Below, piece by piece: positions 1 to 64,000 of a stretch of DNA of 64,000 nucleotides. Both the position numbers and the translations under genes were made by a program. Numbering within the stretch: position 1 is the first letter of the stretch; each line of letters begins with the position of its first letter. The stretch covers positions 1 through 64,000 of the IMG/VR virus record IMGVR_UViG_3300027759_000070. One strand, given 5' to 3'. The stretch comes from a virus. A model generated the notes under the pieces. That model did not search any database and was not told where the DNA came from. It was given only the letters and a program-made list of their open reading frames with translations.

Positions 1-1
1 G

Positions 2-115
2 TTGGATGATCGTCAGGTTGATCGGAGCGGGATTGAGTACTGGCTCACTTACCTCAAGACTCACGAGGACGCTCACTCCCCTCGCTACTTCGCCATGATC
101 TTCGGGGCTGAGTAG
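2..115 (+). CDS. 3' end of a possible GC-rich hypothetical CDS (partial)
   Basis: Open frame ...LDDRQVDRSGIEYWLTYLKTHEDAHSPRYFAMIFGAE ends in TAG at 113-115 and is followed by a hairpin. Confidence 0.45.
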   Translation: MDDRQVDRSGIEYWLTYLKTHEDAHSPRYFAMIFGAE

Positions 116-140
116 CCCCCCCCCCCCTTCGGTCTGACTC

Positions 141-170
141 GACCCCCTCCAACTTCGGACGGGGGTCTTG
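141..170 (+). terminator. GC-rich hairpin, possible terminator
   Basis: GACCCCC-TCC...GGA-C-GGGGGTC stem followed by only a short TTGT tail. Confidence 0.4.
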
Positions 171-249
171 TCGTATACACATCATGCTTACGGCGCAAGC
201 CACCCCCTCTCCCCGCGAGCCACTAGGCTGCTCCCCGCCCGACACCTCC

Positions 250-278
250 AGTGTACCACACTGCGTTCTAATACACAA
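250..278 (-). promoter_or_regulatory. sigma70-like promoter pointing left
   Basis: Minus strand TTGTGT-N17-TACACT with TGTGG just before the -10, as in other promoters here. Confidence 0.5.
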
Positions 279-420
279 GCCCAATCTCACACCTTGAGGT
301 ATTTTAATGTTGCTGTATGCGTATAAAACATGATGAGGGGGGAGGGGGGGATGCCTAAAAATTTTTTTGGTATTTTTTGGAAGTTTTTCCTTAAAGAAAT
401 TTTTTATAATAAATACGATT

Positions 421-786
421 ATGATTACCTTTAAAGAATATTATCAAGTTAACGAACAAGTAAACTTAGATACTATTCAATCCGCTTTGGACATTGCTGG
501 ATTGGAGCCTACTATTGGGACTGGGGCTGATATAGCAAATACTATTATTTCTGGATTAAGAGCAGCATTTTCTAAAACTTCTGATGAAAGGAAGAAGCAT
601 ATCTTAAATGCGGCTATTAGTGGTGTTTCTATATTACCGTTTGGTGATATAGTAAAACTATTGAAACTTAGGAAGTCCAAGAAAGTAGCCAAGCTTGCAG
701 TTAAAGGTGCAAGAGGTTTAAAGACTTTAGCTAAGTCTAAACAATCAGCAGGTAATAGATTTGATAGTGAACCTATTCAGAAGTAG
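421..786 (+). CDS. Pre-toxin (PT-TG-like) domain protein with capsid-targeting-like leader
   Basis: Start reset to ATG 421 (TAAATA-N5-ATG); leader MITFKEYYQVNE; LDIAGLEPTIGTGADIAN...NAAISGVSILPFGD resembles pre-toxin helical hairpins. Confidence 0.55.
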   Translation: MITFKEYYQVNEQVNLDTIQSALDIAGLEPTIGTGADIANTIISGLRAAFSKTSDERKKHILNAAISGVSILPFGDIVKLLKLRKSKKVAKLAVKGARGLKTLAKSKQSAGNRFDSEPIQK

Positions 787-1489
787 ACTTCTTACTTAAT
801 AATTCGGCTCTCGTTGGTCTGAATTCTTTCTTAGGCATATTACCTCTAGAGAATAATTGCTTAGATCTCTGGAATGTTCCCTTTGGTACTGCTTCTTTAC
901 CTTTGGTAGCTAGTGTATCTCTTACTGCTCCGTATATCTTGTGTGCTTCGTTCTTGTGGGCTTCTAATCTTCGGGTCATTACCTGAAGTTCGCATTGAAT
1001 TCCGTTTACTACTAGTATAAGATGGTGTGAACCAAAGTATCCAAAATCTACATCAGATCCTCTTTCTTTTACTTCATGATTAAAAGTAGGAACCTTTCTT
1101 TTAACATCTTTTACAAAATTCTCTACCTGCTCTTGGTCATTGAAATATATGGTTGCTCTAACCAAATCATTCATTCCTGCTAATGTTCTAGATTTTCTAA
1201 TGATTACTTTGGACACAACGGATTTAAATGACTTCACTCCCCCAAAGTTTAAACTCATGGTCGAACTATTAATCCCCTTTGATTCAATATACTTTTCCAA
1301 TATCTTTCTATACTGTCTTGCTGTTTGTAGAAGCTTAGGCTGAACTTTACGATAAACATCTTTTAATTTCCTTATCAATACGTTCTGAGATACGGACCCG
1401 CTAGAATTTAATTTATCGAATTCTTTTACTTCGGGAAGCTTTGTGAGGTATAATTCAGAAGCTTGGTAATATTCTAGGAACGTAAACAT
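773..1489 (-). CDS. RelA/SpoT-like (small alarmone synthetase fold) nucleotidyltransferase
   Basis: Motifs VKSFKSVVSK, NDLVRATI, GYFGSHH, CELQVMT; no hydrolase domain; leader MFTFLEYYQASE. Confidence 0.75.
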   Translation of the reverse strand: MFTFLEYYQASELYLTKLPEVKEFDKLNSSGSVSQNVLIRKLKDVYRKVQPKLLQTARQYRKILEKYIESKGINSSTMSLNFGGVKSFKSVVSKVIIRKSRTLAGMNDLVRATIYFNDQEQVENFVKDVKRKVPTFNHEVKERGSDVDFGYFGSHHLILVVNGIQCELQVMTRRLEAHKNEAHKIYGAVRDTLATKGKEAVPKGTFQRSKQLFSRGNMPKKEFRPTRAELLSKKSTSE

Positions 1490-1521
1490 AATAATAGTTA
1501 TTCTTATATCTAAATAAAATT

Positions 1522-1950
1522 ATGATGTTGTTTAAAGAATTTTTCGATAAAGATAAAAATTCAAAAGTAAGTTATAGTGCAATTGTTCTTGATGACGAAT
1601 CTAGAAACTTATTATTATCCTCTCCTGAGATACTAAAATATTTAAATCCTAAACATCAGATCATTGCTCACCACATGACTATTAAGATGGGTGGTCTAGA
1701 AAATAGCGCATACAAGAACAAAGAAGGTACTAGGGAAACACTAACCGCAACTCATATTGGAATATCAAATGATGGTAATGTCATTGCGGTAAAGGTTGAT
1801 GGTCAAAGTGCAAATCAAATACCCCACATCACAATATCAATTAATCGTCACGAAAAAGCCAAACCGAAAGACAGTAATAATATTACCAACTGGAAACCTC
1901 TTAAGTCCCCTATTAGACTCACAGGGATTGTAGAGCAGATCAGACATTAG
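1522..1950 (+). CDS. 2H phosphoesterase
   Basis: Two HxT motifs (HHMTI, PHITIS); leader MMLFKEFF; TAAATA-N5-ATG. Confidence 0.75.
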   Translation: MMLFKEFFDKDKNSKVSYSAIVLDDESRNLLLSSPEILKYLNPKHQIIAHHMTIKMGGLENSAYKNKEGTRETLTATHIGISNDGNVIAVKVDGQSANQIPHITISINRHEKAKPKDSNNITNWKPLKSPIRLTGIVEQIRH

Positions 1951-2366
1951 TGTGCTGGTTCTTCGTCTACTATCTCTACTGGTATTTGTTTCCAGCCTGA
2001 TCTTTTTGCAATAGTAAACGTACTGTTCCCGTCCACTACTTTATAATAACCATTATTTATTTCCTTTACCGATATGGGTTGTCTGGAACTCATACCATTA
2101 TCATCATGATTGGCTTTTGTAAACATAACAATTAGTGCATGTCTAATACCAGATTCTCTTGCACGCATGTTTTGTAGTTTATCTACATCCATCATTACTA
2201 AATTAGGATAATCCATCTTAAAATATAATTCGGGTTCTTCTGGTAGGGGCAACATTTCCTCATCTGATAGATGTTCGTACTTTGCTAAAAGATCTTCATA
2301 TACATTTTCATTTGGGTACAGATTTGTATATATTTCTTGTAGTAATTTTAATTCGGATCTTTGCAT
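1947..2366 (-). CDS. ParB/Srx-like domain protein
   Basis: QPISVKEINNGYYKVVDGNSTFTIAKRSGWKQIPVEIV matches the ParB N-terminal core. Confidence 0.6.
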   Translation of the reverse strand: MQRSELKLLQEIYTNLYPNENVYEDLLAKYEHLSDEEMLPLPEEPELYFKMDYPNLVMMDVDKLQNMRARESGIRHALIVMFTKANHDDNGMSSRQPISVKEINNGYYKVVDGNSTFTIAKRSGWKQIPVEIVDEEPAH

Positions 2367-2368
2367 AA

Positions 2369-3067
2369 CTATCTTTTAAATGTTAATTTAGATCCAGCAA
2401 CCTGTAACACTTCTTCCCAAGGAATACGGGTAATCGCATCCATCTTCCCTCTTTGATGTGATGGTCTTCTGAAAATCTTGGGGAAGATTGCTTCTGCTGG
2501 ATTTTCTACCATTGGGAAATACTTGGAAGTATTGGGTCCGTCTATTAGATTCATAATATCAAATAATTTTCCACTTGGTATCACCTGAGTTAATTTCTTC
2601 TGTATTAGATCTCTTAGTCCATGTGTTCTTACGAATTGAAGATGATCCCCCTGCTGGAATGAGATGTAGTTGCCTTGGGCGAATAACCAACCTTTATAGT
2701 ATCCCTCATTTATAAGTTCTACCAAAAGATTTCCGTTTATTACCTTGTTACCTTTTGTTTCTACGGAACCAGAGTTTCTTCCTGCTCTTACATTTTCGGG
2801 TAAGTCCATCCATGCAGGAACTAACTTACCTGCCTTGTCTTTCTTTCCTTCAAAAACAAAAAAGTCTATTCCTGCCTTTTCTTGTTCCTTTGAGGCGGTA
2901 TTTACGATGTACCCATTTTCTTCCATGATACCACGGAATTCGTCTTCGGTCCTTTGACCTTTATTCTGACGATGCTGGTGTTGTTGTACAGTTTCTCCTT
3001 CTCTTTGTTTAGAAGCCTGTGCTTCTAATAGAAGAGCCTCAACTAGTAAATCAAATTTAAATTTCAT
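2369..3067 (-). CDS. PD-(D/E)XK-like nuclease fold protein
   Basis: GQRTEDEF...GIDFFV...SVETKG...LLVEL...GWLF. Confidence 0.55.
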   Translation of the reverse strand: MKFKFDLLVEALLLEAQASKQREGETVQQHQHRQNKGQRTEDEFRGIMEENGYIVNTASKEQEKAGIDFFVFEGKKDKAGKLVPAWMDLPENVRAGRNSGSVETKGNKVINGNLLVELINEGYYKGWLFAQGNYISFQQGDHLQFVRTHGLRDLIQKKLTQVIPSGKLFDIMNLIDGPNTSKYFPMVENPAEAIFPKIFRRPSHQRGKMDAITRIPWEEVLQVAGSKLTFKR

Positions 3068-3068
3068 A

Positions 3069-3536
3069 CTAGGCAGTAAGGTATGCTACGACTTCATACA
3101 TGGGACGATCATATTGCATTTCGTCCTGTCCTTCTCTTCCCTGCCATGCGGCAGTCACATGGATTCTATAGTAATCCGATACCAAAGGATGCTCTACATA
3201 AGGATCGCTATTTTTTTCATCTTTCTTTCTAAGTCTCAACAAGCGGAACTCTGGTCCTGCTCCTGCACTGGTTCCATAACTTCCTCTGAATCCATCAACA
3301 GGAGTATCTAATTCAAAACCAACACTTGCCAATACCTCAGACAAAGGTCGAATGAAATCATTGGGACGAAATACTTTGGTAATACCCTTTAAGATATTAT
3401 TTGAATGTATTGCATTTTGGATTTGTTTTACTTCTCTGGGGCTTAAACGAACTCCATCTTCATGATGGGATTTTTTAAAGTTTTCGTTTACCTTAGAGTA
3501 TACTTCTTGTAAAAGTTCAAATTCGGATCTTTGCAT
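3069..3536 (-). CDS. Hypothetical protein with leader MQRSEFELLQEVY
   Basis: ORF 155 aa; TAAATA-N5-ATG. Confidence 0.7.
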   Translation of the reverse strand: MQRSEFELLQEVYSKVNENFKKSHHEDGVRLSPREVKQIQNAIHSNNILKGITKVFRPNDFIRPLSEVLASVGFELDTPVDGFRGSYGTSAGAGPEFRLLRLRKKDEKNSDPYVEHPLVSDYYRIHVTAAWQGREGQDEMQYDRPMYEVVAYLTA

Positions 3537-3544
3537 AAATTTAT

Positions 3545-5182
3545 TTAGTCTAAAGTTGGTTTAGCTAATTTCTTTCTCTTAATTCCTTTTGGAGGAGTTC
3601 CGTGAACATAGAGGTAGGTTCCTAGAACGTCCTTACGGGTGGCGGGAACGTCCGCTTCACCGGGCAGTACAATGACAATATACTGATTCGGTTGTCCCTG
3701 TGGAGTATTAAACATTTCATCCATGCTTAATATATTTGCAGGATTTAATTTAAACTCTTTTGCCATTGCTTGCTTGAATTCTTGTAGTGCCTGTGAACTA
3801 TTATACTTCCACTTATCTTCTACTAAATTTTGTGCATCTTTCAATTCTGCTGGTCTGAGTTTTAATGATCTGTTGTTATGAACCACGTTATCATGTTCCG
3901 ATGGTAATAACAATACAACATAACCAGAATAACCAGCAGGATTACTTTGATATTCATCATAGGTTAAAAATTTGTCGGCATTTACTTTGAATAAGTTTGC
4001 CATTAAATTTTTAAATTGTATGATTTGTTTTGGTCCCTTGTATGTATATTCTTTATGAATCAAGTCATGCAAGACTACCCCAGAATTCAATACTCTGGGT
4101 ATAATGTCTGAATGCTTATCAGCATATCTATCAATTAGATTATCTTGTCTACCTTCAAAAGAAAAGTTCCAAATAAAATTATCAGGAATGTTTGTCATAC
4201 CCTTCACCAACTTTACTTCCTTGGTGTATGCATAGAACAATATATTAGGCATAGAACGAGCAGTGTCCATTGCCATTTGGATATATTTCTCTGATATCAT
4301 ATCCCCCGAATCATTGAAACGAATTACGGTCTTTACATTATTACGATCATTTTCTCTCTTGTAACCGATAATCTCCCAATGTAATTGATCCTTATAACCC
4401 TCATAATCATTCATCAAGTAATTAAGAATCCTTGTTTGTCTTAGCGTAGGTCCGCTTTGTACCAAGTAATTTCCCAACATTGCATAACAAACTTTCATAC
4501 ATTGTCCTGCATGAGGACATGTTGTTACAATTAAAAATTCTCCTGTTGATTCGTTTACAACCAAACCTCTTAATGCGGGTAATGTAGTATTATAATATAT
4601 CGCATCACTACCAGCAGACTTCATCATTTTACCATTAGTAGCAAGAAGATCGTCTGGTCTTTGCATGATCATCTTTTTGAATTCATCAACATCTATTAAA
4701 TCTACGGGATTATTGTTTGCATCGGTTAAAACTACTGCCTTGATTTCGTCAATTCGTTTTTCTCTGTTCTTATGTTTTAAGAACGGTGCTTCGACTTCGG
4801 GCTTTATTGGTATATTACTTGCATGTACTAAAGGCTTTTTATATTTGGCATTTGGATTTCTTTTAAGTTCTGCTTGTGCTTGGGGACTATCAAATACACG
4901 ATCTGCCAAGAATTTTTTTAAATTATCTACACTTATTGGATTTGCACTTGCCTGAATTTCGTTAAACTTGCTAGGATCGTTTGCATCTTGATCATAGACC
5001 TCTTCGTCCTCGTTTTCTGGCTGCATACTCTGTACATTTTCTTTATCATCAAATAAAGATTCTGCTGGTTCGATTAAACTAATAAAACCCGGAGGCATGT
5101 TCATACCCTTCGTCGGACCCATCGTTTTTTCTAAAATAACCCTATATGCCTTTTCCAAAAGTAAAGAATCTTTGTCAACCAT
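3545..5182 (-). CDS. Gp88-like protein (Cys triad, radical-SAM-like)
   Basis: TCPHAGQCMKVCYA, IRFNDSGD, FYAYTK; internal duplicated C-terminal segment. Confidence 0.6.
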   Translation of the reverse strand: MVDKDSLLLEKAYRVILEKTMGPTKGMNMPPGFISLIEPAESLFDDKENVQSMQPENEDEEVYDQDANDPSKFNEIQASANPISVDNLKKFLADRVFDSPQAQAELKRNPNAKYKKPLVHASNIPIKPEVEAPFLKHKNREKRIDEIKAVVLTDANNNPVDLIDVDEFKKMIMQRPDDLLATNGKMMKSAGSDAIYYNTTLPALRGLVVNESTGEFLIVTTCPHAGQCMKVCYAMLGNYLVQSGPTLRQTRILNYLMNDYEGYKDQLHWEIIGYKRENDRNNVKTVIRFNDSGDMISEKYIQMAMDTARSMPNILFYAYTKEVKLVKGMTNIPDNFIWNFSFEGRQDNLIDRYADKHSDIIPRVLNSGVVLHDLIHKEYTYKGPKQIIQFKNLMANLFKVNADKFLTYDEYQSNPAGYSGYVVLLLPSEHDNVVHNNRSLKLRPAELKDAQNLVEDKWKYNSSQALQEFKQAMAKEFKLNPANILSMDEMFNTPQGQPNQYIVIVLPGEADVPATRKDVLGTYLYVHGTPPKGIKRKKLAKPTLD

Positions 5183-5239
5183 AGAGTTATTTATTTATTC
5201 TGCTATATATTTAAATAGAAAGGTAAAATAAATAAAGTA

Positions 5240-6469
5240 ATGGATGACATATTAGCAAAACACTTGACCAGTACTCTTTTGCTATTAAAAAATGACGAAA
5301 AAAATAAAACCACTGTAGATGAAACAATAATACCTTATTATTCTTATAAGATAATTGATAATTTATTTCATGTAAAAACAGATGGCAATACCATTGTGTC
5401 CGAAAATAAAGGTTACTGGAGAGATAAACCTATACTAGAATACAATAATAATAAATATGTTTTACTAGAATCATCTAGTAATATAGTAAGAATTGACAAT
5501 TTAGGGATAACCTCCGAGAGTATTACTCCCTATATAATGGATACAAAGAATAAGGAAGAACAGATTAGTAGTAATTTGTTAAAATCCATTAAGAATATTA
5601 TAACAACAAGTAAACCTCTTGTCAAACAAAAAGAGAAACCAATTGTTAAAAAGCCTAAAATTGTTAAAAATGAATTAACTCCTTCTGAACCAGAAATAAA
5701 GGCAGTAGTAAATACTAATCCTGTTTCTGATTTGACGGCAATAAAGAACATAATGGAACCATTGGATTCTAATATTACTCAAGAATTAGAACAACAACCT
5801 AAACCAGAGATTCCAAGTCCAGAAGAAATTGTTAAAAATGTCAACGAAATATCCCCTAAAAAAACGACTGATAAAAATTCGGTTATTTCTCACTATGTAA
5901 ATACACTCAAAAAGTCAGATCAACAGACAAAAGTAGAACCAAAACCAGAAGAAAGTACAGTTAATTACATAGATAATGGTAAGCCTAAGTCAATTGAAGA
6001 AGAATTATTCACCCTTCTAGATGCTAAAAAAGACGATCCTAGAATTAAACGTCTCTTTAGTCACTATACAGAACAAACTAAAAAGGAAGTTCATGAGATT
6101 AATGAGAAATATGCTAAACAATACTTGGCTAAATTGCTCGAAAACAGTGGTGGTGGAGGTACAAGCAACAGTGCCGTAGACTATTCCAAGGGGGGAATCA
6201 TCGATGGTGCCCTTACTATCACCTCTACTTTATCTGTTGGAGGGATGATTTATGGTATAATAGATAATAAACGTGTTTTTAATATCGGTAATACCACAGA
6301 TACCGATTATGTTTTAGACCATAACTTCAATACCAAAGATTTAATTGTTAATGTTTATGATGTGAATGATGAAATCGTATTAACCTCTATCAAAAACATT
6401 AACAATAATCAAACCTTAATATCTTTTAGTGAGCCTATAGAAAATATTAAGGTTGTTATTATGAGATAA
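5240..6469 (+). CDS. Putative virion structural/fibre-like protein
   Basis: SGGGG hinge followed by HNFNTKDLIVNVYD fibre-type module; late promoter. Confidence 0.5.
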   Translation: MDDILAKHLTSTLLLLKNDEKNKTTVDETIIPYYSYKIIDNLFHVKTDGNTIVSENKGYWRDKPILEYNNNKYVLLESSSNIVRIDNLGITSESITPYIMDTKNKEEQISSNLLKSIKNIITTSKPLVKQKEKPIVKKPKIVKNELTPSEPEIKAVVNTNPVSDLTAIKNIMEPLDSNITQELEQQPKPEIPSPEEIVKNVNEISPKKTTDKNSVISHYVNTLKKSDQQTKVEPKPEESTVNYIDNGKPKSIEEELFTLLDAKKDDPRIKRLFSHYTEQTKKEVHEINEKYAKQYLAKLLENSGGGGTSNSAVDYSKGGIIDGALTITSTLSVGGMIYGIIDNKRVFNIGNTTDTDYVLDHNFNTKDLIVNVYDVNDEIVLTSIKNINNNQTLISFSEPIENIKVVIMR

Positions 6470-6470
6470 A

Positions 6471-6764
6471 CTACATTACAGTAGTTCCGTAGTATTGAGT
6501 ACGAAGATATAATTTACTTCCACTAGTTCCTTTTGCACTTAAAGAACTTAAATTAGTCAATCCACAAAATACAAACTCATCATTTGCACTTAAAAGATAA
6601 CCTACTGTAGGGTTTGCAGGATCAAATATTTCTGCTGTACTTGTTCTTGGTCTTACGCTTACTTGGGAACACTCTTGATTAAGAGCAGACAATGTTTCTA
6701 TACTAGAAGAACCAAAAGTATAAACAAAAGTTTTACAAAAATTACGATTTACAAAATTAGGCAT
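6471..6764 (-). CDS. Hypothetical late protein
   Basis: ORF 97 aa; TAAATA-N5-ATG. Confidence 0.65.
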   Translation of the reverse strand: MPNFVNRNFCKTFVYTFGSSSIETLSALNQECSQVSVRPRTSTAEIFDPANPTVGYLLSANDEFVFCGLTNLSSLSAKGTSGSKLYLRTQYYGTTVM

Positions 6765-6776
6765 AAGAATATTTAG

Positions 6777-6804
6777 TTGACACTTGAAAAAAATGTGATA
6801 TCAT
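6777..6804 (+). promoter_or_regulatory. sigma70-like promoter
   Basis: TTGACA-N16-TATCAT with TGTGA before the -10. Confidence 0.6.
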
Positions 6805-6819
6805 TGTAAATAAAAATAT

Positions 6820-7011
6820 ATGGACATTACTAATCATATCAAACAAAGAATGAAATTCACCCTTTGTGGAAACAAAACATGCTGTCCCGTACTCACAGAA
6901 GTAGACGATAATAAGTTTACCTTGACTGATGATTATGAAGGTGAAGTCGTCTTGACAAAAGACGAACTTCATATTTTAAAGAAGTTCCTTGTTGAAAATT
7001 TGAAGGACTAA
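6820..7011 (+). CDS. Small hypothetical protein (Cys cluster)
   Basis: ORF 63 aa, LCGNKTCCP; downstream of promoter and coupled to next gene. Confidence 0.6.
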   Translation: MDITNHIKQRMKFTLCGNKTCCPVLTEVDDNKFTLTDDYEGEVVLTKDELHILKKFLVENLKD

Positions 7012-7352
7012 TGATCTGGCATTATTGGTCTGCTGGAGTTGGTATTTGTTTGATACTCAAGTACGGCTCCATCTTAGAAGCATTTAGACAAAAAACTTCA
7101 CAAGTATTCTCTCCACTTGCGAAGTTGTATAAGTGTTGTTTGTGTATGGGATTTTGGGTAGGACTGTTATTAGTTCCCTTCTTGTACATAATTGAGGGAT
7201 ATGGTATAGAAGCATTTCTATTGCCATTTAGTATATCGTTTCTAGGATTTCTTTTTGATAGTATTATTGTCGCATTACATGCGGTGAATAACTACTTGTC
7301 TTCTGATTCTGAATCTGAATCATCTTCCGAATCATCTTCTCCCAATAAGTGA
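7011..7352 (+). CDS. Membrane protein, DUF1360-like
   Basis: Hydrophobic helices around LYKCCLCMGFWVG. Confidence 0.55.
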   Translation: MIWHYWSAGVGICLILKYGSILEAFRQKTSQVFSPLAKLYKCCLCMGFWVGLLLVPFLYIIEGYGIEAFLLPFSISFLGFLFDSIIVALHAVNNYLSSDSESESSSESSSPNK

Positions 7353-7666
7353 GATAGTAGTTCGGAAAATATATATTTGGTTTTTTCGTCCCATGTTCCT
7401 TCATCAATTTCTTTCTTGAAGAAGGAAATCAATAGTTGAGCTTTTGCAGAATTTGGTAATTCTCCATCCCCTTTAGGAAATGCCAGTCTGTCTCCAAATT
7501 GAGCCATATCGCTATCACTTGCATGGGTTGGTCCGTGACCCGGTCCCATCATGGATGCAGTAGTTTGATATGAATTCTTGGAATCCATTTCTGGACTATT
7601 CGTAAATTCACGAAGCACTACTTTCTTTTTATATAAATCTCCCATTTGGTAGAAACTAATATCCAT
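7292..7666 (-). CDS. Hypothetical late protein, acidic C-terminus
   Basis: ORF 124 aa; TAAATA-N5-ATG. Confidence 0.65.
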   Translation of the reverse strand: MDISFYQMGDLYKKKVVLREFTNSPEMDSKNSYQTTASMMGPGHGPTHASDSDMAQFGDRLAFPKGDGELPNSAKAQLLISFFKKEIDEGTWDEKTKYIFSELLSHLLGEDDSEDDSDSESEDK

Positions 7667-7670
7667 GTGT

Positions 7671-7686
7671 TTATTTAGCTAAATAA
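7671..7686. promoter_or_regulatory. Palindromic back-to-back late promoters
   Basis: Perfect palindrome TTATTTAGCTAAATAA gives TAAATA-N5-ATG on both strands. Confidence 0.7.
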
Positions 7687-7690
7687 CTTC

Positions 7691-7906
7691 ATGAAGTTTG
7701 ATGATTTGGTTAATATGTTTTTGGAAGAGTTCAATACTCCGTTTTCTCCAAAAGCAACAAGCGGCAACACATGGTTCAGAGGTAAACCCGCAGGATTCAT
7801 GGGAGACGATGGAAGAGCAGGAGTAAATGGACTCCTCCCTCAAGAAATGTTTCCACAGAAGAGAAATAAAAAACCAAAGAATAAATATAAAAATGATAAA
7901 GTTTAA
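7691..7906 (+). CDS. Small hypothetical protein with leader MKFDDLVNMFLEE
   Basis: ORF 71 aa; late promoter. Confidence 0.65.
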   Translation: MKFDDLVNMFLEEFNTPFSPKATSGNTWFRGKPAGFMGDDGRAGVNGLLPQEMFPQKRNKKPKNKYKNDKV

Positions 7907-8819
7907 AGAGTATTTTTTTTTAAAAGAAGATCCTGATTATGTTGATATCAACAACGAAGATCTTAGAGTCTCCGTTGAGTATGATTTTGATGATAATAGT
8001 ATTTTTGGTTTTGGATTTTTAAATACGGATGTAGTATTTAAAGATGTAAAGCCTTTCGAGGAAATGAAAGATCTTCATAGTGAATTGGCAATGGGTCGAG
8101 GTTTATCACATGGATTAATAAAGAAACAATTCTTTTTAAATTTGAAACAAGGTATTGTAAATACCCATGATTCCGAGAATAGATTAATCAAATACGATTT
8201 ATCCGATCCATTACAACATAAAAAGTTTATGGATACTCCATTGATGAGACAAGTAAATGCTCGTATTATGTTTTCTCCATCAGGAAGAATTTGGACAAAG
8301 GCAATAAACGAAGTGGATAATAAACCAATAGTTCTTATTTCATTCTGGGCATTTAAAAATAAAGAAAAGAATAAAGATAATGATCCTACATCTTTTGGTA
8401 GTGGTGGAATGTTTTGTCCAAATGGGTACGAGATAACTGCTACACATATTAAACGTGTATTGAATAAAGCAGGTGTACCAAGAGATCAATGGAATGATGC
8501 GTATTTGGAATTTTTAGAAGATCAATATGAAGGATCTCGTGCTAAAAGAATAACTCTTAGGGAATTCATAGGTCAAAAGCCACCAGAACAACCTGTACAA
8601 AAAACCAAAGAAGAAGAAGAAAAAGAACAAGAGATCGTTAAACAAGCCAAGGAAAAAATAAAGATTGGCGCACACGGAAACAGATTAAATCCTAACTTTG
8701 GTTCTCCTATGCAGGCTAAGAAAGCAGAGCAAGCAGGGGTTAATTCATACGCAGAATACAATGCAAAACGAAACCCCTACGGTGAATCAGTTGATTCGCA
8801 TAAAAAACGAAAATTATAA
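7893..8819 (+). CDS. Hypothetical protein with leader MIKFKEYFFLKE
   Basis: Start reset to ATG 7893 (TAAATA-N5-ATG). Confidence 0.7.
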   Translation: MIKFKEYFFLKEDPDYVDINNEDLRVSVEYDFDDNSIFGFGFLNTDVVFKDVKPFEEMKDLHSELAMGRGLSHGLIKKQFFLNLKQGIVNTHDSENRLIKYDLSDPLQHKKFMDTPLMRQVNARIMFSPSGRIWTKAINEVDNKPIVLISFWAFKNKEKNKDNDPTSFGSGGMFCPNGYEITATHIKRVLNKAGVPRDQWNDAYLEFLEDQYEGSRAKRITLREFIGQKPPEQPVQKTKEEEEKEQEIVKQAKEKIKIGAHGNRLNPNFGSPMQAKKAEQAGVNSYAEYNAKRNPYGESVDSHKKRKL

Positions 8820-8988
8820 AGAACTATCAGAAAAGTTTTTTTCTATTGAACATGAAGAATGGGGGTTAGAATTTATTTCTTGTTATCCTATAGGAGGAAA
8901 AATAATAGATGCTACATTTAAAATTGTAGATATTAAAAAATACATGCTATTTTTAATAAAGCATCCCGTTAAAATATACACAGTTTAA
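8761..8988 (+). CDS. Small hypothetical protein (start uncertain)
   Basis: C-terminal FKIVDIKKYMLFLIKH motif shared with 16401..16625. Confidence 0.5.
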   Translation: MQNETPTVNQLIRIKNENYKELSEKFFSIEHEEWGLEFISCYPIGGKIIDATFKIVDIKKYMLFLIKHPVKIYTV

Positions 8989-9001
8989 GTTAAATATGAT
9001 C

Positions 9002-10366
9002 ATGAGTGACTGCGGAAATCATCCCAATTTGTTTCAAACCCGTAGAGATTTTTTAACAGATTTTGGTTGGGGTGTTGGTGGATTATCTCTTGCATCTATA
9101 CTTGGTGTTTGTCCAACTACAGCAGAAGCAATATCACCATTAGCTGCAAAAAATCCACACTTTCCAGTTAAAGCAAAAGCAGTTATTCAACTATTTGCAT
9201 CAGGAGCACCATCTCATGTTGATACATTTGATTATAAACCAGAATTACAAAAGAGAGATGGTCAAAAGGGTGATTATGGAAATCTATTAGCATCCCCTTT
9301 CGAGTTTCCTAGATTCGGAAAATCTGGATTGAATATATCTGAAGTGTGGTCTAAGTTAGGACAACATGCGGATGATATGGTAATTATCAATTCTATGCAG
9401 ACAGATATTCCTGATCACGGAATTGCACAAAAAATGATGAATACGGGATCAGCACAACTACCAAAACCTAGCTTGGGTAGTTGGTTGACATATGGTTTGG
9501 GTACAGTAAACCAAAACATGCCAGCATTTATTTCATTGAATGGTTCTCCAGAATGGAGACAGTGTGCATTTTTACCCGGTATGTTTCAGGGCTGTAATGT
9601 TCAGTATAAATCTAACATGAAAGCCGAAGAAATATTATCAAATCTTAGAAGTGAGTTTTCTACATTAGATCGTCAAAGAAGACAGATTGAATTGGCTAAG
9701 GCAATGAATTACGAACATCTATCTAAATTACAAAAGGATGCTCAATTAGAAGCAAGAATCGAAGCATTTGAAACAGCATTTAAGATGCAAACAGAAGCTA
9801 CCGATGCGTTTGATATCTCTAAAGAGAATGAAAAAACTCAAGAACTTTACGGGAAGAATGAGGAAGGAAATAAAATGTTAGTAGCAAGAAGATTGGTTGA
9901 AAGGGGTGTTCGATTTGTGCAGGTTCATGTTGGAGGATACGATCATCACATGGATATTAAAACCAATATGGCACGAACTGCTGCTAGATATGATACGGCT
10001 TTTTCTGGTCTTTTGACCGATTTAAAACAAAGAGGATTGTTGGATTCCACATTGGTTATATGGGGTGGGGAGTTTGGCCGTACAGTGACAGCAGGAGGAG
10101 GTGCTGGAGCACCTGGTAGGGATCATAACGGAAAAGCGTTTTCGGTTTGGATGGCAGGTGGAAATGTAAAAGGTGGTCAGCGTTACGGGGAAACCGACGA
10201 GACGGGATCAAAAGCCGTCAAAGATATTACGCACATACATGATCTTCATGCAACTATATTGCGTCTTATGGGTTTTGATCATACCAAGTTGACGTATAAT
10301 TACAACGGACGAGAGTTTCGTTTGACCGATAATTTTGGGAATGTAATCAAGGAAATCATCTCCTAA
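9002..10366 (+). CDS. DUF1501 family (sulfatase/alkaline-phosphatase-like) protein with Tat signal
   Basis: TRRDFL twin-arginine; HFPVKAKAVIQLFASGAPSHVDTFDYKP, ARRLVERGVRFVQV, WGGEFGRT, GRDHN, HDLHATIL; TAAATA-N5-ATG at 9002. Confidence 0.85.
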   Translation: MSDCGNHPNLFQTRRDFLTDFGWGVGGLSLASILGVCPTTAEAISPLAAKNPHFPVKAKAVIQLFASGAPSHVDTFDYKPELQKRDGQKGDYGNLLASPFEFPRFGKSGLNISEVWSKLGQHADDMVIINSMQTDIPDHGIAQKMMNTGSAQLPKPSLGSWLTYGLGTVNQNMPAFISLNGSPEWRQCAFLPGMFQGCNVQYKSNMKAEEILSNLRSEFSTLDRQRRQIELAKAMNYEHLSKLQKDAQLEARIEAFETAFKMQTEATDAFDISKENEKTQELYGKNEEGNKMLVARRLVERGVRFVQVHVGGYDHHMDIKTNMARTAARYDTAFSGLLTDLKQRGLLDSTLVIWGGEFGRTVTAGGGAGAPGRDHNGKAFSVWMAGGNVKGGQRYGETDETGSKAVKDITHIHDLHATILRLMGFDHTKLTYNYNGREFRLTDNFGNVIKEIIS

Positions 10367-10371
10367 AAAAC

Positions 10372-10400
10372 TTGCTTTTCTGATCCAACTGTGATACTAT
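10372..10400 (+). promoter_or_regulatory. sigma70-like promoter (leaderless geometry)
   Basis: TTGCTT-N17-TACTAT, 6 nt before ATG 10407. Confidence 0.65.
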
Positions 10401-10406
10401 TAAAAG

Positions 10407-10772
10407 ATGTCCCATAAGATATTGTGCATAATTACTGGAAAGGTTACTACGGTTAGTAATGAATATTACGACAAGAAAATTTCAGATTTTGGTTCTGAAG
10501 AAAAATTTAATTCATTGTATGTTTCCCGTCAGGCAAAAAGCCTTTTGAAAAGAGGTTATAAAATAAAAGAAATTCGTAATCTACTTAAAGTTGATATAGA
10601 AGGATTATTAGAAATAGCCGAATCAAAGATTAAAGAAATACTAAAGGCTAATGATGATGATAATCAAAATTACGAGAATTTTTCTATTAAAAAATCCGAT
10701 CCAGAAGTAGTGGAGTATATAGAACGTCTCCAAGGATATTTATCAACAAAAACCGATTTAGAAGTGGTGTAA
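10407..10772 (+). CDS. Hypothetical protein
   Basis: ORF 121 aa directly after promoter. Confidence 0.7.
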   Translation: MSHKILCIITGKVTTVSNEYYDKKISDFGSEEKFNSLYVSRQAKSLLKRGYKIKEIRNLLKVDIEGLLEIAESKIKEILKANDDDNQNYENFSIKKSDPEVVEYIERLQGYLSTKTDLEVV

Positions 10773-10806
10773 ATGAACACAAAGTACACTCTAAATAAGG
10801 AAGCAT

Positions 10807-11778
10807 ATGATATTCGATGAACAGATTTCGCGTAAACCCAATCACTATCCTTGGACTGATAAATTCATCAAGGCTATGCATGACGGATTTTGGACAGATA
10901 AAGAATTTACATTTAGTTCTGATGTACAACAGTTCAAAGTTACACTAAGTGAGAAAGAAAAAGAAATCATTATTCGTACTTTATCGGCTATTGGTCAGAT
11001 AGAAGTAGCAGTTAAAACTTTTTGGGCTAGGTTAGGCGACAATCTCCCTCATCCTTCTTTACAGGATTTAGGTTATGTAATGGCTAGCGTTGAGGTTATT
11101 CATAATAATGCATACGAAAGACTTCTTTCTGTGTTGGGATTAGATGATATTTTTGAACAAAATCTCAAATTAGAATGGATTCAAGGAAGAGTAAAGTATT
11201 TGCGTAAGTATACACATAAATTTTATAAAGATAGCAAGAAGCAATATTTGTATGCAATTATACTATTCACTCTATTTGTTGAAAATGTTTCATTATTTTC
11301 TCAGTTTTATGTAATCAATTGGTTTGCTCGCTTTAAGAATGTTCTTAAAGATACAGATCAACAGGTAAAGTATACTAGAAATGAAGAAAATCTCCATGCA
11401 TTAGTAGGGATTAAGATCATTAATACCATGAGAGAAGAATATCCTGAGTTATTTGATCAGGAATTGGAAGAAAGAATTATCAAAGAAGCAGGAGAAGCAT
11501 TTGCTTCCGAATCACAAATTGTGGATTGGATGGTTAATGGAATCAACGAAGAAGGATTAAGTGCTCCTATCTTAAAAGAATTCATTAAAAATCGTATTAA
11601 TCAATCATTAGAACAGATTGGATTTCTGCAAGCATTTGAAGTAAATAAAGAACTACTATCTTCCACGATGTGGTTCGAAGAGGAATTGCTTGGTAATAAT
11701 ATGGCAGACTTTTTCCATACTAGACCCACAGAATATTCCAAGAAGAATCAGTCATTTACAGAAGACGATCTATTTTAA
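10807..11778 (+). CDS. nrdB: Ribonucleotide reductase class I beta subunit
   Basis: Ferritin-like ligands (EVIHNNAY, VENVSLFSQF, NEENLH); C-terminal DFF...TEY...DDLF. Confidence 0.95.
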   Translation: MIFDEQISRKPNHYPWTDKFIKAMHDGFWTDKEFTFSSDVQQFKVTLSEKEKEIIIRTLSAIGQIEVAVKTFWARLGDNLPHPSLQDLGYVMASVEVIHNNAYERLLSVLGLDDIFEQNLKLEWIQGRVKYLRKYTHKFYKDSKKQYLYAIILFTLFVENVSLFSQFYVINWFARFKNVLKDTDQQVKYTRNEENLHALVGIKIINTMREEYPELFDQELEERIIKEAGEAFASESQIVDWMVNGINEEGLSAPILKEFIKNRINQSLEQIGFLQAFEVNKELLSSTMWFEEELLGNNMADFFHTRPTEYSKKNQSFTEDDLF

Positions 11779-11780
11779 TT

Positions 11781-13433
11781 ATGAAAAAAGACAGCTATTA
11801 TTGGTTGAACAAGGAATCTATTAAATTTCTTGAGAGAGGGTATTTATTGGAGGGAGAAGATGCTAAAGAAAGATATGCTAAAATTGCTTTTTCTGCACAA
11901 TTTCATTTGGCTATAGAAGGTTTTGCAGATAAATTCAATAATTATTTAAGTAGAGGTTTTTATTCATTAAGTTCTCCTATCATTTCTAATTTTGGTAGAG
12001 AACGCGGATTACCAATTAGTTGTTTCGGTAGCTATGTCACAGACACAATGGATGGCATCTTAGACAAAGTTTCAGAAGTTGGGATCATGACCAAGATGGG
12101 TGGAGGAACATCGGCCTATTTTGGGGCTTTGCGGGGCCGTGGCGCGGCTATTTCTGCTGGTGGTGAGTCCACGGGTTCCGTCCATTTCATGGAATTGTTT
12201 GATAAATTGATGAATGTTGTTTCTCAGGGTAATGTTCGAAGGGGTTCTTTTGCTGCATATCTCCCTATTGATCATCCAGACATTGGAGAATTTCTCAAAA
12301 TACGCTCTGAAGGGAACAACATTCAGGATCTTTCCTTTGGGGTTTGTATCGATGATGCATGGATGAAGTCGATGGTTGATGGTGATAAAGAAAAAAGGAA
12401 ACTTTGGGGGGATATAATTAAGAAAAAGTTTGAAAGTGGTTATCCATATATTTTCTATACAGATACTGTAAACAATAATGCACCACAAGTGTATAAAGAT
12501 AAAGGTATGAAGATACATCACACCAATCTTTGTACTGAAATTATGCTTCCTAACAGTGGGGATGAATCATTTGTATGTAATCTTGCATCCATGAATGCAG
12601 AAACATATGAAGAATGGAAGGATACTGATGCAGTTAAAACCATGATTTACTTTTTGGATGCGGTTATGACCGAATTCATTAATAAAACTAAAGGTATGCG
12701 CTTTATGGAAGCTCCCAGAAAGTTTGCCATGAACCATCGTGCATTGGGTTTAGGACTTTTAGGATGGCATTCCTTGTTGCAATCTAAAAATTTATCCTTT
12801 GAATCAATGGAATCAAAGTTTTTGAATGTTGAATTGTGGAAGCATATGAAACAACAATCAGAAGAGGCCAGTAAAGAGCTTGCAGTAAAGTATGGAGAAC
12901 CCGAACTATTAAAGGGTTATGGTCGTAGGAATACTACATTACTTGCAATTGCTCCTACAACTTCTAGTTCTTTCATTGTTGGTCAGGTATCCCCTAGTAT
13001 CGAACCACTTAGAGATAATTATTTCGTTAAAGATTTGGCTAAGATTCGTTCTTCTTATAAAAATCCTTATTTGAAAGAAGTATTGAAGAAGTACGATAAA
13101 GATGACGACGAAACATGGAAGAGTATCTTAACCAAAGCTGGTAGTGTTCAACATTTAGATTTCTTAACAGAACAAGAAAAGAGTGTATTTAAAACTTTTG
13201 GTGAGATTTCACAGAAGGAAGTTGTTATACAAGCTGCTCAAAGACAAAAGTATATCGACCAAGGTCAAAGTTTAAACATATTGATTCCTCCAAATACAAA
13301 GCCAAAGGAAGTAAGTGAACTTATGATCTTTGCATGGGAACAAGGAATCAAGAGTTTATATTACCAACGTAATGCAAATCCTGCACAGGAGTTAGCTCGT
13401 TCGATACTTACTTGTGCATCATGTGAAGCATAA
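11781..13433 (+). CDS. nrdA: Ribonucleotide reductase class I alpha subunit (no ATP cone)
   Basis: PISCF, TNLCTEI, FVCNL, IAPTTSSS, SLYY, C-terminal CASCEA. Confidence 0.95.
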   Translation: MKKDSYYWLNKESIKFLERGYLLEGEDAKERYAKIAFSAQFHLAIEGFADKFNNYLSRGFYSLSSPIISNFGRERGLPISCFGSYVTDTMDGILDKVSEVGIMTKMGGGTSAYFGALRGRGAAISAGGESTGSVHFMELFDKLMNVVSQGNVRRGSFAAYLPIDHPDIGEFLKIRSEGNNIQDLSFGVCIDDAWMKSMVDGDKEKRKLWGDIIKKKFESGYPYIFYTDTVNNNAPQVYKDKGMKIHHTNLCTEIMLPNSGDESFVCNLASMNAETYEEWKDTDAVKTMIYFLDAVMTEFINKTKGMRFMEAPRKFAMNHRALGLGLLGWHSLLQSKNLSFESMESKFLNVELWKHMKQQSEEASKELAVKYGEPELLKGYGRRNTTLLAIAPTTSSSFIVGQVSPSIEPLRDNYFVKDLAKIRSSYKNPYLKEVLKKYDKDDDETWKSILTKAGSVQHLDFLTEQEKSVFKTFGEISQKEVVIQAAQRQKYIDQGQSLNILIPPNTKPKEVSELMIFAWEQGIKSLYYQRNANPAQELARSILTCASCEA

Positions 13434-13435
13434 TA

Positions 13436-13663
13436 ATGAAAACCAATTATAAGGTTGAAATTCATGTAATAAACCCAAACACAGAGGATGTGTGTGTGGG
13501 TGAGATTGATAGTAAAATGATTACCGATAATCTAAATTTACACGGAATAAATATCTTACAAATTACATACAATAATTTGGTTAACCATTTGGAAACACAA
13601 AAAATGAATGATATGGTTCCTCTAATTAAGATACCCGGTCTATCAACTCCCCCAGAATTATGA
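13436..13663 (+). CDS. Hypothetical protein
   Basis: ORF 75 aa in operon. Confidence 0.55.
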   Translation: MKTNYKVEIHVINPNTEDVCVGEIDSKMITDNLNLHGINILQITYNNLVNHLETQKMNDMVPLIKIPGLSTPPEL

Positions 13664-13899
13664 TACATACTCATAAATTAAATCGACTTAGTCCAGATGA
13701 AATGACTGTTTTGCTGTATTGTGTAAACGATGGAGACAATGCACAAGATTTAGAAAATCTACCGATAGATAGACAACATTTATCTTGGATTAAACCTGAA
13801 TATGCATCCAAAATGCTTAATCAGTATACTCAAAAATTAAAAGATGAAAAAAAGATAAAGCAAGTGCGGGCTATAGCAGATAAAATTACAAATCCATGA
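13660..13899 (+). CDS. Hypothetical protein
   Basis: ORF 79 aa, ATGA overlap. Confidence 0.6.
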   Translation: MIHTHKLNRLSPDEMTVLLYCVNDGDNAQDLENLPIDRQHLSWIKPEYASKMLNQYTQKLKDEKKIKQVRAIADKITNP

Positions 13900-14054
13900 A
13901 AGAGTTTTGGAAAATCTGGTGCCGTACGATGGGTAACAAAATATCCGAATATGATGAAATTTCGGATATAGCAGCAGTGATAAGAACATTTTGGTGGATT
14001 ATTCATATAATAACATGTTTTTTTATTATTGCTGGTGTGATTAGACACTGGTAA
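13896..14054 (+). CDS. Small membrane protein (52 aa, absent from ORF track)
   Basis: Manual translation MKEFWKIWCRTMGNKISEYDEISDIAAVIRTFWWIIHIITCFFIIAGVIRHW; ATGA overlap; resembles a small protein of T4-like aquatic phages. Confidence 0.7.
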   Translation: MKEFWKIWCRTMGNKISEYDEISDIAAVIRTFWWIIHIITCFFIIAGVIRHW

Positions 14055-14076
14055 TTCGTAAAAAAATAATTTACAG

Positions 14077-14107
14077 AGGGATTTAGATTTAATTCTAAAT
14101 CCCTTTT
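14077..14107 (+). terminator. Rho-independent terminator
   Basis: AGGGATTTAGA-tttaat-TCTAAATCCCT followed by TTT, after the nrd operon. Confidence 0.7.
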
Positions 14108-14123
14108 ATATTAAATAATATAT

Positions 14124-14354
14124 ATGGATTTTAAGTTACTAGGAAAGATGTCCTTATATGTTTTTGTAAGCACAATTATATCGTTTGTATCTTTGCTAGA
14201 TACACTGGATGCACATTATTTTGATCAAGTATCCAATTTAGATTGGATTAAGATATTTTTTAAATCACTAGCACCTGGTTTAATTTCTCTAAAAGCATTT
14301 TTAGATACTTCTATGAATGACAATAAACCAAACATACAATTATCTGATAAGTAA
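14124..14354 (+). CDS. Small membrane protein, holin-like
   Basis: 76 aa, two hydrophobic segments, polar tail; TAAATA-N6-ATG. Confidence 0.45.
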   Translation: MDFKLLGKMSLYVFVSTIISFVSLLDTLDAHYFDQVSNLDWIKIFFKSLAPGLISLKAFLDTSMNDNKPNIQLSDK

Positions 14355-14359
14355 TAAAT

Positions 14360-14911
14360 ATGAAAAATTTATTACAGGATGTGGATCACTTATATTATGC
14401 GCTGGCAATAATGGGTGTATTATATACTGTTTTTAAATTTATATCTAAAGGAGTTTCAAATTCCGATTGGTATAATCTTATTAGATTAATTAAAGAAACT
14501 CCAGAAAATATAGTACAGATAAAAAAAGGTCAAACTGAAATATTTAAAGAAATAAAGTTACAAGGAAAACTCGTAAATTCCATATTGGATACACTAGAAT
14601 TAGCTCAACTAGTTTGTGATGCTAGAGGAGAATGCATAAAAGTTAATAGTAAATGGATTTCTGTTACTGGTTTATCTCAAGATGAAGCACACGGAAATAA
14701 TTGGTTAATATCGATTCACCCCGAAGATAGACAAAGTGTACAAAAAAAATGGCATAACATGATCGCATATAATACACCATTTGAAGAAACATTTAGATAC
14801 CAACATCGTATAACGGAATCTATAACTAAAGTTAAATGTACAGCAATTGATGTTGAAGACGAAGATGGTAACAGGGTCTATATACTCGGACTTTCTCGTG
14901 TTTTAGAGTAA
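14360..14911 (+). CDS. Membrane-anchored PAS domain protein
   Basis: N-terminal TM, then CDARGECIKVNSKWISVTGLSQDEAHGNNWLISIHPEDR PAS signature. Confidence 0.8.
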   Translation: MKNLLQDVDHLYYALAIMGVLYTVFKFISKGVSNSDWYNLIRLIKETPENIVQIKKGQTEIFKEIKLQGKLVNSILDTLELAQLVCDARGECIKVNSKWISVTGLSQDEAHGNNWLISIHPEDRQSVQKKWHNMIAYNTPFEETFRYQHRITESITKVKCTAIDVEDEDGNRVYILGLSRVLE

Positions 14912-14919
14912 ATAATAAT

Positions 14920-15555
14920 ATGAAAAAATATTGGGGGTCGGAGGAAGATTACGAAGATGAACAGTCTAAAGAATTACCATCAGCACAGCCAACATCAGAT
15001 TTATTATTACCTTCTGGTTCTATAAAAGTATTGGATAATACAATACATTTTTATGCAGAAATATCAGGTTCTACTTGTAGTGAATTGAATAGATTGCTTA
15101 GGGAACTAGAAATACGAATGCAACATGCCAAGATTACCATGTGTGATCCTGATTTTGATCCCACAATTCATCTAAGAATTCATAGTTATGGTGGTGATGT
15201 GTTAGCAGGATTAGCTACAGTAGACACTATAAGAAGTATGAAAACTAAAGTTTATACTTATGTCGAAGGCGCAGCAGCAAGCGCAGCAACATTAATTAGT
15301 ATTGCTGGTAAAAAAAGATCTATAGGGAAAAATAGTTTTATGTTAATTCATCAACTAAGTGCTGTTTGTGCAGGTACTTTTGAAAGATTAGAAGACGAAC
15401 AAGAGAACAATAGAAGAATGATGAATACTATTAAATCTCTTTATAAAGAGTATACTAAAATTCCTATGAAGGAATTGGATAATATTTTAAAAAGAGACAT
15501 TTGGTTTGATTCTGCAACATGTTTGAAGTACGGTTTAGTTGATGCTATTGTGTAA
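14920..15555 (+). CDS. clpP: ClpP-like protease
   Basis: IHSYGGDV, GAAASAAT (Ser), FMLIHQ (His), RDIWF (Asp), YGLVD. Confidence 0.85.
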   Translation: MKKYWGSEEDYEDEQSKELPSAQPTSDLLLPSGSIKVLDNTIHFYAEISGSTCSELNRLLRELEIRMQHAKITMCDPDFDPTIHLRIHSYGGDVLAGLATVDTIRSMKTKVYTYVEGAAASAATLISIAGKKRSIGKNSFMLIHQLSAVCAGTFERLEDEQENNRRMMNTIKSLYKEYTKIPMKELDNILKRDIWFDSATCLKYGLVDAIV

Positions 15556-15562
15556 TTTAAAC

Positions 15563-15591
15563 TTGATATTTTATATAAAATGTGGTAATAT
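15563..15591 (+). promoter_or_regulatory. sigma70-like promoter (leaderless geometry)
   Basis: TTGATA-N17-TAATAT, 6 nt before ATG 15598. Confidence 0.6.
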
Positions 15592-15597
15592 GGTGGG

Positions 15598-16431
15598 ATG
15601 ATTTCTGCTAAAATTATTGCCGATTCCGTTTGTAATTTGATCGATGGCAAGCGTATAACATCATTTATTCTGGAGTATCCTAGATTTATTCATGCGGAAT
15701 TAATGACTCACAGAATGTTCAGTAGAAATGCAGCATCTTCTAGAGCTATTCCTATCAATAAGTTTGTAGAAGATGTGTTGTCTAATCCCGCAATGCCGAT
15801 GCATTGGGGTGCAAAGCAAAAGGGAATGCAAGCGGACAATGAGGTTGATGACGAAACAAAGGTAAAAGCGATGCAGATTTGGCACGAAGCTAAAGAGGAT
15901 GCGGTCAAACATGCTAAAAGATTAGATGAATTGGGTTTGCATAAACAAGTTGCAAACAGAATTATGGAGCCGTACTTCCATATTACAACTTTGGTTACTG
16001 CTACTGAATTTAAAAACTTTTTTAAGCTTAGGGCACACAAAGCAGCACAACCAGAAATTAGAGAATTAGCATATAAAATGTTGGAGTTATACGAAATTAA
16101 CGAACCCGAAGAAAAGAATTTTGGTGAGTGGCATATACCTTTTGGTGACCAGTATCTTACTGGTTTATCAATTCAACAAAAATTAAAAATTTCCACCGCA
16201 AGAGCTGCAAGAGTTTCATATAAGAATTTTGAAGGAGAAATTAATTTAGAAAAAGATTATCAATTACACGATCTACTTTTGGCTGAAGGTCATTTCAGCC
16301 CATTTGAACATTCTGCTATTTGTGAAGTTGGTGTACATGACAATTTTGATTGTTGGAAATCGTATAGAAATTTAGTAAAAAGAAATTTAAACGAAGAACA
16401 ATGGAACAAAATAGAACAAGAATCTGTTTAG
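15598..16431 (+). CDS. thyX: FAD-dependent thymidylate synthase
   Basis: HAELMTHRMFSRNAASSRAIP, LRAHKAAQPEIR, HFSPFEH. Confidence 0.9.
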   Translation: MISAKIIADSVCNLIDGKRITSFILEYPRFIHAELMTHRMFSRNAASSRAIPINKFVEDVLSNPAMPMHWGAKQKGMQADNEVDDETKVKAMQIWHEAKEDAVKHAKRLDELGLHKQVANRIMEPYFHITTLVTATEFKNFFKLRAHKAAQPEIRELAYKMLELYEINEPEEKNFGEWHIPFGDQYLTGLSIQQKLKISTARAARVSYKNFEGEINLEKDYQLHDLLLAEGHFSPFEHSAICEVGVHDNFDCWKSYRNLVKRNLNEEQWNKIEQESV

Positions 16432-16625
16432 ATTTTTATACTCAGTATGAACCAGCAATGATTGAGAGGTATAATAATTCATCCCCACTTCTTCAATATG
16501 AATTCGATGTGGAGCTTGGATTAAAATGTATCAATGATTATGAATTACGTGATACCGATATTTTAGAATTTGAAATTATCGATCCAAAGCTTTTCATGTT
16601 AGCACAAATAAAATATGGCTTTTAA
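16401..16625 (+). CDS. Small hypothetical protein
   Basis: C-terminal FEIIDPKLFMLAQIKYGF. Confidence 0.6.
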   Translation: MEQNRTRICLDFYTQYEPAMIERYNNSSPLLQYEFDVELGLKCINDYELRDTDILEFEIIDPKLFMLAQIKYGF

Positions 16626-17334
16626 TAAAATAAAAAATGAAGATTTTGAAAAAATATTATCAATTTTAAAACGATGCGATAAAAATCAAATAGAGATTCT
16701 ATCTAAACATTTAGATTTAAAACCATTTTCGCATCCATTAGAAAAACTAATAAATGTAAAAGCAGAAATTCTTTTAGATTCATTATTAAGATCTTCATAT
16801 ATAACTTTAAATGGTATAAGAGGTATTATAGCAGAATCTACGTTCAATGATATTTTAGTCAAAAATTCTAAAAGGTGGAAAGATATACCAGCAGGTGCTC
16901 AGAATCCTTACGATTTTATACTAGAAGATAATGCAGGTCAAGTTCGAATACAAATAAAACTCCAAAGAAAAGTAGAAAATTTACCTTGGATACGAAAAGA
17001 TGGATGTGCTGTAGTTGAAACAGAAAGAACTAGATCGGGCAAAACAAAAGATGGGGAAAGTTCCAGACCATATCGATACGGAGAATTTGATTTATTGGGA
17101 GTTTGTATGGAACCATCTCATGGTGTATGGGAATCGTTTTTGTTTATACCACAAAAATATTTAGATCCTCATAAAGATGATATCAGATATCTAAACAAAC
17201 TACAATCTGTTCCGTTAAGTCCTAAAAATAATTGGACTGATAATTTGGATGAAGCTGTAGAATTATTTCGAAAAGATCCATCCAAAATTTTTATTGCCCC
17301 AAATAGACCAAAACAATTCGAATTTGCGTTCTAA
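16615..17334 (+). CDS. Restriction-endonuclease-like PD-(D/E)XK protein
   Basis: RGIIAE...PYDFILED...RIQIKLQR...YRYGEFDLLGVC. Confidence 0.6.
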   Translation: MAFNKIKNEDFEKILSILKRCDKNQIEILSKHLDLKPFSHPLEKLINVKAEILLDSLLRSSYITLNGIRGIIAESTFNDILVKNSKRWKDIPAGAQNPYDFILEDNAGQVRIQIKLQRKVENLPWIRKDGCAVVETERTRSGKTKDGESSRPYRYGEFDLLGVCMEPSHGVWESFLFIPQKYLDPHKDDIRYLNKLQSVPLSPKNNWTDNLDEAVELFRKDPSKIFIAPNRPKQFEFAF

Positions 17335-18401
17335 ACACCCGGTGTCTTATATCCATGCTGAATTTTGCCCGCTGTACCTATACTACCAGAATTCAACCCA
17401 GCAGCCTTTGCTCTCATCTGTTCGTTGCCTGTGGTGAAACTTAAAGGTATATTATTGAATGGGTGTTCGTGGGGGTATACAAATACGGAATAAGTTGGAT
17501 TTGCTTTTGATCCTCCATTTCCTGCGGTTGATGCCAAATTTGTTCCTCCTTCTGATAGTGTTAATACTGGAACTTTTTCTGGTAAACTCCAAGGGAGTTT
17601 AACCAAATATGCGTTACCTACGACATACAAAAAATCATATAATTTTTTAACATAACTTAAATCAGCATATGCTATAACACTAGTTCCTCCCGCACCTTTC
17701 TCAGATCCTGTTGGTCCAGAACCTGTCATAAACTGACCAAAACTTCCCATACCTCCACCTGTATATTGAACTTCTGCTGGACATGTGACATGGTGTAGAT
17801 ACACTTCACCATCTATGAATGCACATCCATTTATTATAGCATTTTTAGATACTCCTAAATTTGAATTTACCACAACTTGATTTGGGCACTCCAAATTCAT
17901 TGAATCAGATTTTAAAGAAATATTAGATCCTGCTCTGATATTAACATTATTAGAAGATGAGACATTCATCTCTTGTGCTGCTGCAATTACAGATCTAGCA
18001 CCCGCAGTAACATTCATGTTACCACCAGTGGACATACTTAGCCCACCATTACCAACAGTTAAGTCATATTTGTTAGTGACGTTTACGGAATATGTCCCAC
18101 AAGGAAAACGAGAATTTTCTACAGTCTCTATATAAGGAACTGTTTCGTTTTTGACGAAAGAACCCTTTCCTTCAATTGTTACTGCTTTGGGTCTAAACTC
18201 TCCAGAAGTATCAACTCTGTGTGCCGCAAAACTATTGACTACTGATCCGATAGTTTCGTGTCTATCTTTTTCGTAGGAAATAATTTGGTTACCCCCAGCT
18301 TTAATAGATTGCTCGATTGGTATCAAATCCTCTGCTACCTTCTTGAGAATATCACCTTGGTTGCCTTTATCAACCTTTTGTGTGTTTTTTACTGCTGGCA
18401 T
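17331..18401 (-). CDS. Baseplate spike C-terminal part (gp5/VgrG beta-helix-like)
   Basis: Gly/Ser/Asn-rich beta repeats and terminal HEHPF; directly follows the gp5 OB-fold gene. Confidence 0.6.
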   Translation of the reverse strand: MPAVKNTQKVDKGNQGDILKKVAEDLIPIEQSIKAGGNQIISYEKDRHETIGSVVNSFAAHRVDTSGEFRPKAVTIEGKGSFVKNETVPYIETVENSRFPCGTYSVNVTNKYDLTVGNGGLSMSTGGNMNVTAGARSVIAAAQEMNVSSSNNVNIRAGSNISLKSDSMNLECPNQVVVNSNLGVSKNAIINGCAFIDGEVYLHHVTCPAEVQYTGGGMGSFGQFMTGSGPTGSEKGAGGTSVIAYADLSYVKKLYDFLYVVGNAYLVKLPWSLPEKVPVLTLSEGGTNLASTAGNGGSKANPTYSVFVYPHEHPFNNIPLSFTTGNEQMRAKAAGLNSGSIGTAGKIQHGYKTPGV

Positions 18402-18419
18402 ATTTATATTTATCAGTAA

Positions 18420-19646
18420 TTATGAAGCTGCAACTCCTAATTCGGTATGTTGTACTTTTTTTGCATATGATGTTGGATTCATACCTTTTAACCAGCTAGG
18501 CCAACTTTTAACTAAAGTTAATTTAGTTGGATGACTAAAATTATTATTTGGTCCACCCTTAGAAGCTCCATCTTTTGATGGATCTTCTATTGTTCTTTCC
18601 TTTTGCGAAAATTGTGCAGCATGAGCAAAAGCTGGTTTTGCAGTATTTACCCAATCATCATAATAAGTTTTATTATCAGGATCACCATAAGTAACGTAAT
18701 GATCTCCTCTATATGATTCGTGATTATCACCTAATACTGTTAACCCTCTATCGCCTTTTACTGTATGATGTTCTTCTTGATTCACGACAATAACTTTATT
18801 TTCAACAGCAACTTCGACAGTTACATGATTTCCTATTTCGTAGTGTGATCCGCTATAATGTGATAACTTTATTTTCTCGAAATCATCAGTTTCTATAAAC
18901 TCTAACGATCCAGCTTTAGAGTTAAATGTTGTTTGACCAGAGAAAAAATAAGGTTCACCATCAGGCATTGATTCGGCTCCAGCAGGATAATGTAAACTAG
19001 GATTACTACCTTGTGGATTTGTTACGCTATTCCAATCTTGTTTATCAAAAACATAACCCATATAAACAGGTCTGTCCAGACTCCCATTTTCAAAAAATAC
19101 CCAAACATGTGCTCCGACACGAGGAACCGAAAACATTCCCTTTGCAGCATTGTTTATTGGGGTTGGTGCTATAGATTCATTATAAACATCACACATTCCA
19201 GTTTTATACCCTTCACCAAATCCACCTGGTGTTGCATTTGTTGATAATGCTGCTTTAGGTGAAACGGATTCACCAGATGGTGTGATACTTTGTTCTCCTA
19301 ATGGTTCTCTTAATACTCCCCTGTGACCCTCCCCAACGGTAGCCACACTATTCTTTGCATCATAAACTCCAGCAGAACCACCACCAATTAATGGTGATGC
19401 TTGTTCTGCCCACATTAAAACTTCATTGAATTTTTTTGTATTTTCTTTATTATAAAATGAACATATGTTATCACCACCCAAAAATCTGGCTTGGTGAACA
19501 TCTGGTGGAAGTCCAGATTCTCTAGCTAAATGAGCAGTAAATTCTGGTATAGTAATTTTTACTCTACCTCTTCTTTCTGGGTCATTGTTTTGTGTTACAA
19601 TACCCCTAAAGAATCCATAATGTTTTTCGTCTAAAGGATTTGCCAT
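18420..19646 (-). CDS. gp5: Baseplate hub gp5-like protein, N-terminal OB-fold part
   Basis: FRGIVTQNNDPERRGRVK...GMFSVPRVGAHVWVFFENGSLDRPVY; HYSGSHYEI; VKGD/VLGD repeats. Confidence 0.8.
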   Translation of the reverse strand: MANPLDEKHYGFFRGIVTQNNDPERRGRVKITIPEFTAHLARESGLPPDVHQARFLGGDNICSFYNKENTKKFNEVLMWAEQASPLIGGGSAGVYDAKNSVATVGEGHRGVLREPLGEQSITPSGESVSPKAALSTNATPGGFGEGYKTGMCDVYNESIAPTPINNAAKGMFSVPRVGAHVWVFFENGSLDRPVYMGYVFDKQDWNSVTNPQGSNPSLHYPAGAESMPDGEPYFFSGQTTFNSKAGSLEFIETDDFEKIKLSHYSGSHYEIGNHVTVEVAVENKVIVVNQEEHHTVKGDRGLTVLGDNHESYRGDHYVTYGDPDNKTYYDDWVNTAKPAFAHAAQFSQKERTIEDPSKDGASKGGPNNNFSHPTKLTLVKSWPSWLKGMNPTSYAKKVQHTELGVAAS

Positions 19647-19647
19647 A

Positions 19648-20232
19648 TTATGTTAAAAATTTAGTTTGCATATTTGCTTTTTCAAGAAATTTGGTATTTC
19701 TATTTACAAAGTTATCTATCGTACCATTTGCTTTAAATGCTTCTTTCGAGACTTCGTTTGCAATTCTTCCGACATGTTTATCAACCTCCATAGTAATTTT
19801 GTTTGTTATTTTATTCATTGCTGACTGAGCTAAACAATTTGTCATCTGAGCAGCAAAGGATGCACAACTTTGCCTACTCTGAAAGTATATGTTTAAGTTT
19901 GTAGACTTTTCTGTTAAACCTTGTATTTCTACTAATATGCCTGTTAATTCATTTATAATGGATGTTATTTTCATCAATGGAGATAACACCGATCCAATAA
20001 TTTGATTGACTCTTGCATTGATTATACCAGTAACAGATGCAGTAATGGAAGCCATTAACCCAGCGGCCATACCAGCAATTTGTTGAAGTAACGCCGCAGG
20101 ATTCATTGCAAATCCAAATATTGTATCTTTTAAACACAATAAGCCGTTAGATGCTGACATTATCCCGTCAACTGTTTTATTAACTGAACTTAGAATTTTA
20201 GAACTGCCTGATACATTAAGTGAAAATCCCAT
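19648..20232 (-). CDS. Hypothetical late (probably structural) protein
   Basis: Start reset to ATG 20232 (TATAAATA-N5-ATG); helical; coupled to gp5. Confidence 0.65.
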   Translation of the reverse strand: MGFSLNVSGSSKILSSVNKTVDGIMSASNGLLCLKDTIFGFAMNPAALLQQIAGMAAGLMASITASVTGIINARVNQIIGSVLSPLMKITSIINELTGILVEIQGLTEKSTNLNIYFQSRQSCASFAAQMTNCLAQSAMNKITNKITMEVDKHVGRIANEVSKEAFKANGTIDNFVNRNTKFLEKANMQTKFLT

Positions 20233-20254
20233 AAAAATATTTATAGCTAAAAAC

Positions 20255-20285
20255 AAAAAACCCCACTATTTCTAGTGGGGTTTTT
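20255..20285. terminator. Bidirectional rho-independent terminator
   Basis: A6-CCCCACTA-tttc-TAGTGGGG-T5. Confidence 0.85.
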
Positions 20286-20299
20286 AAAGAACTTATATA

Positions 20300-20701
20300 C
20301 TAGATTTCGACTGCAAAGTGTCTTCTTTCTTCTGGTCCTCTATCATCAAAAGTGATAGCAGCAGTTAAAGACTGAACTGGGCTTGCAGTTAGAACCGTAA
20401 ACTTTAATGTTGAATTATCTGTAAAATATAATGCAAAAGTTTGATTATTATATTTTGGATCTACTTTCATAGCAAATCCGTTTGCACCAGTAATAACAGT
20501 CAATGTAGTTGTTGCTGTTGAAGTACCAGAAACACCATTAAACAATATACCAGCTACTGATTTTGTGGTGGGATTGGTATATCTAACAGCAGAAAGACCT
20601 GTCAATAAAACAACAGAATTATCATAAGCAGATAAACTAACTCCTAGTTTTTGTGGGTATTCCAAGGTTGGGTCAGTTACATAATAATCGAAATTTGCCA
20701 T
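20300..20701 (-). CDS. Hypothetical beta-rich late protein (possible virion decoration)
   Basis: Thr/Ser-rich 133 aa with own late promoter and terminator. Confidence 0.6.
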   Translation of the reverse strand: MANFDYYVTDPTLEYPQKLGVSLSAYDNSVVLLTGLSAVRYTNPTTKSVAGILFNGVSGTSTATTTLTVITGANGFAMKVDPKYNNQTFALYFTDNSTLKFTVLTASPVQSLTAAITFDDRGPEERRHFAVEI

Positions 20702-20705
20702 AATA

Positions 20706-21575
20706 TTATTTACTCTTTTCTTGTCTATTTAATTGTCTTTTTTTTAAATTTTGTACTAATGTAAAAAGTTTTTGTTTAAATTGTTTCCAATATCTATTTG
20801 ATTTTTTGATATTTACAGAAGAATTATCAGGAGAATATGCTATAACTCTAAGAAAATCAACTTTCAATAAAAACATTTCTCGCAAATAACTCATATGTAT
20901 CTCTTGCTCTTCGTCTGGTAAATGCATTAGATACCTTATATAAAACGCATTAAAGAATTTATTTGTTTTTGATTTTGGAAATTTTAAAACGGAGTCTAGT
21001 ATGTATAAAACTTTTGATTTATCTACATCCTTTCTTTCATAAAATCTAGTTATTATATAACCTAATTGTGATGCATTAGCTTCGAATTCTGCTGGTTCTG
21101 TATAATATATAAACCATTCTTCTGGTGTTAATTGTTCTCCTCCTGTTATTTTTGTTGTAACTCCATAATATCCAGCAGATGCTTTTTTGTATTGTTGTAT
21201 GGCATGTATTATTTCATGAGCCAAAATGGATAAAATTGTTTCTAAATTTTCAAACACAGTATCAAATGCTATTACAACATGTTCATAATTATGTTCATCT
21301 TCTTCTATATAAGATCCTCCACTACCAGTTTCTTTAATAAAAACTGGTATTTCTTTATTAAGCTGTTTACCTAAATGTATGTATCCTATATGGAGTGATT
21401 TATGTTTGGTTCTGTTTATCATCTTTTTAACATTTTTCTTTGTTTCGTCTAATGTTAAATTTGATAATTTGCCTCTTCTTGATATATTATTATTAATAAA
21501 TGAAGTAATCAATTTTTTTAATTGATTTTTAATATCATATGTTAATGGGGTGAATCTAGATTCGCTAATTAGCAT
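20706..21575 (-). CDS. Zincin-like metallopeptidase
   Basis: ILAHEIIHAIQ (HEXXH) with downstream EPAEFEA; start reset to 21575. Confidence 0.65.
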   Translation of the reverse strand: MLISESRFTPLTYDIKNQLKKLITSFINNNISRRGKLSNLTLDETKKNVKKMINRTKHKSLHIGYIHLGKQLNKEIPVFIKETGSGGSYIEEDEHNYEHVVIAFDTVFENLETILSILAHEIIHAIQQYKKASAGYYGVTTKITGGEQLTPEEWFIYYTEPAEFEANASQLGYIITRFYERKDVDKSKVLYILDSVLKFPKSKTNKFFNAFYIRYLMHLPDEEQEIHMSYLREMFLLKVDFLRVIAYSPDNSSVNIKKSNRYWKQFKQKLFTLVQNLKKRQLNRQEKSK

Positions 21576-21588
21576 AAATATATTTATG
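21573..21588. promoter_or_regulatory. Perfect palindrome holding two late promoters and both start codons
   Basis: CATAAATATATTTATG. Confidence 0.75.
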
Positions 21589-21864
21589 AACTTCGAACAA
21601 CTAATCGATATGCTTTTGATAATGGAAGAAAAATGCACCAAAGTTACACAAAAAGCTCATTCCTCAAGGAAAGGAAAAAAGTGGATGAAGTGTGCAAAAC
21701 AATCAGACGGAAGCATTAAGCGTATACACTGGGGTCAAGCAGGAGTAAGAGTTACTGGGAAATCTGGTAATACAAAACGTAAAAAATCGTTTAAAGCTAG
21801 ACATGGGTGTTCACACGCAAAAGCTGGTACTCCAAAAGCACAAGCATGTAAAGATTGGGCGTAA
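21586..21864 (+). CDS. Small basic Cys/His protein
   Basis: Leader MNFEQLIDMLLIMEE; RKKSFKARHGC...ACKDW motif seen in T4-like phage proteins. Confidence 0.7.
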   Translation: MNFEQLIDMLLIMEEKCTKVTQKAHSSRKGKKWMKCAKQSDGSIKRIHWGQAGVRVTGKSGNTKRKKSFKARHGCSHAKAGTPKAQACKDWA

Positions 21865-21866
21865 TA

Positions 21867-22214
21867 TTATATTATAGCTCTTGCTCTTTTAATTGATTCT
21901 AATTTTAATTTTGCATCGGCTTCGACATTAGGGTTAAATGATTTCCAATCACCAAAATGACCAATCTTCAAGTGACAACCAGCATCACCTTTTTCTTCGC
22001 ATAATGTAATTAGATTGCTTTGTTCTAGTTCCAATTCTGGATGTAAATGAAATGGTTGTTTGTGGTGTACTTGTAAATTCTTAGTATTACCACAAGCAAC
22101 ACAAGCTGGTTCCAGCTTTAAATGATTCTTTCTAGTAGTTTCCCAATGAGGTGATCTTAATGATAACGGTTTACCTTGTATCTTTTCTTTAATAGCGTTT
22201 AAAAGTCTTGTCAT
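21867..22214 (-). CDS. HNH endonuclease
   Basis: CVACG...QVHHKQP...NLITLC...CHLKIGH; start reset to 22214. Confidence 0.85.
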   Translation of the reverse strand: MTRLLNAIKEKIQGKPLSLRSPHWETTRKNHLKLEPACVACGNTKNLQVHHKQPFHLHPELELEQSNLITLCEEKGDAGCHLKIGHFGDWKSFNPNVEADAKLKLESIKRARAII

Positions 22215-22218
22215 ATTA

Positions 22219-23010
22219 TTATTTAACATAATCTATTCTTTCTATTAATTTTAGTATACATCCAGTTTCAAAATTATGTTTAGTCATATTGGTTCTTCTT
22301 TTAATTTTAATTGTTTCTGATTTATTCAATTTTGTAAAAACGCTTCCTTCCATTTGCATTTCATTCACAAAATTAGAATAATTATGGATGAATTCTTTGA
22401 TATCCCCATTTGGGTAGATTACATTATATCTAAGTTTATAATGACCATACTCTTTTAATCTTTTAACAGAAGCTTTCTGCGCTTCTGTTAAACCATAAGT
22501 TTTTATATAATTCTTTAATCTTATAGAAGTTTTTTTTGAATTTTCTTGATGTTTTTTTCTATAGTTTTCGTCGTTTTTATATTTTTGTTTAAGCTTTAAA
22601 GAACATTTAACTCTTCCTTGTATTTGTGAATTGCTATGCCCGTTTTTATATTGTTTTAATTTTCCTATTGATATTCTTTTAGAAACTTCCTTTCTATAAT
22701 CTTGGTTACAATAGTGTAATAGATTTCCCCCAGTACCTCCAATATGGATATTATAGCAATTACTACCGTATTTATATTTTAGTTTTTGTATTAGCTTTTT
22801 TTCTAATTTATCTAATTTTTCTTTTGAATCTATTTTTAGTTTCAACCATCTTCTTGAGAAATTCTCTTTTCCATATTTTTTAACAGCTTTTAAAAAAATA
22901 GTTGGTCCAGATCCGATATAATTATCTGTTTTATATCCAATGTGTTGACCTCCATAAACTTTTCCATTTAGATTATTAATGGTTATATATAATAAAAATT
23001 CTTTATTCAT
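22219..23010 (-). CDS. GIY-YIG homing endonuclease (Seg-like)
   Basis: LLYITINNLNGKVYGGQH...YIGSG...KYGKENF...CYNIHIGG. Confidence 0.85.
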   Translation of the reverse strand: MNKEFLLYITINNLNGKVYGGQHIGYKTDNYIGSGPTIFLKAVKKYGKENFSRRWLKLKIDSKEKLDKLEKKLIQKLKYKYGSNCYNIHIGGTGGNLLHYCNQDYRKEVSKRISIGKLKQYKNGHSNSQIQGRVKCSLKLKQKYKNDENYRKKHQENSKKTSIRLKNYIKTYGLTEAQKASVKRLKEYGHYKLRYNVIYPNGDIKEFIHNYSNFVNEMQMEGSVFTKLNKSETIKIKRRTNMTKHNFETGCILKLIERIDYVK

Positions 23011-23063
23011 TATTATTATTTATTATCGAGAACAGGAAATCAATCAGGTTATATAATTTAAAC

Positions 23064-23096
23064 AAAAAAGAACCACAGATTTCTCTGTGGTTCTTT
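23064..23096 (-). terminator. Rho-independent terminator after major capsid gene
   Basis: 13-bp stem, GAAA loop and U-tract on the minus strand. Confidence 0.85.
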
Positions 23097-23123
23097 ACAA
23101 CTGTTTTTATTTTTAGTTTAAAA

Positions 23124-24686
23124 CTAAAAATATGTAGCTTGGTTCCCGGGAGTAAATGCCACGCCAAGATCCTTGAGGATGATGGTGTGATAATATAGGC
23201 TTGCGCCAAAGATATTATCAACAACGCCATAACGGGTCAATAGGCCAACGCGAGGTGCGAAGTCATTTGGTCCAATGGTACGTTGAATCATCACAGGGAT
23301 GTATGGGCAGTAGATAATGCCAGAATCATAGAACTCAGTTCCTTTGTAGCCTAATAGTGCATATTCAATTCCAGTGGAAGTTCCATTGGAATAGCCATTA
23401 TCACCATAGACGCCAACATTTTGAGACTCTGTTCTTGTGTCGCGATAGATCTGGAATCTTCCTCCGAGGGAGCCAACTTTAGCAACGCCAGTCTGCTGGG
23501 TGGATACGTTACCTTGAACGGTTACCCATTGGAACTCAGGCAACATTTCAAAAATAGCGCACACGCGAGGTGTAGCTACGATGAAGTTTGCTGGTCCACG
23601 GCGATTGCGAATAGCAATGCGGTTTGCTTCGATGATTACTCTCTGGTAGAAGTCACGATTACGCTCAACAAGCCAACGGCCATCGGCAGTAGCAGGACGC
23701 CAGACAGAATATCCCTTACCAAGACCACCGTTTAAGGAGGTTTGGATCATACGGATAATCATTTCGCGGTCGATTTCGGCTTGGATCTCATATGCCATAG
23801 CATTTGTGATCTCAGCATCGATGTCGATACCGTTCATGTTCTTTAAGTCCTGTTCTAATTCGACAGACCATTTTGCACCTAATCTACGAGTACCAGCTTC
23901 AACTGCGGTTTTTTCAAAGCTAACTTCAACAGTAGGGATATTTGCATTGATTTCGAAATTCTTTAGAATTTCGGCAACGCCTCTATCCTGATCTGCGAAA
24001 GCCCATTCAGCATTACCTGAGAGAGCAGCATTTGAGGAACCAGTGAAACGAGAATCGAGATGTTGGAATCCTAATTCGTTGTCACCACCAGGAGACTTGT
24101 TATAAGGAGAAGCAGCAGATCCTGCGTAATTGACTGTAGAAGTCTGGGTTCTATACGGAGCACCAGAGCCACTAGCAGAATTACCGGGGGCGGGTGCCCA
24201 AGTACCAACAGTAGTACCACTTAAGGTAGTAGCTTGTGAGGTATCTTGGTAAGAACCACCGAGGGTGTCTTTGCTGTACTTATAACGAAGTGCGAATGCC
24301 AATCCAACAGGACCAGACATAGGCTGAACGCCAACGATTTCGTTGGTGATCAATTCGGGGAATGTACGACGAATCATGGGAATCAAAATCTTAGGAAGAC
24401 GATGATCTCCAGAAGCATAAAAATCAGAACCACCGGGGAATGCTCCACCAGTTGCTCCATTATTACCACTTCCGAAAACTCCACCTGTTCCACCAGCTAC
24501 ATTTGCCTCACGGAGACAGTATGCTTCTTGGTTCTCAAGTAGCATTGCAGTGTTTAAACGGGTATGTTCATCTTCGATAGGACCAACACTCTTAGAGGTA
24601 TAATCGAGCACGGGTGCCCATTTTTCCAATAGAGTCTTAGCGCGATCTTGATCGATATACGATTGTGCGGGTTTAATTTGTTTCAT
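23124..24686 (-). CDS. gp23: Major capsid protein
   Basis: LLEKWAPVL, GVQPMSGPVGLAFALR, RRLGAKWSVELEQDL, EIDREMI, YCPYIP, TRYG; start reset to MKQIKP. Confidence 0.97.
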   Translation of the reverse strand: MKQIKPAQSYIDQDRAKTLLEKWAPVLDYTSKSVGPIEDEHTRLNTAMLLENQEAYCLREANVAGGTGGVFGSGNNGATGGAFPGGSDFYASGDHRLPKILIPMIRRTFPELITNEIVGVQPMSGPVGLAFALRYKYSKDTLGGSYQDTSQATTLSGTTVGTWAPAPGNSASGSGAPYRTQTSTVNYAGSAASPYNKSPGGDNELGFQHLDSRFTGSSNAALSGNAEWAFADQDRGVAEILKNFEINANIPTVEVSFEKTAVEAGTRRLGAKWSVELEQDLKNMNGIDIDAEITNAMAYEIQAEIDREMIIRMIQTSLNGGLGKGYSVWRPATADGRWLVERNRDFYQRVIIEANRIAIRNRRGPANFIVATPRVCAIFEMLPEFQWVTVQGNVSTQQTGVAKVGSLGGRFQIYRDTRTESQNVGVYGDNGYSNGTSTGIEYALLGYKGTEFYDSGIIYCPYIPVMIQRTIGPNDFAPRVGLLTRYGVVDNIFGASLYYHTIILKDLGVAFTPGNQATYF

Positions 24687-24788
24687 AATTTGTATTTTTC
24701 TTTCTTTTGTTTTTTCGACCTCAAGCACTAACTCAGTGCAGGAACTCAAGTAATATCTACTTCTACCAAATTTTTATAAGTAAATATA

Positions 24789-25676
24789 TTAGTATTTACC
24801 TAATTCGTTCATATAATTTTGAACGTGTGCAAAATTTTCTTCTTTTTGTTGAACAGTATCTTGTGCGTCTTCTTCCAACACAATACGATCTTGTTTTACT
24901 TTCCTATGTTCATAGGCTTCACCCTTTAAAGTTTTGATTCTTTCTTCTTCCTTCTTATCAAACAAAGAAAGGGTATAATCAATGTTTTCTACGATAAACT
25001 TAGGAGATTTACCTTCAAATACTCTTTGTGCATACTCTTTTTTCTTGGGAGGTAGAACAGAAATTTTTTGTTCTAAAACTAAATCAGCTTTTGCTTTTGC
25101 TAAAGATTCTTTAAGATCTTTAACTTCTGATTCTAATTTTGTGGAAGATTGTTTGAATGAATCAATTTGAGTTTTACCATCAAGTAAAGCGTCTTTTAAT
25201 GATTCGTTCATCAAAGCAGAGTTAATAGCCAATGATTCGCGAAGATTGTTTAAGATAGTACGAGCCTTTTGGTTTTTGACCGCTTCTTCAATTGATTTCT
25301 TAGGGATTTTGGATTCAATAAACAAATCCATATAATGAGAAATTCTTTCTACTAAATCTTCTTTAAACTGAGATGCTTGCTCGTTTACAATGTTTTGGTA
25401 CTTTTTAATTACCATTTGTAATTTTGCGGTGTTATTAGCATCCATTGCTTCAACAACTCTTTCCAACTTTTTGCTATGATCTTGATCAATGGCTTCCAAC
25501 AATTGTTCAGCCTTATCAGTATATTCGGAGTCTTGTTCTGTTAAAGCTTTTTCAACGTGAATTTTAACTCTTTCGTTTACTGCTGTATCAAAAGCTTCTT
25601 GTATTTGATCGAGAGTCTGATCGGTTAGAATTCCTTGGGTTGCTTCTTTTAAAAGATTTGAAATTTCCTTTGCCAT
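24789..25676 (-). CDS. gp22: Prohead core scaffold protein
   Basis: Acidic coiled-coil protein directly upstream of gp23. Confidence 0.8.
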   Translation of the reverse strand: MAKEISNLLKEATQGILTDQTLDQIQEAFDTAVNERVKIHVEKALTEQDSEYTDKAEQLLEAIDQDHSKKLERVVEAMDANNTAKLQMVIKKYQNIVNEQASQFKEDLVERISHYMDLFIESKIPKKSIEEAVKNQKARTILNNLRESLAINSALMNESLKDALLDGKTQIDSFKQSSTKLESEVKDLKESLAKAKADLVLEQKISVLPPKKKEYAQRVFEGKSPKFIVENIDYTLSLFDKKEEERIKTLKGEAYEHRKVKQDRIVLEEDAQDTVQQKEENFAHVQNYMNELGKY

Positions 25677-25699
25677 AATATTAGTTATTCTTTTTATAA

Positions 25700-26014
25700 T
25701 TATTTACTTGATTTCTTCCCTTGTTTTTTAACAAATTTTGGATTTTTATCATCAGATTTTGGAAATAAATCTTTTTTTGCTGCCTCTGCAATAGTTTTTT
25801 TGATTTTATTTTGAATTACAACTTCAAGTAATGTATGTGCTTTTTTATAATTTTCACAAATCATTAAATCAACAAACTTTAAAAGATTTTCGTCAAGTTT
25901 CTTTTTGCCCTTCTTTTCAACCTTTTTCTCGTCTTTCTGTTCGTCCTTTTGTTGACCCTTCTTTTTGAATGGGACAAAACCTTTTGGAAGTTTTTTCTTT
26001 TTGTCTTTAGCCAT
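25700..26014 (-). CDS. Lys-rich putative prohead core protein
   Basis: Lies between gp21 and gp22; late promoter. Confidence 0.55.
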   Translation of the reverse strand: MAKDKKKKLPKGFVPFKKKGQQKDEQKDEKKVEKKGKKKLDENLLKFVDLMICENYKKAHTLLEVVIQNKIKKTIAEAAKKDLFPKSDDKNPKFVKKQGKKSSK

Positions 26015-26022
26015 ATTTTTAT

Positions 26023-26694
26023 TTAGTTAAATTTGATCTTATTTAAGAAATCCAATATAGATTCTTTTAAATATTGTTCTACTTCTCTTTTAGGAAGACT
26101 ACTAATTTTGTTTTCAAAGTCAGCATATAATTCTTCAAATTGACCAGACTCTGCTAAAACCCATTGTTTAGATTCTAAAATACCATTTACAAATGCTTTA
26201 GGGAATGATGGGTCTGCTACACAGTCTACAGAAATTAAACGCAATTCCTTTACGATGTTTTTACCACCAGCAGCTTCTTCGAGTTGTCCTAGTGCTCTAG
26301 AACTCATACCCACCTTTACACCATCTTGAATTAATGCGCGAACTATGTGTCCACATGGAGTAGTTAATACTTTACTTTTACCATGAAATACATTACCTTC
26401 TTGGTATAAATCTGTAACCAAATGACAAGCTTTATCTAAACTTACTTCAGCAGTACTTTCGTGATTGAGTGTACCCATTGATCTACCAGTATTAATCATT
26501 TCGCTCTTGTATCGATTAACTTCTTTAACCATTTCATCCAATTTATATAAACGATTGTTTCTGTTAAAACTTTCAGCCATCATATATGGACCTTTAATAA
26601 AAAGTGTAGATGGGCTTTTTCTATCTTTTTCTTCAAAGATATACTCAAATTGTTCTTCTGGAGCTGGTTTTTCTACAATTAAACGTAGTGACAT
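26023..26694 (-). CDS. gp21: Prohead protease
   Basis: NRNNRLY, GTLNH, GMSSRALG, DCVADPS, AFVNGILE. Confidence 0.95.
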   Translation of the reverse strand: MSLRLIVEKPAPEEQFEYIFEEKDRKSPSTLFIKGPYMMAESFNRNNRLYKLDEMVKEVNRYKSEMINTGRSMGTLNHESTAEVSLDKACHLVTDLYQEGNVFHGKSKVLTTPCGHIVRALIQDGVKVGMSSRALGQLEEAAGGKNIVKELRLISVDCVADPSFPKAFVNGILESKQWVLAESGQFEELYADFENKISSLPKREVEQYLKESILDFLNKIKFN

Positions 26695-26768
26695 AAAACT
26701 ATTTAGATTATTTATTCATTTTTTTAAGAGCAATTAAGTTAAAAAATAATATTTTCCTAAATAATGTT

Positions 26769-27815
26769 ATGAGTAATGATTCAAATTTAATATTTGAAAG
26801 GTATATGGAATCTATTGATGAGGCATTTATGCCTTGGAAAAATGGCAGAAAAGCTGCTGCTGGTTTAGGTAAAAAAACTTTAGTAAGACACGATACACAA
26901 ATTCGTGCAAGAAACGACATAAGAGAACAAAACATAAAGATTGCAATTGAAAATGATTCTACTCTTAATATTTTGGATGCTCTCTCTGAAAGATTCTACA
27001 AAGGCAATGTCAAAAAGGTAAAAACATTAATGGCTGAATATACGGGAGTTGGTAACCCTGAAGTAAAAACAATGTTCAATCCACTAGAATATGGTCTAGA
27101 ACCATACACTATACCATTACACGATATTCCAAATAGAATATTAGCAGTTCAAGCTAGACATCCACAAATCACAGGACATACTATAGGTCAAAATTTACAA
27201 AGAAATTTATTAAAAAATTATTATGAATTGTTGTGTGATGTTTATCGATCAAAAGGTGGAAATCCAGATGACGTAAATGAATTGGAATTGGTTTTATCTT
27301 TCCCAACTAGGATACATCACGAATTTAAAAAATGGGGAGATGAACATCGTGATGTATTAAGACCACAAATATTTGGTGGAGAATCTGAAGCAGATAGAAA
27401 TAATCAATTTGTTCACATTACTAATGTTCGTGAATTACAAGGAAGAAATTGGGAAAGATTAAGTAAAGCAGAAAAGATAGGCAATCTTTTATTTTGGGGT
27501 GATCCTAGGACTCCAGAATCTGAATATGATACCACTTACAAACCCGAATCAGCAAAAACTCCAGAAAATTTAGCAGGAAGAACTTTAGAAAATCCTGATA
27601 GAAAACAACTAACCAAAAAAACAAAAGCATGGCCCAAAGCTAAACCATCACCAGAAGAAAAAGAAAAGAAAAAGAACGAAACATTAGTCCCTGCATTTGG
27701 TTCCACCGAAACCAAACAAGAAGAACCAAAACCAGCTAAGAAAAAGAAACCAACAAAAAAACCAACAAAAGTTAAAGAATCATATCAACCATTTATAAGA
27801 GTTATTCCTTTCTAA
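26769..27815 (+). CDS. Hypothetical protein with leader MSNDSNLIFERY
   Basis: 348 aa, late promoter, Lys/Pro-rich tail ending VKESY. Confidence 0.7.
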   Translation: MSNDSNLIFERYMESIDEAFMPWKNGRKAAAGLGKKTLVRHDTQIRARNDIREQNIKIAIENDSTLNILDALSERFYKGNVKKVKTLMAEYTGVGNPEVKTMFNPLEYGLEPYTIPLHDIPNRILAVQARHPQITGHTIGQNLQRNLLKNYYELLCDVYRSKGGNPDDVNELELVLSFPTRIHHEFKKWGDEHRDVLRPQIFGGESEADRNNQFVHITNVRELQGRNWERLSKAEKIGNLLFWGDPRTPESEYDTTYKPESAKTPENLAGRTLENPDRKQLTKKTKAWPKAKPSPEEKEKKKNETLVPAFGSTETKQEEPKPAKKKKPTKKPTKVKESYQPFIRVIPF

Positions 27816-28263
27816 ATAAATCTTTTTCGGTTATAATTATAAACTCAGCACCTTTGGAAGCCGCGAATTTTTTCGCGGCTTCCCATTTTGCACTATTAAC
27901 AGCCCATTGAGTTGTTTCGTATATTATAGTTTGCTTTTTCTTTTTCTTTGTGATGGTTGGTGGTTGTGTTTGTTTGAATGGTTTAATCTCTATCAAATAT
28001 TTTTTAATCTTATTTCCTTCTTTAATCACAACATAATTATCCACATAATATCGATGCATACGATTATCTACTGGACTTTTATATGGGACTATAATGTTTT
28101 CCGATCCCCATTCTAAAACATTGGGATTACTATCAGCCCACAAGAAAAATGTACGTTCAAAAGAAGAACGAAATATTGCAAACTTCCCTATGAATTTTTG
28201 GGGATTTTTTGGTTGAAACACACCCTGTTTATATCTTTCATCTTTTTTAAAAATTGGTGGCAT
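27802..28263 (-). CDS. gp4: Head completion nuclease
   Basis: QGVFQPKNPQKF, RSSFE, WGSE, HRYYVD, IEIKP, NSAKWEAA, IITEKDL. Confidence 0.92.
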   Translation of the reverse strand: MPPIFKKDERYKQGVFQPKNPQKFIGKFAIFRSSFERTFFLWADSNPNVLEWGSENIIVPYKSPVDNRMHRYYVDNYVVIKEGNKIKKYLIEIKPFKQTQPPTITKKKKKQTIIYETTQWAVNSAKWEAAKKFAASKGAEFIIITEKDLFRKE

Positions 28264-28264
28264 A

Positions 28265-28807
28265 TTATTTTTTGAATATACTTAGTAATCCTTTACTAGC
28301 ACCTGATGGAATAAAATACATTGCTGCTGCTACCAATGCTAATATTACTGCACATATTGTATAAAATTTTCTATTTCTAGCAGCCTGATCTTTTTTTAAT
28401 GCTTCGAATTCTATATTGGAAGTTACCAATTTACCAACTTCTTCTGCATCTTTTCTCTTTAAATCTGCAATAGAATTCTTCTGTTTCTCGTCTTCCAAAA
28501 TAACTTTTTCAACTGCTTTATCTAATTCTTCTCCATTTAAATTTTTTAATTCTTTTCCATCATCAATATCAACACCTAATAGTGATTGTGATTTCTCTAA
28601 AAGATCTTTAACTCTTTTAATATCAATAGTTCCAGAATTTACCTGTAACATTTGTGTGGCTTTTACTAAAAAATCTTTAGCATCATCGGTTAATTTATCT
28701 TGTTTTTGTTCTATCTGTTGTTGATATATTGTGTGTTGTACTGCCGTAGTAGCACAACCAGAAAACAACAAACATATCGTCAATATAATAGAATGTATAT
28801 ATTTCAT
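28265..28807 (-). CDS. Lipoprotein with C-terminal TM (unimolecular-spanin topology)
   Basis: Lipobox LFSG-C18, helical body, TM FYTICAVILALVAAAMYFI. Confidence 0.55.
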   Translation of the reverse strand: MKYIHSIILTICLLFSGCATTAVQHTIYQQQIEQKQDKLTDDAKDFLVKATQMLQVNSGTIDIKRVKDLLEKSQSLLGVDIDDGKELKNLNGEELDKAVEKVILEDEKQKNSIADLKRKDAEEVGKLVTSNIEFEALKKDQAARNRKFYTICAVILALVAAAMYFIPSGASKGLLSIFKK

Positions 28808-28898
28808 TTAATTATTTAACATAATTAAACTTAACTATAGAATTATTCGGAAATGTATGTCCTAATTATTTAGTCTACTATTAATGGATCTCCATCAC

Positions 28899-30068
28899 CT
28901 AACCTACAAAAAATATACAAGGGTCGCTATCGCCCAGGGCAGCAGCATTGGTATATAACTGCTCTTCTAGTTTATTTTTTTCTTCAATTCCTTGGCTCAT
29001 GATTTCTGTAGTAAATACCTGACCCCCAAATAAATTTACTTGACTGAATTTACTTCTAGTATGTCCAACCATTATTTTTGTTAAAGCTAATGCATATTGA
29101 TAAACCCAAATTTCTTTTATTAAATCTCTTATTGGCTTTTCTATATAACAATTAATAACTCCATAAAATCTAACCGAATCGTTTGGTTCTGGATAAATTT
29201 TCATATATTGAGTTCTGTCATTAAATTCATAAGATCTTTTAGTTGCCAATACTTTTTCTCTAGTTTCTAACCAGTTTTTAACACTATACCAACTTATTAA
29301 ATCAAATCCATAATTACCCATTGCATAACTAAAATATGTTTGTTGTGCTAATGTTTGTTCTATAGTAAATAATGTATTAATTCCAGTCGTGGAACCTTCT
29401 TCGAAGTCAGTAACCGCAATTACTTTTCTGTAATCCATCATGTCATAGTCAAACATATTATTGTATATAACAGTTTCTTGACCAGTTTTTTCTCCCATTG
29501 TTGTTAATTCTTGCTTATAAGATGAAACAAAATATGATGATATTGGTATTACATGTAATACTGGATCAGCAGCAAATGCTGTTACCATTTGATTATATAA
29601 AGAATAGTTTAATATAACATTCTTTTCCAAGCCATCTGTATATTTTGCTGATAATTCTGAATTTAATGCAAAAAATGCTTTATTTAAAGATGATAAAGAA
29701 ATATAAAATGTATCAGTATTCTGTAAATATGGCGCAGTATCTACTGATAAAGTTTTATGCGTTACTGCTGATCTAGACATGTCAGATTTTGCTAATGTAT
29801 ACAAATGATCTAATCGTATACCTCTACCTCTTTCATATAAAGCCGAATTTATAATCAAATATTCTTTGGTATAACCAGCATATTTCGAAAACATTTCACA
29901 TGCCATCGAAATTGCTTCGAATATTTGATCCTGATGGATCTCTACAGAAATCAATGGTGCTCCGATAGATCTGACTATACGATCAGCCAGTCTTTGGAAA
30001 CTATCAATTTTACTATTTAAATTAGTGCTTTGAAATGCAGATATCGGTGTTATTAGACATTGGCTCAT
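28899..30068 (-). CDS. gp13: Neck protein
   Basis: RSIGAPLISVEIHQDQI...WVYQYALALTK...SKFSQVNLFGG...FFVG. Confidence 0.85.
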   Translation of the reverse strand: MSQCLITPISAFQSTNLNSKIDSFQRLADRIVRSIGAPLISVEIHQDQIFEAISMACEMFSKYAGYTKEYLIINSALYERGRGIRLDHLYTLAKSDMSRSAVTHKTLSVDTAPYLQNTDTFYISLSSLNKAFFALNSELSAKYTDGLEKNVILNYSLYNQMVTAFAADPVLHVIPISSYFVSSYKQELTTMGEKTGQETVIYNNMFDYDMMDYRKVIAVTDFEEGSTTGINTLFTIEQTLAQQTYFSYAMGNYGFDLISWYSVKNWLETREKVLATKRSYEFNDRTQYMKIYPEPNDSVRFYGVINCYIEKPIRDLIKEIWVYQYALALTKIMVGHTRSKFSQVNLFGGQVFTTEIMSQGIEEKNKLEEQLYTNAAALGDSDPCIFFVG

Positions 30069-30078
30069 AAATATATTA

Positions 30079-30906
30079 ATGAAGAAACATTTTTTGATGA
30101 TAAAAACTCATAATATAACTAAATTGAAATATCTTTGTTATCATTTTGGTGATAATGCATCTTGTTATATTTATCCGGGTTCTGGTAAATATTGGAAACT
30201 ACATATTAAAAAACATGGTAAAAATATTTCCACCGAAATATTAGGAGAATATTCATCATTAGAAGATGCTAACATAAATGGATTATTTTATTCAAAATTA
30301 TATAATGTTGTCGAATCAAAAGATTTCGCAAATATTATAGTTGAAGATGCTAGTCATAATTTTAATCATCTTACCAAAGAACAAAGAAAAAAATCATTAG
30401 AAAATCGAGAAAAAAGAAGAAAAGAAAAAGGATTTACTGAATCCGAAATTTTAAACCACAAAAGATTTAAAAGTCTTAAATGGAGACTAACAGAAAATAG
30501 AGAAACCCATTATAAAAATAGAACAAATCGTTTAAGTAATAAACAATTTACTGAATCAGAATTGGCTGGATATAAAAGAATGAGCAAAAAACAAAAAGGT
30601 ATATCATCTGCTATAAGATATAATATTGCAGGTTACACCAATCCAACTAAAGGTAAATCATTTAAAGAGACTATAGGACCAGATTATATACATCCCAAAA
30701 GAAAACAATGGCATTTAATAGTAAATGGAGAATCTAAATTTGTTATAGATAGTACTAAAGAATTACGAAAAATTATATCGGATTCTATAATAAAACAAAT
30801 TAAAAATAATAATTTTTATGAAGTAATTAGATATAATAACACAAAACATCAATTCAAAACTGGAGATATTTTAGAATTGAAATATATCGGATATTCTGGC
30901 GATTAA
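30079..30906 (+). CDS. GIY-YIG-like homing endonuclease
   Basis: LMIKTHNITKLKYLC...YPGSGKYWKLHIKKHG...FANIIVED. Confidence 0.75.
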   Translation: MKKHFLMIKTHNITKLKYLCYHFGDNASCYIYPGSGKYWKLHIKKHGKNISTEILGEYSSLEDANINGLFYSKLYNVVESKDFANIIVEDASHNFNHLTKEQRKKSLENREKRRKEKGFTESEILNHKRFKSLKWRLTENRETHYKNRTNRLSNKQFTESELAGYKRMSKKQKGISSAIRYNIAGYTNPTKGKSFKETIGPDYIHPKRKQWHLIVNGESKFVIDSTKELRKIISDSIIKQIKNNNFYEVIRYNNTKHQFKTGDILELKYIGYSGD

Positions 30907-30914
30907 ATTTAAAT

Positions 30915-32723
30915 TTATTCTGGTGCTGCTTCTGGTGCTGGAGGTGGAGTTCCTGCTCCAGCTTCAGGCGGTGGTGTTCCACCAGCTTCTGGTCCTACTG
31001 CTGCTGGTCCACCAGCAAACGCAGGAGGCATTCCTCCTCCACCACCTCCTCCACCACCACCAGCTTCAGGGGGAGGACCACCAGCTTCAGCTCCTGCTCC
31101 ACCAGCTTCAGCTTGAGCGGCCAAGGCTTCTTTCCACTTAGGTCCAAGAGTTTCTATTTGGGTCAATTCCCATTTTAGTTCTTTATCTTTTCTTAAGAAT
31201 TCTCTGTTAGCTTTAATATCAACATCAGTCCAACCCAAATATCTTTTTTGTGCAAAAGTTTGCGATACCGATTCATTTGATGCTAGATTTCCAAAATTTG
31301 CAACCTTTAATTCTAATTTTTGACTTTCACGAAGTTCATAGAAATTCGTTGGAACATTAAATTCCATTTGAATTGATTCTTCATTTAAATCAAATTCTTT
31401 CCATAATCCTTTTAATTGTAAATGAGTTATGAAACTGGATTTTATACCATTAGCAAACAATTGTTGTTGGCGAATAATGAAACGTGCAAACTTTAATTCT
31501 TCTCGAAGCATATCTGCTCCATCACGGAATGCATCTTGTGGATCTAAACGAGTAGTAGGAACTTTTAAAGATTGATATAATTTCTTGACGAAATACATCA
31601 AATCAGTTAATTCACCAAGATTTGCAGCACCTGCTAATTGATCTACGGTTGTACCTTCAGAACCTGCACGTTTTGCAAACCAAAAGTTATCAAGAATAGA
31701 TTGTGGATTAAACTTTTGTACGATTCCTCCCTTATCTGGATCGTATGTTTTAGATGACCAATACGAAGAAATTAATTTACGAAGATATGCTTCTGCTTTT
31801 GGTGCTGGCATATTACCAACATCCACATTGAATACTAGACGTTCTGGTGCTCTGGCAAGACGATATATAACAATTGAATCTTCGATCATCGACAACTGAC
31901 GATATGCTCTACGACAATTTTCCAAAAATGGAAGGCGCATAGTTTTGCTTTCATTCCAAACATCAGAATTAATGTAAGTAATCTGATTTTTATCCATAGG
32001 AACAAAATCTACACCAATTTGTTTTAATGGATTATTTGGATCAAATTTCGGTTTTCTGAAAAGATATCCTTTTACTAAAACATTTTGTACATTTGAAAAT
32101 ACTGGATCAATTAACTCTGTCGGAACCTGCACAACACCTAATATGCCTTCATCTGGATAATCTTTGTGTATAATATGTTCCCAATAAATTTCACCTTCAA
32201 CCAATAATTGTCTAAAATAAGACCATCCTTTATGTTCAAGATCAAAGTGAGAAGTAAATTTTAAAAATTCTTTTTGTAATGCTTCTGATTGAAAATTAGA
32301 TAAAGCTAAATTCTTAAATTTCAAATTCATACAACTATTTGTATGAGAATCAATGTTTATTATTTCATCACATATTTCATCTAAAGCATTTGCAACTTCG
32401 GAAAATGCTCCCATGATTCGATAATCACGAACCCTTGCCAATTTATCCTTTTGGATATTGGCATACATGACTTCACTATAACGCTTATCGGCAGTTATGT
32501 CTCCAATAGGATTATTGTTATAATCAAAATTTTGTGATATTGAATGTCTAGATAAAACTTCTGCTCTTTTTGAGCCTGTATCTTCAAAATATTTGTACTT
32601 AGGATTTAAATTATTGGTTAAATCCGATACTTCAAAGTTACCATATGGTAACTTTGAAGAGATATATGACATTAAATCTCTTCCGAAAGTAGATATTTTT
32701 CCATCATCAAAATTTGTCGGCAT
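30915..32723 (-). CDS. gp20: Portal protein
   Basis: QLSMIEDSIVIYRLARAPERLVFNVDVGNMP, YFVKKLYQSLKVP, REELKF. Confidence 0.97.
   Translation of the reverse strand: MPTNFDDGKISTFGRDLMSYISSKLPYGNFEVSDLTNNLNPKYKYFEDTGSKRAEVLSRHSISQNFDYNNNPIGDITADKRYSEVMYANIQKDKLARVRDYRIMGAFSEVANALDEICDEIINIDSHTNSCMNLKFKNLALSNFQSEALQKEFLKFTSHFDLEHKGWSYFRQLLVEGEIYWEHIIHKDYPDEGILGVVQVPTELIDPVFSNVQNVLVKGYLFRKPKFDPNNPLKQIGVDFVPMDKNQITYINSDVWNESKTMRLPFLENCRRAYRQLSMIEDSIVIYRLARAPERLVFNVDVGNMPAPKAEAYLRKLISSYWSSKTYDPDKGGIVQKFNPQSILDNFWFAKRAGSEGTTVDQLAGAANLGELTDLMYFVKKLYQSLKVPTTRLDPQDAFRDGADMLREELKFARFIIRQQQLFANGIKSSFITHLQLKGLWKEFDLNEESIQMEFNVPTNFYELRESQKLELKVANFGNLASNESVSQTFAQKRYLGWTDVDIKANREFLRKDKELKWELTQIETLGPKWKEALAAQAEAGGAGAEAGGPPPEAGGGGGGGGGGMPPAFAGGPAAVGPEAGGTPPPEAGAGTPPPAPEAAPE
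30920..31120 (-). repeat. Gly/Pro/Ala low-complexity repeats in portal tail
   Basis: Repeated PPPEAG units and a G10 run. Confidence 0.7.
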
Positions 32724-32738
32724 GTTGATATTTATCTA

Positions 32739-33890
32739 TTAAAGTCCAGAAAGAAATATTAATTTTGTATTAATTGAATTGGTGTCTTTCCAACCAACTT
32801 CGTTTAATACTGCTAAGTTTATTTCTGAAGACTGAGTTAAATGTGGTAATGATACATGTATTGCGTTCTTACTTAAAATTGTATAATTTATTTTTGGGAT
32901 TATAAATCCACTAACATTTGGATAATAAGTGTATCCAAATCCCGAATAATTGGTATACAAAGTCGAAGATTTACTGCTGAGTAATATATTACTTGTGTAT
33001 TGTAAGTTTTTCCCTATTATCGTAAGAGATAAAGGAAAATCCTTCGGTTGTATTATGACTTCGGTTCCTGATAATTCTATCATTCTTCCAGAAGAATTTA
33101 AATACAAATTAGTTAAATATGGTGCTCCAGAAATAGACACAGTTTCATTTTCGTTTAATAATCCCTTTGCAGAATCATACACATAATTTTCTGACGATAA
33201 ACTATCAGTAAAAGAATCGAATAATAATTTGCTAGAAACTCTAAAGTTAGAATCTACAAAATAAATGTTTTTCGCATAGTCCGAATCAACACTAGGAAAT
33301 AACCAACCTTTAATTGTAAATGATGTAGTCGCTATGAATCTTGGTTTATCTGCTGATGTTACATCAATTGGGTATTCTGTACTAATAGTTCCATCCCATA
33401 ATACTTCTGATCTAATTTCATTTAATGATTCTATTCCAAATGCTGTCGGAATTTTCCAACATATTATAATATATGGATTAGAATAAGGAATAAAATTCGA
33501 CAGTATCTGATCCATGTCACTCTGATAATTTGTTAATATATTAACAGCAACTGTCAAATTTACAGGGACAGGCATTCTTACATGGGTAGTAAGTTTACCG
33601 TAACCGTTATTTTTTACTGGCTGGTAAAAACCATCAATTTTATTGAAAACTCTGGTTTCATCCCTTGCTATTGAAGTAATGTTTACGGCTATAACAGGAA
33701 CTGTGATATTCTGAGCTTTATTAACTATATCATGTATCACCCTTTCTTTGGGTGCATGAACATATCTAACTCGTATTTGTTCTTTGGCTTCTCTGTTCTT
33801 ATTATGTCTAGTAATAAGAACATCATCCATCGCAGCAATAAATTGCGTCAATAAATCATGAATTTCAAAATGGAATCCATTGTTTTGCAT
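32739..33890 (-). CDS. gp15: Tail terminator/sheath stabiliser with C-terminal extension
   Basis: YVHAPKE, MPVPVN, DMDQILSNFIPY, SFTIKGWLF. Confidence 0.8.
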   Translation of the reverse strand: MQNNGFHFEIHDLLTQFIAAMDDVLITRHNKNREAKEQIRVRYVHAPKERVIHDIVNKAQNITVPVIAVNITSIARDETRVFNKIDGFYQPVKNNGYGKLTTHVRMPVPVNLTVAVNILTNYQSDMDQILSNFIPYSNPYIIICWKIPTAFGIESLNEIRSEVLWDGTISTEYPIDVTSADKPRFIATTSFTIKGWLFPSVDSDYAKNIYFVDSNFRVSSKLLFDSFTDSLSSENYVYDSAKGLLNENETVSISGAPYLTNLYLNSSGRMIELSGTEVIIQPKDFPLSLTIIGKNLQYTSNILLSSKSSTLYTNYSGFGYTYYPNVSGFIIPKINYTILSKNAIHVSLPHLTQSSEINLAVLNEVGWKDTNSINTKLIFLSGL

Positions 33891-36310
33891 TAGGATTTAA
33901 GACGGAATGAATTGATATATATTCCTTCACACAATATATCAAATGTAGATTTTCTACTAAATGATTCCTTTTTAACTGTCTTGGAAGATGCTAAAGAATC
34001 AAGAACTACTTTAAGTTCTGGTGAACCAGATAATTGTCTCCTATATTTGTTACAAAGTTTTCTTGCTATGACTGCTTGTTTATTAGAAAGTTTATGTTGA
34101 TTCGCTAGACTATGACCGATAATACCATCAATTTTATTGAATCCGACATTATTCTTTTCTTGTGCAAAATCTTCATCCATTCCAGCTATTATTTGTAGGA
34201 GTTTTAAGCAAGCTTCTTTAACTTCATCGGTTATTGTAGGATCTTGTGCTTCTTTTCTGATTTGTTCTGGTGTTACATTTTTTGTAACATACTCACCAGC
34301 AATATCAACAGGATGATCTACAAATACTATATCTTCCCCAGCAGTTTCTTTCTTGTCTAAAATCTTGTCATTAACACCAGCTTTATTAATGAAACTTCTA
34401 ATCATTATTTCATCGATTGAATCTTTTGCTGCCAAATAATGTATTTCTACGTTTTTGGTCTGCCCAATACGATGTGCCCTATCTTCTGCTTGAATAATCG
34501 TGGTTGGTCGCCAATCAAATTCACCGAATATAACAGTAGTAGCTGCTGTCAAGGTTAATCCAGTGGCACTTGCTAATATAGAACCAATAAATACTTTGAC
34601 ATCTGGATTAGTTTGAAATTCATCTACTATGTCCGTAACTTCATCCGCCGCTGCTCCACCAATTAACATTACCGATCTTTTTCCAAAATGTTGTTGTAGT
34701 CTCTGAACCACTTCTCTGTGGTGAGCAAATATGATAATTTTTTCTCCAGATTTTAATACTTTTTCAGCATGTTCTATAATATGTGGCAATTTTTGTATAC
34801 CCAAAAGTGATCTTTGCTGAGAAATAGTTTCAAAGAATATTCTTTGTTTTTGTTCTAATTCTTGTGTATACTTATTAAACTGAGAAAGATCATCATTTGA
34901 TTTTGCTAATTCAATATAAGCAACTAGCTCTTCGGTTTCTTTTCTTAATTCATCTCTTATTTGAAGTTCTTCTGCTTTTTCTTTTGCTGAAGATTCAAAC
35001 GTAATAATACTCCTTGTTTTTGGTGGAATATCTTTCAGAACATCCTTTTTCAATCTACGAACCATGATGGTAGATCTCAAAAGATCCTGTAATGCTTCCA
35101 TGTCCGAATCTTTTGGAGTATTGTATTCTAATCCATATCGACCTTGTGTTGCACCACAATACTTTGTGATAAACGTGAAATAGTTATTCCATCTATTTGG
35201 ATCTAGATAATGTAATAATGCAAACAAATCTTGTGGCTTATTGTCGATGGGTGTACCAGTCAAAAACAAAGCTCTTTTGGTTTGAACAGGTTTTTTAACA
35301 TCTTTTGGGTTCATTTTTCTGGCATCGTATGGATGTGTCCCCAAAATTGCCATAGATCTTTTTGCTGTTTTGTTCTTCATGTAATGAGCTTCATCAGCAA
35401 TAACCAAATCAAATTCGCCCATTTCATCAATTTGTTTCTTCAAATCATATATTATATCATAATTGACTATGATAATTCCTCCCATTTTTGCAGGGAATGC
35501 CTTTTTATTATCTACAACGGTTATCTTTCTTTTCGAGATTAACCATTTTTCTAATTCGTTTTTCCAATTGTATTTTAATTTCTGAGGACACAAAATTAAA
35601 ACATTTTGAATATCACTATCATATACATTTATGTAACCGATAGCTTGAATAGTTTTTCCTAAACCCATTTCATCTGCAATGAATACTTTGTCTTTACCCA
35701 TCGCAAATCTAATACCTGATTCTTGGAATGGTAGATATTTTAATCCTTCTGGTGCGGGTATGGGAGAATCAGGAGAAGCACCTTCGGGTTTTGGTTCTTC
35801 ACCAGTTGATCTACTAATTTCTTTAGCATCAACATAAGGTTGTAGTTCCTTTTTTAATTCTACATCAGAATCTGGAACATATTCAATCAATCTTGCTGCT
35901 GTAGCAGCATCACCTGTCCACCAATATTTTCTATCCCTATCAAAAATAAATTTTTTTGATTTGACCATGTCTTTTACCGCTTCATCATATTTAAATGATA
36001 TAATATATCTATCTCCATTTTTACTTAAAATGGGTTTAGAAGCGGCTGATGCTACTGTTGATGTAGGTGTAACATCAGTATTTCCAGATTTATTCAAATA
36101 TTCTTTATAGCAATCTTCGTGCATTACTATTTTTGGACTTGAGTTCCAGAAAATTCTCTGCCCAACATTAATTTTTACTCCGTGTTTGCAATTTTCATAA
36201 CCACATCTACCGGGAAATTTACTCGACATAAACCCCTCTTCTAACATACTTAGAAGAGATTCAGATATAGGTATGAATTTTTTTCTTTTTTTAGACTGTA
36301 AACTAGACAT
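33890..36310 (-). CDS. SNF2-family helicase with HARP-like domain
   Basis: IADEMGLGKT, DEAH, LTGTP, QAEDRAHRIGQ; N-terminal Cys/His knuckle and FKYD...YWW HARP-like segment. Confidence 0.9.
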   Translation of the reverse strand: MSSLQSKKRKKFIPISESLLSMLEEGFMSSKFPGRCGYENCKHGVKINVGQRIFWNSSPKIVMHEDCYKEYLNKSGNTDVTPTSTVASAASKPILSKNGDRYIISFKYDEAVKDMVKSKKFIFDRDRKYWWTGDAATAARLIEYVPDSDVELKKELQPYVDAKEISRSTGEEPKPEGASPDSPIPAPEGLKYLPFQESGIRFAMGKDKVFIADEMGLGKTIQAIGYINVYDSDIQNVLILCPQKLKYNWKNELEKWLISKRKITVVDNKKAFPAKMGGIIIVNYDIIYDLKKQIDEMGEFDLVIADEAHYMKNKTAKRSMAILGTHPYDARKMNPKDVKKPVQTKRALFLTGTPIDNKPQDLFALLHYLDPNRWNNYFTFITKYCGATQGRYGLEYNTPKDSDMEALQDLLRSTIMVRRLKKDVLKDIPPKTRSIITFESSAKEKAEELQIRDELRKETEELVAYIELAKSNDDLSQFNKYTQELEQKQRIFFETISQQRSLLGIQKLPHIIEHAEKVLKSGEKIIIFAHHREVVQRLQQHFGKRSVMLIGGAAADEVTDIVDEFQTNPDVKVFIGSILASATGLTLTAATTVIFGEFDWRPTTIIQAEDRAHRIGQTKNVEIHYLAAKDSIDEIMIRSFINKAGVNDKILDKKETAGEDIVFVDHPVDIAGEYVTKNVTPEQIRKEAQDPTITDEVKEACLKLLQIIAGMDEDFAQEKNNVGFNKIDGIIGHSLANQHKLSNKQAVIARKLCNKYRRQLSGSPELKVVLDSLASSKTVKKESFSRKSTFDILCEGIYINSFRLKS

Positions 36311-36325
36311 ACTTATATTTACCGC

Positions 36326-37954
36326 CTATACAAATCTTTTTAAGAAATATTTTGGTAGTTTTTTAGCATTCCTAATAACAGCATCAGATATAGATCCATC
36401 TAGAATGTAAGTTATACATTTATCCTGTTTTGTTCTTACTCCTCTACCACAGGCTTGAATTAGATGATTCAGCATCTGATTAACATACCAATTTGGATCA
36501 TCTTTGAATAACTTTTTGATTCTCTCATCATTTAATGGCATGTATGCAGCCTTTGCTACAATTTGAAACCTAGCCAAATCTTCTTTCAAATCTACACCAT
36601 ACGTCATTGACGGACTGACCAACACTGTTGGTCCTGTGGATTCTATATGTTGCCTAATAATTTGCTCGTTGTTTGCACCATCTAATCTGAACAAAAATCT
36701 AGGATCATCAATATTATCTTTCAAATATTGAGTAATTTCCATAGTATGAGTATGGATTACACCCTTTACATTTTTATGAAAATCACAAATCTTTAAAATA
36801 TTATCCTTTAATACTGGAAGTTTCTCTTTAAGATTTTTGTAATTTAGTTTATGTGCTGTGGAAACATGAATAGGAGCATTTTTAGGATCAAAAGTAGAAT
36901 CTACTTCAATATATTGATACTTTTCAATTCCCAATGTTTTGGCAAAATTAGCAGGATCAATAATCGTAGCAGACATTAACAAAATCTTTTTTCCATACTT
37001 AAAGATATGCTTTGCCAGATTATCTACCCTTAATGGTTTAAGGGTCACTCCGTCCAAGTTATGTTCAATTACATACTCACATTCTTCCCATGTTTCAATT
37101 GTTGTTTGAATTTGGGCAAGAAGATTTGTGAACAGTTTAAATCTCTGTACATCAGAATCTGCTGTTGATGTGTTTCTCTTCTTTTTTCCTAGAATCTTTT
37201 TAAGATCTTCGATTTCGTTTCCTAGTTTTAAAGTCAATTCTCCCAACCAGATTCTGAATTTTCCATAATTCTCCACAGGAACATCTGTAGGTTTATATCC
37301 CAAACGCTTTAAAATTTTGTAATTCAAACTTCTGCTGAAGCGTTTAACTAATTCAGACTCCATTTCAGAAGCTTCATCGCATACAATATATTGCCTATGA
37401 CGAACATGTTCAGGAAGAGATAAAAACATGCTGTAATTAAGCACTCCAAACTTATTAGTCAACATATCTCTCCTAGAATTATAATAATCACAGGTAGAAT
37501 TCAAAATACATGATTCTTTGATCCTTGGATTAAAGTGACAGGGAGCAAAATCTACATTATAACTAGGATCTACCCTACAAAGATAATTACTTTTACCTTT
37601 CAATGAACACGAATCTTTAAATAATTCAGTGTATTGGTCTTGTAGACTTTTTGTAATAGTCAGAGCAAATGCTCCAAATGGAGGTTGGTCTTCACATTCT
37701 TCAGCCTTTGCAAAGTCTCCAAATTGGTCAACCCTAAATGCATTGTAGGATTCAACTAAACTTTGAAATTTAGCAGGGACTTCATCCGAATAATTGGATA
37801 AAGTTTTAGAGAGGAACGATTTTCCACTTCCAGTCGGAGCACAACAAATTACGAAATCGTAGCCAGAGTTAAAGGCTAAATCAATTTTATCAAGAAGTTC
37901 TACTTGTTGTGTTTGTGGAACGAACCCATTTGGGAAATGATCTAATAGAGGCAT
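36326..37954 (-). CDS. DinG/Rad3-like SF2 helicase
   Basis: APTGSGKS, Cys cluster, DEAS, MSAT, QACGRGVR. Confidence 0.85.
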   Translation of the reverse strand: MPLLDHFPNGFVPQTQQVELLDKIDLAFNSGYDFVICCAPTGSGKSFLSKTLSNYSDEVPAKFQSLVESYNAFRVDQFGDFAKAEECEDQPPFGAFALTITKSLQDQYTELFKDSCSLKGKSNYLCRVDPSYNVDFAPCHFNPRIKESCILNSTCDYYNSRRDMLTNKFGVLNYSMFLSLPEHVRHRQYIVCDEASEMESELVKRFSRSLNYKILKRLGYKPTDVPVENYGKFRIWLGELTLKLGNEIEDLKKILGKKKRNTSTADSDVQRFKLFTNLLAQIQTTIETWEECEYVIEHNLDGVTLKPLRVDNLAKHIFKYGKKILLMSATIIDPANFAKTLGIEKYQYIEVDSTFDPKNAPIHVSTAHKLNYKNLKEKLPVLKDNILKICDFHKNVKGVIHTHTMEITQYLKDNIDDPRFLFRLDGANNEQIIRQHIESTGPTVLVSPSMTYGVDLKEDLARFQIVAKAAYMPLNDERIKKLFKDDPNWYVNQMLNHLIQACGRGVRTKQDKCITYILDGSISDAVIRNAKKLPKYFLKRFV

Positions 37955-37960
37955 TAATGG

Positions 37961-37989
37961 ATCATACTACGGAACCAAGGATAAATCAA
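37961..37989 (-). promoter_or_regulatory. sigma70-like promoter (leaderless geometry)
   Basis: TTGATT-N17-TATGAT, 6 nt before ATG 37954. Confidence 0.6.
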
Positions 37990-38329
37990 GCTTATTCTTC
38001 TCAAATAATATAACTTTAGTGTTATAAAAACGAGAATTATTTTTTTGATTTAAAGACATCAATTTAAAATAAAGATCGGAATCGTTTTCCGAAATAGCCG
38101 ATAAAGTATAATCCAATATCAAATAGTTTTTTTCTTTTTTTACTTTAAACGGATATGGTATTTCAACTTTTTTTTGAGTTACGTTATTTCCTATCTTTAA
38201 ATATATATAAAAATAATAATCTTTTTTATTAAAAAGTACTAATTTACCTTCTTTTAGAATTTTACTATTCGAAGATAATACTATATCTCTTTGTAGAAAA
38301 TATTTAAACTCATTCTCTATGTCTTCCAT
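37967..38329 (-). CDS. Hypothetical protein
   Basis: ORF 120 aa; TAAATA-N6-ATG. Confidence 0.65.
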   Translation of the reverse strand: MEDIENEFKYFLQRDIVLSSNSKILKEGKLVLFNKKDYYFYIYLKIGNNVTQKKVEIPYPFKVKKEKNYLILDYTLSAISENDSDLYFKLMSLNQKNNSRFYNTKVILFEKNKLDLSLVP

Positions 38330-38359
38330 TTATTGTATTTAAATGAAAAATACAGAATA

Positions 38360-38776
38360 TCAAGAATCCATAAAATATAATTTTTCATTTGGAGTCATTG
38401 TTAGATATACTTTATTAAATGTCTTCCAAAATTCTCTTTCTTGTGCTACGGGATATGTAGTTACTAGGTAACATTCATTATAGTTTATACACCTAAAATC
38501 CATCATTAATATATCCCATGTGATAATTAATTTCTTTTCTCTTGGATTGAATGGTGGTAATCCACTTGGTCTTTTGTACCCTAAAACTCTTCTTCCATTA
38601 TTTGAATTCAATAATGCCATTGAGTTAGAACACAACATCCTGCGGAAGGCAGGTCTACCCTCCACAGGATTTCGGCGTTTTATAAAAAGTTCACAAACAT
38701 TATTTCTTAAAGCCATTTCTAATTGGCTATAATTAGTTTGTAATACTAAAGGATTTTCGTAATCTCTTCTCGGCAC
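38360..38776 (-). CDS. Sm-like/WYL_2-type hypothetical protein
   Basis: VCELFIKR...RRMLCS...ITWDILMMDFRCIN; TAAATA-N5-GTG. Confidence 0.5.
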   Translation of the reverse strand: MPRRDYENPLVLQTNYSQLEMALRNNVCELFIKRRNPVEGRPAFRRMLCSNSMALLNSNNGRRVLGYKRPSGLPPFNPREKKLIITWDILMMDFRCINYNECYLVTTYPVAQEREFWKTFNKVYLTMTPNEKLYFMDS

Positions 38777-38780
38777 CTAA

Positions 38781-39221
38781 TTATTTAGTACCTTTGTCTT
38801 TCTTCTTATCTTCTTTTCTTTTAGCAATACCAAACATCCTCTGTTCATTCAAGAACATACCTTTCTTAACCAAGCCATAGCCTTCTACTTCGATGTTAGC
38901 TACACTAACACCTTTATCATTCGGGAATACAATAATGTCATCCTTTTTACAAAATTGAACATTTGGACCCATTAAAACCACTTTAGCTTTTCTCCAAGCT
39001 TTTGTGTTTATATTTGTGGGAACGAATAAAGATCCCCGCTTTACTACAGATCCTTGTGAATCTTCGACTTCGTCAACGAATTCAACTAAAACTATATCAT
39101 CAAAAATAAAAGATAACTGGAAATCGTCTAATCCGAATGATCCTTCTGAATTTGCATTCAAATCGATCATTCCCTTTTTTTGCTTCACATTATCCATGTG
39201 AGATGGTACTTCTATAGGCAT
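38781..39221 (-). CDS. GroES-like co-chaperonin
   Basis: DDIVLVE...KRGSLFVP...AKVVLMGPNVQFCKKDDIIVFP...FLNEQRMFG. Confidence 0.75.
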   Translation of the reverse strand: MPIEVPSHMDNVKQKKGMIDLNANSEGSFGLDDFQLSFIFDDIVLVEFVDEVEDSQGSVVKRGSLFVPTNINTKAWRKAKVVLMGPNVQFCKKDDIIVFPNDKGVSVANIEVEGYGLVKKGMFLNEQRMFGIAKRKEDKKKDKGTK

Positions 39222-39226
39222 ATAAA

Positions 39227-39604
39227 TTAATTATGTTGGTTTTTCAGAAAGTCAACATATTGTTTAATTTCTCTTTCTGATAATTCAAAATTTTTTGCTA
39301 AAATTTTAGTATCAGCATTTTCTTGAATTTTTTCTTCTTTGTTTTTCTTTAAATAACTAATTCTTTTTTTCTTTACTTTTGGTAAAATATTTAATAAGAA
39401 TTCGTACTGTTCCTGTTTCGTGGAAAACGTCTTTCCATAGACATTTGTCGTTTGATTAAGTATCTCAGAAATGTCGGGAGAATACATGCTACACCAGCGA
39501 GCAACCATATAATAATTGAACTGTGTTTCTCCTTCATTTATCGTATTTAGTTTCTTCTTATTGAATAAGACAGAATCTATGAAATTAAATATTGTATCTT
39601 CCAT
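39227..39604 (-). CDS. Clamp loader small subunit-like (gp62-like)
   Basis: FNYYMVARWCSM...QYEFLLNILPK...LAKNFELSEREIKQY. Confidence 0.65.
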   Translation of the reverse strand: MEDTIFNFIDSVLFNKKKLNTINEGETQFNYYMVARWCSMYSPDISEILNQTTNVYGKTFSTKQEQYEFLLNILPKVKKKRISYLKKNKEEKIQENADTKILAKNFELSEREIKQYVDFLKNQHN

Positions 39605-40596
39605 TATTTTTCTAACTGTTCTTTAATCCACCAGTATACACTACTCAATCCCTTTTGTAAAGGGTAATTTGGCTTCCAGTTTAACTTCTTGAAAATCAAC
39701 TCATTGTCGGAATTTCTGCCGCGAACACCAAGGGGTCCACTGATATGCTTTTTAACTAAATTTTTACTTTCCATCGAAGCCGCAATATCAACAAGTTGAT
39801 TTATGGTAACCATCTCGTCCGAACCGATATTTACTGGACCAGTAAAATCAGATTCCATTAGTCTTCTTACTCCTTCAATACATTCGTCAATATACAGAAA
39901 TGATCTGGTCTGTTTCCCATCACCCCATATTTCGATTTCTCCTCCATCTTTTGCCATTAATACTTTTCTGCAAATAGCTGCTGGTGCCTTTTCTTTTCCA
40001 CCGTTCCAAGTTCCCATAGGACCAAAAATATTATGGAAGCGAGCAATACGGACATTCATTCCAAAATTTCTTGCATATGCCAAATAAAGTCTTTCGCTGA
40101 AAAGCTTTTCCCATCCATATTCACTATCTGGTGCAGCAGGATATGCAGACTCTTCTGAGCACTTTGGATTATTCGGATCTTCTTGGTTGTATGCTGGGTA
40201 CATACAGGCACTGCTCGAATAGAACACTTTCTTTACATTAAATTGTTTACAGAGTTCAGCGATGTTCAAATTAATTTGAGCCGAATTATGCATCAAAACA
40301 GCATCATTATCACCACTAAAGATGTATCCAGCCCCACCCATGTCTGCTGCTAATTGATATACTTCATCAAATGCGTTTTCTTTTTCATCCAAACTGTGTT
40401 GACCGGGTGCCATCATTAGCAATGAACATTTATTATAATCCGTTAAATCCGCAATCACAAAGTCATCCGCAGATGTTTTCGAATATTCTGGATACTTTAA
40501 ATCCGCAGCACGAACCCAATATCCTTCAGACTTTAAACGATTGACCAAATGATTTCCGATAAATCCCCCTGCTCCTAGTACTAATGCTTTTTTCAT
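39604..40596 (-). CDS. NAD-dependent epimerase, GDP-mannose 3,5-epimerase-like
   Basis: GAGGFIG, LAADMGGAG, SSACMYP, YGWEK, EKAPAAICRK, GVRGRNSDN. Confidence 0.9.
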   Translation of the reverse strand: MKKALVLGAGGFIGNHLVNRLKSEGYWVRAADLKYPEYSKTSADDFVIADLTDYNKCSLLMMAPGQHSLDEKENAFDEVYQLAADMGGAGYIFSGDNDAVLMHNSAQINLNIAELCKQFNVKKVFYSSSACMYPAYNQEDPNNPKCSEESAYPAAPDSEYGWEKLFSERLYLAYARNFGMNVRIARFHNIFGPMGTWNGGKEKAPAAICRKVLMAKDGGEIEIWGDGKQTRSFLYIDECIEGVRRLMESDFTGPVNIGSDEMVTINQLVDIAASMESKNLVKKHISGPLGVRGRNSDNELIFKKLNWKPNYPLQKGLSSVYWWIKEQLEK

Positions 40597-40598
40597 AT

Positions 40599-41309
40599 TT
40601 AAATATTTTTTATAAAAATTCTATTGTGTCCAACACATGATAATTCTTCGTAATTCTTGTCAGTTTCCATATGATCCTTTATGGCATCACAAACCTCTTT
40701 ATGTCCCCTAAATATAGGCAATCCACCAAGATCCTTATAACATGATGCATCATCAAACACTATAACTCCTTTGTTTTTTGTTATTTCTTTAGCTAAAGCT
40801 ATATCAGAAACTACCGTATCATAATCATGACCACCATCTACATAAATTAGATCAATAGGCCCAATTTTCTTAATTTCATCTTTTATAGAATTATCCGTAG
40901 AAAATCCTCGTATTATTTGTTTATCTAAATCAAATGGCAAAGAAAACTTATCAAATAATCCTTTAACTAATTTAGGATAATCAACTTTATCATATGTTGA
41001 ATATTTGTCTCCTGCATCAGATAATGGAGAAACCCCGTATATTGACGCATTTTTATTGTATTTTTTATTTAAAAATGTTATTAGATTCAATATCTGTCCT
41101 TTAAAAACTCCTATTTCTAGAAATGTAAATACGGAAGGCATTTCTTTTACTAATTCTCTCCACATTACATAATGTGCATCATCAACAAACCCATAAGAAT
41201 TCTGTTTAACATACTCTCTTATTAATTTTAATTTATCGTCACTCCTATATTCGGAATTACACAAATTATACAAATCTACTTCGTTTTTATTTTTAAAAAA
41301 TTCAAACAT
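40599..41309 (-). CDS. Class I SAM-dependent methyltransferase
   Basis: FLEIGVFKG, LIYVDGGHDY, IVFDD. Confidence 0.8.
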   Translation of the reverse strand: MFEFFKNKNEVDLYNLCNSEYRSDDKLKLIREYVKQNSYGFVDDAHYVMWRELVKEMPSVFTFLEIGVFKGQILNLITFLNKKYNKNASIYGVSPLSDAGDKYSTYDKVDYPKLVKGLFDKFSLPFDLDKQIIRGFSTDNSIKDEIKKIGPIDLIYVDGGHDYDTVVSDIALAKEITKNKGVIVFDDASCYKDLGGLPIFRGHKEVCDAIKDHMETDKNYEELSCVGHNRIFIKNI

Positions 41310-41313
41310 AATA

Positions 41314-41907
41314 CTAGTCAATACAATTTTTAATGATTTCTGTATACTCTGCGTCTTTTGTGATTAACTTTTCGTATCGTTCTTTTGAAATATATTTTGG
41401 ATTTATCCACCAATCTTCAAATGGATTTCCAGACAGATGTACATTATCTCCTACCAAAACATATCCTAAACTACTTAAAAATTCTCTTTGAGGAATTTTT
41501 TCTGAAAGTTCGTATCCTCTGTAAGAATCATGTTCTATAGTCAAAACTTTAAATTCCCTACCAGAAGAAAATACGTTTTTTAACGTCCGCACTCTCGTAT
41601 TATCTCCTTCCAAATCAATAGTCAAATAATCAATTACAGCAGGAAAACCATTATCATCAAATAATTTTTTATAGTCTATATTTAGAGCATCATTACAAAC
41701 AAATTTAGTCTTTCTCTTTTGCCATTCTTTTGACAAATCGGTTATATCTAAAGATAATCCATCCCATCCTTCGTTTTCTAATTTTAATGTGTTGTTTATA
41801 TTGTCTGGAACCCAGCATCCAATATCTACAAAAAACTTTTTATCATCAGTTTTTACCAAATACGAAACAAATATATCTTGACCAGCTTGTGAAAAACTAT
41901 CACTCAT
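41314..41907 (-). CDS. FkbM-like methyltransferase
   Basis: SQAGQD, FVDIG, NNT, IDYLTIDLE, FEDWW. Confidence 0.8.
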   Translation of the reverse strand: MSDSFSQAGQDIFVSYLVKTDDKKFFVDIGCWVPDNINNTLKLENEGWDGLSLDITDLSKEWQKRKTKFVCNDALNIDYKKLFDDNGFPAVIDYLTIDLEGDNTRVRTLKNVFSSGREFKVLTIEHDSYRGYELSEKIPQREFLSSLGYVLVGDNVHLSGNPFEDWWINPKYISKERYEKLITKDAEYTEIIKNCID

Positions 41908-41913
41908 ATCAAT

Positions 41914-42675
41914 TTACTTAATTAGATATTTTGCATTTTCAATACAAATTTGTTTATTATCATAATGATGAGTTACACAATTATAAGTTTGAACCACTTT
42001 GTAATTGTGTTTAAAAAATATCCAATTATTTGCAGTTTGTTCACAACAATGCCAAATTTTAGAATTTACGTCAGTAACATCAGAAATATCAACATTCACC
42101 ATAGAATCACAAACAGATCTTAATTCTAATTCTGGATAATCATGTGGTATTCCAAGAACACCTAAATTATAAATTGGTATATCTGTTCTTCCAATAGTAT
42201 TTTGTGCTACCTTTATTTCACCCATCAAAGGATTTCCTTCCTGTATTCTTCTTTCGTATTTCCATACAAAAACTTCATTAGGATTTGGTTCTGGTAAAGC
42301 ATCATGAAATATCAAATCATTATCAATCTTTACAGTAAATTCTGTACTACTTTTTGCATAATAAATAAAATCGGTTAATACATCAAAACAATATTTTAAT
42401 CCATTGGTATACTTTTTAAACATTGGAATAATGTCATGATATCTTACTCGATCTTGATCAATGTTGTATTTAAACATTTTTTCTTTCAGATACTCTATAT
42501 CATCTGTGTATATGTCTAAAATTCTTTTTGGGTTTTTATCCACAAATGTAGCATAAGATGCGGCAGAATATTCAAATATATAGTTCTTATTCCCATATAC
42601 ATCCTTTGCCCAAGATCTTCCAATCTCTGCTAATTTGTTTATGTCGTAATTATAAGTTAATGCAATTGTTTTCAT
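41914..42675 (-). CDS. Putative glycosyltransferase (GT-A-like)
   Basis: IYTD, KIDND (DxD), YNLGVLG, CEQ. Confidence 0.5.
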   Translation of the reverse strand: MKTIALTYNYDINKLAEIGRSWAKDVYGNKNYIFEYSAASYATFVDKNPKRILDIYTDDIEYLKEKMFKYNIDQDRVRYHDIIPMFKKYTNGLKYCFDVLTDFIYYAKSSTEFTVKIDNDLIFHDALPEPNPNEVFVWKYERRIQEGNPLMGEIKVAQNTIGRTDIPIYNLGVLGIPHDYPELELRSVCDSMVNVDISDVTDVNSKIWHCCEQTANNWIFFKHNYKVVQTYNCVTHHYDNKQICIENAKYLIK

Positions 42676-42676
42676 T

Positions 42677-43291
42677 TTATTTTTTAATGTAAAATCCGTC
42701 TCCCCAAGATACCCCAGCCCAATCTTGTTCTACTAATTCAAATCCATATGCTCCCAAAAAATTATTTAATTCATTTACAGATGGAGCATCTTTATAAACC
42801 ATTTCTTTGTGTTCTGTGTTTCTGTTTATTTCACACATAATATAATCGATATGATTTAAAGTTTTTTCAGAACCTTTCAAAACTTCCAACTCATATCCTT
42901 GGACATCAATGTTTAAAAAATTATAAAATGTGTAATTAAAATCATCTAATCGTTTCATTTCGACAATTTCTTTATTACTAAATCTTGTAGTACCCCAATC
43001 TAAATTAAAATTGGGTTCCAATATAGACGAACATCCACAAGCATCAACATCCTCTATAAACATTTCTATAGATTTTGTTTCATTTCCTAATGCACAATTA
43101 TGCAAAATAGCATCAGATATTTTACTTCTTAAAACGTCAAAAGTTTTTTTAACTGGTTCAAAATAAACAAGATTTGATACATTTAAATTTTTGTATAATT
43201 CATGTTCTCCTCCATGATGGGCACCAATATGAATTATTCCATTTATTTTTAAGTTATATTTCTGATTAATCTGTGCTAAATCCAATATCAT
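42677..43291 (-). CDS. FkbM family methyltransferase
   Basis: IIHIGAH, FEP, SSILEP, LNIDVQGYELEVLKG, WGDGFY. Confidence 0.88.
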   Translation of the reverse strand: MILDLAQINQKYNLKINGIIHIGAHHGGEHELYKNLNVSNLVYFEPVKKTFDVLRSKISDAILHNCALGNETKSIEMFIEDVDACGCSSILEPNFNLDWGTTRFSNKEIVEMKRLDDFNYTFYNFLNIDVQGYELEVLKGSEKTLNHIDYIMCEINRNTEHKEMVYKDAPSVNELNNFLGAYGFELVEQDWAGVSWGDGFYIKK

Positions 43292-43986
43292 ATTGTACCT
43301 CTAATATCTTTATTAATCCCGTATTCCTGTAGTAATGGATTTAATTCGTCTGGATATTCTGATGTATTCCATTTACCTTTGACCAAAGCTGTTGCTATAT
43401 ACGGATAAACGTCCGAATCATAATGATTCTGTCCTCTTTTTGATTCGTTGTCATAATGATATAGTCCTTTTAAATTTAGCTCTATGCATTTTTGTACATA
43501 AGTTTCGTTCTCAAACCATTTCGAAGCCTTTACCTCTTTATATAGTTTTATAAAATCTGATGTTCTCCATATAGTAGGTTGCATCGAAAATATGTTTTGA
43601 TTATCAGACTCAATCTCATACAAAGTATTTGAAAGCTGAATCTTATTCAAAGCTCCAGACTTTATCAACCTGATAAATGAATATTCTGGATTTTCTTTTA
43701 AAAATTCTTTATACTCATTCAACTTATCTTCGTTTACCTTATTATACAAAACAAAATCTTCTTGTAGATATATAAAAAATTCTGGGTTTATGTCTTCTAA
43801 AGTTTGAACCCATGTTTGCCAATAAGGTTGAGAATTTTTGTAAATATAAATGTTTTTATATTTTTTATCATTATGGGGAACATCAGATAATAGATATAAT
43901 CGGTATGAACAAAATTTTTTGTTTTGTTCATAAAACATATCCCATACATCAGACGTATTACTATTGGTATAACATACTTGTATCAT
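43288..43986 (-). CDS. Putative glycosyltransferase
   Basis: YLQEDF, FSMQPTIW, TALVKGKW; start reset to ATGA overlap. Confidence 0.55.
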   Translation of the reverse strand: MIQVCYTNSNTSDVWDMFYEQNKKFCSYRLYLLSDVPHNDKKYKNIYIYKNSQPYWQTWVQTLEDINPEFFIYLQEDFVLYNKVNEDKLNEYKEFLKENPEYSFIRLIKSGALNKIQLSNTLYEIESDNQNIFSMQPTIWRTSDFIKLYKEVKASKWFENETYVQKCIELNLKGLYHYDNESKRGQNHYDSDVYPYIATALVKGKWNTSEYPDELNPLLQEYGINKDIRGTI

Positions 43987-44402
43987 AAATAATCTACACA
44001 AACTCCGTAACAGTTGTAATTTTTACTTTTCCAATCTTTATCAAAATCTACTATAATTGATCTATCAACAACATCTTTATTAGGATATGTCCATATATAT
44101 CCAGATGATGTTAATGTACAATCATCTTCTTGATGCCAAAAACAATTTTTAATGTTATATTTCAACATGTAATGCAATGCATCTAAATTCTTTGCGTGGC
44201 ACCACAACCCATACTTTTGAAGGAATTCGTGATTAACAATATATGTTGGTTTGTCATGTCCCAAAATAATAAGTCCATCTTGAAACCAAACATCAATTTC
44301 TACTTCAATGTTTTTATCAAGCAATGAACTGATGTGATTTGGGTTATTTTCTAAATATTCGTTAGTACCACTAACATTTCCTCTATGAGATATTATCAAC
44401 AT
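43983..44402 (-). CDS. GDPD/PLC-like phosphodiesterase fold protein
   Basis: IISHRGN, VEIDVW, LGHD, LWCHAKN, FWHQED, WTYP. Confidence 0.7.
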   Translation of the reverse strand: MLIISHRGNVSGTNEYLENNPNHISSLLDKNIEVEIDVWFQDGLIILGHDKPTYIVNHEFLQKYGLWCHAKNLDALHYMLKYNIKNCFWHQEDDCTLTSSGYIWTYPNKDVVDRSIIVDFDKDWKSKNYNCYGVCVDYL

Positions 44403-45030
44403 AATCTTTATTGACTGCTAATATGTCTCCTTCTCCATATGGATGGGGGCATGGAATGAATTCAACTTTAAAATTATTTTGTGTTAAAAATTCTTCCAGA
44501 TCTGTTTTTAATATATGACCCTCATAATAAGGAGAAACCGATGCTTCACAATGGATGAATTTTACATTTTTTAGGAAATCCCCCATACCTTTCAAAGCCA
44601 AAAGCTCGACACCCTGCGTATCCATCCACAATACATCAACAGATTCTATATTGTTTTCTATTAACCATTCATCTAATCTTACACAATCTACTGATATCTT
44701 TTTACAGTCTTGTGTACTGGCAAAAGGAACATCTATTGGTTTTAATAATGATGAGGCACCGATATTTCCTAAAGTCAAATAAAAATCTAATTGTCCCTTT
44801 ACGTCACCTACAGCAAATTGATACACATAAACATTTGGACATGTTTTTGATTTTTTTTCACATATATCAAACTGACTTGGATTCGGCTCAAATGCATGTA
44901 TGGTCGAAGTTGGAAAAGTTTTAGAGAATTCTATGCTTTGATCTAAATCCCTAGATCCAACATCCAATATTATTTTTGGATTTATTCCCCCATGAGAATT
45001 TATAAATGATATGAAGTTATCTATTAGCAT
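44383..45030 (-). CDS. FkbM family methyltransferase
   Basis: ILDVGS, AFEPNP, SSLLKP, WMDTQGVEL. Confidence 0.88.
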   Translation of the reverse strand: MLIDNFISFINSHGGINPKIILDVGSRDLDQSIEFSKTFPTSTIHAFEPNPSQFDICEKKSKTCPNVYVYQFAVGDVKGQLDFYLTLGNIGASSLLKPIDVPFASTQDCKKISVDCVRLDEWLIENNIESVDVLWMDTQGVELLALKGMGDFLKNVKFIHCEASVSPYYEGHILKTDLEEFLTQNNFKVEFIPCPHPYGEGDILAVNKDYVDNIS

Positions 45031-46214
45031 TTAATTACACCCCATTTTTCTATAGCTTGATGATATTCATCACCATACTCTTTATCTATGCTCTGTCTCA
45101 TAGATTTTGCTCCAGCTAATGTTCCATTTGGATGTCCATGAATACCACCACCAACATTAGCCATATAATCAACACCTAATCGGCTATTAACCATTTCTGT
45201 CAGCCCAGCATTGAATCCACAGCTTATAGCTGGCATTACATTTAATTCCGTAAGAATCTTACAAGAATCAATTACTTCCTGTTCGTCCCACTTATAATAC
45301 CCTCCAATCATACCAGCATGTATGAAATCCACGCCACTTAATCCTGCAATCTTACAAATTACTCTCCAATCAATATGGAATGCATGGGATTTGTTTGTAA
45401 AAATTTTGTCTCCACTTTTTTGGAAGTGAATGAAAATCGGCAAGTCCAATTCTCTAATTGATCTGTACACACCTAACCCACACCAAAAATTAACATGAAC
45501 AGAATTCCCCCCTAAAGAATGTACTAGTTTTACTCTTTCCAAAATCTTGTCTGGGTCACAATGAATTGATACCGAATAAATTACATTCTTATCTTTTAAA
45601 TAATCCATTATCAAAGGGACACGTTCTTCAAGAGGACACAAGTCAAACTCAGACATAATTTCGTCCTCCTTAATAAAGTTGACACCACCATCAACTAATT
45701 CTTTCACCATTTCTAATAAAACTTGGGGTGTTACACCAATTTTAGGTTTAACTATTGCTCCTAATACTGGTTTATCGTATGAATTTACAAACTTCCTAAT
45801 TCCAGATATTCCATACTTTGGCCCTTTGAATTCAGATAAAATAGAATCAGGAAATTCTATGTCTAATACATGACATTGGTCAACTACATCAATATCCAGT
45901 TGCCCACCCATTAAATTTACTAGCAAATGAGATATTCCGTTGTTTTTAAAGTTGATGTTTACGGTTGGGAACGCAATATCGACAATACCTTCAACTCTAG
46001 ATTCTAGATTTTTTTTATCATCCAAAATGATACAAGAATATTTTTCAAACAATTCTTCGGTTTCCCATTTGTTTCGTACTTTAGGATTTCCTACAGACTG
46101 TCCAATCGCCAATGCCCATGCGGCATCATTTAAATTTGTTGTTGACTTTATGTAGTACTTAACAATCAAATAATCATCTTTGTTTATATCTTCTAATTTT
46201 TTATAGATGTTCAT
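45024..46214 (-). CDS. RuBisCO-like protein (form IV-like)
   Basis: IVKPKIG, GGVNFIKEDE, DFIHAG, PAISCG, GGGIHGHPNGTLAGA. Confidence 0.9.
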   Translation of the reverse strand: MNIYKKLEDINKDDYLIVKYYIKSTTNLNDAAWALAIGQSVGNPKVRNKWETEELFEKYSCIILDDKKNLESRVEGIVDIAFPTVNINFKNNGISHLLVNLMGGQLDIDVVDQCHVLDIEFPDSILSEFKGPKYGISGIRKFVNSYDKPVLGAIVKPKIGVTPQVLLEMVKELVDGGVNFIKEDEIMSEFDLCPLEERVPLIMDYLKDKNVIYSVSIHCDPDKILERVKLVHSLGGNSVHVNFWCGLGVYRSIRELDLPIFIHFQKSGDKIFTNKSHAFHIDWRVICKIAGLSGVDFIHAGMIGGYYKWDEQEVIDSCKILTELNVMPAISCGFNAGLTEMVNSRLGVDYMANVGGGIHGHPNGTLAGAKSMRQSIDKEYGDEYHQAIEKWGVIKC

Positions 46215-46250
46215 TGAACTTATTTAAAATTTAATTTAGTAAAATCAAGA

Positions 46251-46571
46251 TTAAATTAAAATTTTATCCCCAACAACACTAGGAGTTTTAACTACACACA
46301 AATAACAGTCTTCTAGGAAGACTGGATCAGCTATTTCATTTGGAAAAATCACAAATACATCCCCAGAATTTAATTCTTGACCTTGTATAGTCATTTTTCC
46401 AGAGATTAAAAAATTAATTTCTGTTAATTTTTCGTGATAATGTGCTTCCCAAAATTCTCCTTTTTTATGAACTTTATACCCTACTTCAAAATCTTGGGTT
46501 TTGTAACAACTAGGTTCAAAATTTCCCACAAACCATCCACCCTTATAATCTTCGATTTTTGTTATTTTCAT
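46251..46571 (-). CDS. Cupin domain protein
   Basis: KGGWFVGNFEP, HYH...EIN, GDVF, VVKTPS. Confidence 0.8.
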   Translation of the reverse strand: MKITKIEDYKGGWFVGNFEPSCYKTQDFEVGYKVHKKGEFWEAHYHEKLTEINFLISGKMTIQGQELNSGDVFVIFPNEIADPVFLEDCYLCVVKTPSVVGDKILI

Positions 46572-47326
46572 AAAATAAACTTACACTTTTCTAATAAATT
46601 CTTTTTATATAAATGGTATTTATATATGTAATGATGATTTAAAATACATAAGATATTACCAATTACTAGATTAGTAGATCTTTCATTTATTGGTTTTAAT
46701 ATCTCATTACTAAATTCGTTATGTGTATTTGATATAGGCCAACCTTCAACAAAAAGTTTTTTAAAATAATCACTATCATCCATCAAGTATTCAAAAAGAT
46801 CATCATATAATTCACAAATAAGTTTTATATTTTCATAAGAAGAATAAAACCAATGTTCAGTCATACCAGAATTTAATTGATTCCATGTCTTACAGTATAC
46901 TAAATTTGTGTCAATATTTTCTTCAAAATTTAAAACACAAAGATGATCCTGTGGAGCATTATATATTCCGTGCCAATTGAATACATCAAACCTACAAATT
47001 ATTACACAATCATATTTGTCTTGTATAAAATCAAAACATTGTTTTCTAGAATAAGTGTAACTAAACAGTTTATATAATGATGTTCCTCCAGATTCTAGTT
47101 TTTCTGGATTAAACATTTTTATTTCTTCGCTGAAATCTTTTTGTACTTCAAATTTATGATTTACTGGTTTATACTTTTTTAGTATATCATTTATTATTTC
47201 AGTATTAGTCTCCCATGCGTGTATGTACACATCCACATCATATTTTGATAATATATGATCGTTTAATATCTCAAATGATCTAGAATAATCATTGGTCAGA
47301 CCACATATACATAACGCAATTTTCAT
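46568..47326 (-). CDS. Hypothetical glycan-pathway protein
   Basis: MKIALCICG, DVYIHAW, YDCVIICRFD pattern typical of glycan clusters. Confidence 0.55.
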   Translation of the reverse strand: MKIALCICGLTNDYSRSFEILNDHILSKYDVDVYIHAWETNTEIINDILKKYKPVNHKFEVQKDFSEEIKMFNPEKLESGGTSLYKLFSYTYSRKQCFDFIQDKYDCVIICRFDVFNWHGIYNAPQDHLCVLNFEENIDTNLVYCKTWNQLNSGMTEHWFYSSYENIKLICELYDDLFEYLMDDSDYFKKLFVEGWPISNTHNEFSNEILKPINERSTNLVIGNILCILNHHYIYKYHLYKKNLLEKCKFIL

Positions 47327-48049
47327 TTATAACAAAATGTATTTATTTAAATCTTCGGGGGTTCCTATAGGGAAATGCAAATTAAAATAATAGGGATGAA
47401 TTTTTTTATTATTTTTAATCAAATAATTATAAGTAGGTGCTACATAAAATTCATTATTATATCTTTCATTATTTTCTATCATAATTTTTGCAGAATCTAC
47501 GAAAAGTGATCCGTGTTTCCAAAAGTGGAACCCATTAGTAGCTATGTTGCTTATAACAACTTTTTCTTTAACATCGACTATTTCAAAGTTATCATTTAGT
47601 TTGACATAACTATTTTTATTTGAAACTGAATTAAACACACCTAAAATTCCATCACTATTATTGCGATTGGAATATTTTATGATCGTATTTATATTTAAAT
47701 CTTCTGTTATTTGATCACAGTTTGTTATTACCAAAGGAGTTTCATTATCAATTAAGTGCTGAGATAACAAGCAAGTACAAGCAGATCCTTCTGTTAGATA
47801 ATCTATTGATATAATTTCAAAATTTACATTCAATCTTTTGCATATGCTTTGTAAATTATGAATTGGTAATTCCTTTCTAGTTATAAAAATAAACCTAGTA
47901 TTTTTGAGTTGATTATTATTCTCTATAACACGTTCTATCATTGGCTTCCCATTTACATCTATAAATGGTTTAAATTCATTTGGATGTGTTTTTTGGAACC
48001 TTGATCCTAAACCAGCCATAGGTATCAATATGTTTAAATTTTCATTCAT
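47327..48049 (-). CDS. Sugar-phosphate nucleotidyltransferase-like protein
   Basis: ILIPMAGLGSRF, KPFIDV, TEGSAC, NCDQ, EFYVAP, GTPEDL. Confidence 0.85.
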   Translation of the reverse strand: MNENLNILIPMAGLGSRFQKTHPNEFKPFIDVNGKPMIERVIENNNQLKNTRFIFITRKELPIHNLQSICKRLNVNFEIISIDYLTEGSACTCLLSQHLIDNETPLVITNCDQITEDLNINTIIKYSNRNNSDGILGVFNSVSNKNSYVKLNDNFEIVDVKEKVVISNIATNGFHFWKHGSLFVDSAKIMIENNERYNNEFYVAPTYNYLIKNNKKIHPYYFNLHFPIGTPEDLNKYILL

Positions 48050-48645
48050 AATTTATAGCAATCGTGTTTTTTATATTCGCTTATTCTTGTGTTGTATTTT
48101 ATCCAATGTAGATCATTGTTGTCGTTTAAATCATTTAATATAAAATTAACAGGAACACCATCTAAGTAATTATAAAATCTTCTAGTTAAAATTTGTTCCA
48201 CAAAATCAGTAGTTCTTACATCATCAATTTCCCATAATTTTATTAGATCTTCCGTTTTGGCAGACATAAAATAATCAATAAAATATTTTCCTGATTGTGG
48301 GCTACCCACATGTTGTCCTATAAAATTAAATTTATGAAAATCTATTATCTTCATAAATTCATTAAAATTAGTAGGAATCAAGTCGTTTCTTAATTTTAAA
48401 ATATATTCGTATCCCTTTTCTTTGCAAAGATATAATCCATTTAAGCTACATACTTTTTGATAGTAAAAAAGATGAGGACCAGCTTCTATTGGAGGTTCAT
48501 TAAACAAAACAATATCATTACTGTGGTATTTCTGCTCATCACCTTTCCATGTAGAAAAAATTAAATTAAACCCAGAAAATGCTTTTTTAATTTCTGGAAT
48601 ATTTGTGCTTTTTCCTGTAATTAAAATTACAAAATTAAAATTCAC
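48046..48645 (-). CDS. WavE-like glycan biosynthesis protein
   Basis: IFSTW, YQKVCSLNGL, LKLRND; start reset to GTG 48645. Confidence 0.55.
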   Translation of the reverse strand: MNFNFVILITGKSTNIPEIKKAFSGFNLIFSTWKGDEQKYHSNDIVLFNEPPIEAGPHLFYYQKVCSLNGLYLCKEKGYEYILKLRNDLIPTNFNEFMKIIDFHKFNFIGQHVGSPQSGKYFIDYFMSAKTEDLIKLWEIDDVRTTDFVEQILTRRFYNYLDGVPVNFILNDLNDNNDLHWIKYNTRISEYKKHDCYKL

Positions 48646-49372
48646 AATTTTTATTATAATATAGTTGATTTTCGAACATGTAAGACCTAGTCTTACTTCC
48701 TTTGGTATACTCATCCAAAGCAGATCCAATATCAATGTATCTTCCAACTTTTTGAGTATCTAATCCTGATAAGAAATCGATAATAACTTCACTCATCGGA
48801 CCAGCAGATATCAAATATAATTCAGGTCTTAATGCAATTTTAGACAATTCATTCAAGAATTCATTCTTTTTGTCTTCCCAAAAATTTACACAATCATCAT
48901 TAACAGGTATAAAATCTAAAACATCAAATGGATATTTTCTATTAGATCCTTCTTTGTTTGCTATCAAAATAACCTTTTCATCTATATTTTGAATTACATT
49001 TTTAAATTTTTTGTAATTTCCGTTAATCCATAAATTCGAATATGTTATGTTTTCCATATCAACTCCAGCAATTTTTAAATTATCTAGAATGATTTTTTTC
49101 CCATAAGGATCACAACATCCACAAGAAATTCCATAAAATTTATCTGGGCTTTTGTTTTTTAAACTATTTGCGAGATCTTTTCCTAATTTAGTTTTGTGTG
49201 ATGGAGCATTCCACTTGTCCTTTTGGAACGCTTGTGTGTGGTTTCCCACTTCTTTACCCATCATTAAGGCCAATTCACCATCGGCGTATCTAGAAAATAT
49301 CGTGTGTTGTTTTTTTACGAAAATTCTATCAATCAAGTATTCGAAATCTTTACTAAAATCTTGTGTCATCAT
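48635..49372 (-). CDS. GT-D-fold-like glycosyltransferase
   Basis: FSRYADGE, LISAGPMS, YIDIGSALD. Confidence 0.6.
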   Translation of the reverse strand: MMTQDFSKDFEYLIDRIFVKKQHTIFSRYADGELALMMGKEVGNHTQAFQKDKWNAPSHKTKLGKDLANSLKNKSPDKFYGISCGCCDPYGKKIILDNLKIAGVDMENITYSNLWINGNYKKFKNVIQNIDEKVILIANKEGSNRKYPFDVLDFIPVNDDCVNFWEDKKNEFLNELSKIALRPELYLISAGPMSEVIIDFLSGLDTQKVGRYIDIGSALDEYTKGSKTRSYMFENQLYYNKNCEF

Positions 49373-50367
49373 ATATTCTTTAATAGTTTTGCTATCTTTT
49401 TTGCTGAATTTCCGTCACCAAAAGGGCATGGATAACTTATTTGATAATCTTTACTTATTTTTGAAACCAAAGAACTCAAATTTTTTGGAGACATACAAAG
49501 GATTCCATGATAATGGAGACATTCTGCTCTTTCTGTGGTTTCTCTACAGATGATAATTTTCTTATTTAAGAAAGATGCTTCTTCTTGAATGCCACCACTA
49601 TCAGTAATAACAAATCTACAATCTTTTAAAATATCAATCAAATCCGAATGATTCAAAGAATCAACAACTTTTACATGCTTGAAAATGTTTTTGTGTTTAA
49701 TCACATTTGGATTTGGATGTATGGGAAGTATAAATTCCAAATCATTATATTGTTCTGCTAATTTATCTATTTCTGTAAACCATTCCTCTATAATGTCGTG
49801 GTTTTCTCTCCTGTGAAGAGTTACCAAAACTTTGTTTCCATACGAAGGAACTACATGAGTAATATTATCTAGTACAGTATTACCAACTACATATACATGA
49901 TTATAGTTTGTTATTTTTTCTGCCTCCAGACAAGCCGCATTATCATTAGTTGCACACAAATGAATGTCGGCAATTCTACTAATTAATTGCCGATTTGCTT
50001 CTTCTGGATATGGATGATTTAGATCATATGTTCTCAACCCAGCTTCCAAATGAATGATCTTTATTTTGTTATTAAAAGCCCACAATGCCACCGCAAAAGC
50101 TGAAGATGTATCTCCTTGGACTAATACATGAGTGAAGCATTCTATGGGTATAGAACAAGTTAATACATTTGCAATAACAGAATTTAATCTATTATCACTT
50201 AATTGCTTTTGTTCTATACTGTAATCGACCTTTATATCTTTTAGAAGATCCGTATGTTGTCCAGTAAAGAATAAAGAATACTCAATATTATTACTATTAA
50301 ATTCTTGGAGCAATGGCTTTATCTTCAGCCATTCTGGTCTTGTTCCAAATGATACTAATACATTCAT
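49369..50367 (-). CDS. wecB: UDP-N-acetylglucosamine 2-epimerase
   Basis: GTRPE, TGQH, VQGDT, HLEAGLRT, PEEANR, TLHRREN, TDSGGIQEE, PFGDG. Confidence 0.95.
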   Translation of the reverse strand: MNVLVSFGTRPEWLKIKPLLQEFNSNNIEYSLFFTGQHTDLLKDIKVDYSIEQKQLSDNRLNSVIANVLTCSIPIECFTHVLVQGDTSSAFAVALWAFNNKIKIIHLEAGLRTYDLNHPYPEEANRQLISRIADIHLCATNDNAACLEAEKITNYNHVYVVGNTVLDNITHVVPSYGNKVLVTLHRRENHDIIEEWFTEIDKLAEQYNDLEFILPIHPNPNVIKHKNIFKHVKVVDSLNHSDLIDILKDCRFVITDSGGIQEEASFLNKKIIICRETTERAECLHYHGILCMSPKNLSSLVSKISKDYQISYPCPFGDGNSAKKIAKLLKNI

Positions 50368-51095
50368 TAACCTCTTAGTAATTTAAATCCTTTATTTTTA
50401 TATTCGGTTAAAGCAATCCCAAACATATTTAAATGATCTGGCTTTTGAGAAATTGCATTATTATCCGCTCCAAACTGCCATCCATAACTAGGAATACTCC
50501 CCCACATTTCCATATCTTCTTTTGGATGTGGTGGTACTAATGTTCTTGTATTCAAATACTTCTGAATTGAATAGGAAAAATGTGTATCTTCTCCACAAAG
50601 TAAAGAATTCGGAACAGTTGCTTCCTGCCAAAAAGCTGTGATAAACTTTCTAGGGAAAAACCAAGAATGCCCCACAATATCAACTTGTGTGGTTTCTGAA
50701 TTGGCCGAGTGCCACCCAACATCTTCTGCTATGCTATAGTTATAATCATTAAATATAACCCCTCTCGTACCATAAAGTGCTTCTTCATTTTTCATTTCAT
50801 TCATACAATTCTCAAACCACTTTTTACCCGGTATTGTGTCATCATCAAATACACATATATAATCACCTGTTGTATTTAACACATGAGAAAATCTAGACCA
50901 AACTCCAAAATTGTAATTTGATATAACGGTTCTATACTTATTAAAGATTGATTTGTCAAACTTATCAAATTTATCGGATGCGTTTACCCACAACATTATT
51001 TCGTGTGGTTTTATTGTTTGATTCTCGATTGCTTCTATTTGAAGTTTTAAACTTTCATAACGTCTAAAACAATTAATTATAACGCTTATTTTCAT
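50367..51095 (-). CDS. Glycosyltransferase family 2-like
   Basis: ISVII, VFDDD, GED. Confidence 0.75.
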   Translation of the reverse strand: MKISVIINCFRRYESLKLQIEAIENQTIKPHEIMLWVNASDKFDKFDKSIFNKYRTVISNYNFGVWSRFSHVLNTTGDYICVFDDDTIPGKKWFENCMNEMKNEEALYGTRGVIFNDYNYSIAEDVGWHSANSETTQVDIVGHSWFFPRKFITAFWQEATVPNSLLCGEDTHFSYSIQKYLNTRTLVPPHPKEDMEMWGSIPSYGWQFGADNNAISQKPDHLNMFGIALTEYKNKGFKLLRG

Positions 51096-51096
51096 A

Positions 51097-51978
51097 TTAA
51101 ATTTTATGATACAACTCTTTAACTTTTTTTGCTACATTTGATGCATGAAATTTATCCAAATCATCAGGGGGATTATGTAATTTTTTGTTTAAAATATCGC
51201 CTTTGCTGTTAACATCGTAAATCCATCCAGACTTACCACACAACCATCCTTCAATAGTGGTTCTTCCTAAAAGGATTCCAGCAGTCTCATCACATCTTTG
51301 GACATATTTTTGTACATCGTCTACTGCATTAGAGTGTTTAACATGTTTATGTTTTAATAATTCTCCCAAATAATTATCTGAATTATTTCCCACCAACCAA
51401 AAATCTTTGTTTATACTCTTAGTATATTCGACTAAATCAAATATTGTATTCTTTCTTAAATAATCTATAGTCCCAACAAATAGCACAGCATTGTGATCCT
51501 TTGTTTCTATTTTTTTAAATCTGGTTTCATCGATTGGATTGTATATAATTTCAATAGAAGATGAAGAAATTTTAAAATTATTGATTAAATGATCTTTTAT
51601 TTCTGGTCTTATTGCGATATATTTTTTAATAGATTCGTGAATAACAGGATCTTCTAAAGATATGACTTCTGAGTGAATCGTACAGATCTTTTTTGTTTTT
51701 GGGTATACCTTAATTAATTCTTGTACTACGGGTTTATGCTGACAATGTATTATATCATACTGATCTGTCCCCCTGATGCTAGAAAATTCTTGAACCTTTA
51801 TACCACACTTTAATGCCAAATCTGTCAATTTACCACCAATATAAGGGGATACTACAGTTACATCACAATTTAACTGTAGTAAATTTCTCGCCAATTCATA
51901 CACATACATCTCAGATCCTGTAAAATCCTTAAAAAGTAGACACCCAATAAGTACTTTGGTTTTTTTCTCTTCGGTCAT
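51097..51978 (-). CDS. GT-B (GT4-like) glycosyltransferase
   Basis: TGSEMYVYELA, IIYNPID, GRTTIEG. Confidence 0.7.
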   Translation of the reverse strand: MTEEKKTKVLIGCLLFKDFTGSEMYVYELARNLLQLNCDVTVVSPYIGGKLTDLALKCGIKVQEFSSIRGTDQYDIIHCQHKPVVQELIKVYPKTKKICTIHSEVISLEDPVIHESIKKYIAIRPEIKDHLINNFKISSSSIEIIYNPIDETRFKKIETKDHNAVLFVGTIDYLRKNTIFDLVEYTKSINKDFWLVGNNSDNYLGELLKHKHVKHSNAVDDVQKYVQRCDETAGILLGRTTIEGWLCGKSGWIYDVNSKGDILNKKLHNPPDDLDKFHASNVAKKVKELYHKI

Positions 51979-52030
51979 AATATTTATTTTACCACACTTT
52001 AAAAAAAAATCAATTGACTAAATACTTAAA

Positions 52031-52747
52031 ATGGCTGATGTATTCATTAATATTAAAGATTTACCAGAGTTAAGCGAAGTCAGAAATGGTGATTATATAA
52101 TCGTCGAATCTACTACTGGAACACATTTAATTGATTTTAAAAATCTTATAATGCCAATAGATAATACGGTAATTTCAAGCACGGTAACACAAAACACCAA
52201 TGCTATACTAAGTTTATCTACTTCAAAGGATACATCTGCTACTACATTATCTTCTGATTTGGATGCAGCAAAAACAAACATAGCATCTCTTTCTGATAAA
52301 GTTACCAACATTTTAGGTAAAAATGCATTAAACTTGAGTGTGGGGAAGGCTCAAGTTACCATTTCACCTGGTAATAAAATGGGTACAGGCACTCTTTCTC
52401 AAACAGGAACTTGGGCACTAACCGATATTATGATAACTCCAGCCAATGAATATGCAGCTAAGTTCGGAGCGTATCCAATTTCGGTAACCCAAAAAGGAGA
52501 AATAACCATACAAGGCACATTCACCAGAACATCATTAATATTGAGAAATACTCCAACAGTTTCTGTCGAATCTTCTCTTAGACCAAGCACTAATATTTTA
52601 TCTTCTTATACCGTTTCGGAATATAGTAACAGCTTAAGTCTAAATCCTTCAGATTTAGATAATTTTGTTACATCATTTTCTATAAGCGGAATAGAAATAC
52701 CAGCAGAAGAAGATGCTATATATAATGTTTATGCTATTAAGCTCTAA
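52031..52747 (+). CDS. Putative tail fibre/structural protein
   Basis: IKDLPEL...DYIIV fibre-type N-terminus, short coil, Ser/Thr-rich; late promoter. Confidence 0.5.
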   Translation: MADVFINIKDLPELSEVRNGDYIIVESTTGTHLIDFKNLIMPIDNTVISSTVTQNTNAILSLSTSKDTSATTLSSDLDAAKTNIASLSDKVTNILGKNALNLSVGKAQVTISPGNKMGTGTLSQTGTWALTDIMITPANEYAAKFGAYPISVTQKGEITIQGTFTRTSLILRNTPTVSVESSLRPSTNILSSYTVSEYSNSLSLNPSDLDNFVTSFSISGIEIPAEEDAIYNVYAIKL

Positions 52748-53498
52748 GATTCTTTTTCGAGAATTTCTTGATTAATTCTTCTTGGTGCTTGATGGATTTT
52801 TCTTTTTCGTGTGATTCTTCTTCTGATTTCAATAATTCCTCCATCTCTGCTAAAGATTTTGGATTTAAAATAGAATCTTCTTCTTCTCCATATACAGTAC
52901 CACTATCATCTAAATATTGTTGGATTAGTAATACCCTTTCTTCTGGACTCCCAAAAATTTCAATAATTGCAGGACAATTATCAGCATCAAAAAATGGTGT
53001 TTTCCCCAAATTGTGCTGATACTGATAGAATAAGGCTTTAAATATGTTATCAATTTCTTCAATATAAACTGGATCTGTCTCTCTTTTCCCGTCTTCGACA
53101 ATATCTACAGGAGATGCTTTAGTGATAGGCAGAAAAAATATTAAATCAATATGCTTTAACGATTCTTTAACCAACGGTATCATTTTATCAATAAATGCTT
53201 TATTGATATTTGAAGACTTTTTTTCGTATGCCCATAATGTATATACCAAACAATCTAATGGGCCTCTATCGATAATCACATTATCGTCTTTACTGTATTT
53301 TTGTAACTCATCAATCATGTGATTAATGATTGCCCATTGACCATCCTTGTTACATTTCTTGCTGTGAGGGTGGTTTTGAGACTTTAAAACATCTCTATAG
53401 GATGATGATGGAGTGGAGTAATTTCCCCATTTTTCTAAAAAATCATTAATTAATGTCGTTTTACCCGTGTTGGCTGTTCCTGAAATACAAATACGCAT
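52737..53498 (-). CDS. P-loop kinase/ATPase (AAA_28, dNMP-kinase-like)
   Basis: GTANTGKTT, IIDRGPLD. Confidence 0.7.
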   Translation of the reverse strand: MRICISGTANTGKTTLINDFLEKWGNYSTPSSSYRDVLKSQNHPHSKKCNKDGQWAIINHMIDELQKYSKDDNVIIDRGPLDCLVYTLWAYEKKSSNINKAFIDKMIPLVKESLKHIDLIFFLPITKASPVDIVEDGKRETDPVYIEEIDNIFKALFYQYQHNLGKTPFFDADNCPAIIEIFGSPEERVLLIQQYLDDSGTVYGEEEDSILNPKSLAEMEELLKSEEESHEKEKSIKHQEELIKKFSKKNLRA

Positions 53499-53514
53499 AT
53501 TATTATTGTATTAA

Positions 53515-53934
53515 TTATACTGATTCATCCTCATTATCAAGTGATTTTTTTCTAGATTTTATTAGTTCCCACTCATAACTTAATCTTTTCAAACCGTCAT
53601 ATGTAAATCTACAAACAGGAAATCTTATGTGTGCATCTTCTATTTTAGCCCATACAAAATCAGAATGTTCATCACTCAATTTAACATTTCCTACATATGT
53701 CCATCCCTTAAATAGACAAAAATTTGGTTTTTTTTGAATTATTTTACAAGATGATATATTTAAATTTGTTTCTTCTTTAACTTCTCTGATTAATCCTGTG
53801 GTGAATGTTTCGTTTATCTTGATATGACCACCAGGAAAATGATATTTATTTAATGTTTTTGACTTTAACAACAAAACCCTCCCACTTCTCAAGATCATTA
53901 TTTTAGAAACTTTATTTGTGTCGTTTTTATCCAT
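53515..53934 (-). CDS. Nudix hydrolase
   Basis: PGGHIKINETFTTGLIREVKEETNL; start reset (TAAGTA-N5-ATG). Confidence 0.85.
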   Translation of the reverse strand: MDKNDTNKVSKIMILRSGRVLLLKSKTLNKYHFPGGHIKINETFTTGLIREVKEETNLNISSCKIIQKKPNFCLFKGWTYVGNVKLSDEHSDFVWAKIEDAHIRFPVCRFTYDGLKRLSYEWELIKSRKKSLDNEDESV

Positions 53935-53996
53935 GATAATACTTAGTATATCATGGAATGTATTGAAAGGCAAACAAAAGCTGATAAATAACATTG

Positions 53997-54764
53997 ATGG
54001 CAAAAAAACTTCGTAAAAAAGAGGTTGTCGATAGCAATATCGACGAATATGTTATATTAAACAACATAGAAACTAGCACAAAAAAAGAATGGTTTTTGAA
54101 CTATAAAATACACAATCAATTTAAATTAAATGATGTCCACAACTCTTTTATGGAATTGTTACTGTACAAAGATACTAAAATGGTATTTGTGGACGGCCCA
54201 GCAGGGTCTGGTAAGTCTTATTTGGCTGTATATGGTGCATTACAAATGCTCCTAAAGAAACAAATAAACCAAATTGTATATATTCGTTCTATTGTTGAAA
54301 GTGCTTCTAAGAGTATGGGGAGTTTACCCGGTGAACTACAAGATAAATTCCAACCTTGGTCACTGCCTTTAATAGAAAAATTGGACGAATTAGTTGGATC
54401 TAAGATTGGAGGGGAGTTGATCCGTAACAACTATATCAAATGTATGCCTGTGAACTTTGTTAGAGGTCTTACATTTAGAGACAGTGTAGTTATTGTAGAC
54501 GAATCTCAAAATCTTACTACTGCCGAATTAACTACTATTTTAACTCGTTTTGGAGAAAATACCAAATATATTGTAATTGGTGATAGCTTTCAATCTGATA
54601 TTGGAGCATCCAAGAATGGATTTACAAAAATCCGCAATGTGTTTGATAATGCGGATAGTGAAGAAAAGGGAATACACAACTTTATTTTTAGTGAAAATGA
54701 AGTTGTGCGTTCGCAAATCCTCAAATTTATAGTAAAGAAGTTAGAAACTATCCAGATCCATTAG
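53997..54764 (+). CDS. phoH: PhoH-like protein
   Basis: GPAGSGKS, RGLTF, VDESQN, TRFGE, GDSFQSD. Confidence 0.92.
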   Translation: MAKKLRKKEVVDSNIDEYVILNNIETSTKKEWFLNYKIHNQFKLNDVHNSFMELLLYKDTKMVFVDGPAGSGKSYLAVYGALQMLLKKQINQIVYIRSIVESASKSMGSLPGELQDKFQPWSLPLIEKLDELVGSKIGGELIRNNYIKCMPVNFVRGLTFRDSVVIVDESQNLTTAELTTILTRFGENTKYIVIGDSFQSDIGASKNGFTKIRNVFDNADSEEKGIHNFIFSENEVVRSQILKFIVKKLETIQIH

Positions 54765-55020
54765 CTTCTAACATTTGCAATTCTCTAATTGCATCTTCGA
54801 CAGAAACAGTCCGTAAACCATTTGCTTTATTCTCTGGTTTACGGACTGTTTCGTTTTCTTTTGTAAGTTCAGATATTTTTGAAAATACAGATTGTTCCAA
54901 ATTTACGAAATGAGGATCTCTTTCAAATGATGTTCCACCAAAAGATCCTCCACCAGACATTCTAACTTGTCCTCTGGGTCTTACTGTACTAGAATACAAA
55001 TTTGCTAGTTCTGGTTCCAT
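54748..55020 (-). CDS. Hypothetical protein
   Basis: ORF 90 aa, coupled to upstream gene. Confidence 0.6.
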   Translation of the reverse strand: MEPELANLYSSTVRPRGQVRMSGGGSFGGTSFERDPHFVNLEQSVFSKISELTKENETVRKPENKANGLRTVSVEDAIRELQMLEANGSG

Positions 55021-55751
55021 TATCTCTTAACATGAAGGCTGGTTTTTCCTCCTAAATATGCTAAAATAAAAAGCCAATCTCGCTTTTCTGTGTTTGATTT
55101 TCCTACACCCAAAGGTTTTAGATATTTTTGTAAATCTTGTTGAACCCCAATAAAAACTTTCTCTGTTTCTGCTTGCCTTTTTTTGTAATCTTCTCCTTGA
55201 GTATTTTTTAATTTATCTTCGGCTTCTTTAGAAGTTTTTTGAATTTCTTCTTTTATTTTATTTTGAGTTTCTGTATCGAATAAATTTAATGTATTTAAAT
55301 CCATTTCAGAAATTAATTTTTCAATTCCTTCTAGTTGATCTAAATCAACACCTCTTGTTTGCATTCTTTTTTCTCCTAACTTAGGATCATTAACTAGATC
55401 ATAATATGATATTTTTGTATTGTTTATATATTTGCGTCCTGAAGATAACGGTACATACGAACTATCTGTAAATGTAATTTCAGTTCTAATAAACATTGGA
55501 TCATTTTTTAAATCATCTTTAACTCCTTGTAATACTTCTGCATTTTTAGCTCTTACTTCAGATCTTTGTCCTTGTTGATCTTGGCGGACCTGACCAAATG
55601 CCTGCACATAAGGATTGTCAGCATATGCCTGCTTTACTACATTTCCTACGGCTTTACCTATTGTTTTTGGAATAGCAGCAGCTATAGAACCTAATAGTCC
55701 TTCAACTACAAATTGTTCCATGTATTGTTTATATGTTTTTTCAAATTTCAT
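55020..55751 (-). CDS. Hypothetical protein with leader MKFEKTYKQYMEQFVVE
   Basis: ORF 243 aa. Confidence 0.7.
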   Translation of the reverse strand: MKFEKTYKQYMEQFVVEGLLGSIAAAIPKTIGKAVGNVVKQAYADNPYVQAFGQVRQDQQGQRSEVRAKNAEVLQGVKDDLKNDPMFIRTEITFTDSSYVPLSSGRKYINNTKISYYDLVNDPKLGEKRMQTRGVDLDQLEGIEKLISEMDLNTLNLFDTETQNKIKEEIQKTSKEAEDKLKNTQGEDYKKRQAETEKVFIGVQQDLQKYLKPLGVGKSNTEKRDWLFILAYLGGKTSLHVKR

Positions 55752-56176
55752 TATAGATACTCCGTTCTATATATATCCAAAAGATCTTGATCTGTGCATC
55801 CATTATCTTTTAAAAATGATTCCAGCATTTGTATGTTTGAACTGTTCATCACCAATTGGACTAAAGGGCTATCGAACTTCATACCTTTTTCTTCCTTCAA
55901 AAATACCAAGACATTAAGTTTAAATTTTTCAAGTTTGGTTAATCCACTCTCCACATCAATCATCCCACATGGAATAGTTGCTACTAGTCCACCGTCAATT
56001 TCTTCAAAATACATTTTAGCATTAACCCCATCTTCGGCTATAATGAATCCTTCATAACCTTGAAATTTAGATATTTCACCTTTTTCGCAATATGCTGGAT
56101 CTACTTTTAATCTAACTTTTCGTAAATTTACGGTTCTAAAAGAATTTTCTAGAAATTTATTGAAACGGCTGCTCAT
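55751..56176 (-). CDS. Hypothetical protein
   Basis: ORF 141 aa; late promoter. Confidence 0.7.
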   Translation of the reverse strand: MSSRFNKFLENSFRTVNLRKVRLKVDPAYCEKGEISKFQGYEGFIIAEDGVNAKMYFEEIDGGLVATIPCGMIDVESGLTKLEKFKLNVLVFLKEEKGMKFDSPLVQLVMNSSNIQMLESFLKDNGCTDQDLLDIYRTEYL

Positions 56177-56181
56177 AATGA

Positions 56182-56589
56182 TTATTTAACTTTCACCACC
56201 GCATTTATAAGTTTTAAGAACTCCAAGCCCAATAAAACCTTTTCATCATTATCTTTTCTATCACAGATGCTAAATTTTACATTCTTGTAGATTTTACCTT
56301 TAAGTTTAAAATCAAATTTAACTATTGGTCTATCTTCTACAGTAGAAGCACCAACATTAATTTTAATCGTATCTACTAAAGGCTTTTGTATTTCTTTGCC
56401 TTTATCTGTTTTGAATGTGACAATATCCCCTTGGATCTTTATATCTTCACCATGCAAAGCATTATATGCATCATTTCCTGTATCTACTTTTGCGACATAA
56501 TCACCAACATCTCTTATTACAACTGGTTCTTTAGGTAAGAAAGTAGTAGAGTTTTCGGATTTTGAATAAAATTCCTTGAATAGGATCAT
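56182..56589 (-). CDS. Retropepsin-like aspartic protease (RimK-associated type)
   Basis: AKVDTG, EDRPIV, DR...VLLGLEFL; leader MILFKEFYSKSE. Confidence 0.8.
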   Translation of the reverse strand: MILFKEFYSKSENSTTFLPKEPVVIRDVGDYVAKVDTGNDAYNALHGEDIKIQGDIVTFKTDKGKEIQKPLVDTIKINVGASTVEDRPIVKFDFKLKGKIYKNVKFSICDRKDNDEKVLLGLEFLKLINAVVKVK

Positions 56590-56604
56590 TCAATTATTTA
56601 GTCA

Positions 56605-56874
56605 TTATAGAGTAGAAGTAAGAGAAGGCTTCTTATTCTTATCAGTTTTAGCACCCCCAACAGCAGCAATTGCTTTTGCTTCAGGAGAATTAGGGTTGGA
56701 TGCTTTCTTCAAAGCATTGATTTCATCCTGTTTTTGTTTGATTGCTTTTTGTTGATCTACTGGAGAAAGTCCCTCTGCATCTTCGTCTTTAATTTTATCT
56801 TCAAAAATGTATCTTTTTAGATATGCATTAATTTTATCATCATAAGATTCTTTTTTTACAGATTTTACAGACAT
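56605..56874 (-). CDS. Hypothetical late protein
   Basis: TAAATA-N5-ATG. Confidence 0.65.
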   Translation of the reverse strand: MSVKSVKKESYDDKINAYLKRYIFEDKIKDEDAEGLSPVDQQKAIKQKQDEINALKKASNPNSPEAKAIAAVGGAKTDKNKKPSLTSTL

Positions 56875-56878
56875 AAAA

Positions 56879-57337
56879 TTATTTATCTTTCTTTATATAC
56901 TTTTTGTAAAAGTATCCTTCTTGGACGGGTTCTTCTGATTTTTTATTGTAAAAATCATCAACCTCTTGTACCGCATCTTCGATTTCTCCTAAACCTTGGG
57001 CAGAAGTCTGTGATAAAGATGCTTTTTTAATTGTGTTTAATAGTGTAGATATCTTTGGTGGATATTTTGCCTGACCCATTCTTTGTTCATTTCTTAAAAA
57101 GTCTACAATTTTACCCAACAAAGTAACCATTTCGTCCATTGCTGTTTCCACTTGATTGGACATTTTTTCTCCAGCTTTTTCTATGTCATCCCCAGCTTTC
57201 TGTTGATCTGGTGTTGGTCCCCCTACACCCCCAGAAGAACCAGCCTGTGCTTCTGGGGGAGGCATAGCAGCATCTTCTGGAGGAGGTGCTTGTTCTAACA
57301 ATTTGTATGATTTTTTAACTAACTTAGAAAACTTCAT
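56879..57337 (-). CDS. Hypothetical protein with leader MKFSKLVKKSYKLLE
   Basis: TAAATA-N5-ATG; Pro-rich linker after LLE. Confidence 0.7.
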   Translation of the reverse strand: MKFSKLVKKSYKLLEQAPPPEDAAMPPPEAQAGSSGGVGGPTPDQQKAGDDIEKAGEKMSNQVETAMDEMVTLLGKIVDFLRNEQRMGQAKYPPKISTLLNTIKKASLSQTSAQGLGEIEDAVQEVDDFYNKKSEEPVQEGYFYKKYIKKDK

Positions 57338-57341
57338 ACGA

Positions 57342-57854
57342 TTATTTATTTAATAGTAACTTAGTTTGTAAACTATTTTTAATTTTTGCCTCTAAATGCT
57401 TTAAATTATTTTTTTCTGTGTATTCTTTAATTTTTTTAAAATTTGTCTCTGGTTTGTTTTGTAATATTTTTTTAAGTTTGTAAATTAATTGAGTGTCAAC
57501 ACTTAACTCTTCCGAAATTACAAATACGTTAAAATTAAATATTTTTATTGACTTATTTAAAATTTTATGTATAATTGCTTTACAAGCTTCTTCCTCAAAT
57601 GTTAAATTTAATATTTTTAAATTTAATTCTTGGTTAAAAACTAAAACATTGTCTATGTTTTGTTTAAAATGAGATAAAATTTCATTTATTATAAAATGTT
57701 TAAATATATTATTAAGATCTCTAGAATTAATATTTATTTTTAAATTATTCTCGTACAAGAAATTAGAAATCTCTAATTCTATTTTTTCTGATAAAAGTAA
57801 ATTTAAACTTATAAGATTTAAATTATATTCTTTAATCTCATGATTGAAAATCAT
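57342..57854 (-). CDS. Hypothetical protein
   Basis: Very AT-rich ORF; start reset from promoter geometry. Confidence 0.6.
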   Translation of the reverse strand: MIFNHEIKEYNLNLISLNLLLSEKIELEISNFLYENNLKININSRDLNNIFKHFIINEILSHFKQNIDNVLVFNQELNLKILNLTFEEEACKAIIHKILNKSIKIFNFNVFVISEELSVDTQLIYKLKKILQNKPETNFKKIKEYTEKNNLKHLEAKIKNSLQTKLLLNK

Positions 57855-57859
57855 TATCA

Positions 57860-57888
57860 ATTATAACACATCTACTATTCATTGTCAA
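57860..57888 (-). promoter_or_regulatory. Consensus sigma70 promoter (leaderless geometry)
   Basis: TTGACA-N17-TATAAT, 5 nt before ATG 57854. Confidence 0.8.
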
Positions 57889-58284
57889 CTACAATTTTAC
57901 TTTTCCTAGTCGAAGATTTATAATTCCATTATAATAATCTTCTTTGAGGAGAACTTCTCTATCAAATTGTTCCTTTGCTTCGTAATAAGCCATTTGACTT
58001 TTATTTGCACAGAACCTTAATATTTCAAAAGTAAACTGGTCTTTACCGTGTTTTAGAATATCTTCGTTAAGTTCTTTAGAAGAACTTGTGTACGTTCTCC
58101 ATTTTGATTCTTTTGTATCTCTTCTAGCCCGTGTTTTTCCTTTTAAAGGCTTTCTTTTAATATTAGATATCATTTGTTTTTTACCTATATACTTTTTATT
58201 CGTAACCGTATTGGTTATTATGTATATAAATCCAAATGAGTTTTCGGGAATTTCTTGATTAGTAATCCAATGACCTAGATCCAT
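57889..58284 (-). CDS. GIY-YIG nuclease (endonuclease II-like, single domain)
   Basis: FGFIYIITN...KKYIGKKQ...WRTYTSSS...YYN. Confidence 0.8.
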   Translation of the reverse strand: MDLGHWITNQEIPENSFGFIYIITNTVTNKKYIGKKQMISNIKRKPLKGKTRARRDTKESKWRTYTSSSKELNEDILKHGKDQFTFEILRFCANKSQMAYYEAKEQFDREVLLKEDYYNGIINLRLGKVKL

Positions 58285-58292
58285 TCAACTAC

Positions 58293-64000: not shown

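What the first reader, a model, noticed from the sequence alone, without database searches (positions are those of the whole stretch)
43983..48049. Phage RuBisCO-like protein embedded with cupin, nucleotidyltransferase and GDPD-like genes
Seen: the RLP keeps KPK and the carbamylation/Mg motif (KEDE), but HFQK replaces HRA and HAGMIGGY lacks the loop-6 Lys at the expected position. It has its own TAAATA-N6-ATG. Established: form IV RLPs catalyse enolisation, isomerisation or transcarboxylation on sugar-phosphate-like substrates, mostly in salvage or catabolism. Inference: here an RLP acts biosynthetically, making an activated branched sugar or small acid substituent for a glycan. That would be a new role for the fold.
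Basis: partly seen in the sequence, partly recalled or inferred. Interest (0 to 1): 0.75.

Follow-up and report, generated by a model that had tools for sequence, protein, structure and literature searches.

The report
Phage RuBisCO-like sugar-activation gene cassette
A freshwater T4-like phage carries an intact RuBisCO relative that cannot fix CO2 and is locked to, and elsewhere fused with, a sugar-activating enzyme, so it probably helps build an unusual activated sugar, a job never tested for this enzyme family.

Summary
Window 43983-48049 (minus strand) encodes a nucleotidyltransferase, a DUF7796-like protein, a 106-aa cupin, a 396-aa RuBisCO-like protein (RLP), an FkbM methyltransferase and a 139-aa miniature GDPD. 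They sit in a 12.4-kb glycan island of a T4-like phage.

The RLP keeps the Mg/carbamate core but has lost eight other RuBisCO active-site residues. It belongs to a separate clade, apart from MtnW, OiaX-like and form III proteins. That clade is already in print as phage 'Form IV-like' RLPs of unknown function (Jaffe et al. 2019).

New here is the context:
- The nucleotidyltransferase lies near the RLP in 86 of 89 loci, the mini-GDPD in 71 and the cupin in 59.
- RLP-nucleotidyltransferase and nucleotidyltransferase-cupin fusions exist.
- In 80 cupin-anchored loci, RLP and HAD phosphatase domains largely exclude each other: 53 RLP only, 16 HAD only, 8 both, 3 neither.

Best reading: the RLP supplies or reshapes the phospho-sugar that the nucleotidyltransferase activates for a glycan. 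The product is unknown.

This scan has reported the same cassette on other DNA. Those notes are not independent evidence.

The parts
47327..48049 (-). 240-aa sugar-phosphate nucleotidyltransferase (NTP_transferase family), first gene of the conserved core
   Evidence: Pfam PF00483 1.8e-8, 34.7 bits against a 21.2 cut-off. phrog_3980 4.6e-54. Best solved relative is 4evw, 4.7e-11. Found in 86 of 89 RLP loci. Fused to the RLP in P0121, 38% identity, 2e-45.
46568..47326 (-). 252-aa DUF7796-like protein of unknown function, a variable insert between the nucleotidyltransferase and the cupin
   Evidence: No Pfam hit. phrog_13607 8.9e-11. Atlas neighbours are viral clusters, one of which carries DUF7796 in 17% of members. 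A relative is fused to the mini-GDPD in L015. Hits 9 of 89 loci.
46251..46571 (-). 106-aa single-domain cupin with the motif H44-x-H46...E51
   Evidence: Alignment A2: H44 and E51 invariant, H46 in at least 90% of sequences. Model pLDDT 96.7. Foldseek best hits are Thermococcus cupin phosphomannose isomerases 7zvm and 7zvy. VIA-align ties NDP-sugar 3,4-ketoisomerases (Z 11.0-11.6, 102 aligned) with those isomerases (Z 10.8-10.9, 83 aligned). Fused to the nucleotidyltransferase in L078, 8e-31.
46215..46250 (-). The island's only intergenic gap, holding a TAAATA box 6 nt before the RLP start codon
   Evidence: Promoter function is inferred from the T4 late-promoter consensus (recalled) and was not tested.
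45024..46214 (-). 396-aa RuBisCO-like protein of the phage 'Form IV-like' clade
   Evidence: Pfam PF00016 2.8e-36. Below every NCBIfam cut-off. Residue signature. Clade of 35 rows with support 99. 185 IMG/VR stretches.
44383..45030 (-). 215-aa FkbM-family SAM methyltransferase; overlaps the RLP stop by 7 nt and the mini-GDPD start by 20 nt
   Evidence: Pfam PF05050 3.5e-19. TIGR01444 2.8e-23. In other loci a methyltransferase of varying family holds this slot.
43983..44402 (-). 139-aa miniature glycerophosphodiester-phosphodiesterase-like barrel
   Evidence: Invariant residues H6 R7 E18 N19 E35 D37 H49 H69 K71. The profile hits GDPD 7e0v at 1.1e-4. Model pLDDT 95.6. In the exhaustive structure search the top 22 rows are GDPD/PLD-type enzymes or GDPD-like domains, Z 7.2-9.7, with 127-136 of 139 residues aligned. 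Found in 71 of 89 loci.
39604..51978 (-). Surrounding glycan island: SDR epimerase/dehydratase, several methyltransferases, UDP-GlcNAc 2-epimerase, GT2, GT4 and a WavE-like protein

Best explanation
The RLP is a catalytically active, non-carboxylating member of the RuBisCO superfamily. It works as one enzyme of a small cassette with a nucleotidyltransferase and a cupin, usually joined by a methyltransferase and a miniature GDPD. The cassette makes a nucleotide-activated modified sugar or sugar-phosphate unit for glycan synthesis in the infected cell.

The most likely order is as follows. The RLP uses its retained Mg2+/carbamylated-lysine centre to enolise and rearrange a phosphorylated keto-sugar. 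That substrate may carry a second anionic group, because a basic residue at position 295 and H327 are kept. The RLP hands the product to the nucleotidyltransferase, which couples it to an NMP. The cupin does an isomerisation, and the methyltransferase decorates the unit. In this scheme the RLP fills the slot that a HAD phosphatase or mutase domain fills in RLP-less versions of the cassette.

Shown here: gene linkage, fusions, residue conservation and the complementary distribution of RLP and HAD. Inferred: the order of steps, the substrate, the product and the glycan target.
For: Linkage:
- NTP-transferase in 86, mini-GDPD in 71 and cupin in 59 of 89 RLP-anchored loci.
- After dereplication at 75% RLP identity: 33, 21 and 26 of 35 clusters.
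- The usual gene order is NTP-cupin-RLP-(methyltransferase)-GDPD on one strand.
- The link persists at 35-39% RLP identity (L088, L089). It is also seen in a closed Verrucomicrobiae chromosome (L087) and a Planctomycetales contig (L086), the latter with a GDPD-like gene at hhalign probability 93%.

Fusions:
- P0121 = RLP + NTP_transferase.
- L078 = NTP + cupin.
- Other partners of this nucleotidyltransferase family act on sugar phosphates: HAD_2 (S-CAM9, L011, L013) and DHBP synthase (S-SKS1).

Complementarity: in 80 cupin-anchored loci, 53 have RLP only, 16 HAD only, 8 both and 3 neither (Fisher 1.8e-8, not corrected for relatedness).

Methyltransf_24 goes with the RLP: 28 of 61 RLP loci against 0 of 19 without it.

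Catalytic core: K175, K177, K201, D203 and E204 equivalents are invariant or nearly so across 57 clade members.

Neighbourhood: among 140 nearest non-core neighbours, the most frequent Pfam families are methyltransferases, SDR epimerase/dehydratases and GT2. The window island has GT2, GT4 and UDP-GlcNAc 2-epimerase.
Against: - No product, substrate or activity is known for any member of this clade.
- The gene order NTP-cupin-RLP, and the cupin's full-length structural likeness to NDP-sugar 3,4-ketoisomerases, fit equally well a scheme in which the RLP acts after nucleotide activation.
- 8 of 80 cupin-anchored loci have both RLP and HAD.
- The Fisher tests ignore the shared ancestry of the loci.
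- The loci were chosen by similarity to the RLP or the cupin and capped at 80 per scan.
- Many 'bacterial' hits are MAG contigs that look phage-like (L088 and L089 carry PhoH-like genes and many small ORFs).
- The role of the mini-GDPD is unexplained. It is absent near the RLP in 14 of 35 dereplicated clusters and in L087.
- Transcription is not shown: only two 151-nt contigs of an RNA library lie on 43996-44519, and these could be DNA carry-over.
Confidence: 0.6

Rival explanations
1. The RLP acts at the nucleotide-sugar level. The nucleotidyltransferase first activates a common host sugar-1-phosphate. The cupin then works as an FdtA/QdtA-type ketoisomerase, and the RLP enolises the resulting NDP-keto-sugar. 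The NDP diphosphate would occupy the P1 site, and the nucleotide would sit in the pocket opened by E60G, W66P and N123G.
For: - Gene order NTP-cupin-RLP in most loci.
- The top five VIA-align rows are NDP-sugar 3,4-ketoisomerases (four named, one a 'dTDP sugar isomerase'), aligned over 102 of 106 residues at Z 10.9-11.6; those enzymes use an H-x-H pair (mutant titles), and the cupin has H44-x-H46.
- NTP-cupin fusions exist.
- SDR dehydratase-like genes are common nearby: 7 of 140 neighbours, and f3 in 30 of 89 loci. The window has one at 39604-40596.
- The N-terminal-domain active-site residues are replaced by small residues.
Against: - No RuBisCO-family enzyme is known to take a nucleotide-linked substrate (recalled).
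- The minimal chromosomal locus L087 has no dehydratase next to RLP-NTP-cupin.
- The other fusion partners of this nucleotidyltransferase (HAD_2, DHBP synthase) act on free sugar phosphates.
- The RLP/HAD exclusion points to a pre-activation slot.
- The cupin keeps the H-x-H...E triad that this report reads as metal-binding (recalled), and it ties with cupin phosphomannose isomerases.
Confidence: 0.2
2. The cassette is a variant of the MTA-isoprenoid shunt pair. As in Rhodospirillum and Rhodopseudomonas, an RLP isomerises a 5-substituted ribulose-1-phosphate and the adjacent cupin removes the substituent. This would give a 1-deoxy-ketose phosphate, which the nucleotidyltransferase then activates.
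For: - A DeepYkr RLP next to a cupin methylsulfurylase is an established pair that makes 1-deoxyxylulose-5-P (passages of PMC5893883).
- The orthologous nucleotidyltransferase of S-SKS1 is fused to DHBP synthase. Its product is also a 1-deoxy-ketose phosphate (recalled chemistry).
- The nucleotidyltransferase has weak IspD-type similarity (E 0.003).
Against: - The RLP is not in the MtnW-related part of the tree; the split has support 99.
- No mtnA, mtnP or other methionine-salvage homologue appeared among the top 25 Pfam families of 140 neighbours.
- The cupin could not be compared with the methylsulfurylase itself.
- R295 (as K or R) and H327 are kept here, but are lost in the MtnW-type and MtnW-related rows of my alignment.
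Confidence: 0.08
3. The cassette makes a sugar donor for phage DNA hypermodification rather than for a glycan on protein, lipid or polysaccharide.
For: T4-type phages are known to glycosylate their DNA (recalled). The island lacks recognisable flippase, polymerase or ABC-exporter genes among the Pfam hits.
Against: - No thymidylate-synthase/dCMP-hydroxymethylase family match in the 87-kb record, which is about 41% complete.
- The cassette also occurs in bacterial chromosomal contexts next to ArnT/PMT-type lipid-linked glycosyltransferases.
- Neighbours are typical polysaccharide enzymes: GT2, GT4, FkbM, WavE-like.
Confidence: 0.05
4. The gene is a carbon-fixation or pentose-bisphosphate auxiliary metabolic gene, that is, a working RuBisCO. 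This is how rbcL-type annotations in viromes are often read.
For: Sources name homologues 'ribulose-bisphosphate carboxylase large chain'. The best NCBIfam scores are to the form III model, and the best PDB hits include form III enzymes.
Against: - Eight RuBisCO active-site residues are replaced: E60G, T65N, W66P, N123G, H294Q, H298D, K334Y and G380C.
- 189 bits against a 497 cut-off for form III.
- No e2b2, deoA or PRK among the top 25 Pfam families of the neighbours.
- The true form III-like proteins form a separate clade.
Confidence: 0.02

Closest known systems
'Form IV-like' RuBisCO-related proteins of phages and Beckwithbacteria (Jaffe, Castelle, Dupont & Banfield, Mol Biol Evol 2019; PMC6389311, passages read)
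   Same: Phage-borne, some on myovirus contigs. Highly divergent key residues. Branches outside the other RLPs. Groups with Beckwithbacteria sequences; my tree puts L085, a Beckwithbacteria MAG contig, inside the clade.
   Different: Nothing differs in the protein: this RLP is a new member of that clade. In the passages I read, the paper leaves the function 'unclear'. Its main text holds no occurrence of 'nucleotidyl' or 'glycosyl'. Its supplements were not available to me.
DeepYkr RLP plus cupin methylsulfurylase of the MTA-isoprenoid shunt (Rhodospirillum rubrum, Rhodopseudomonas palustris; PMC5893883, passages)
   Same: An RLP gene next to a small cupin gene. The RLP acts as an isomerase on a ketose phosphate, and the product enters a pathway whose next activating enzyme in the cell is a cytidylyltransferase (IspD, recalled).
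   Different: A different RLP clade. No methionine-salvage genes nearby. Here the pair is locked and fused to a nucleotidyltransferase and lies in glycan islands.
Bifunctional type II phosphomannose isomerase / GDP-mannose pyrophosphorylase (AlgA/XanB type; recalled, not tested)
   Same: A nucleotidyltransferase domain joined to a cupin isomerase domain, as in the L078-type fusions. In RLP-less cassettes a HAD_2 domain supplies the step in between.
   Different: The cupin here has 106 residues. No GMP/PMI NCBIfam model appeared among the nucleotidyltransferase's 22 hits. An RLP, not a phosphomutase, sits beside the pair.
3-oxo-isoapionate-4-phosphate decarboxylase OiaX and related NonPhoto RLPs
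   Same: RLPs that act on phosphorylated keto-acid sugars and keep R295, H327 and K334-type residues for a second anionic group (P0197 row).
   Different: Those enzymes are catabolic. The window RLP scores 142 bits against a 700 cut-off, lies in another clade, and has Q at position 294 and Y at position 334.
Glycerophosphodiester phosphodiesterases (GDPD; for example 1vd6, 1o1z, 7e0v)
   Same: The mini-GDPD shares H-R, E-x-D and H-D catalytic positions and the strand order of the barrel.
   Different: 139 residues instead of about 220-250, with most helices missing. His stands in an H-x-K motif (H69, K71) that I judged by eye, without an alignment covering it, to replace the third metal ligand of an E-x-K motif (motif recalled). 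No Pfam GDPD hit at E <= 0.01.

Membership tests
RuBisCO large-chain superfamily (Pfam PF00016/PF02788) | Significant match to the catalytic-domain and N-terminal-domain models | tested here: met
   PF00016: 125.7 bits against a 30.1 cut-off. PF02788: 20.9 bits against 20.7.
Bona fide RuBisCO (forms I-III) | Full set of catalytic and substrate-binding residues (E60, T65, W66, N123, K175, K177, K201, D203, E204, H294, R295, H298, H327, K334, S379, G380, G381, G403, G404; list recalled) | tested here: not met
   G, N, P, G at positions 60, 65, 66 and 123. Q at 294, D at 298, Y at 334, C at 380 (alignment to 8dht).
Bona fide RuBisCO (forms I-III) | Score above the NCBIfam cut-off of a carboxylase model | tested here: not met
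   rubisco_III 189 against 497. PRK04208 178 against 438. PRK13475 103 against 489.
MtnW/YkrW 2,3-diketo-5-methylthiopentyl-1-phosphate enolase | Score above the model cut-off and placement in the MtnW clade | tested here: not met
   157 against 409 and 130 against 514. The MtnW representative P0206 lies on the other side of a branch with support 99.
OiaX / NonPhoto RLP | Score above the model cut-off and placement in that clade | tested here: not met
   142 against 700. The OiaX-like P0197 lies in a separate clade.
Phage 'Form IV-like' RLP clade (Jaffe et al. 2019) | Encoded on phage (myovirus-type) DNA | tested here: met
   T4-type portal, gp23 and gp15 in the same window. 185 relatives in IMG/VR.
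Phage 'Form IV-like' RLP clade (Jaffe et al. 2019) | Groups with Beckwithbacteria sequences and apart from the other RLPs | tested here: met
   L085 (a Beckwithbacteria MAG contig) lies inside the 35-row clade, support 99. This is a FastTree local support value, and the root is a midpoint.
Phage 'Form IV-like' RLP clade (Jaffe et al. 2019) | Direct identity with the published sequence set | not testable with these tools
Sugar-phosphate nucleotidyltransferase (PF00483) | Match above the Pfam cut-off, with an N-terminal G-x-G-x-R-type loop | tested here: met
   34.7 bits against 21.2. The loop PMAGLGSRF is at residues 10-18. Nucleotide and sugar specificity were not determined.
Glycerophosphodiester phosphodiesterase (GDPD) | Catalytic H-R, E-x-D and H-D positions | tested here: met
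   H6, R7, E35, D37 and H49 are invariant in 48 sequences and align to 7e0v.
Glycerophosphodiester phosphodiesterase (GDPD) | Complete (beta/alpha)8 barrel of about 220-250 residues, and a Pfam GDPD match | tested here: not met
   139 residues. No Pfam family at E <= 0.01. Z 7.2-9.7 to full-size GDPD/PLD-type chains.
NDP-sugar 3,4-ketoisomerase (FdtA/QdtA) | Fold plus a catalytic H-x-H pair | tested here: inconclusive
   Z 11.0-11.6 over 102 residues, tied within 1 Z with cupin phosphomannose isomerases. H44-x-H46 is present. There is no sequence-level match to the family.
MTA-isoprenoid shunt (DeepYkr RLP + cupin) | RLP adjacent to a cupin | tested here: met
   Cupin within 4 genes of the RLP in 26 of 35 dereplicated clusters.
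MTA-isoprenoid shunt (DeepYkr RLP + cupin) | RLP belongs to the DeepYkr clade, and the cupin is a methylsulfurylase orthologue | tested here: inconclusive
   The clade is separate from the MtnW-related rows, but no labelled DeepYkr or methylsulfurylase sequence was available to include.

The most novel reading that the evidence does not exclude
The phage 'Form IV-like' RLPs catalyse a reaction new to the RuBisCO superfamily: an Mg/carbamate-driven rearrangement of a phosphorylated keto-sugar. The RLP-linked Methyltransf_24 may trap the enediolate to give a C- or O-methylated or deoxy unit. This creates the substrate of a dedicated nucleotidyltransferase. The resulting undescribed nucleotide-linked donor is made late in infection, as the TAAATA box before the RLP suggests, to decorate the virion or the envelope of the infected cell. 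Hundreds of aquatic phages and some bacteria would share this pathway.
Probability: 0.25. Interest if true: 0.8.

Novelty: new variant of a known kind. Interest (0 to 1): 0.6.

Why it matters
The RuBisCO fold is among the most studied in enzymology. Every assigned RLP function that I can recall is salvage or catabolism. A biosynthetic, nucleotide-sugar-linked role would add a new kind of chemistry to the superfamily. It would also give a function to a large clade that has been left as 'unclear' since 2019.

There is a practical side too. Several sources label these genes 'ribulose-bisphosphate carboxylase large chain'. The search listing shows virome papers that discuss rbcL among auxiliary metabolic genes; I did not read those papers. 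If members of this clade are counted that way, viral carbon-fixation potential is overstated.

The cassette consists of four or five small, apparently soluble proteins with no Pfam-recognised membrane domain, so the question is directly testable in vitro.

Tried and rejected
**Cultured phage with the RLP.** tblastn against 50,697 phage records found none, and no PHROG matched.

**Genomic context by exact protein look-up.** I used the search for related loci instead.

**Per-member NCBIfam labels for the tree.** The alignment-mode scan returns only tallies. I labelled 10 representatives in a separate call. DeepYkr and Photo clades stayed unlabelled, because NCBIfam returned no model specific to them.

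**L087's 222-aa upstream protein as a divergent mini-GDPD.** Rejected: hhalign probability 0.2%.

**Kinase, 178-aa phosphatase and aldolase of the cultured cyanophage cassettes (Bellamy, SynMITS9220M01, S-SM2) as usual RLP substitutes in IMG/VR.** Among the 80 cupin loci: kinase 1, phosphatase 0, aldolase 0. These were not substitutes at this sensitivity. HAD domains fused to the nucleotidyltransferase were.

**Transcription.** Only two 151-nt contigs of one RNA library lie on the island, at 43996-44146 and 44369-44519. The other bins had no cover. That is no evidence either way.

**A contig joint in DNA run X2 that skips 43711-46816.** Its short side is 21 letters. I treat it as unreliable.

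**Atlas searches.** They returned only unnamed viral or bacterial clusters, with GDPD in 25% of one cluster at score 0.85. These are leads only.

**Literature.** Searches found no paper that links an RLP to a nucleotidyltransferase or to glycan synthesis. Subscription journals and supplements were not searched.

**Marine origin.** I assumed this at first from the cyanophage relatives. It was corrected: both DNA runs that hold the stretch are labelled freshwater metagenome.

Full report
**What is there**

The window belongs to a T4-like phage. It has a T4-type portal (4.9e-99), gp23 (3.2e-89) and gp15, plus ribonucleotide reductase and helicases. The record is an 87-kb viral contig, about 41% complete. 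Its gp23 is only about 32% identical to that of any cultured phage. The two DNA runs that hold the stretch are labelled freshwater metagenome.

Genes 39604-51978 form a tightly packed minus-strand island. It encodes an SDR epimerase/dehydratase, several methyltransferases, UDP-GlcNAc 2-epimerase, GT2, GT4 and a WavE-like protein. The finding's interval holds six of these genes:
- nucleotidyltransferase, 47327-48049;
- a DUF7796-like protein, 46568-47326;
- a 106-aa cupin, 46251-46571;
- the 396-aa RLP, 45024-46214;
- an FkbM methyltransferase, 44383-45030;
- a 139-aa GDPD-like protein, 43983-44402.

Neighbouring genes overlap or abut. The exception is a 36-nt gap before the RLP, which holds TAAATA six bases before the ATG. 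This pattern occurs 8 times in the window against 3.2 expected, and 1 of 100 shuffles reaches 8.

**The RLP**

It matches the RuBisCO catalytic domain (2.8e-36) but falls far below every curated NCBIfam cut-off:
- form III: 189 against 497;
- MtnW: 157 against 409;
- OiaX: 142 against 700.

The alignment to solved RuBisCOs and a 115-sequence alignment give the following in spinach numbering (numbering recalled). K175, K177, K201, D203, E204, H327, S379, G381, G403 and G404 are kept, and R295 is K. Eight residues are changed: E60 to G, T65 to N, W66 to P, N123 to G, H294 to Q, H298 to D, K334 to Y and G380 to C.

Across 57 clade members, the Mg/carbamate core is invariant or nearly so, as are Q265, Y306, S331 and G333; C332 is conserved in at least 90%. 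The Lys two residues after Y306 is not conserved. The enzyme therefore looks catalytic, capable of enolisation, but not of carboxylation.

In a FastTree tree of 128 rows, the window groups with 34 others (support 99). This clade is separate from rows labelled by NCBIfam as MtnW (P0206, above cut-off), OiaX-like (P0197) and form III-like (P0157). The root is a midpoint, and the support values are local.

**Already in print**

Jaffe et al. (Mol Biol Evol 2019) reported about 90 'Form IV-like' RLPs on phage contigs. Some were myoviruses. The proteins clustered with Beckwithbacteria, branched as an outgroup to other RLPs, and were left with function unclear (passages). A Beckwithbacteria contig (L085) falls inside my clade. 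The protein is therefore a new member of a published clade. Their main text holds no occurrence of 'nucleotidyl' or 'glycosyl'. My searches for an RLP linked to a nucleotidyltransferase, cupin or glycosyltransferase found nothing relevant. Supplements were closed.

**How common it is**

- 3140 proteins at E <= 1e-5 among 6510 candidates in the 90% clustered collection.
- 185 of 188 pattern-matched stretches in IMG/VR encode a relative.
- 9 of 102 stretches in GTDB genomes encode a relative.
- 0 of 50,697 deposited phage records match, and no PHROG matches.

**Linkage**

The window's proteins were laid by tblastn on the 89 RLP-anchored loci (E <= 1e-5, at least half the query aligned). The nucleotidyltransferase was found in 86, the mini-GDPD in 71 and the cupin in 59. 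Every other window protein was found in 17 or fewer.

After dereplication to 35 clusters, and within four genes of the RLP, the counts are 33, 21 and 26. The usual order is NTP-cupin-RLP-(methyltransferase)-GDPD on one strand.

The triad persists at 35-39% RLP identity (L088, L089). It also occurs in a closed 2.28-Mb Verrucomicrobiae chromosome (L087), flanked there by unrelated genes. It is also present in a Planctomycetales contig (L086), next to a GDPD-like gene and a PMT_2-type lipid-linked glycosyltransferase.

Among 140 nearest non-core neighbours of the 35 clusters, the commonest Pfam families are:
- Methyltransf_24: 13;
- Methyltransf_23: 9;
- epimerase/dehydratase: 7;
- GT2: 6;
- DUF7796: 4;
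- PMT_2: 2.

**Fusions**

- P0121 (667 aa) is RLP plus NTP_transferase. Its C-terminal half is 38% identical to the window's nucleotidyltransferase.
- L078 (354 aa) is nucleotidyltransferase plus cupin, 43% identical to the window's cupin.
- L015 fuses the mini-GDPD to a DUF7796-like domain.
- The same nucleotidyltransferase family is fused to HAD_2 (S-CAM9, L011, L013), to a C-terminal HAD domain (L024) and to DHBP synthase (S-SKS1).

**Cassettes without the RLP**

Cultured cyanomyophages carry the nucleotidyltransferase (22 records), the mini-GDPD (17 records) and, in Bellamy and SynMITS9220M01, the cupin (3 records). None carries an RLP. They have HAD phosphatases, a kinase or an aldolase instead.

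In the 80 best of at least 520 cupin-bearing viral stretches:
- 61 have the RLP, 77 the nucleotidyltransferase and 63 the mini-GDPD.
- RLP and HAD domains are largely alternative: 53 RLP only, 16 HAD only, 8 both, 3 neither (Fisher 1.8e-8).
- In RLP-less loci the nucleotidyltransferase is typically a 355-368-aa NTP-HAD fusion or a 455-471-aa HAD_2-NTP fusion.
- Methyltransf_24 accompanies the RLP in 28 of 61 loci and is absent from all 19 without it.

These tests ignore the relatedness of the loci.

**The partner proteins**

*Cupin.* The model has pLDDT 96.7, and the motif is H44-x-H46...E51. Foldseek ranks Thermococcus cupin phosphomannose isomerases first. VIA-align ties NDP-sugar 3,4-ketoisomerases (Z 11.0-11.6, 102 residues aligned) with those isomerases (Z 10.8-10.9, 83 residues aligned). 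Its exact reaction is open.

*Mini-GDPD.* The model has pLDDT 95.6. It keeps the H-R, E-x-D and H-D catalytic positions. It aligns over 127-136 of its 139 residues to full-size GDPD/PLD-type chains (Z 7.2-9.7; these fill the top 22 rows of 48,161 chains). It is a stripped-down barrel. Its role in the cassette is unexplained.

**Reading**

Linkage, fusions and the RLP/HAD exclusion place the RLP in one pathway with the nucleotidyltransferase. The most likely position is upstream of it, at the sugar-phosphate level. The retention of a basic residue at 295 and of H327 may matter here. Both are lost in the MtnW-type rows of my alignment. Their retention hints at a substrate with a second anionic group.

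The rival order, in which the RLP acts on an NDP-keto-sugar, is not excluded. The MTA-isoprenoid-shunt precedent of an RLP-cupin pair is a useful chemical analogy, but it is not supported by phylogeny or by the neighbouring genes. Carbon fixation is excluded by the residue pattern.

Expression is untested. Two exact 151-nt contigs in one RNA library are all that was seen.

**Earlier notes of this scan**

After reaching this reading I looked up the scan's notes. The same cassette has been reported on other DNA many times: 119 notes in at least 74 genomes. Follow-up agents drew the same conclusion and cited the same closest known clade. These are AI notes, not independent evidence. Their claims about Legionella, SAR11, DPANN archaea and an actinomycete were not tested here.

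Noticed in passing
P0227 (protein): A 583-aa protein fuses an N-terminal TIR_2 domain (3.3e-13) to a full RuBisCO-like protein. A TIR-RLP fusion suggests a defence or signalling context for another RLP lineage.
   Followed up: no
L092:6067-7494 (Synechococcus phage S-SKS1, SWZG_00042): The orthologous nucleotidyltransferase is fused to a complete DHBP synthase domain (5.4e-65). The record annotates the protein only as DHBP synthase. This suggests a nucleotide-activated four-carbon unit in that phage.
   Followed up: partly
window 8996-10366 (+): A 456-aa protein matches DUF1501 end to end (1.6e-132). This is an unusually strong match to a bacterial family of unknown function inside a phage genome.
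   Followed up: no
window 48046-48747 and 48635-49372 (-): These two ORFs overlap by 113 nt. The downstream one is called from a TTG, so its true start is probably later. One contig of DNA run X1 shows a compensating 1-nt deletion and insertion at 48378 and 48385.
   Followed up: no
window 43711-46816: One contig of DNA run X2 joins 43711 to 46816, skipping the mini-GDPD, methyltransferase, RLP and cupin. Its short side is only 21 letters. It may be a relative that lacks the cassette, or an artefact.
   Followed up: no
window 23124-24749 (-): The major capsid protein gp23 is at most about 33% identical to that of any of 2581 matching cultured phage records. The phage therefore represents a deep, uncultured branch of the T4-like group.
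   Followed up: partly
P0166, P0179 (proteins): These are IF-2B-family (ribose-1,5-bisphosphate isomerase type) domains fused to a RuBisCO with the full catalytic signature. Jaffe et al. already described this isomerase-RuBisCO fusion.
   Followed up: no
L081 (GTDB contig), around 11220-20021: Five paralogous 231-555-aa genes (family f705) surround the RLP in this bacterial MAG contig, and no nucleotidyltransferase lies within four genes. It is one of the few loci that break the linkage.
   Followed up: no
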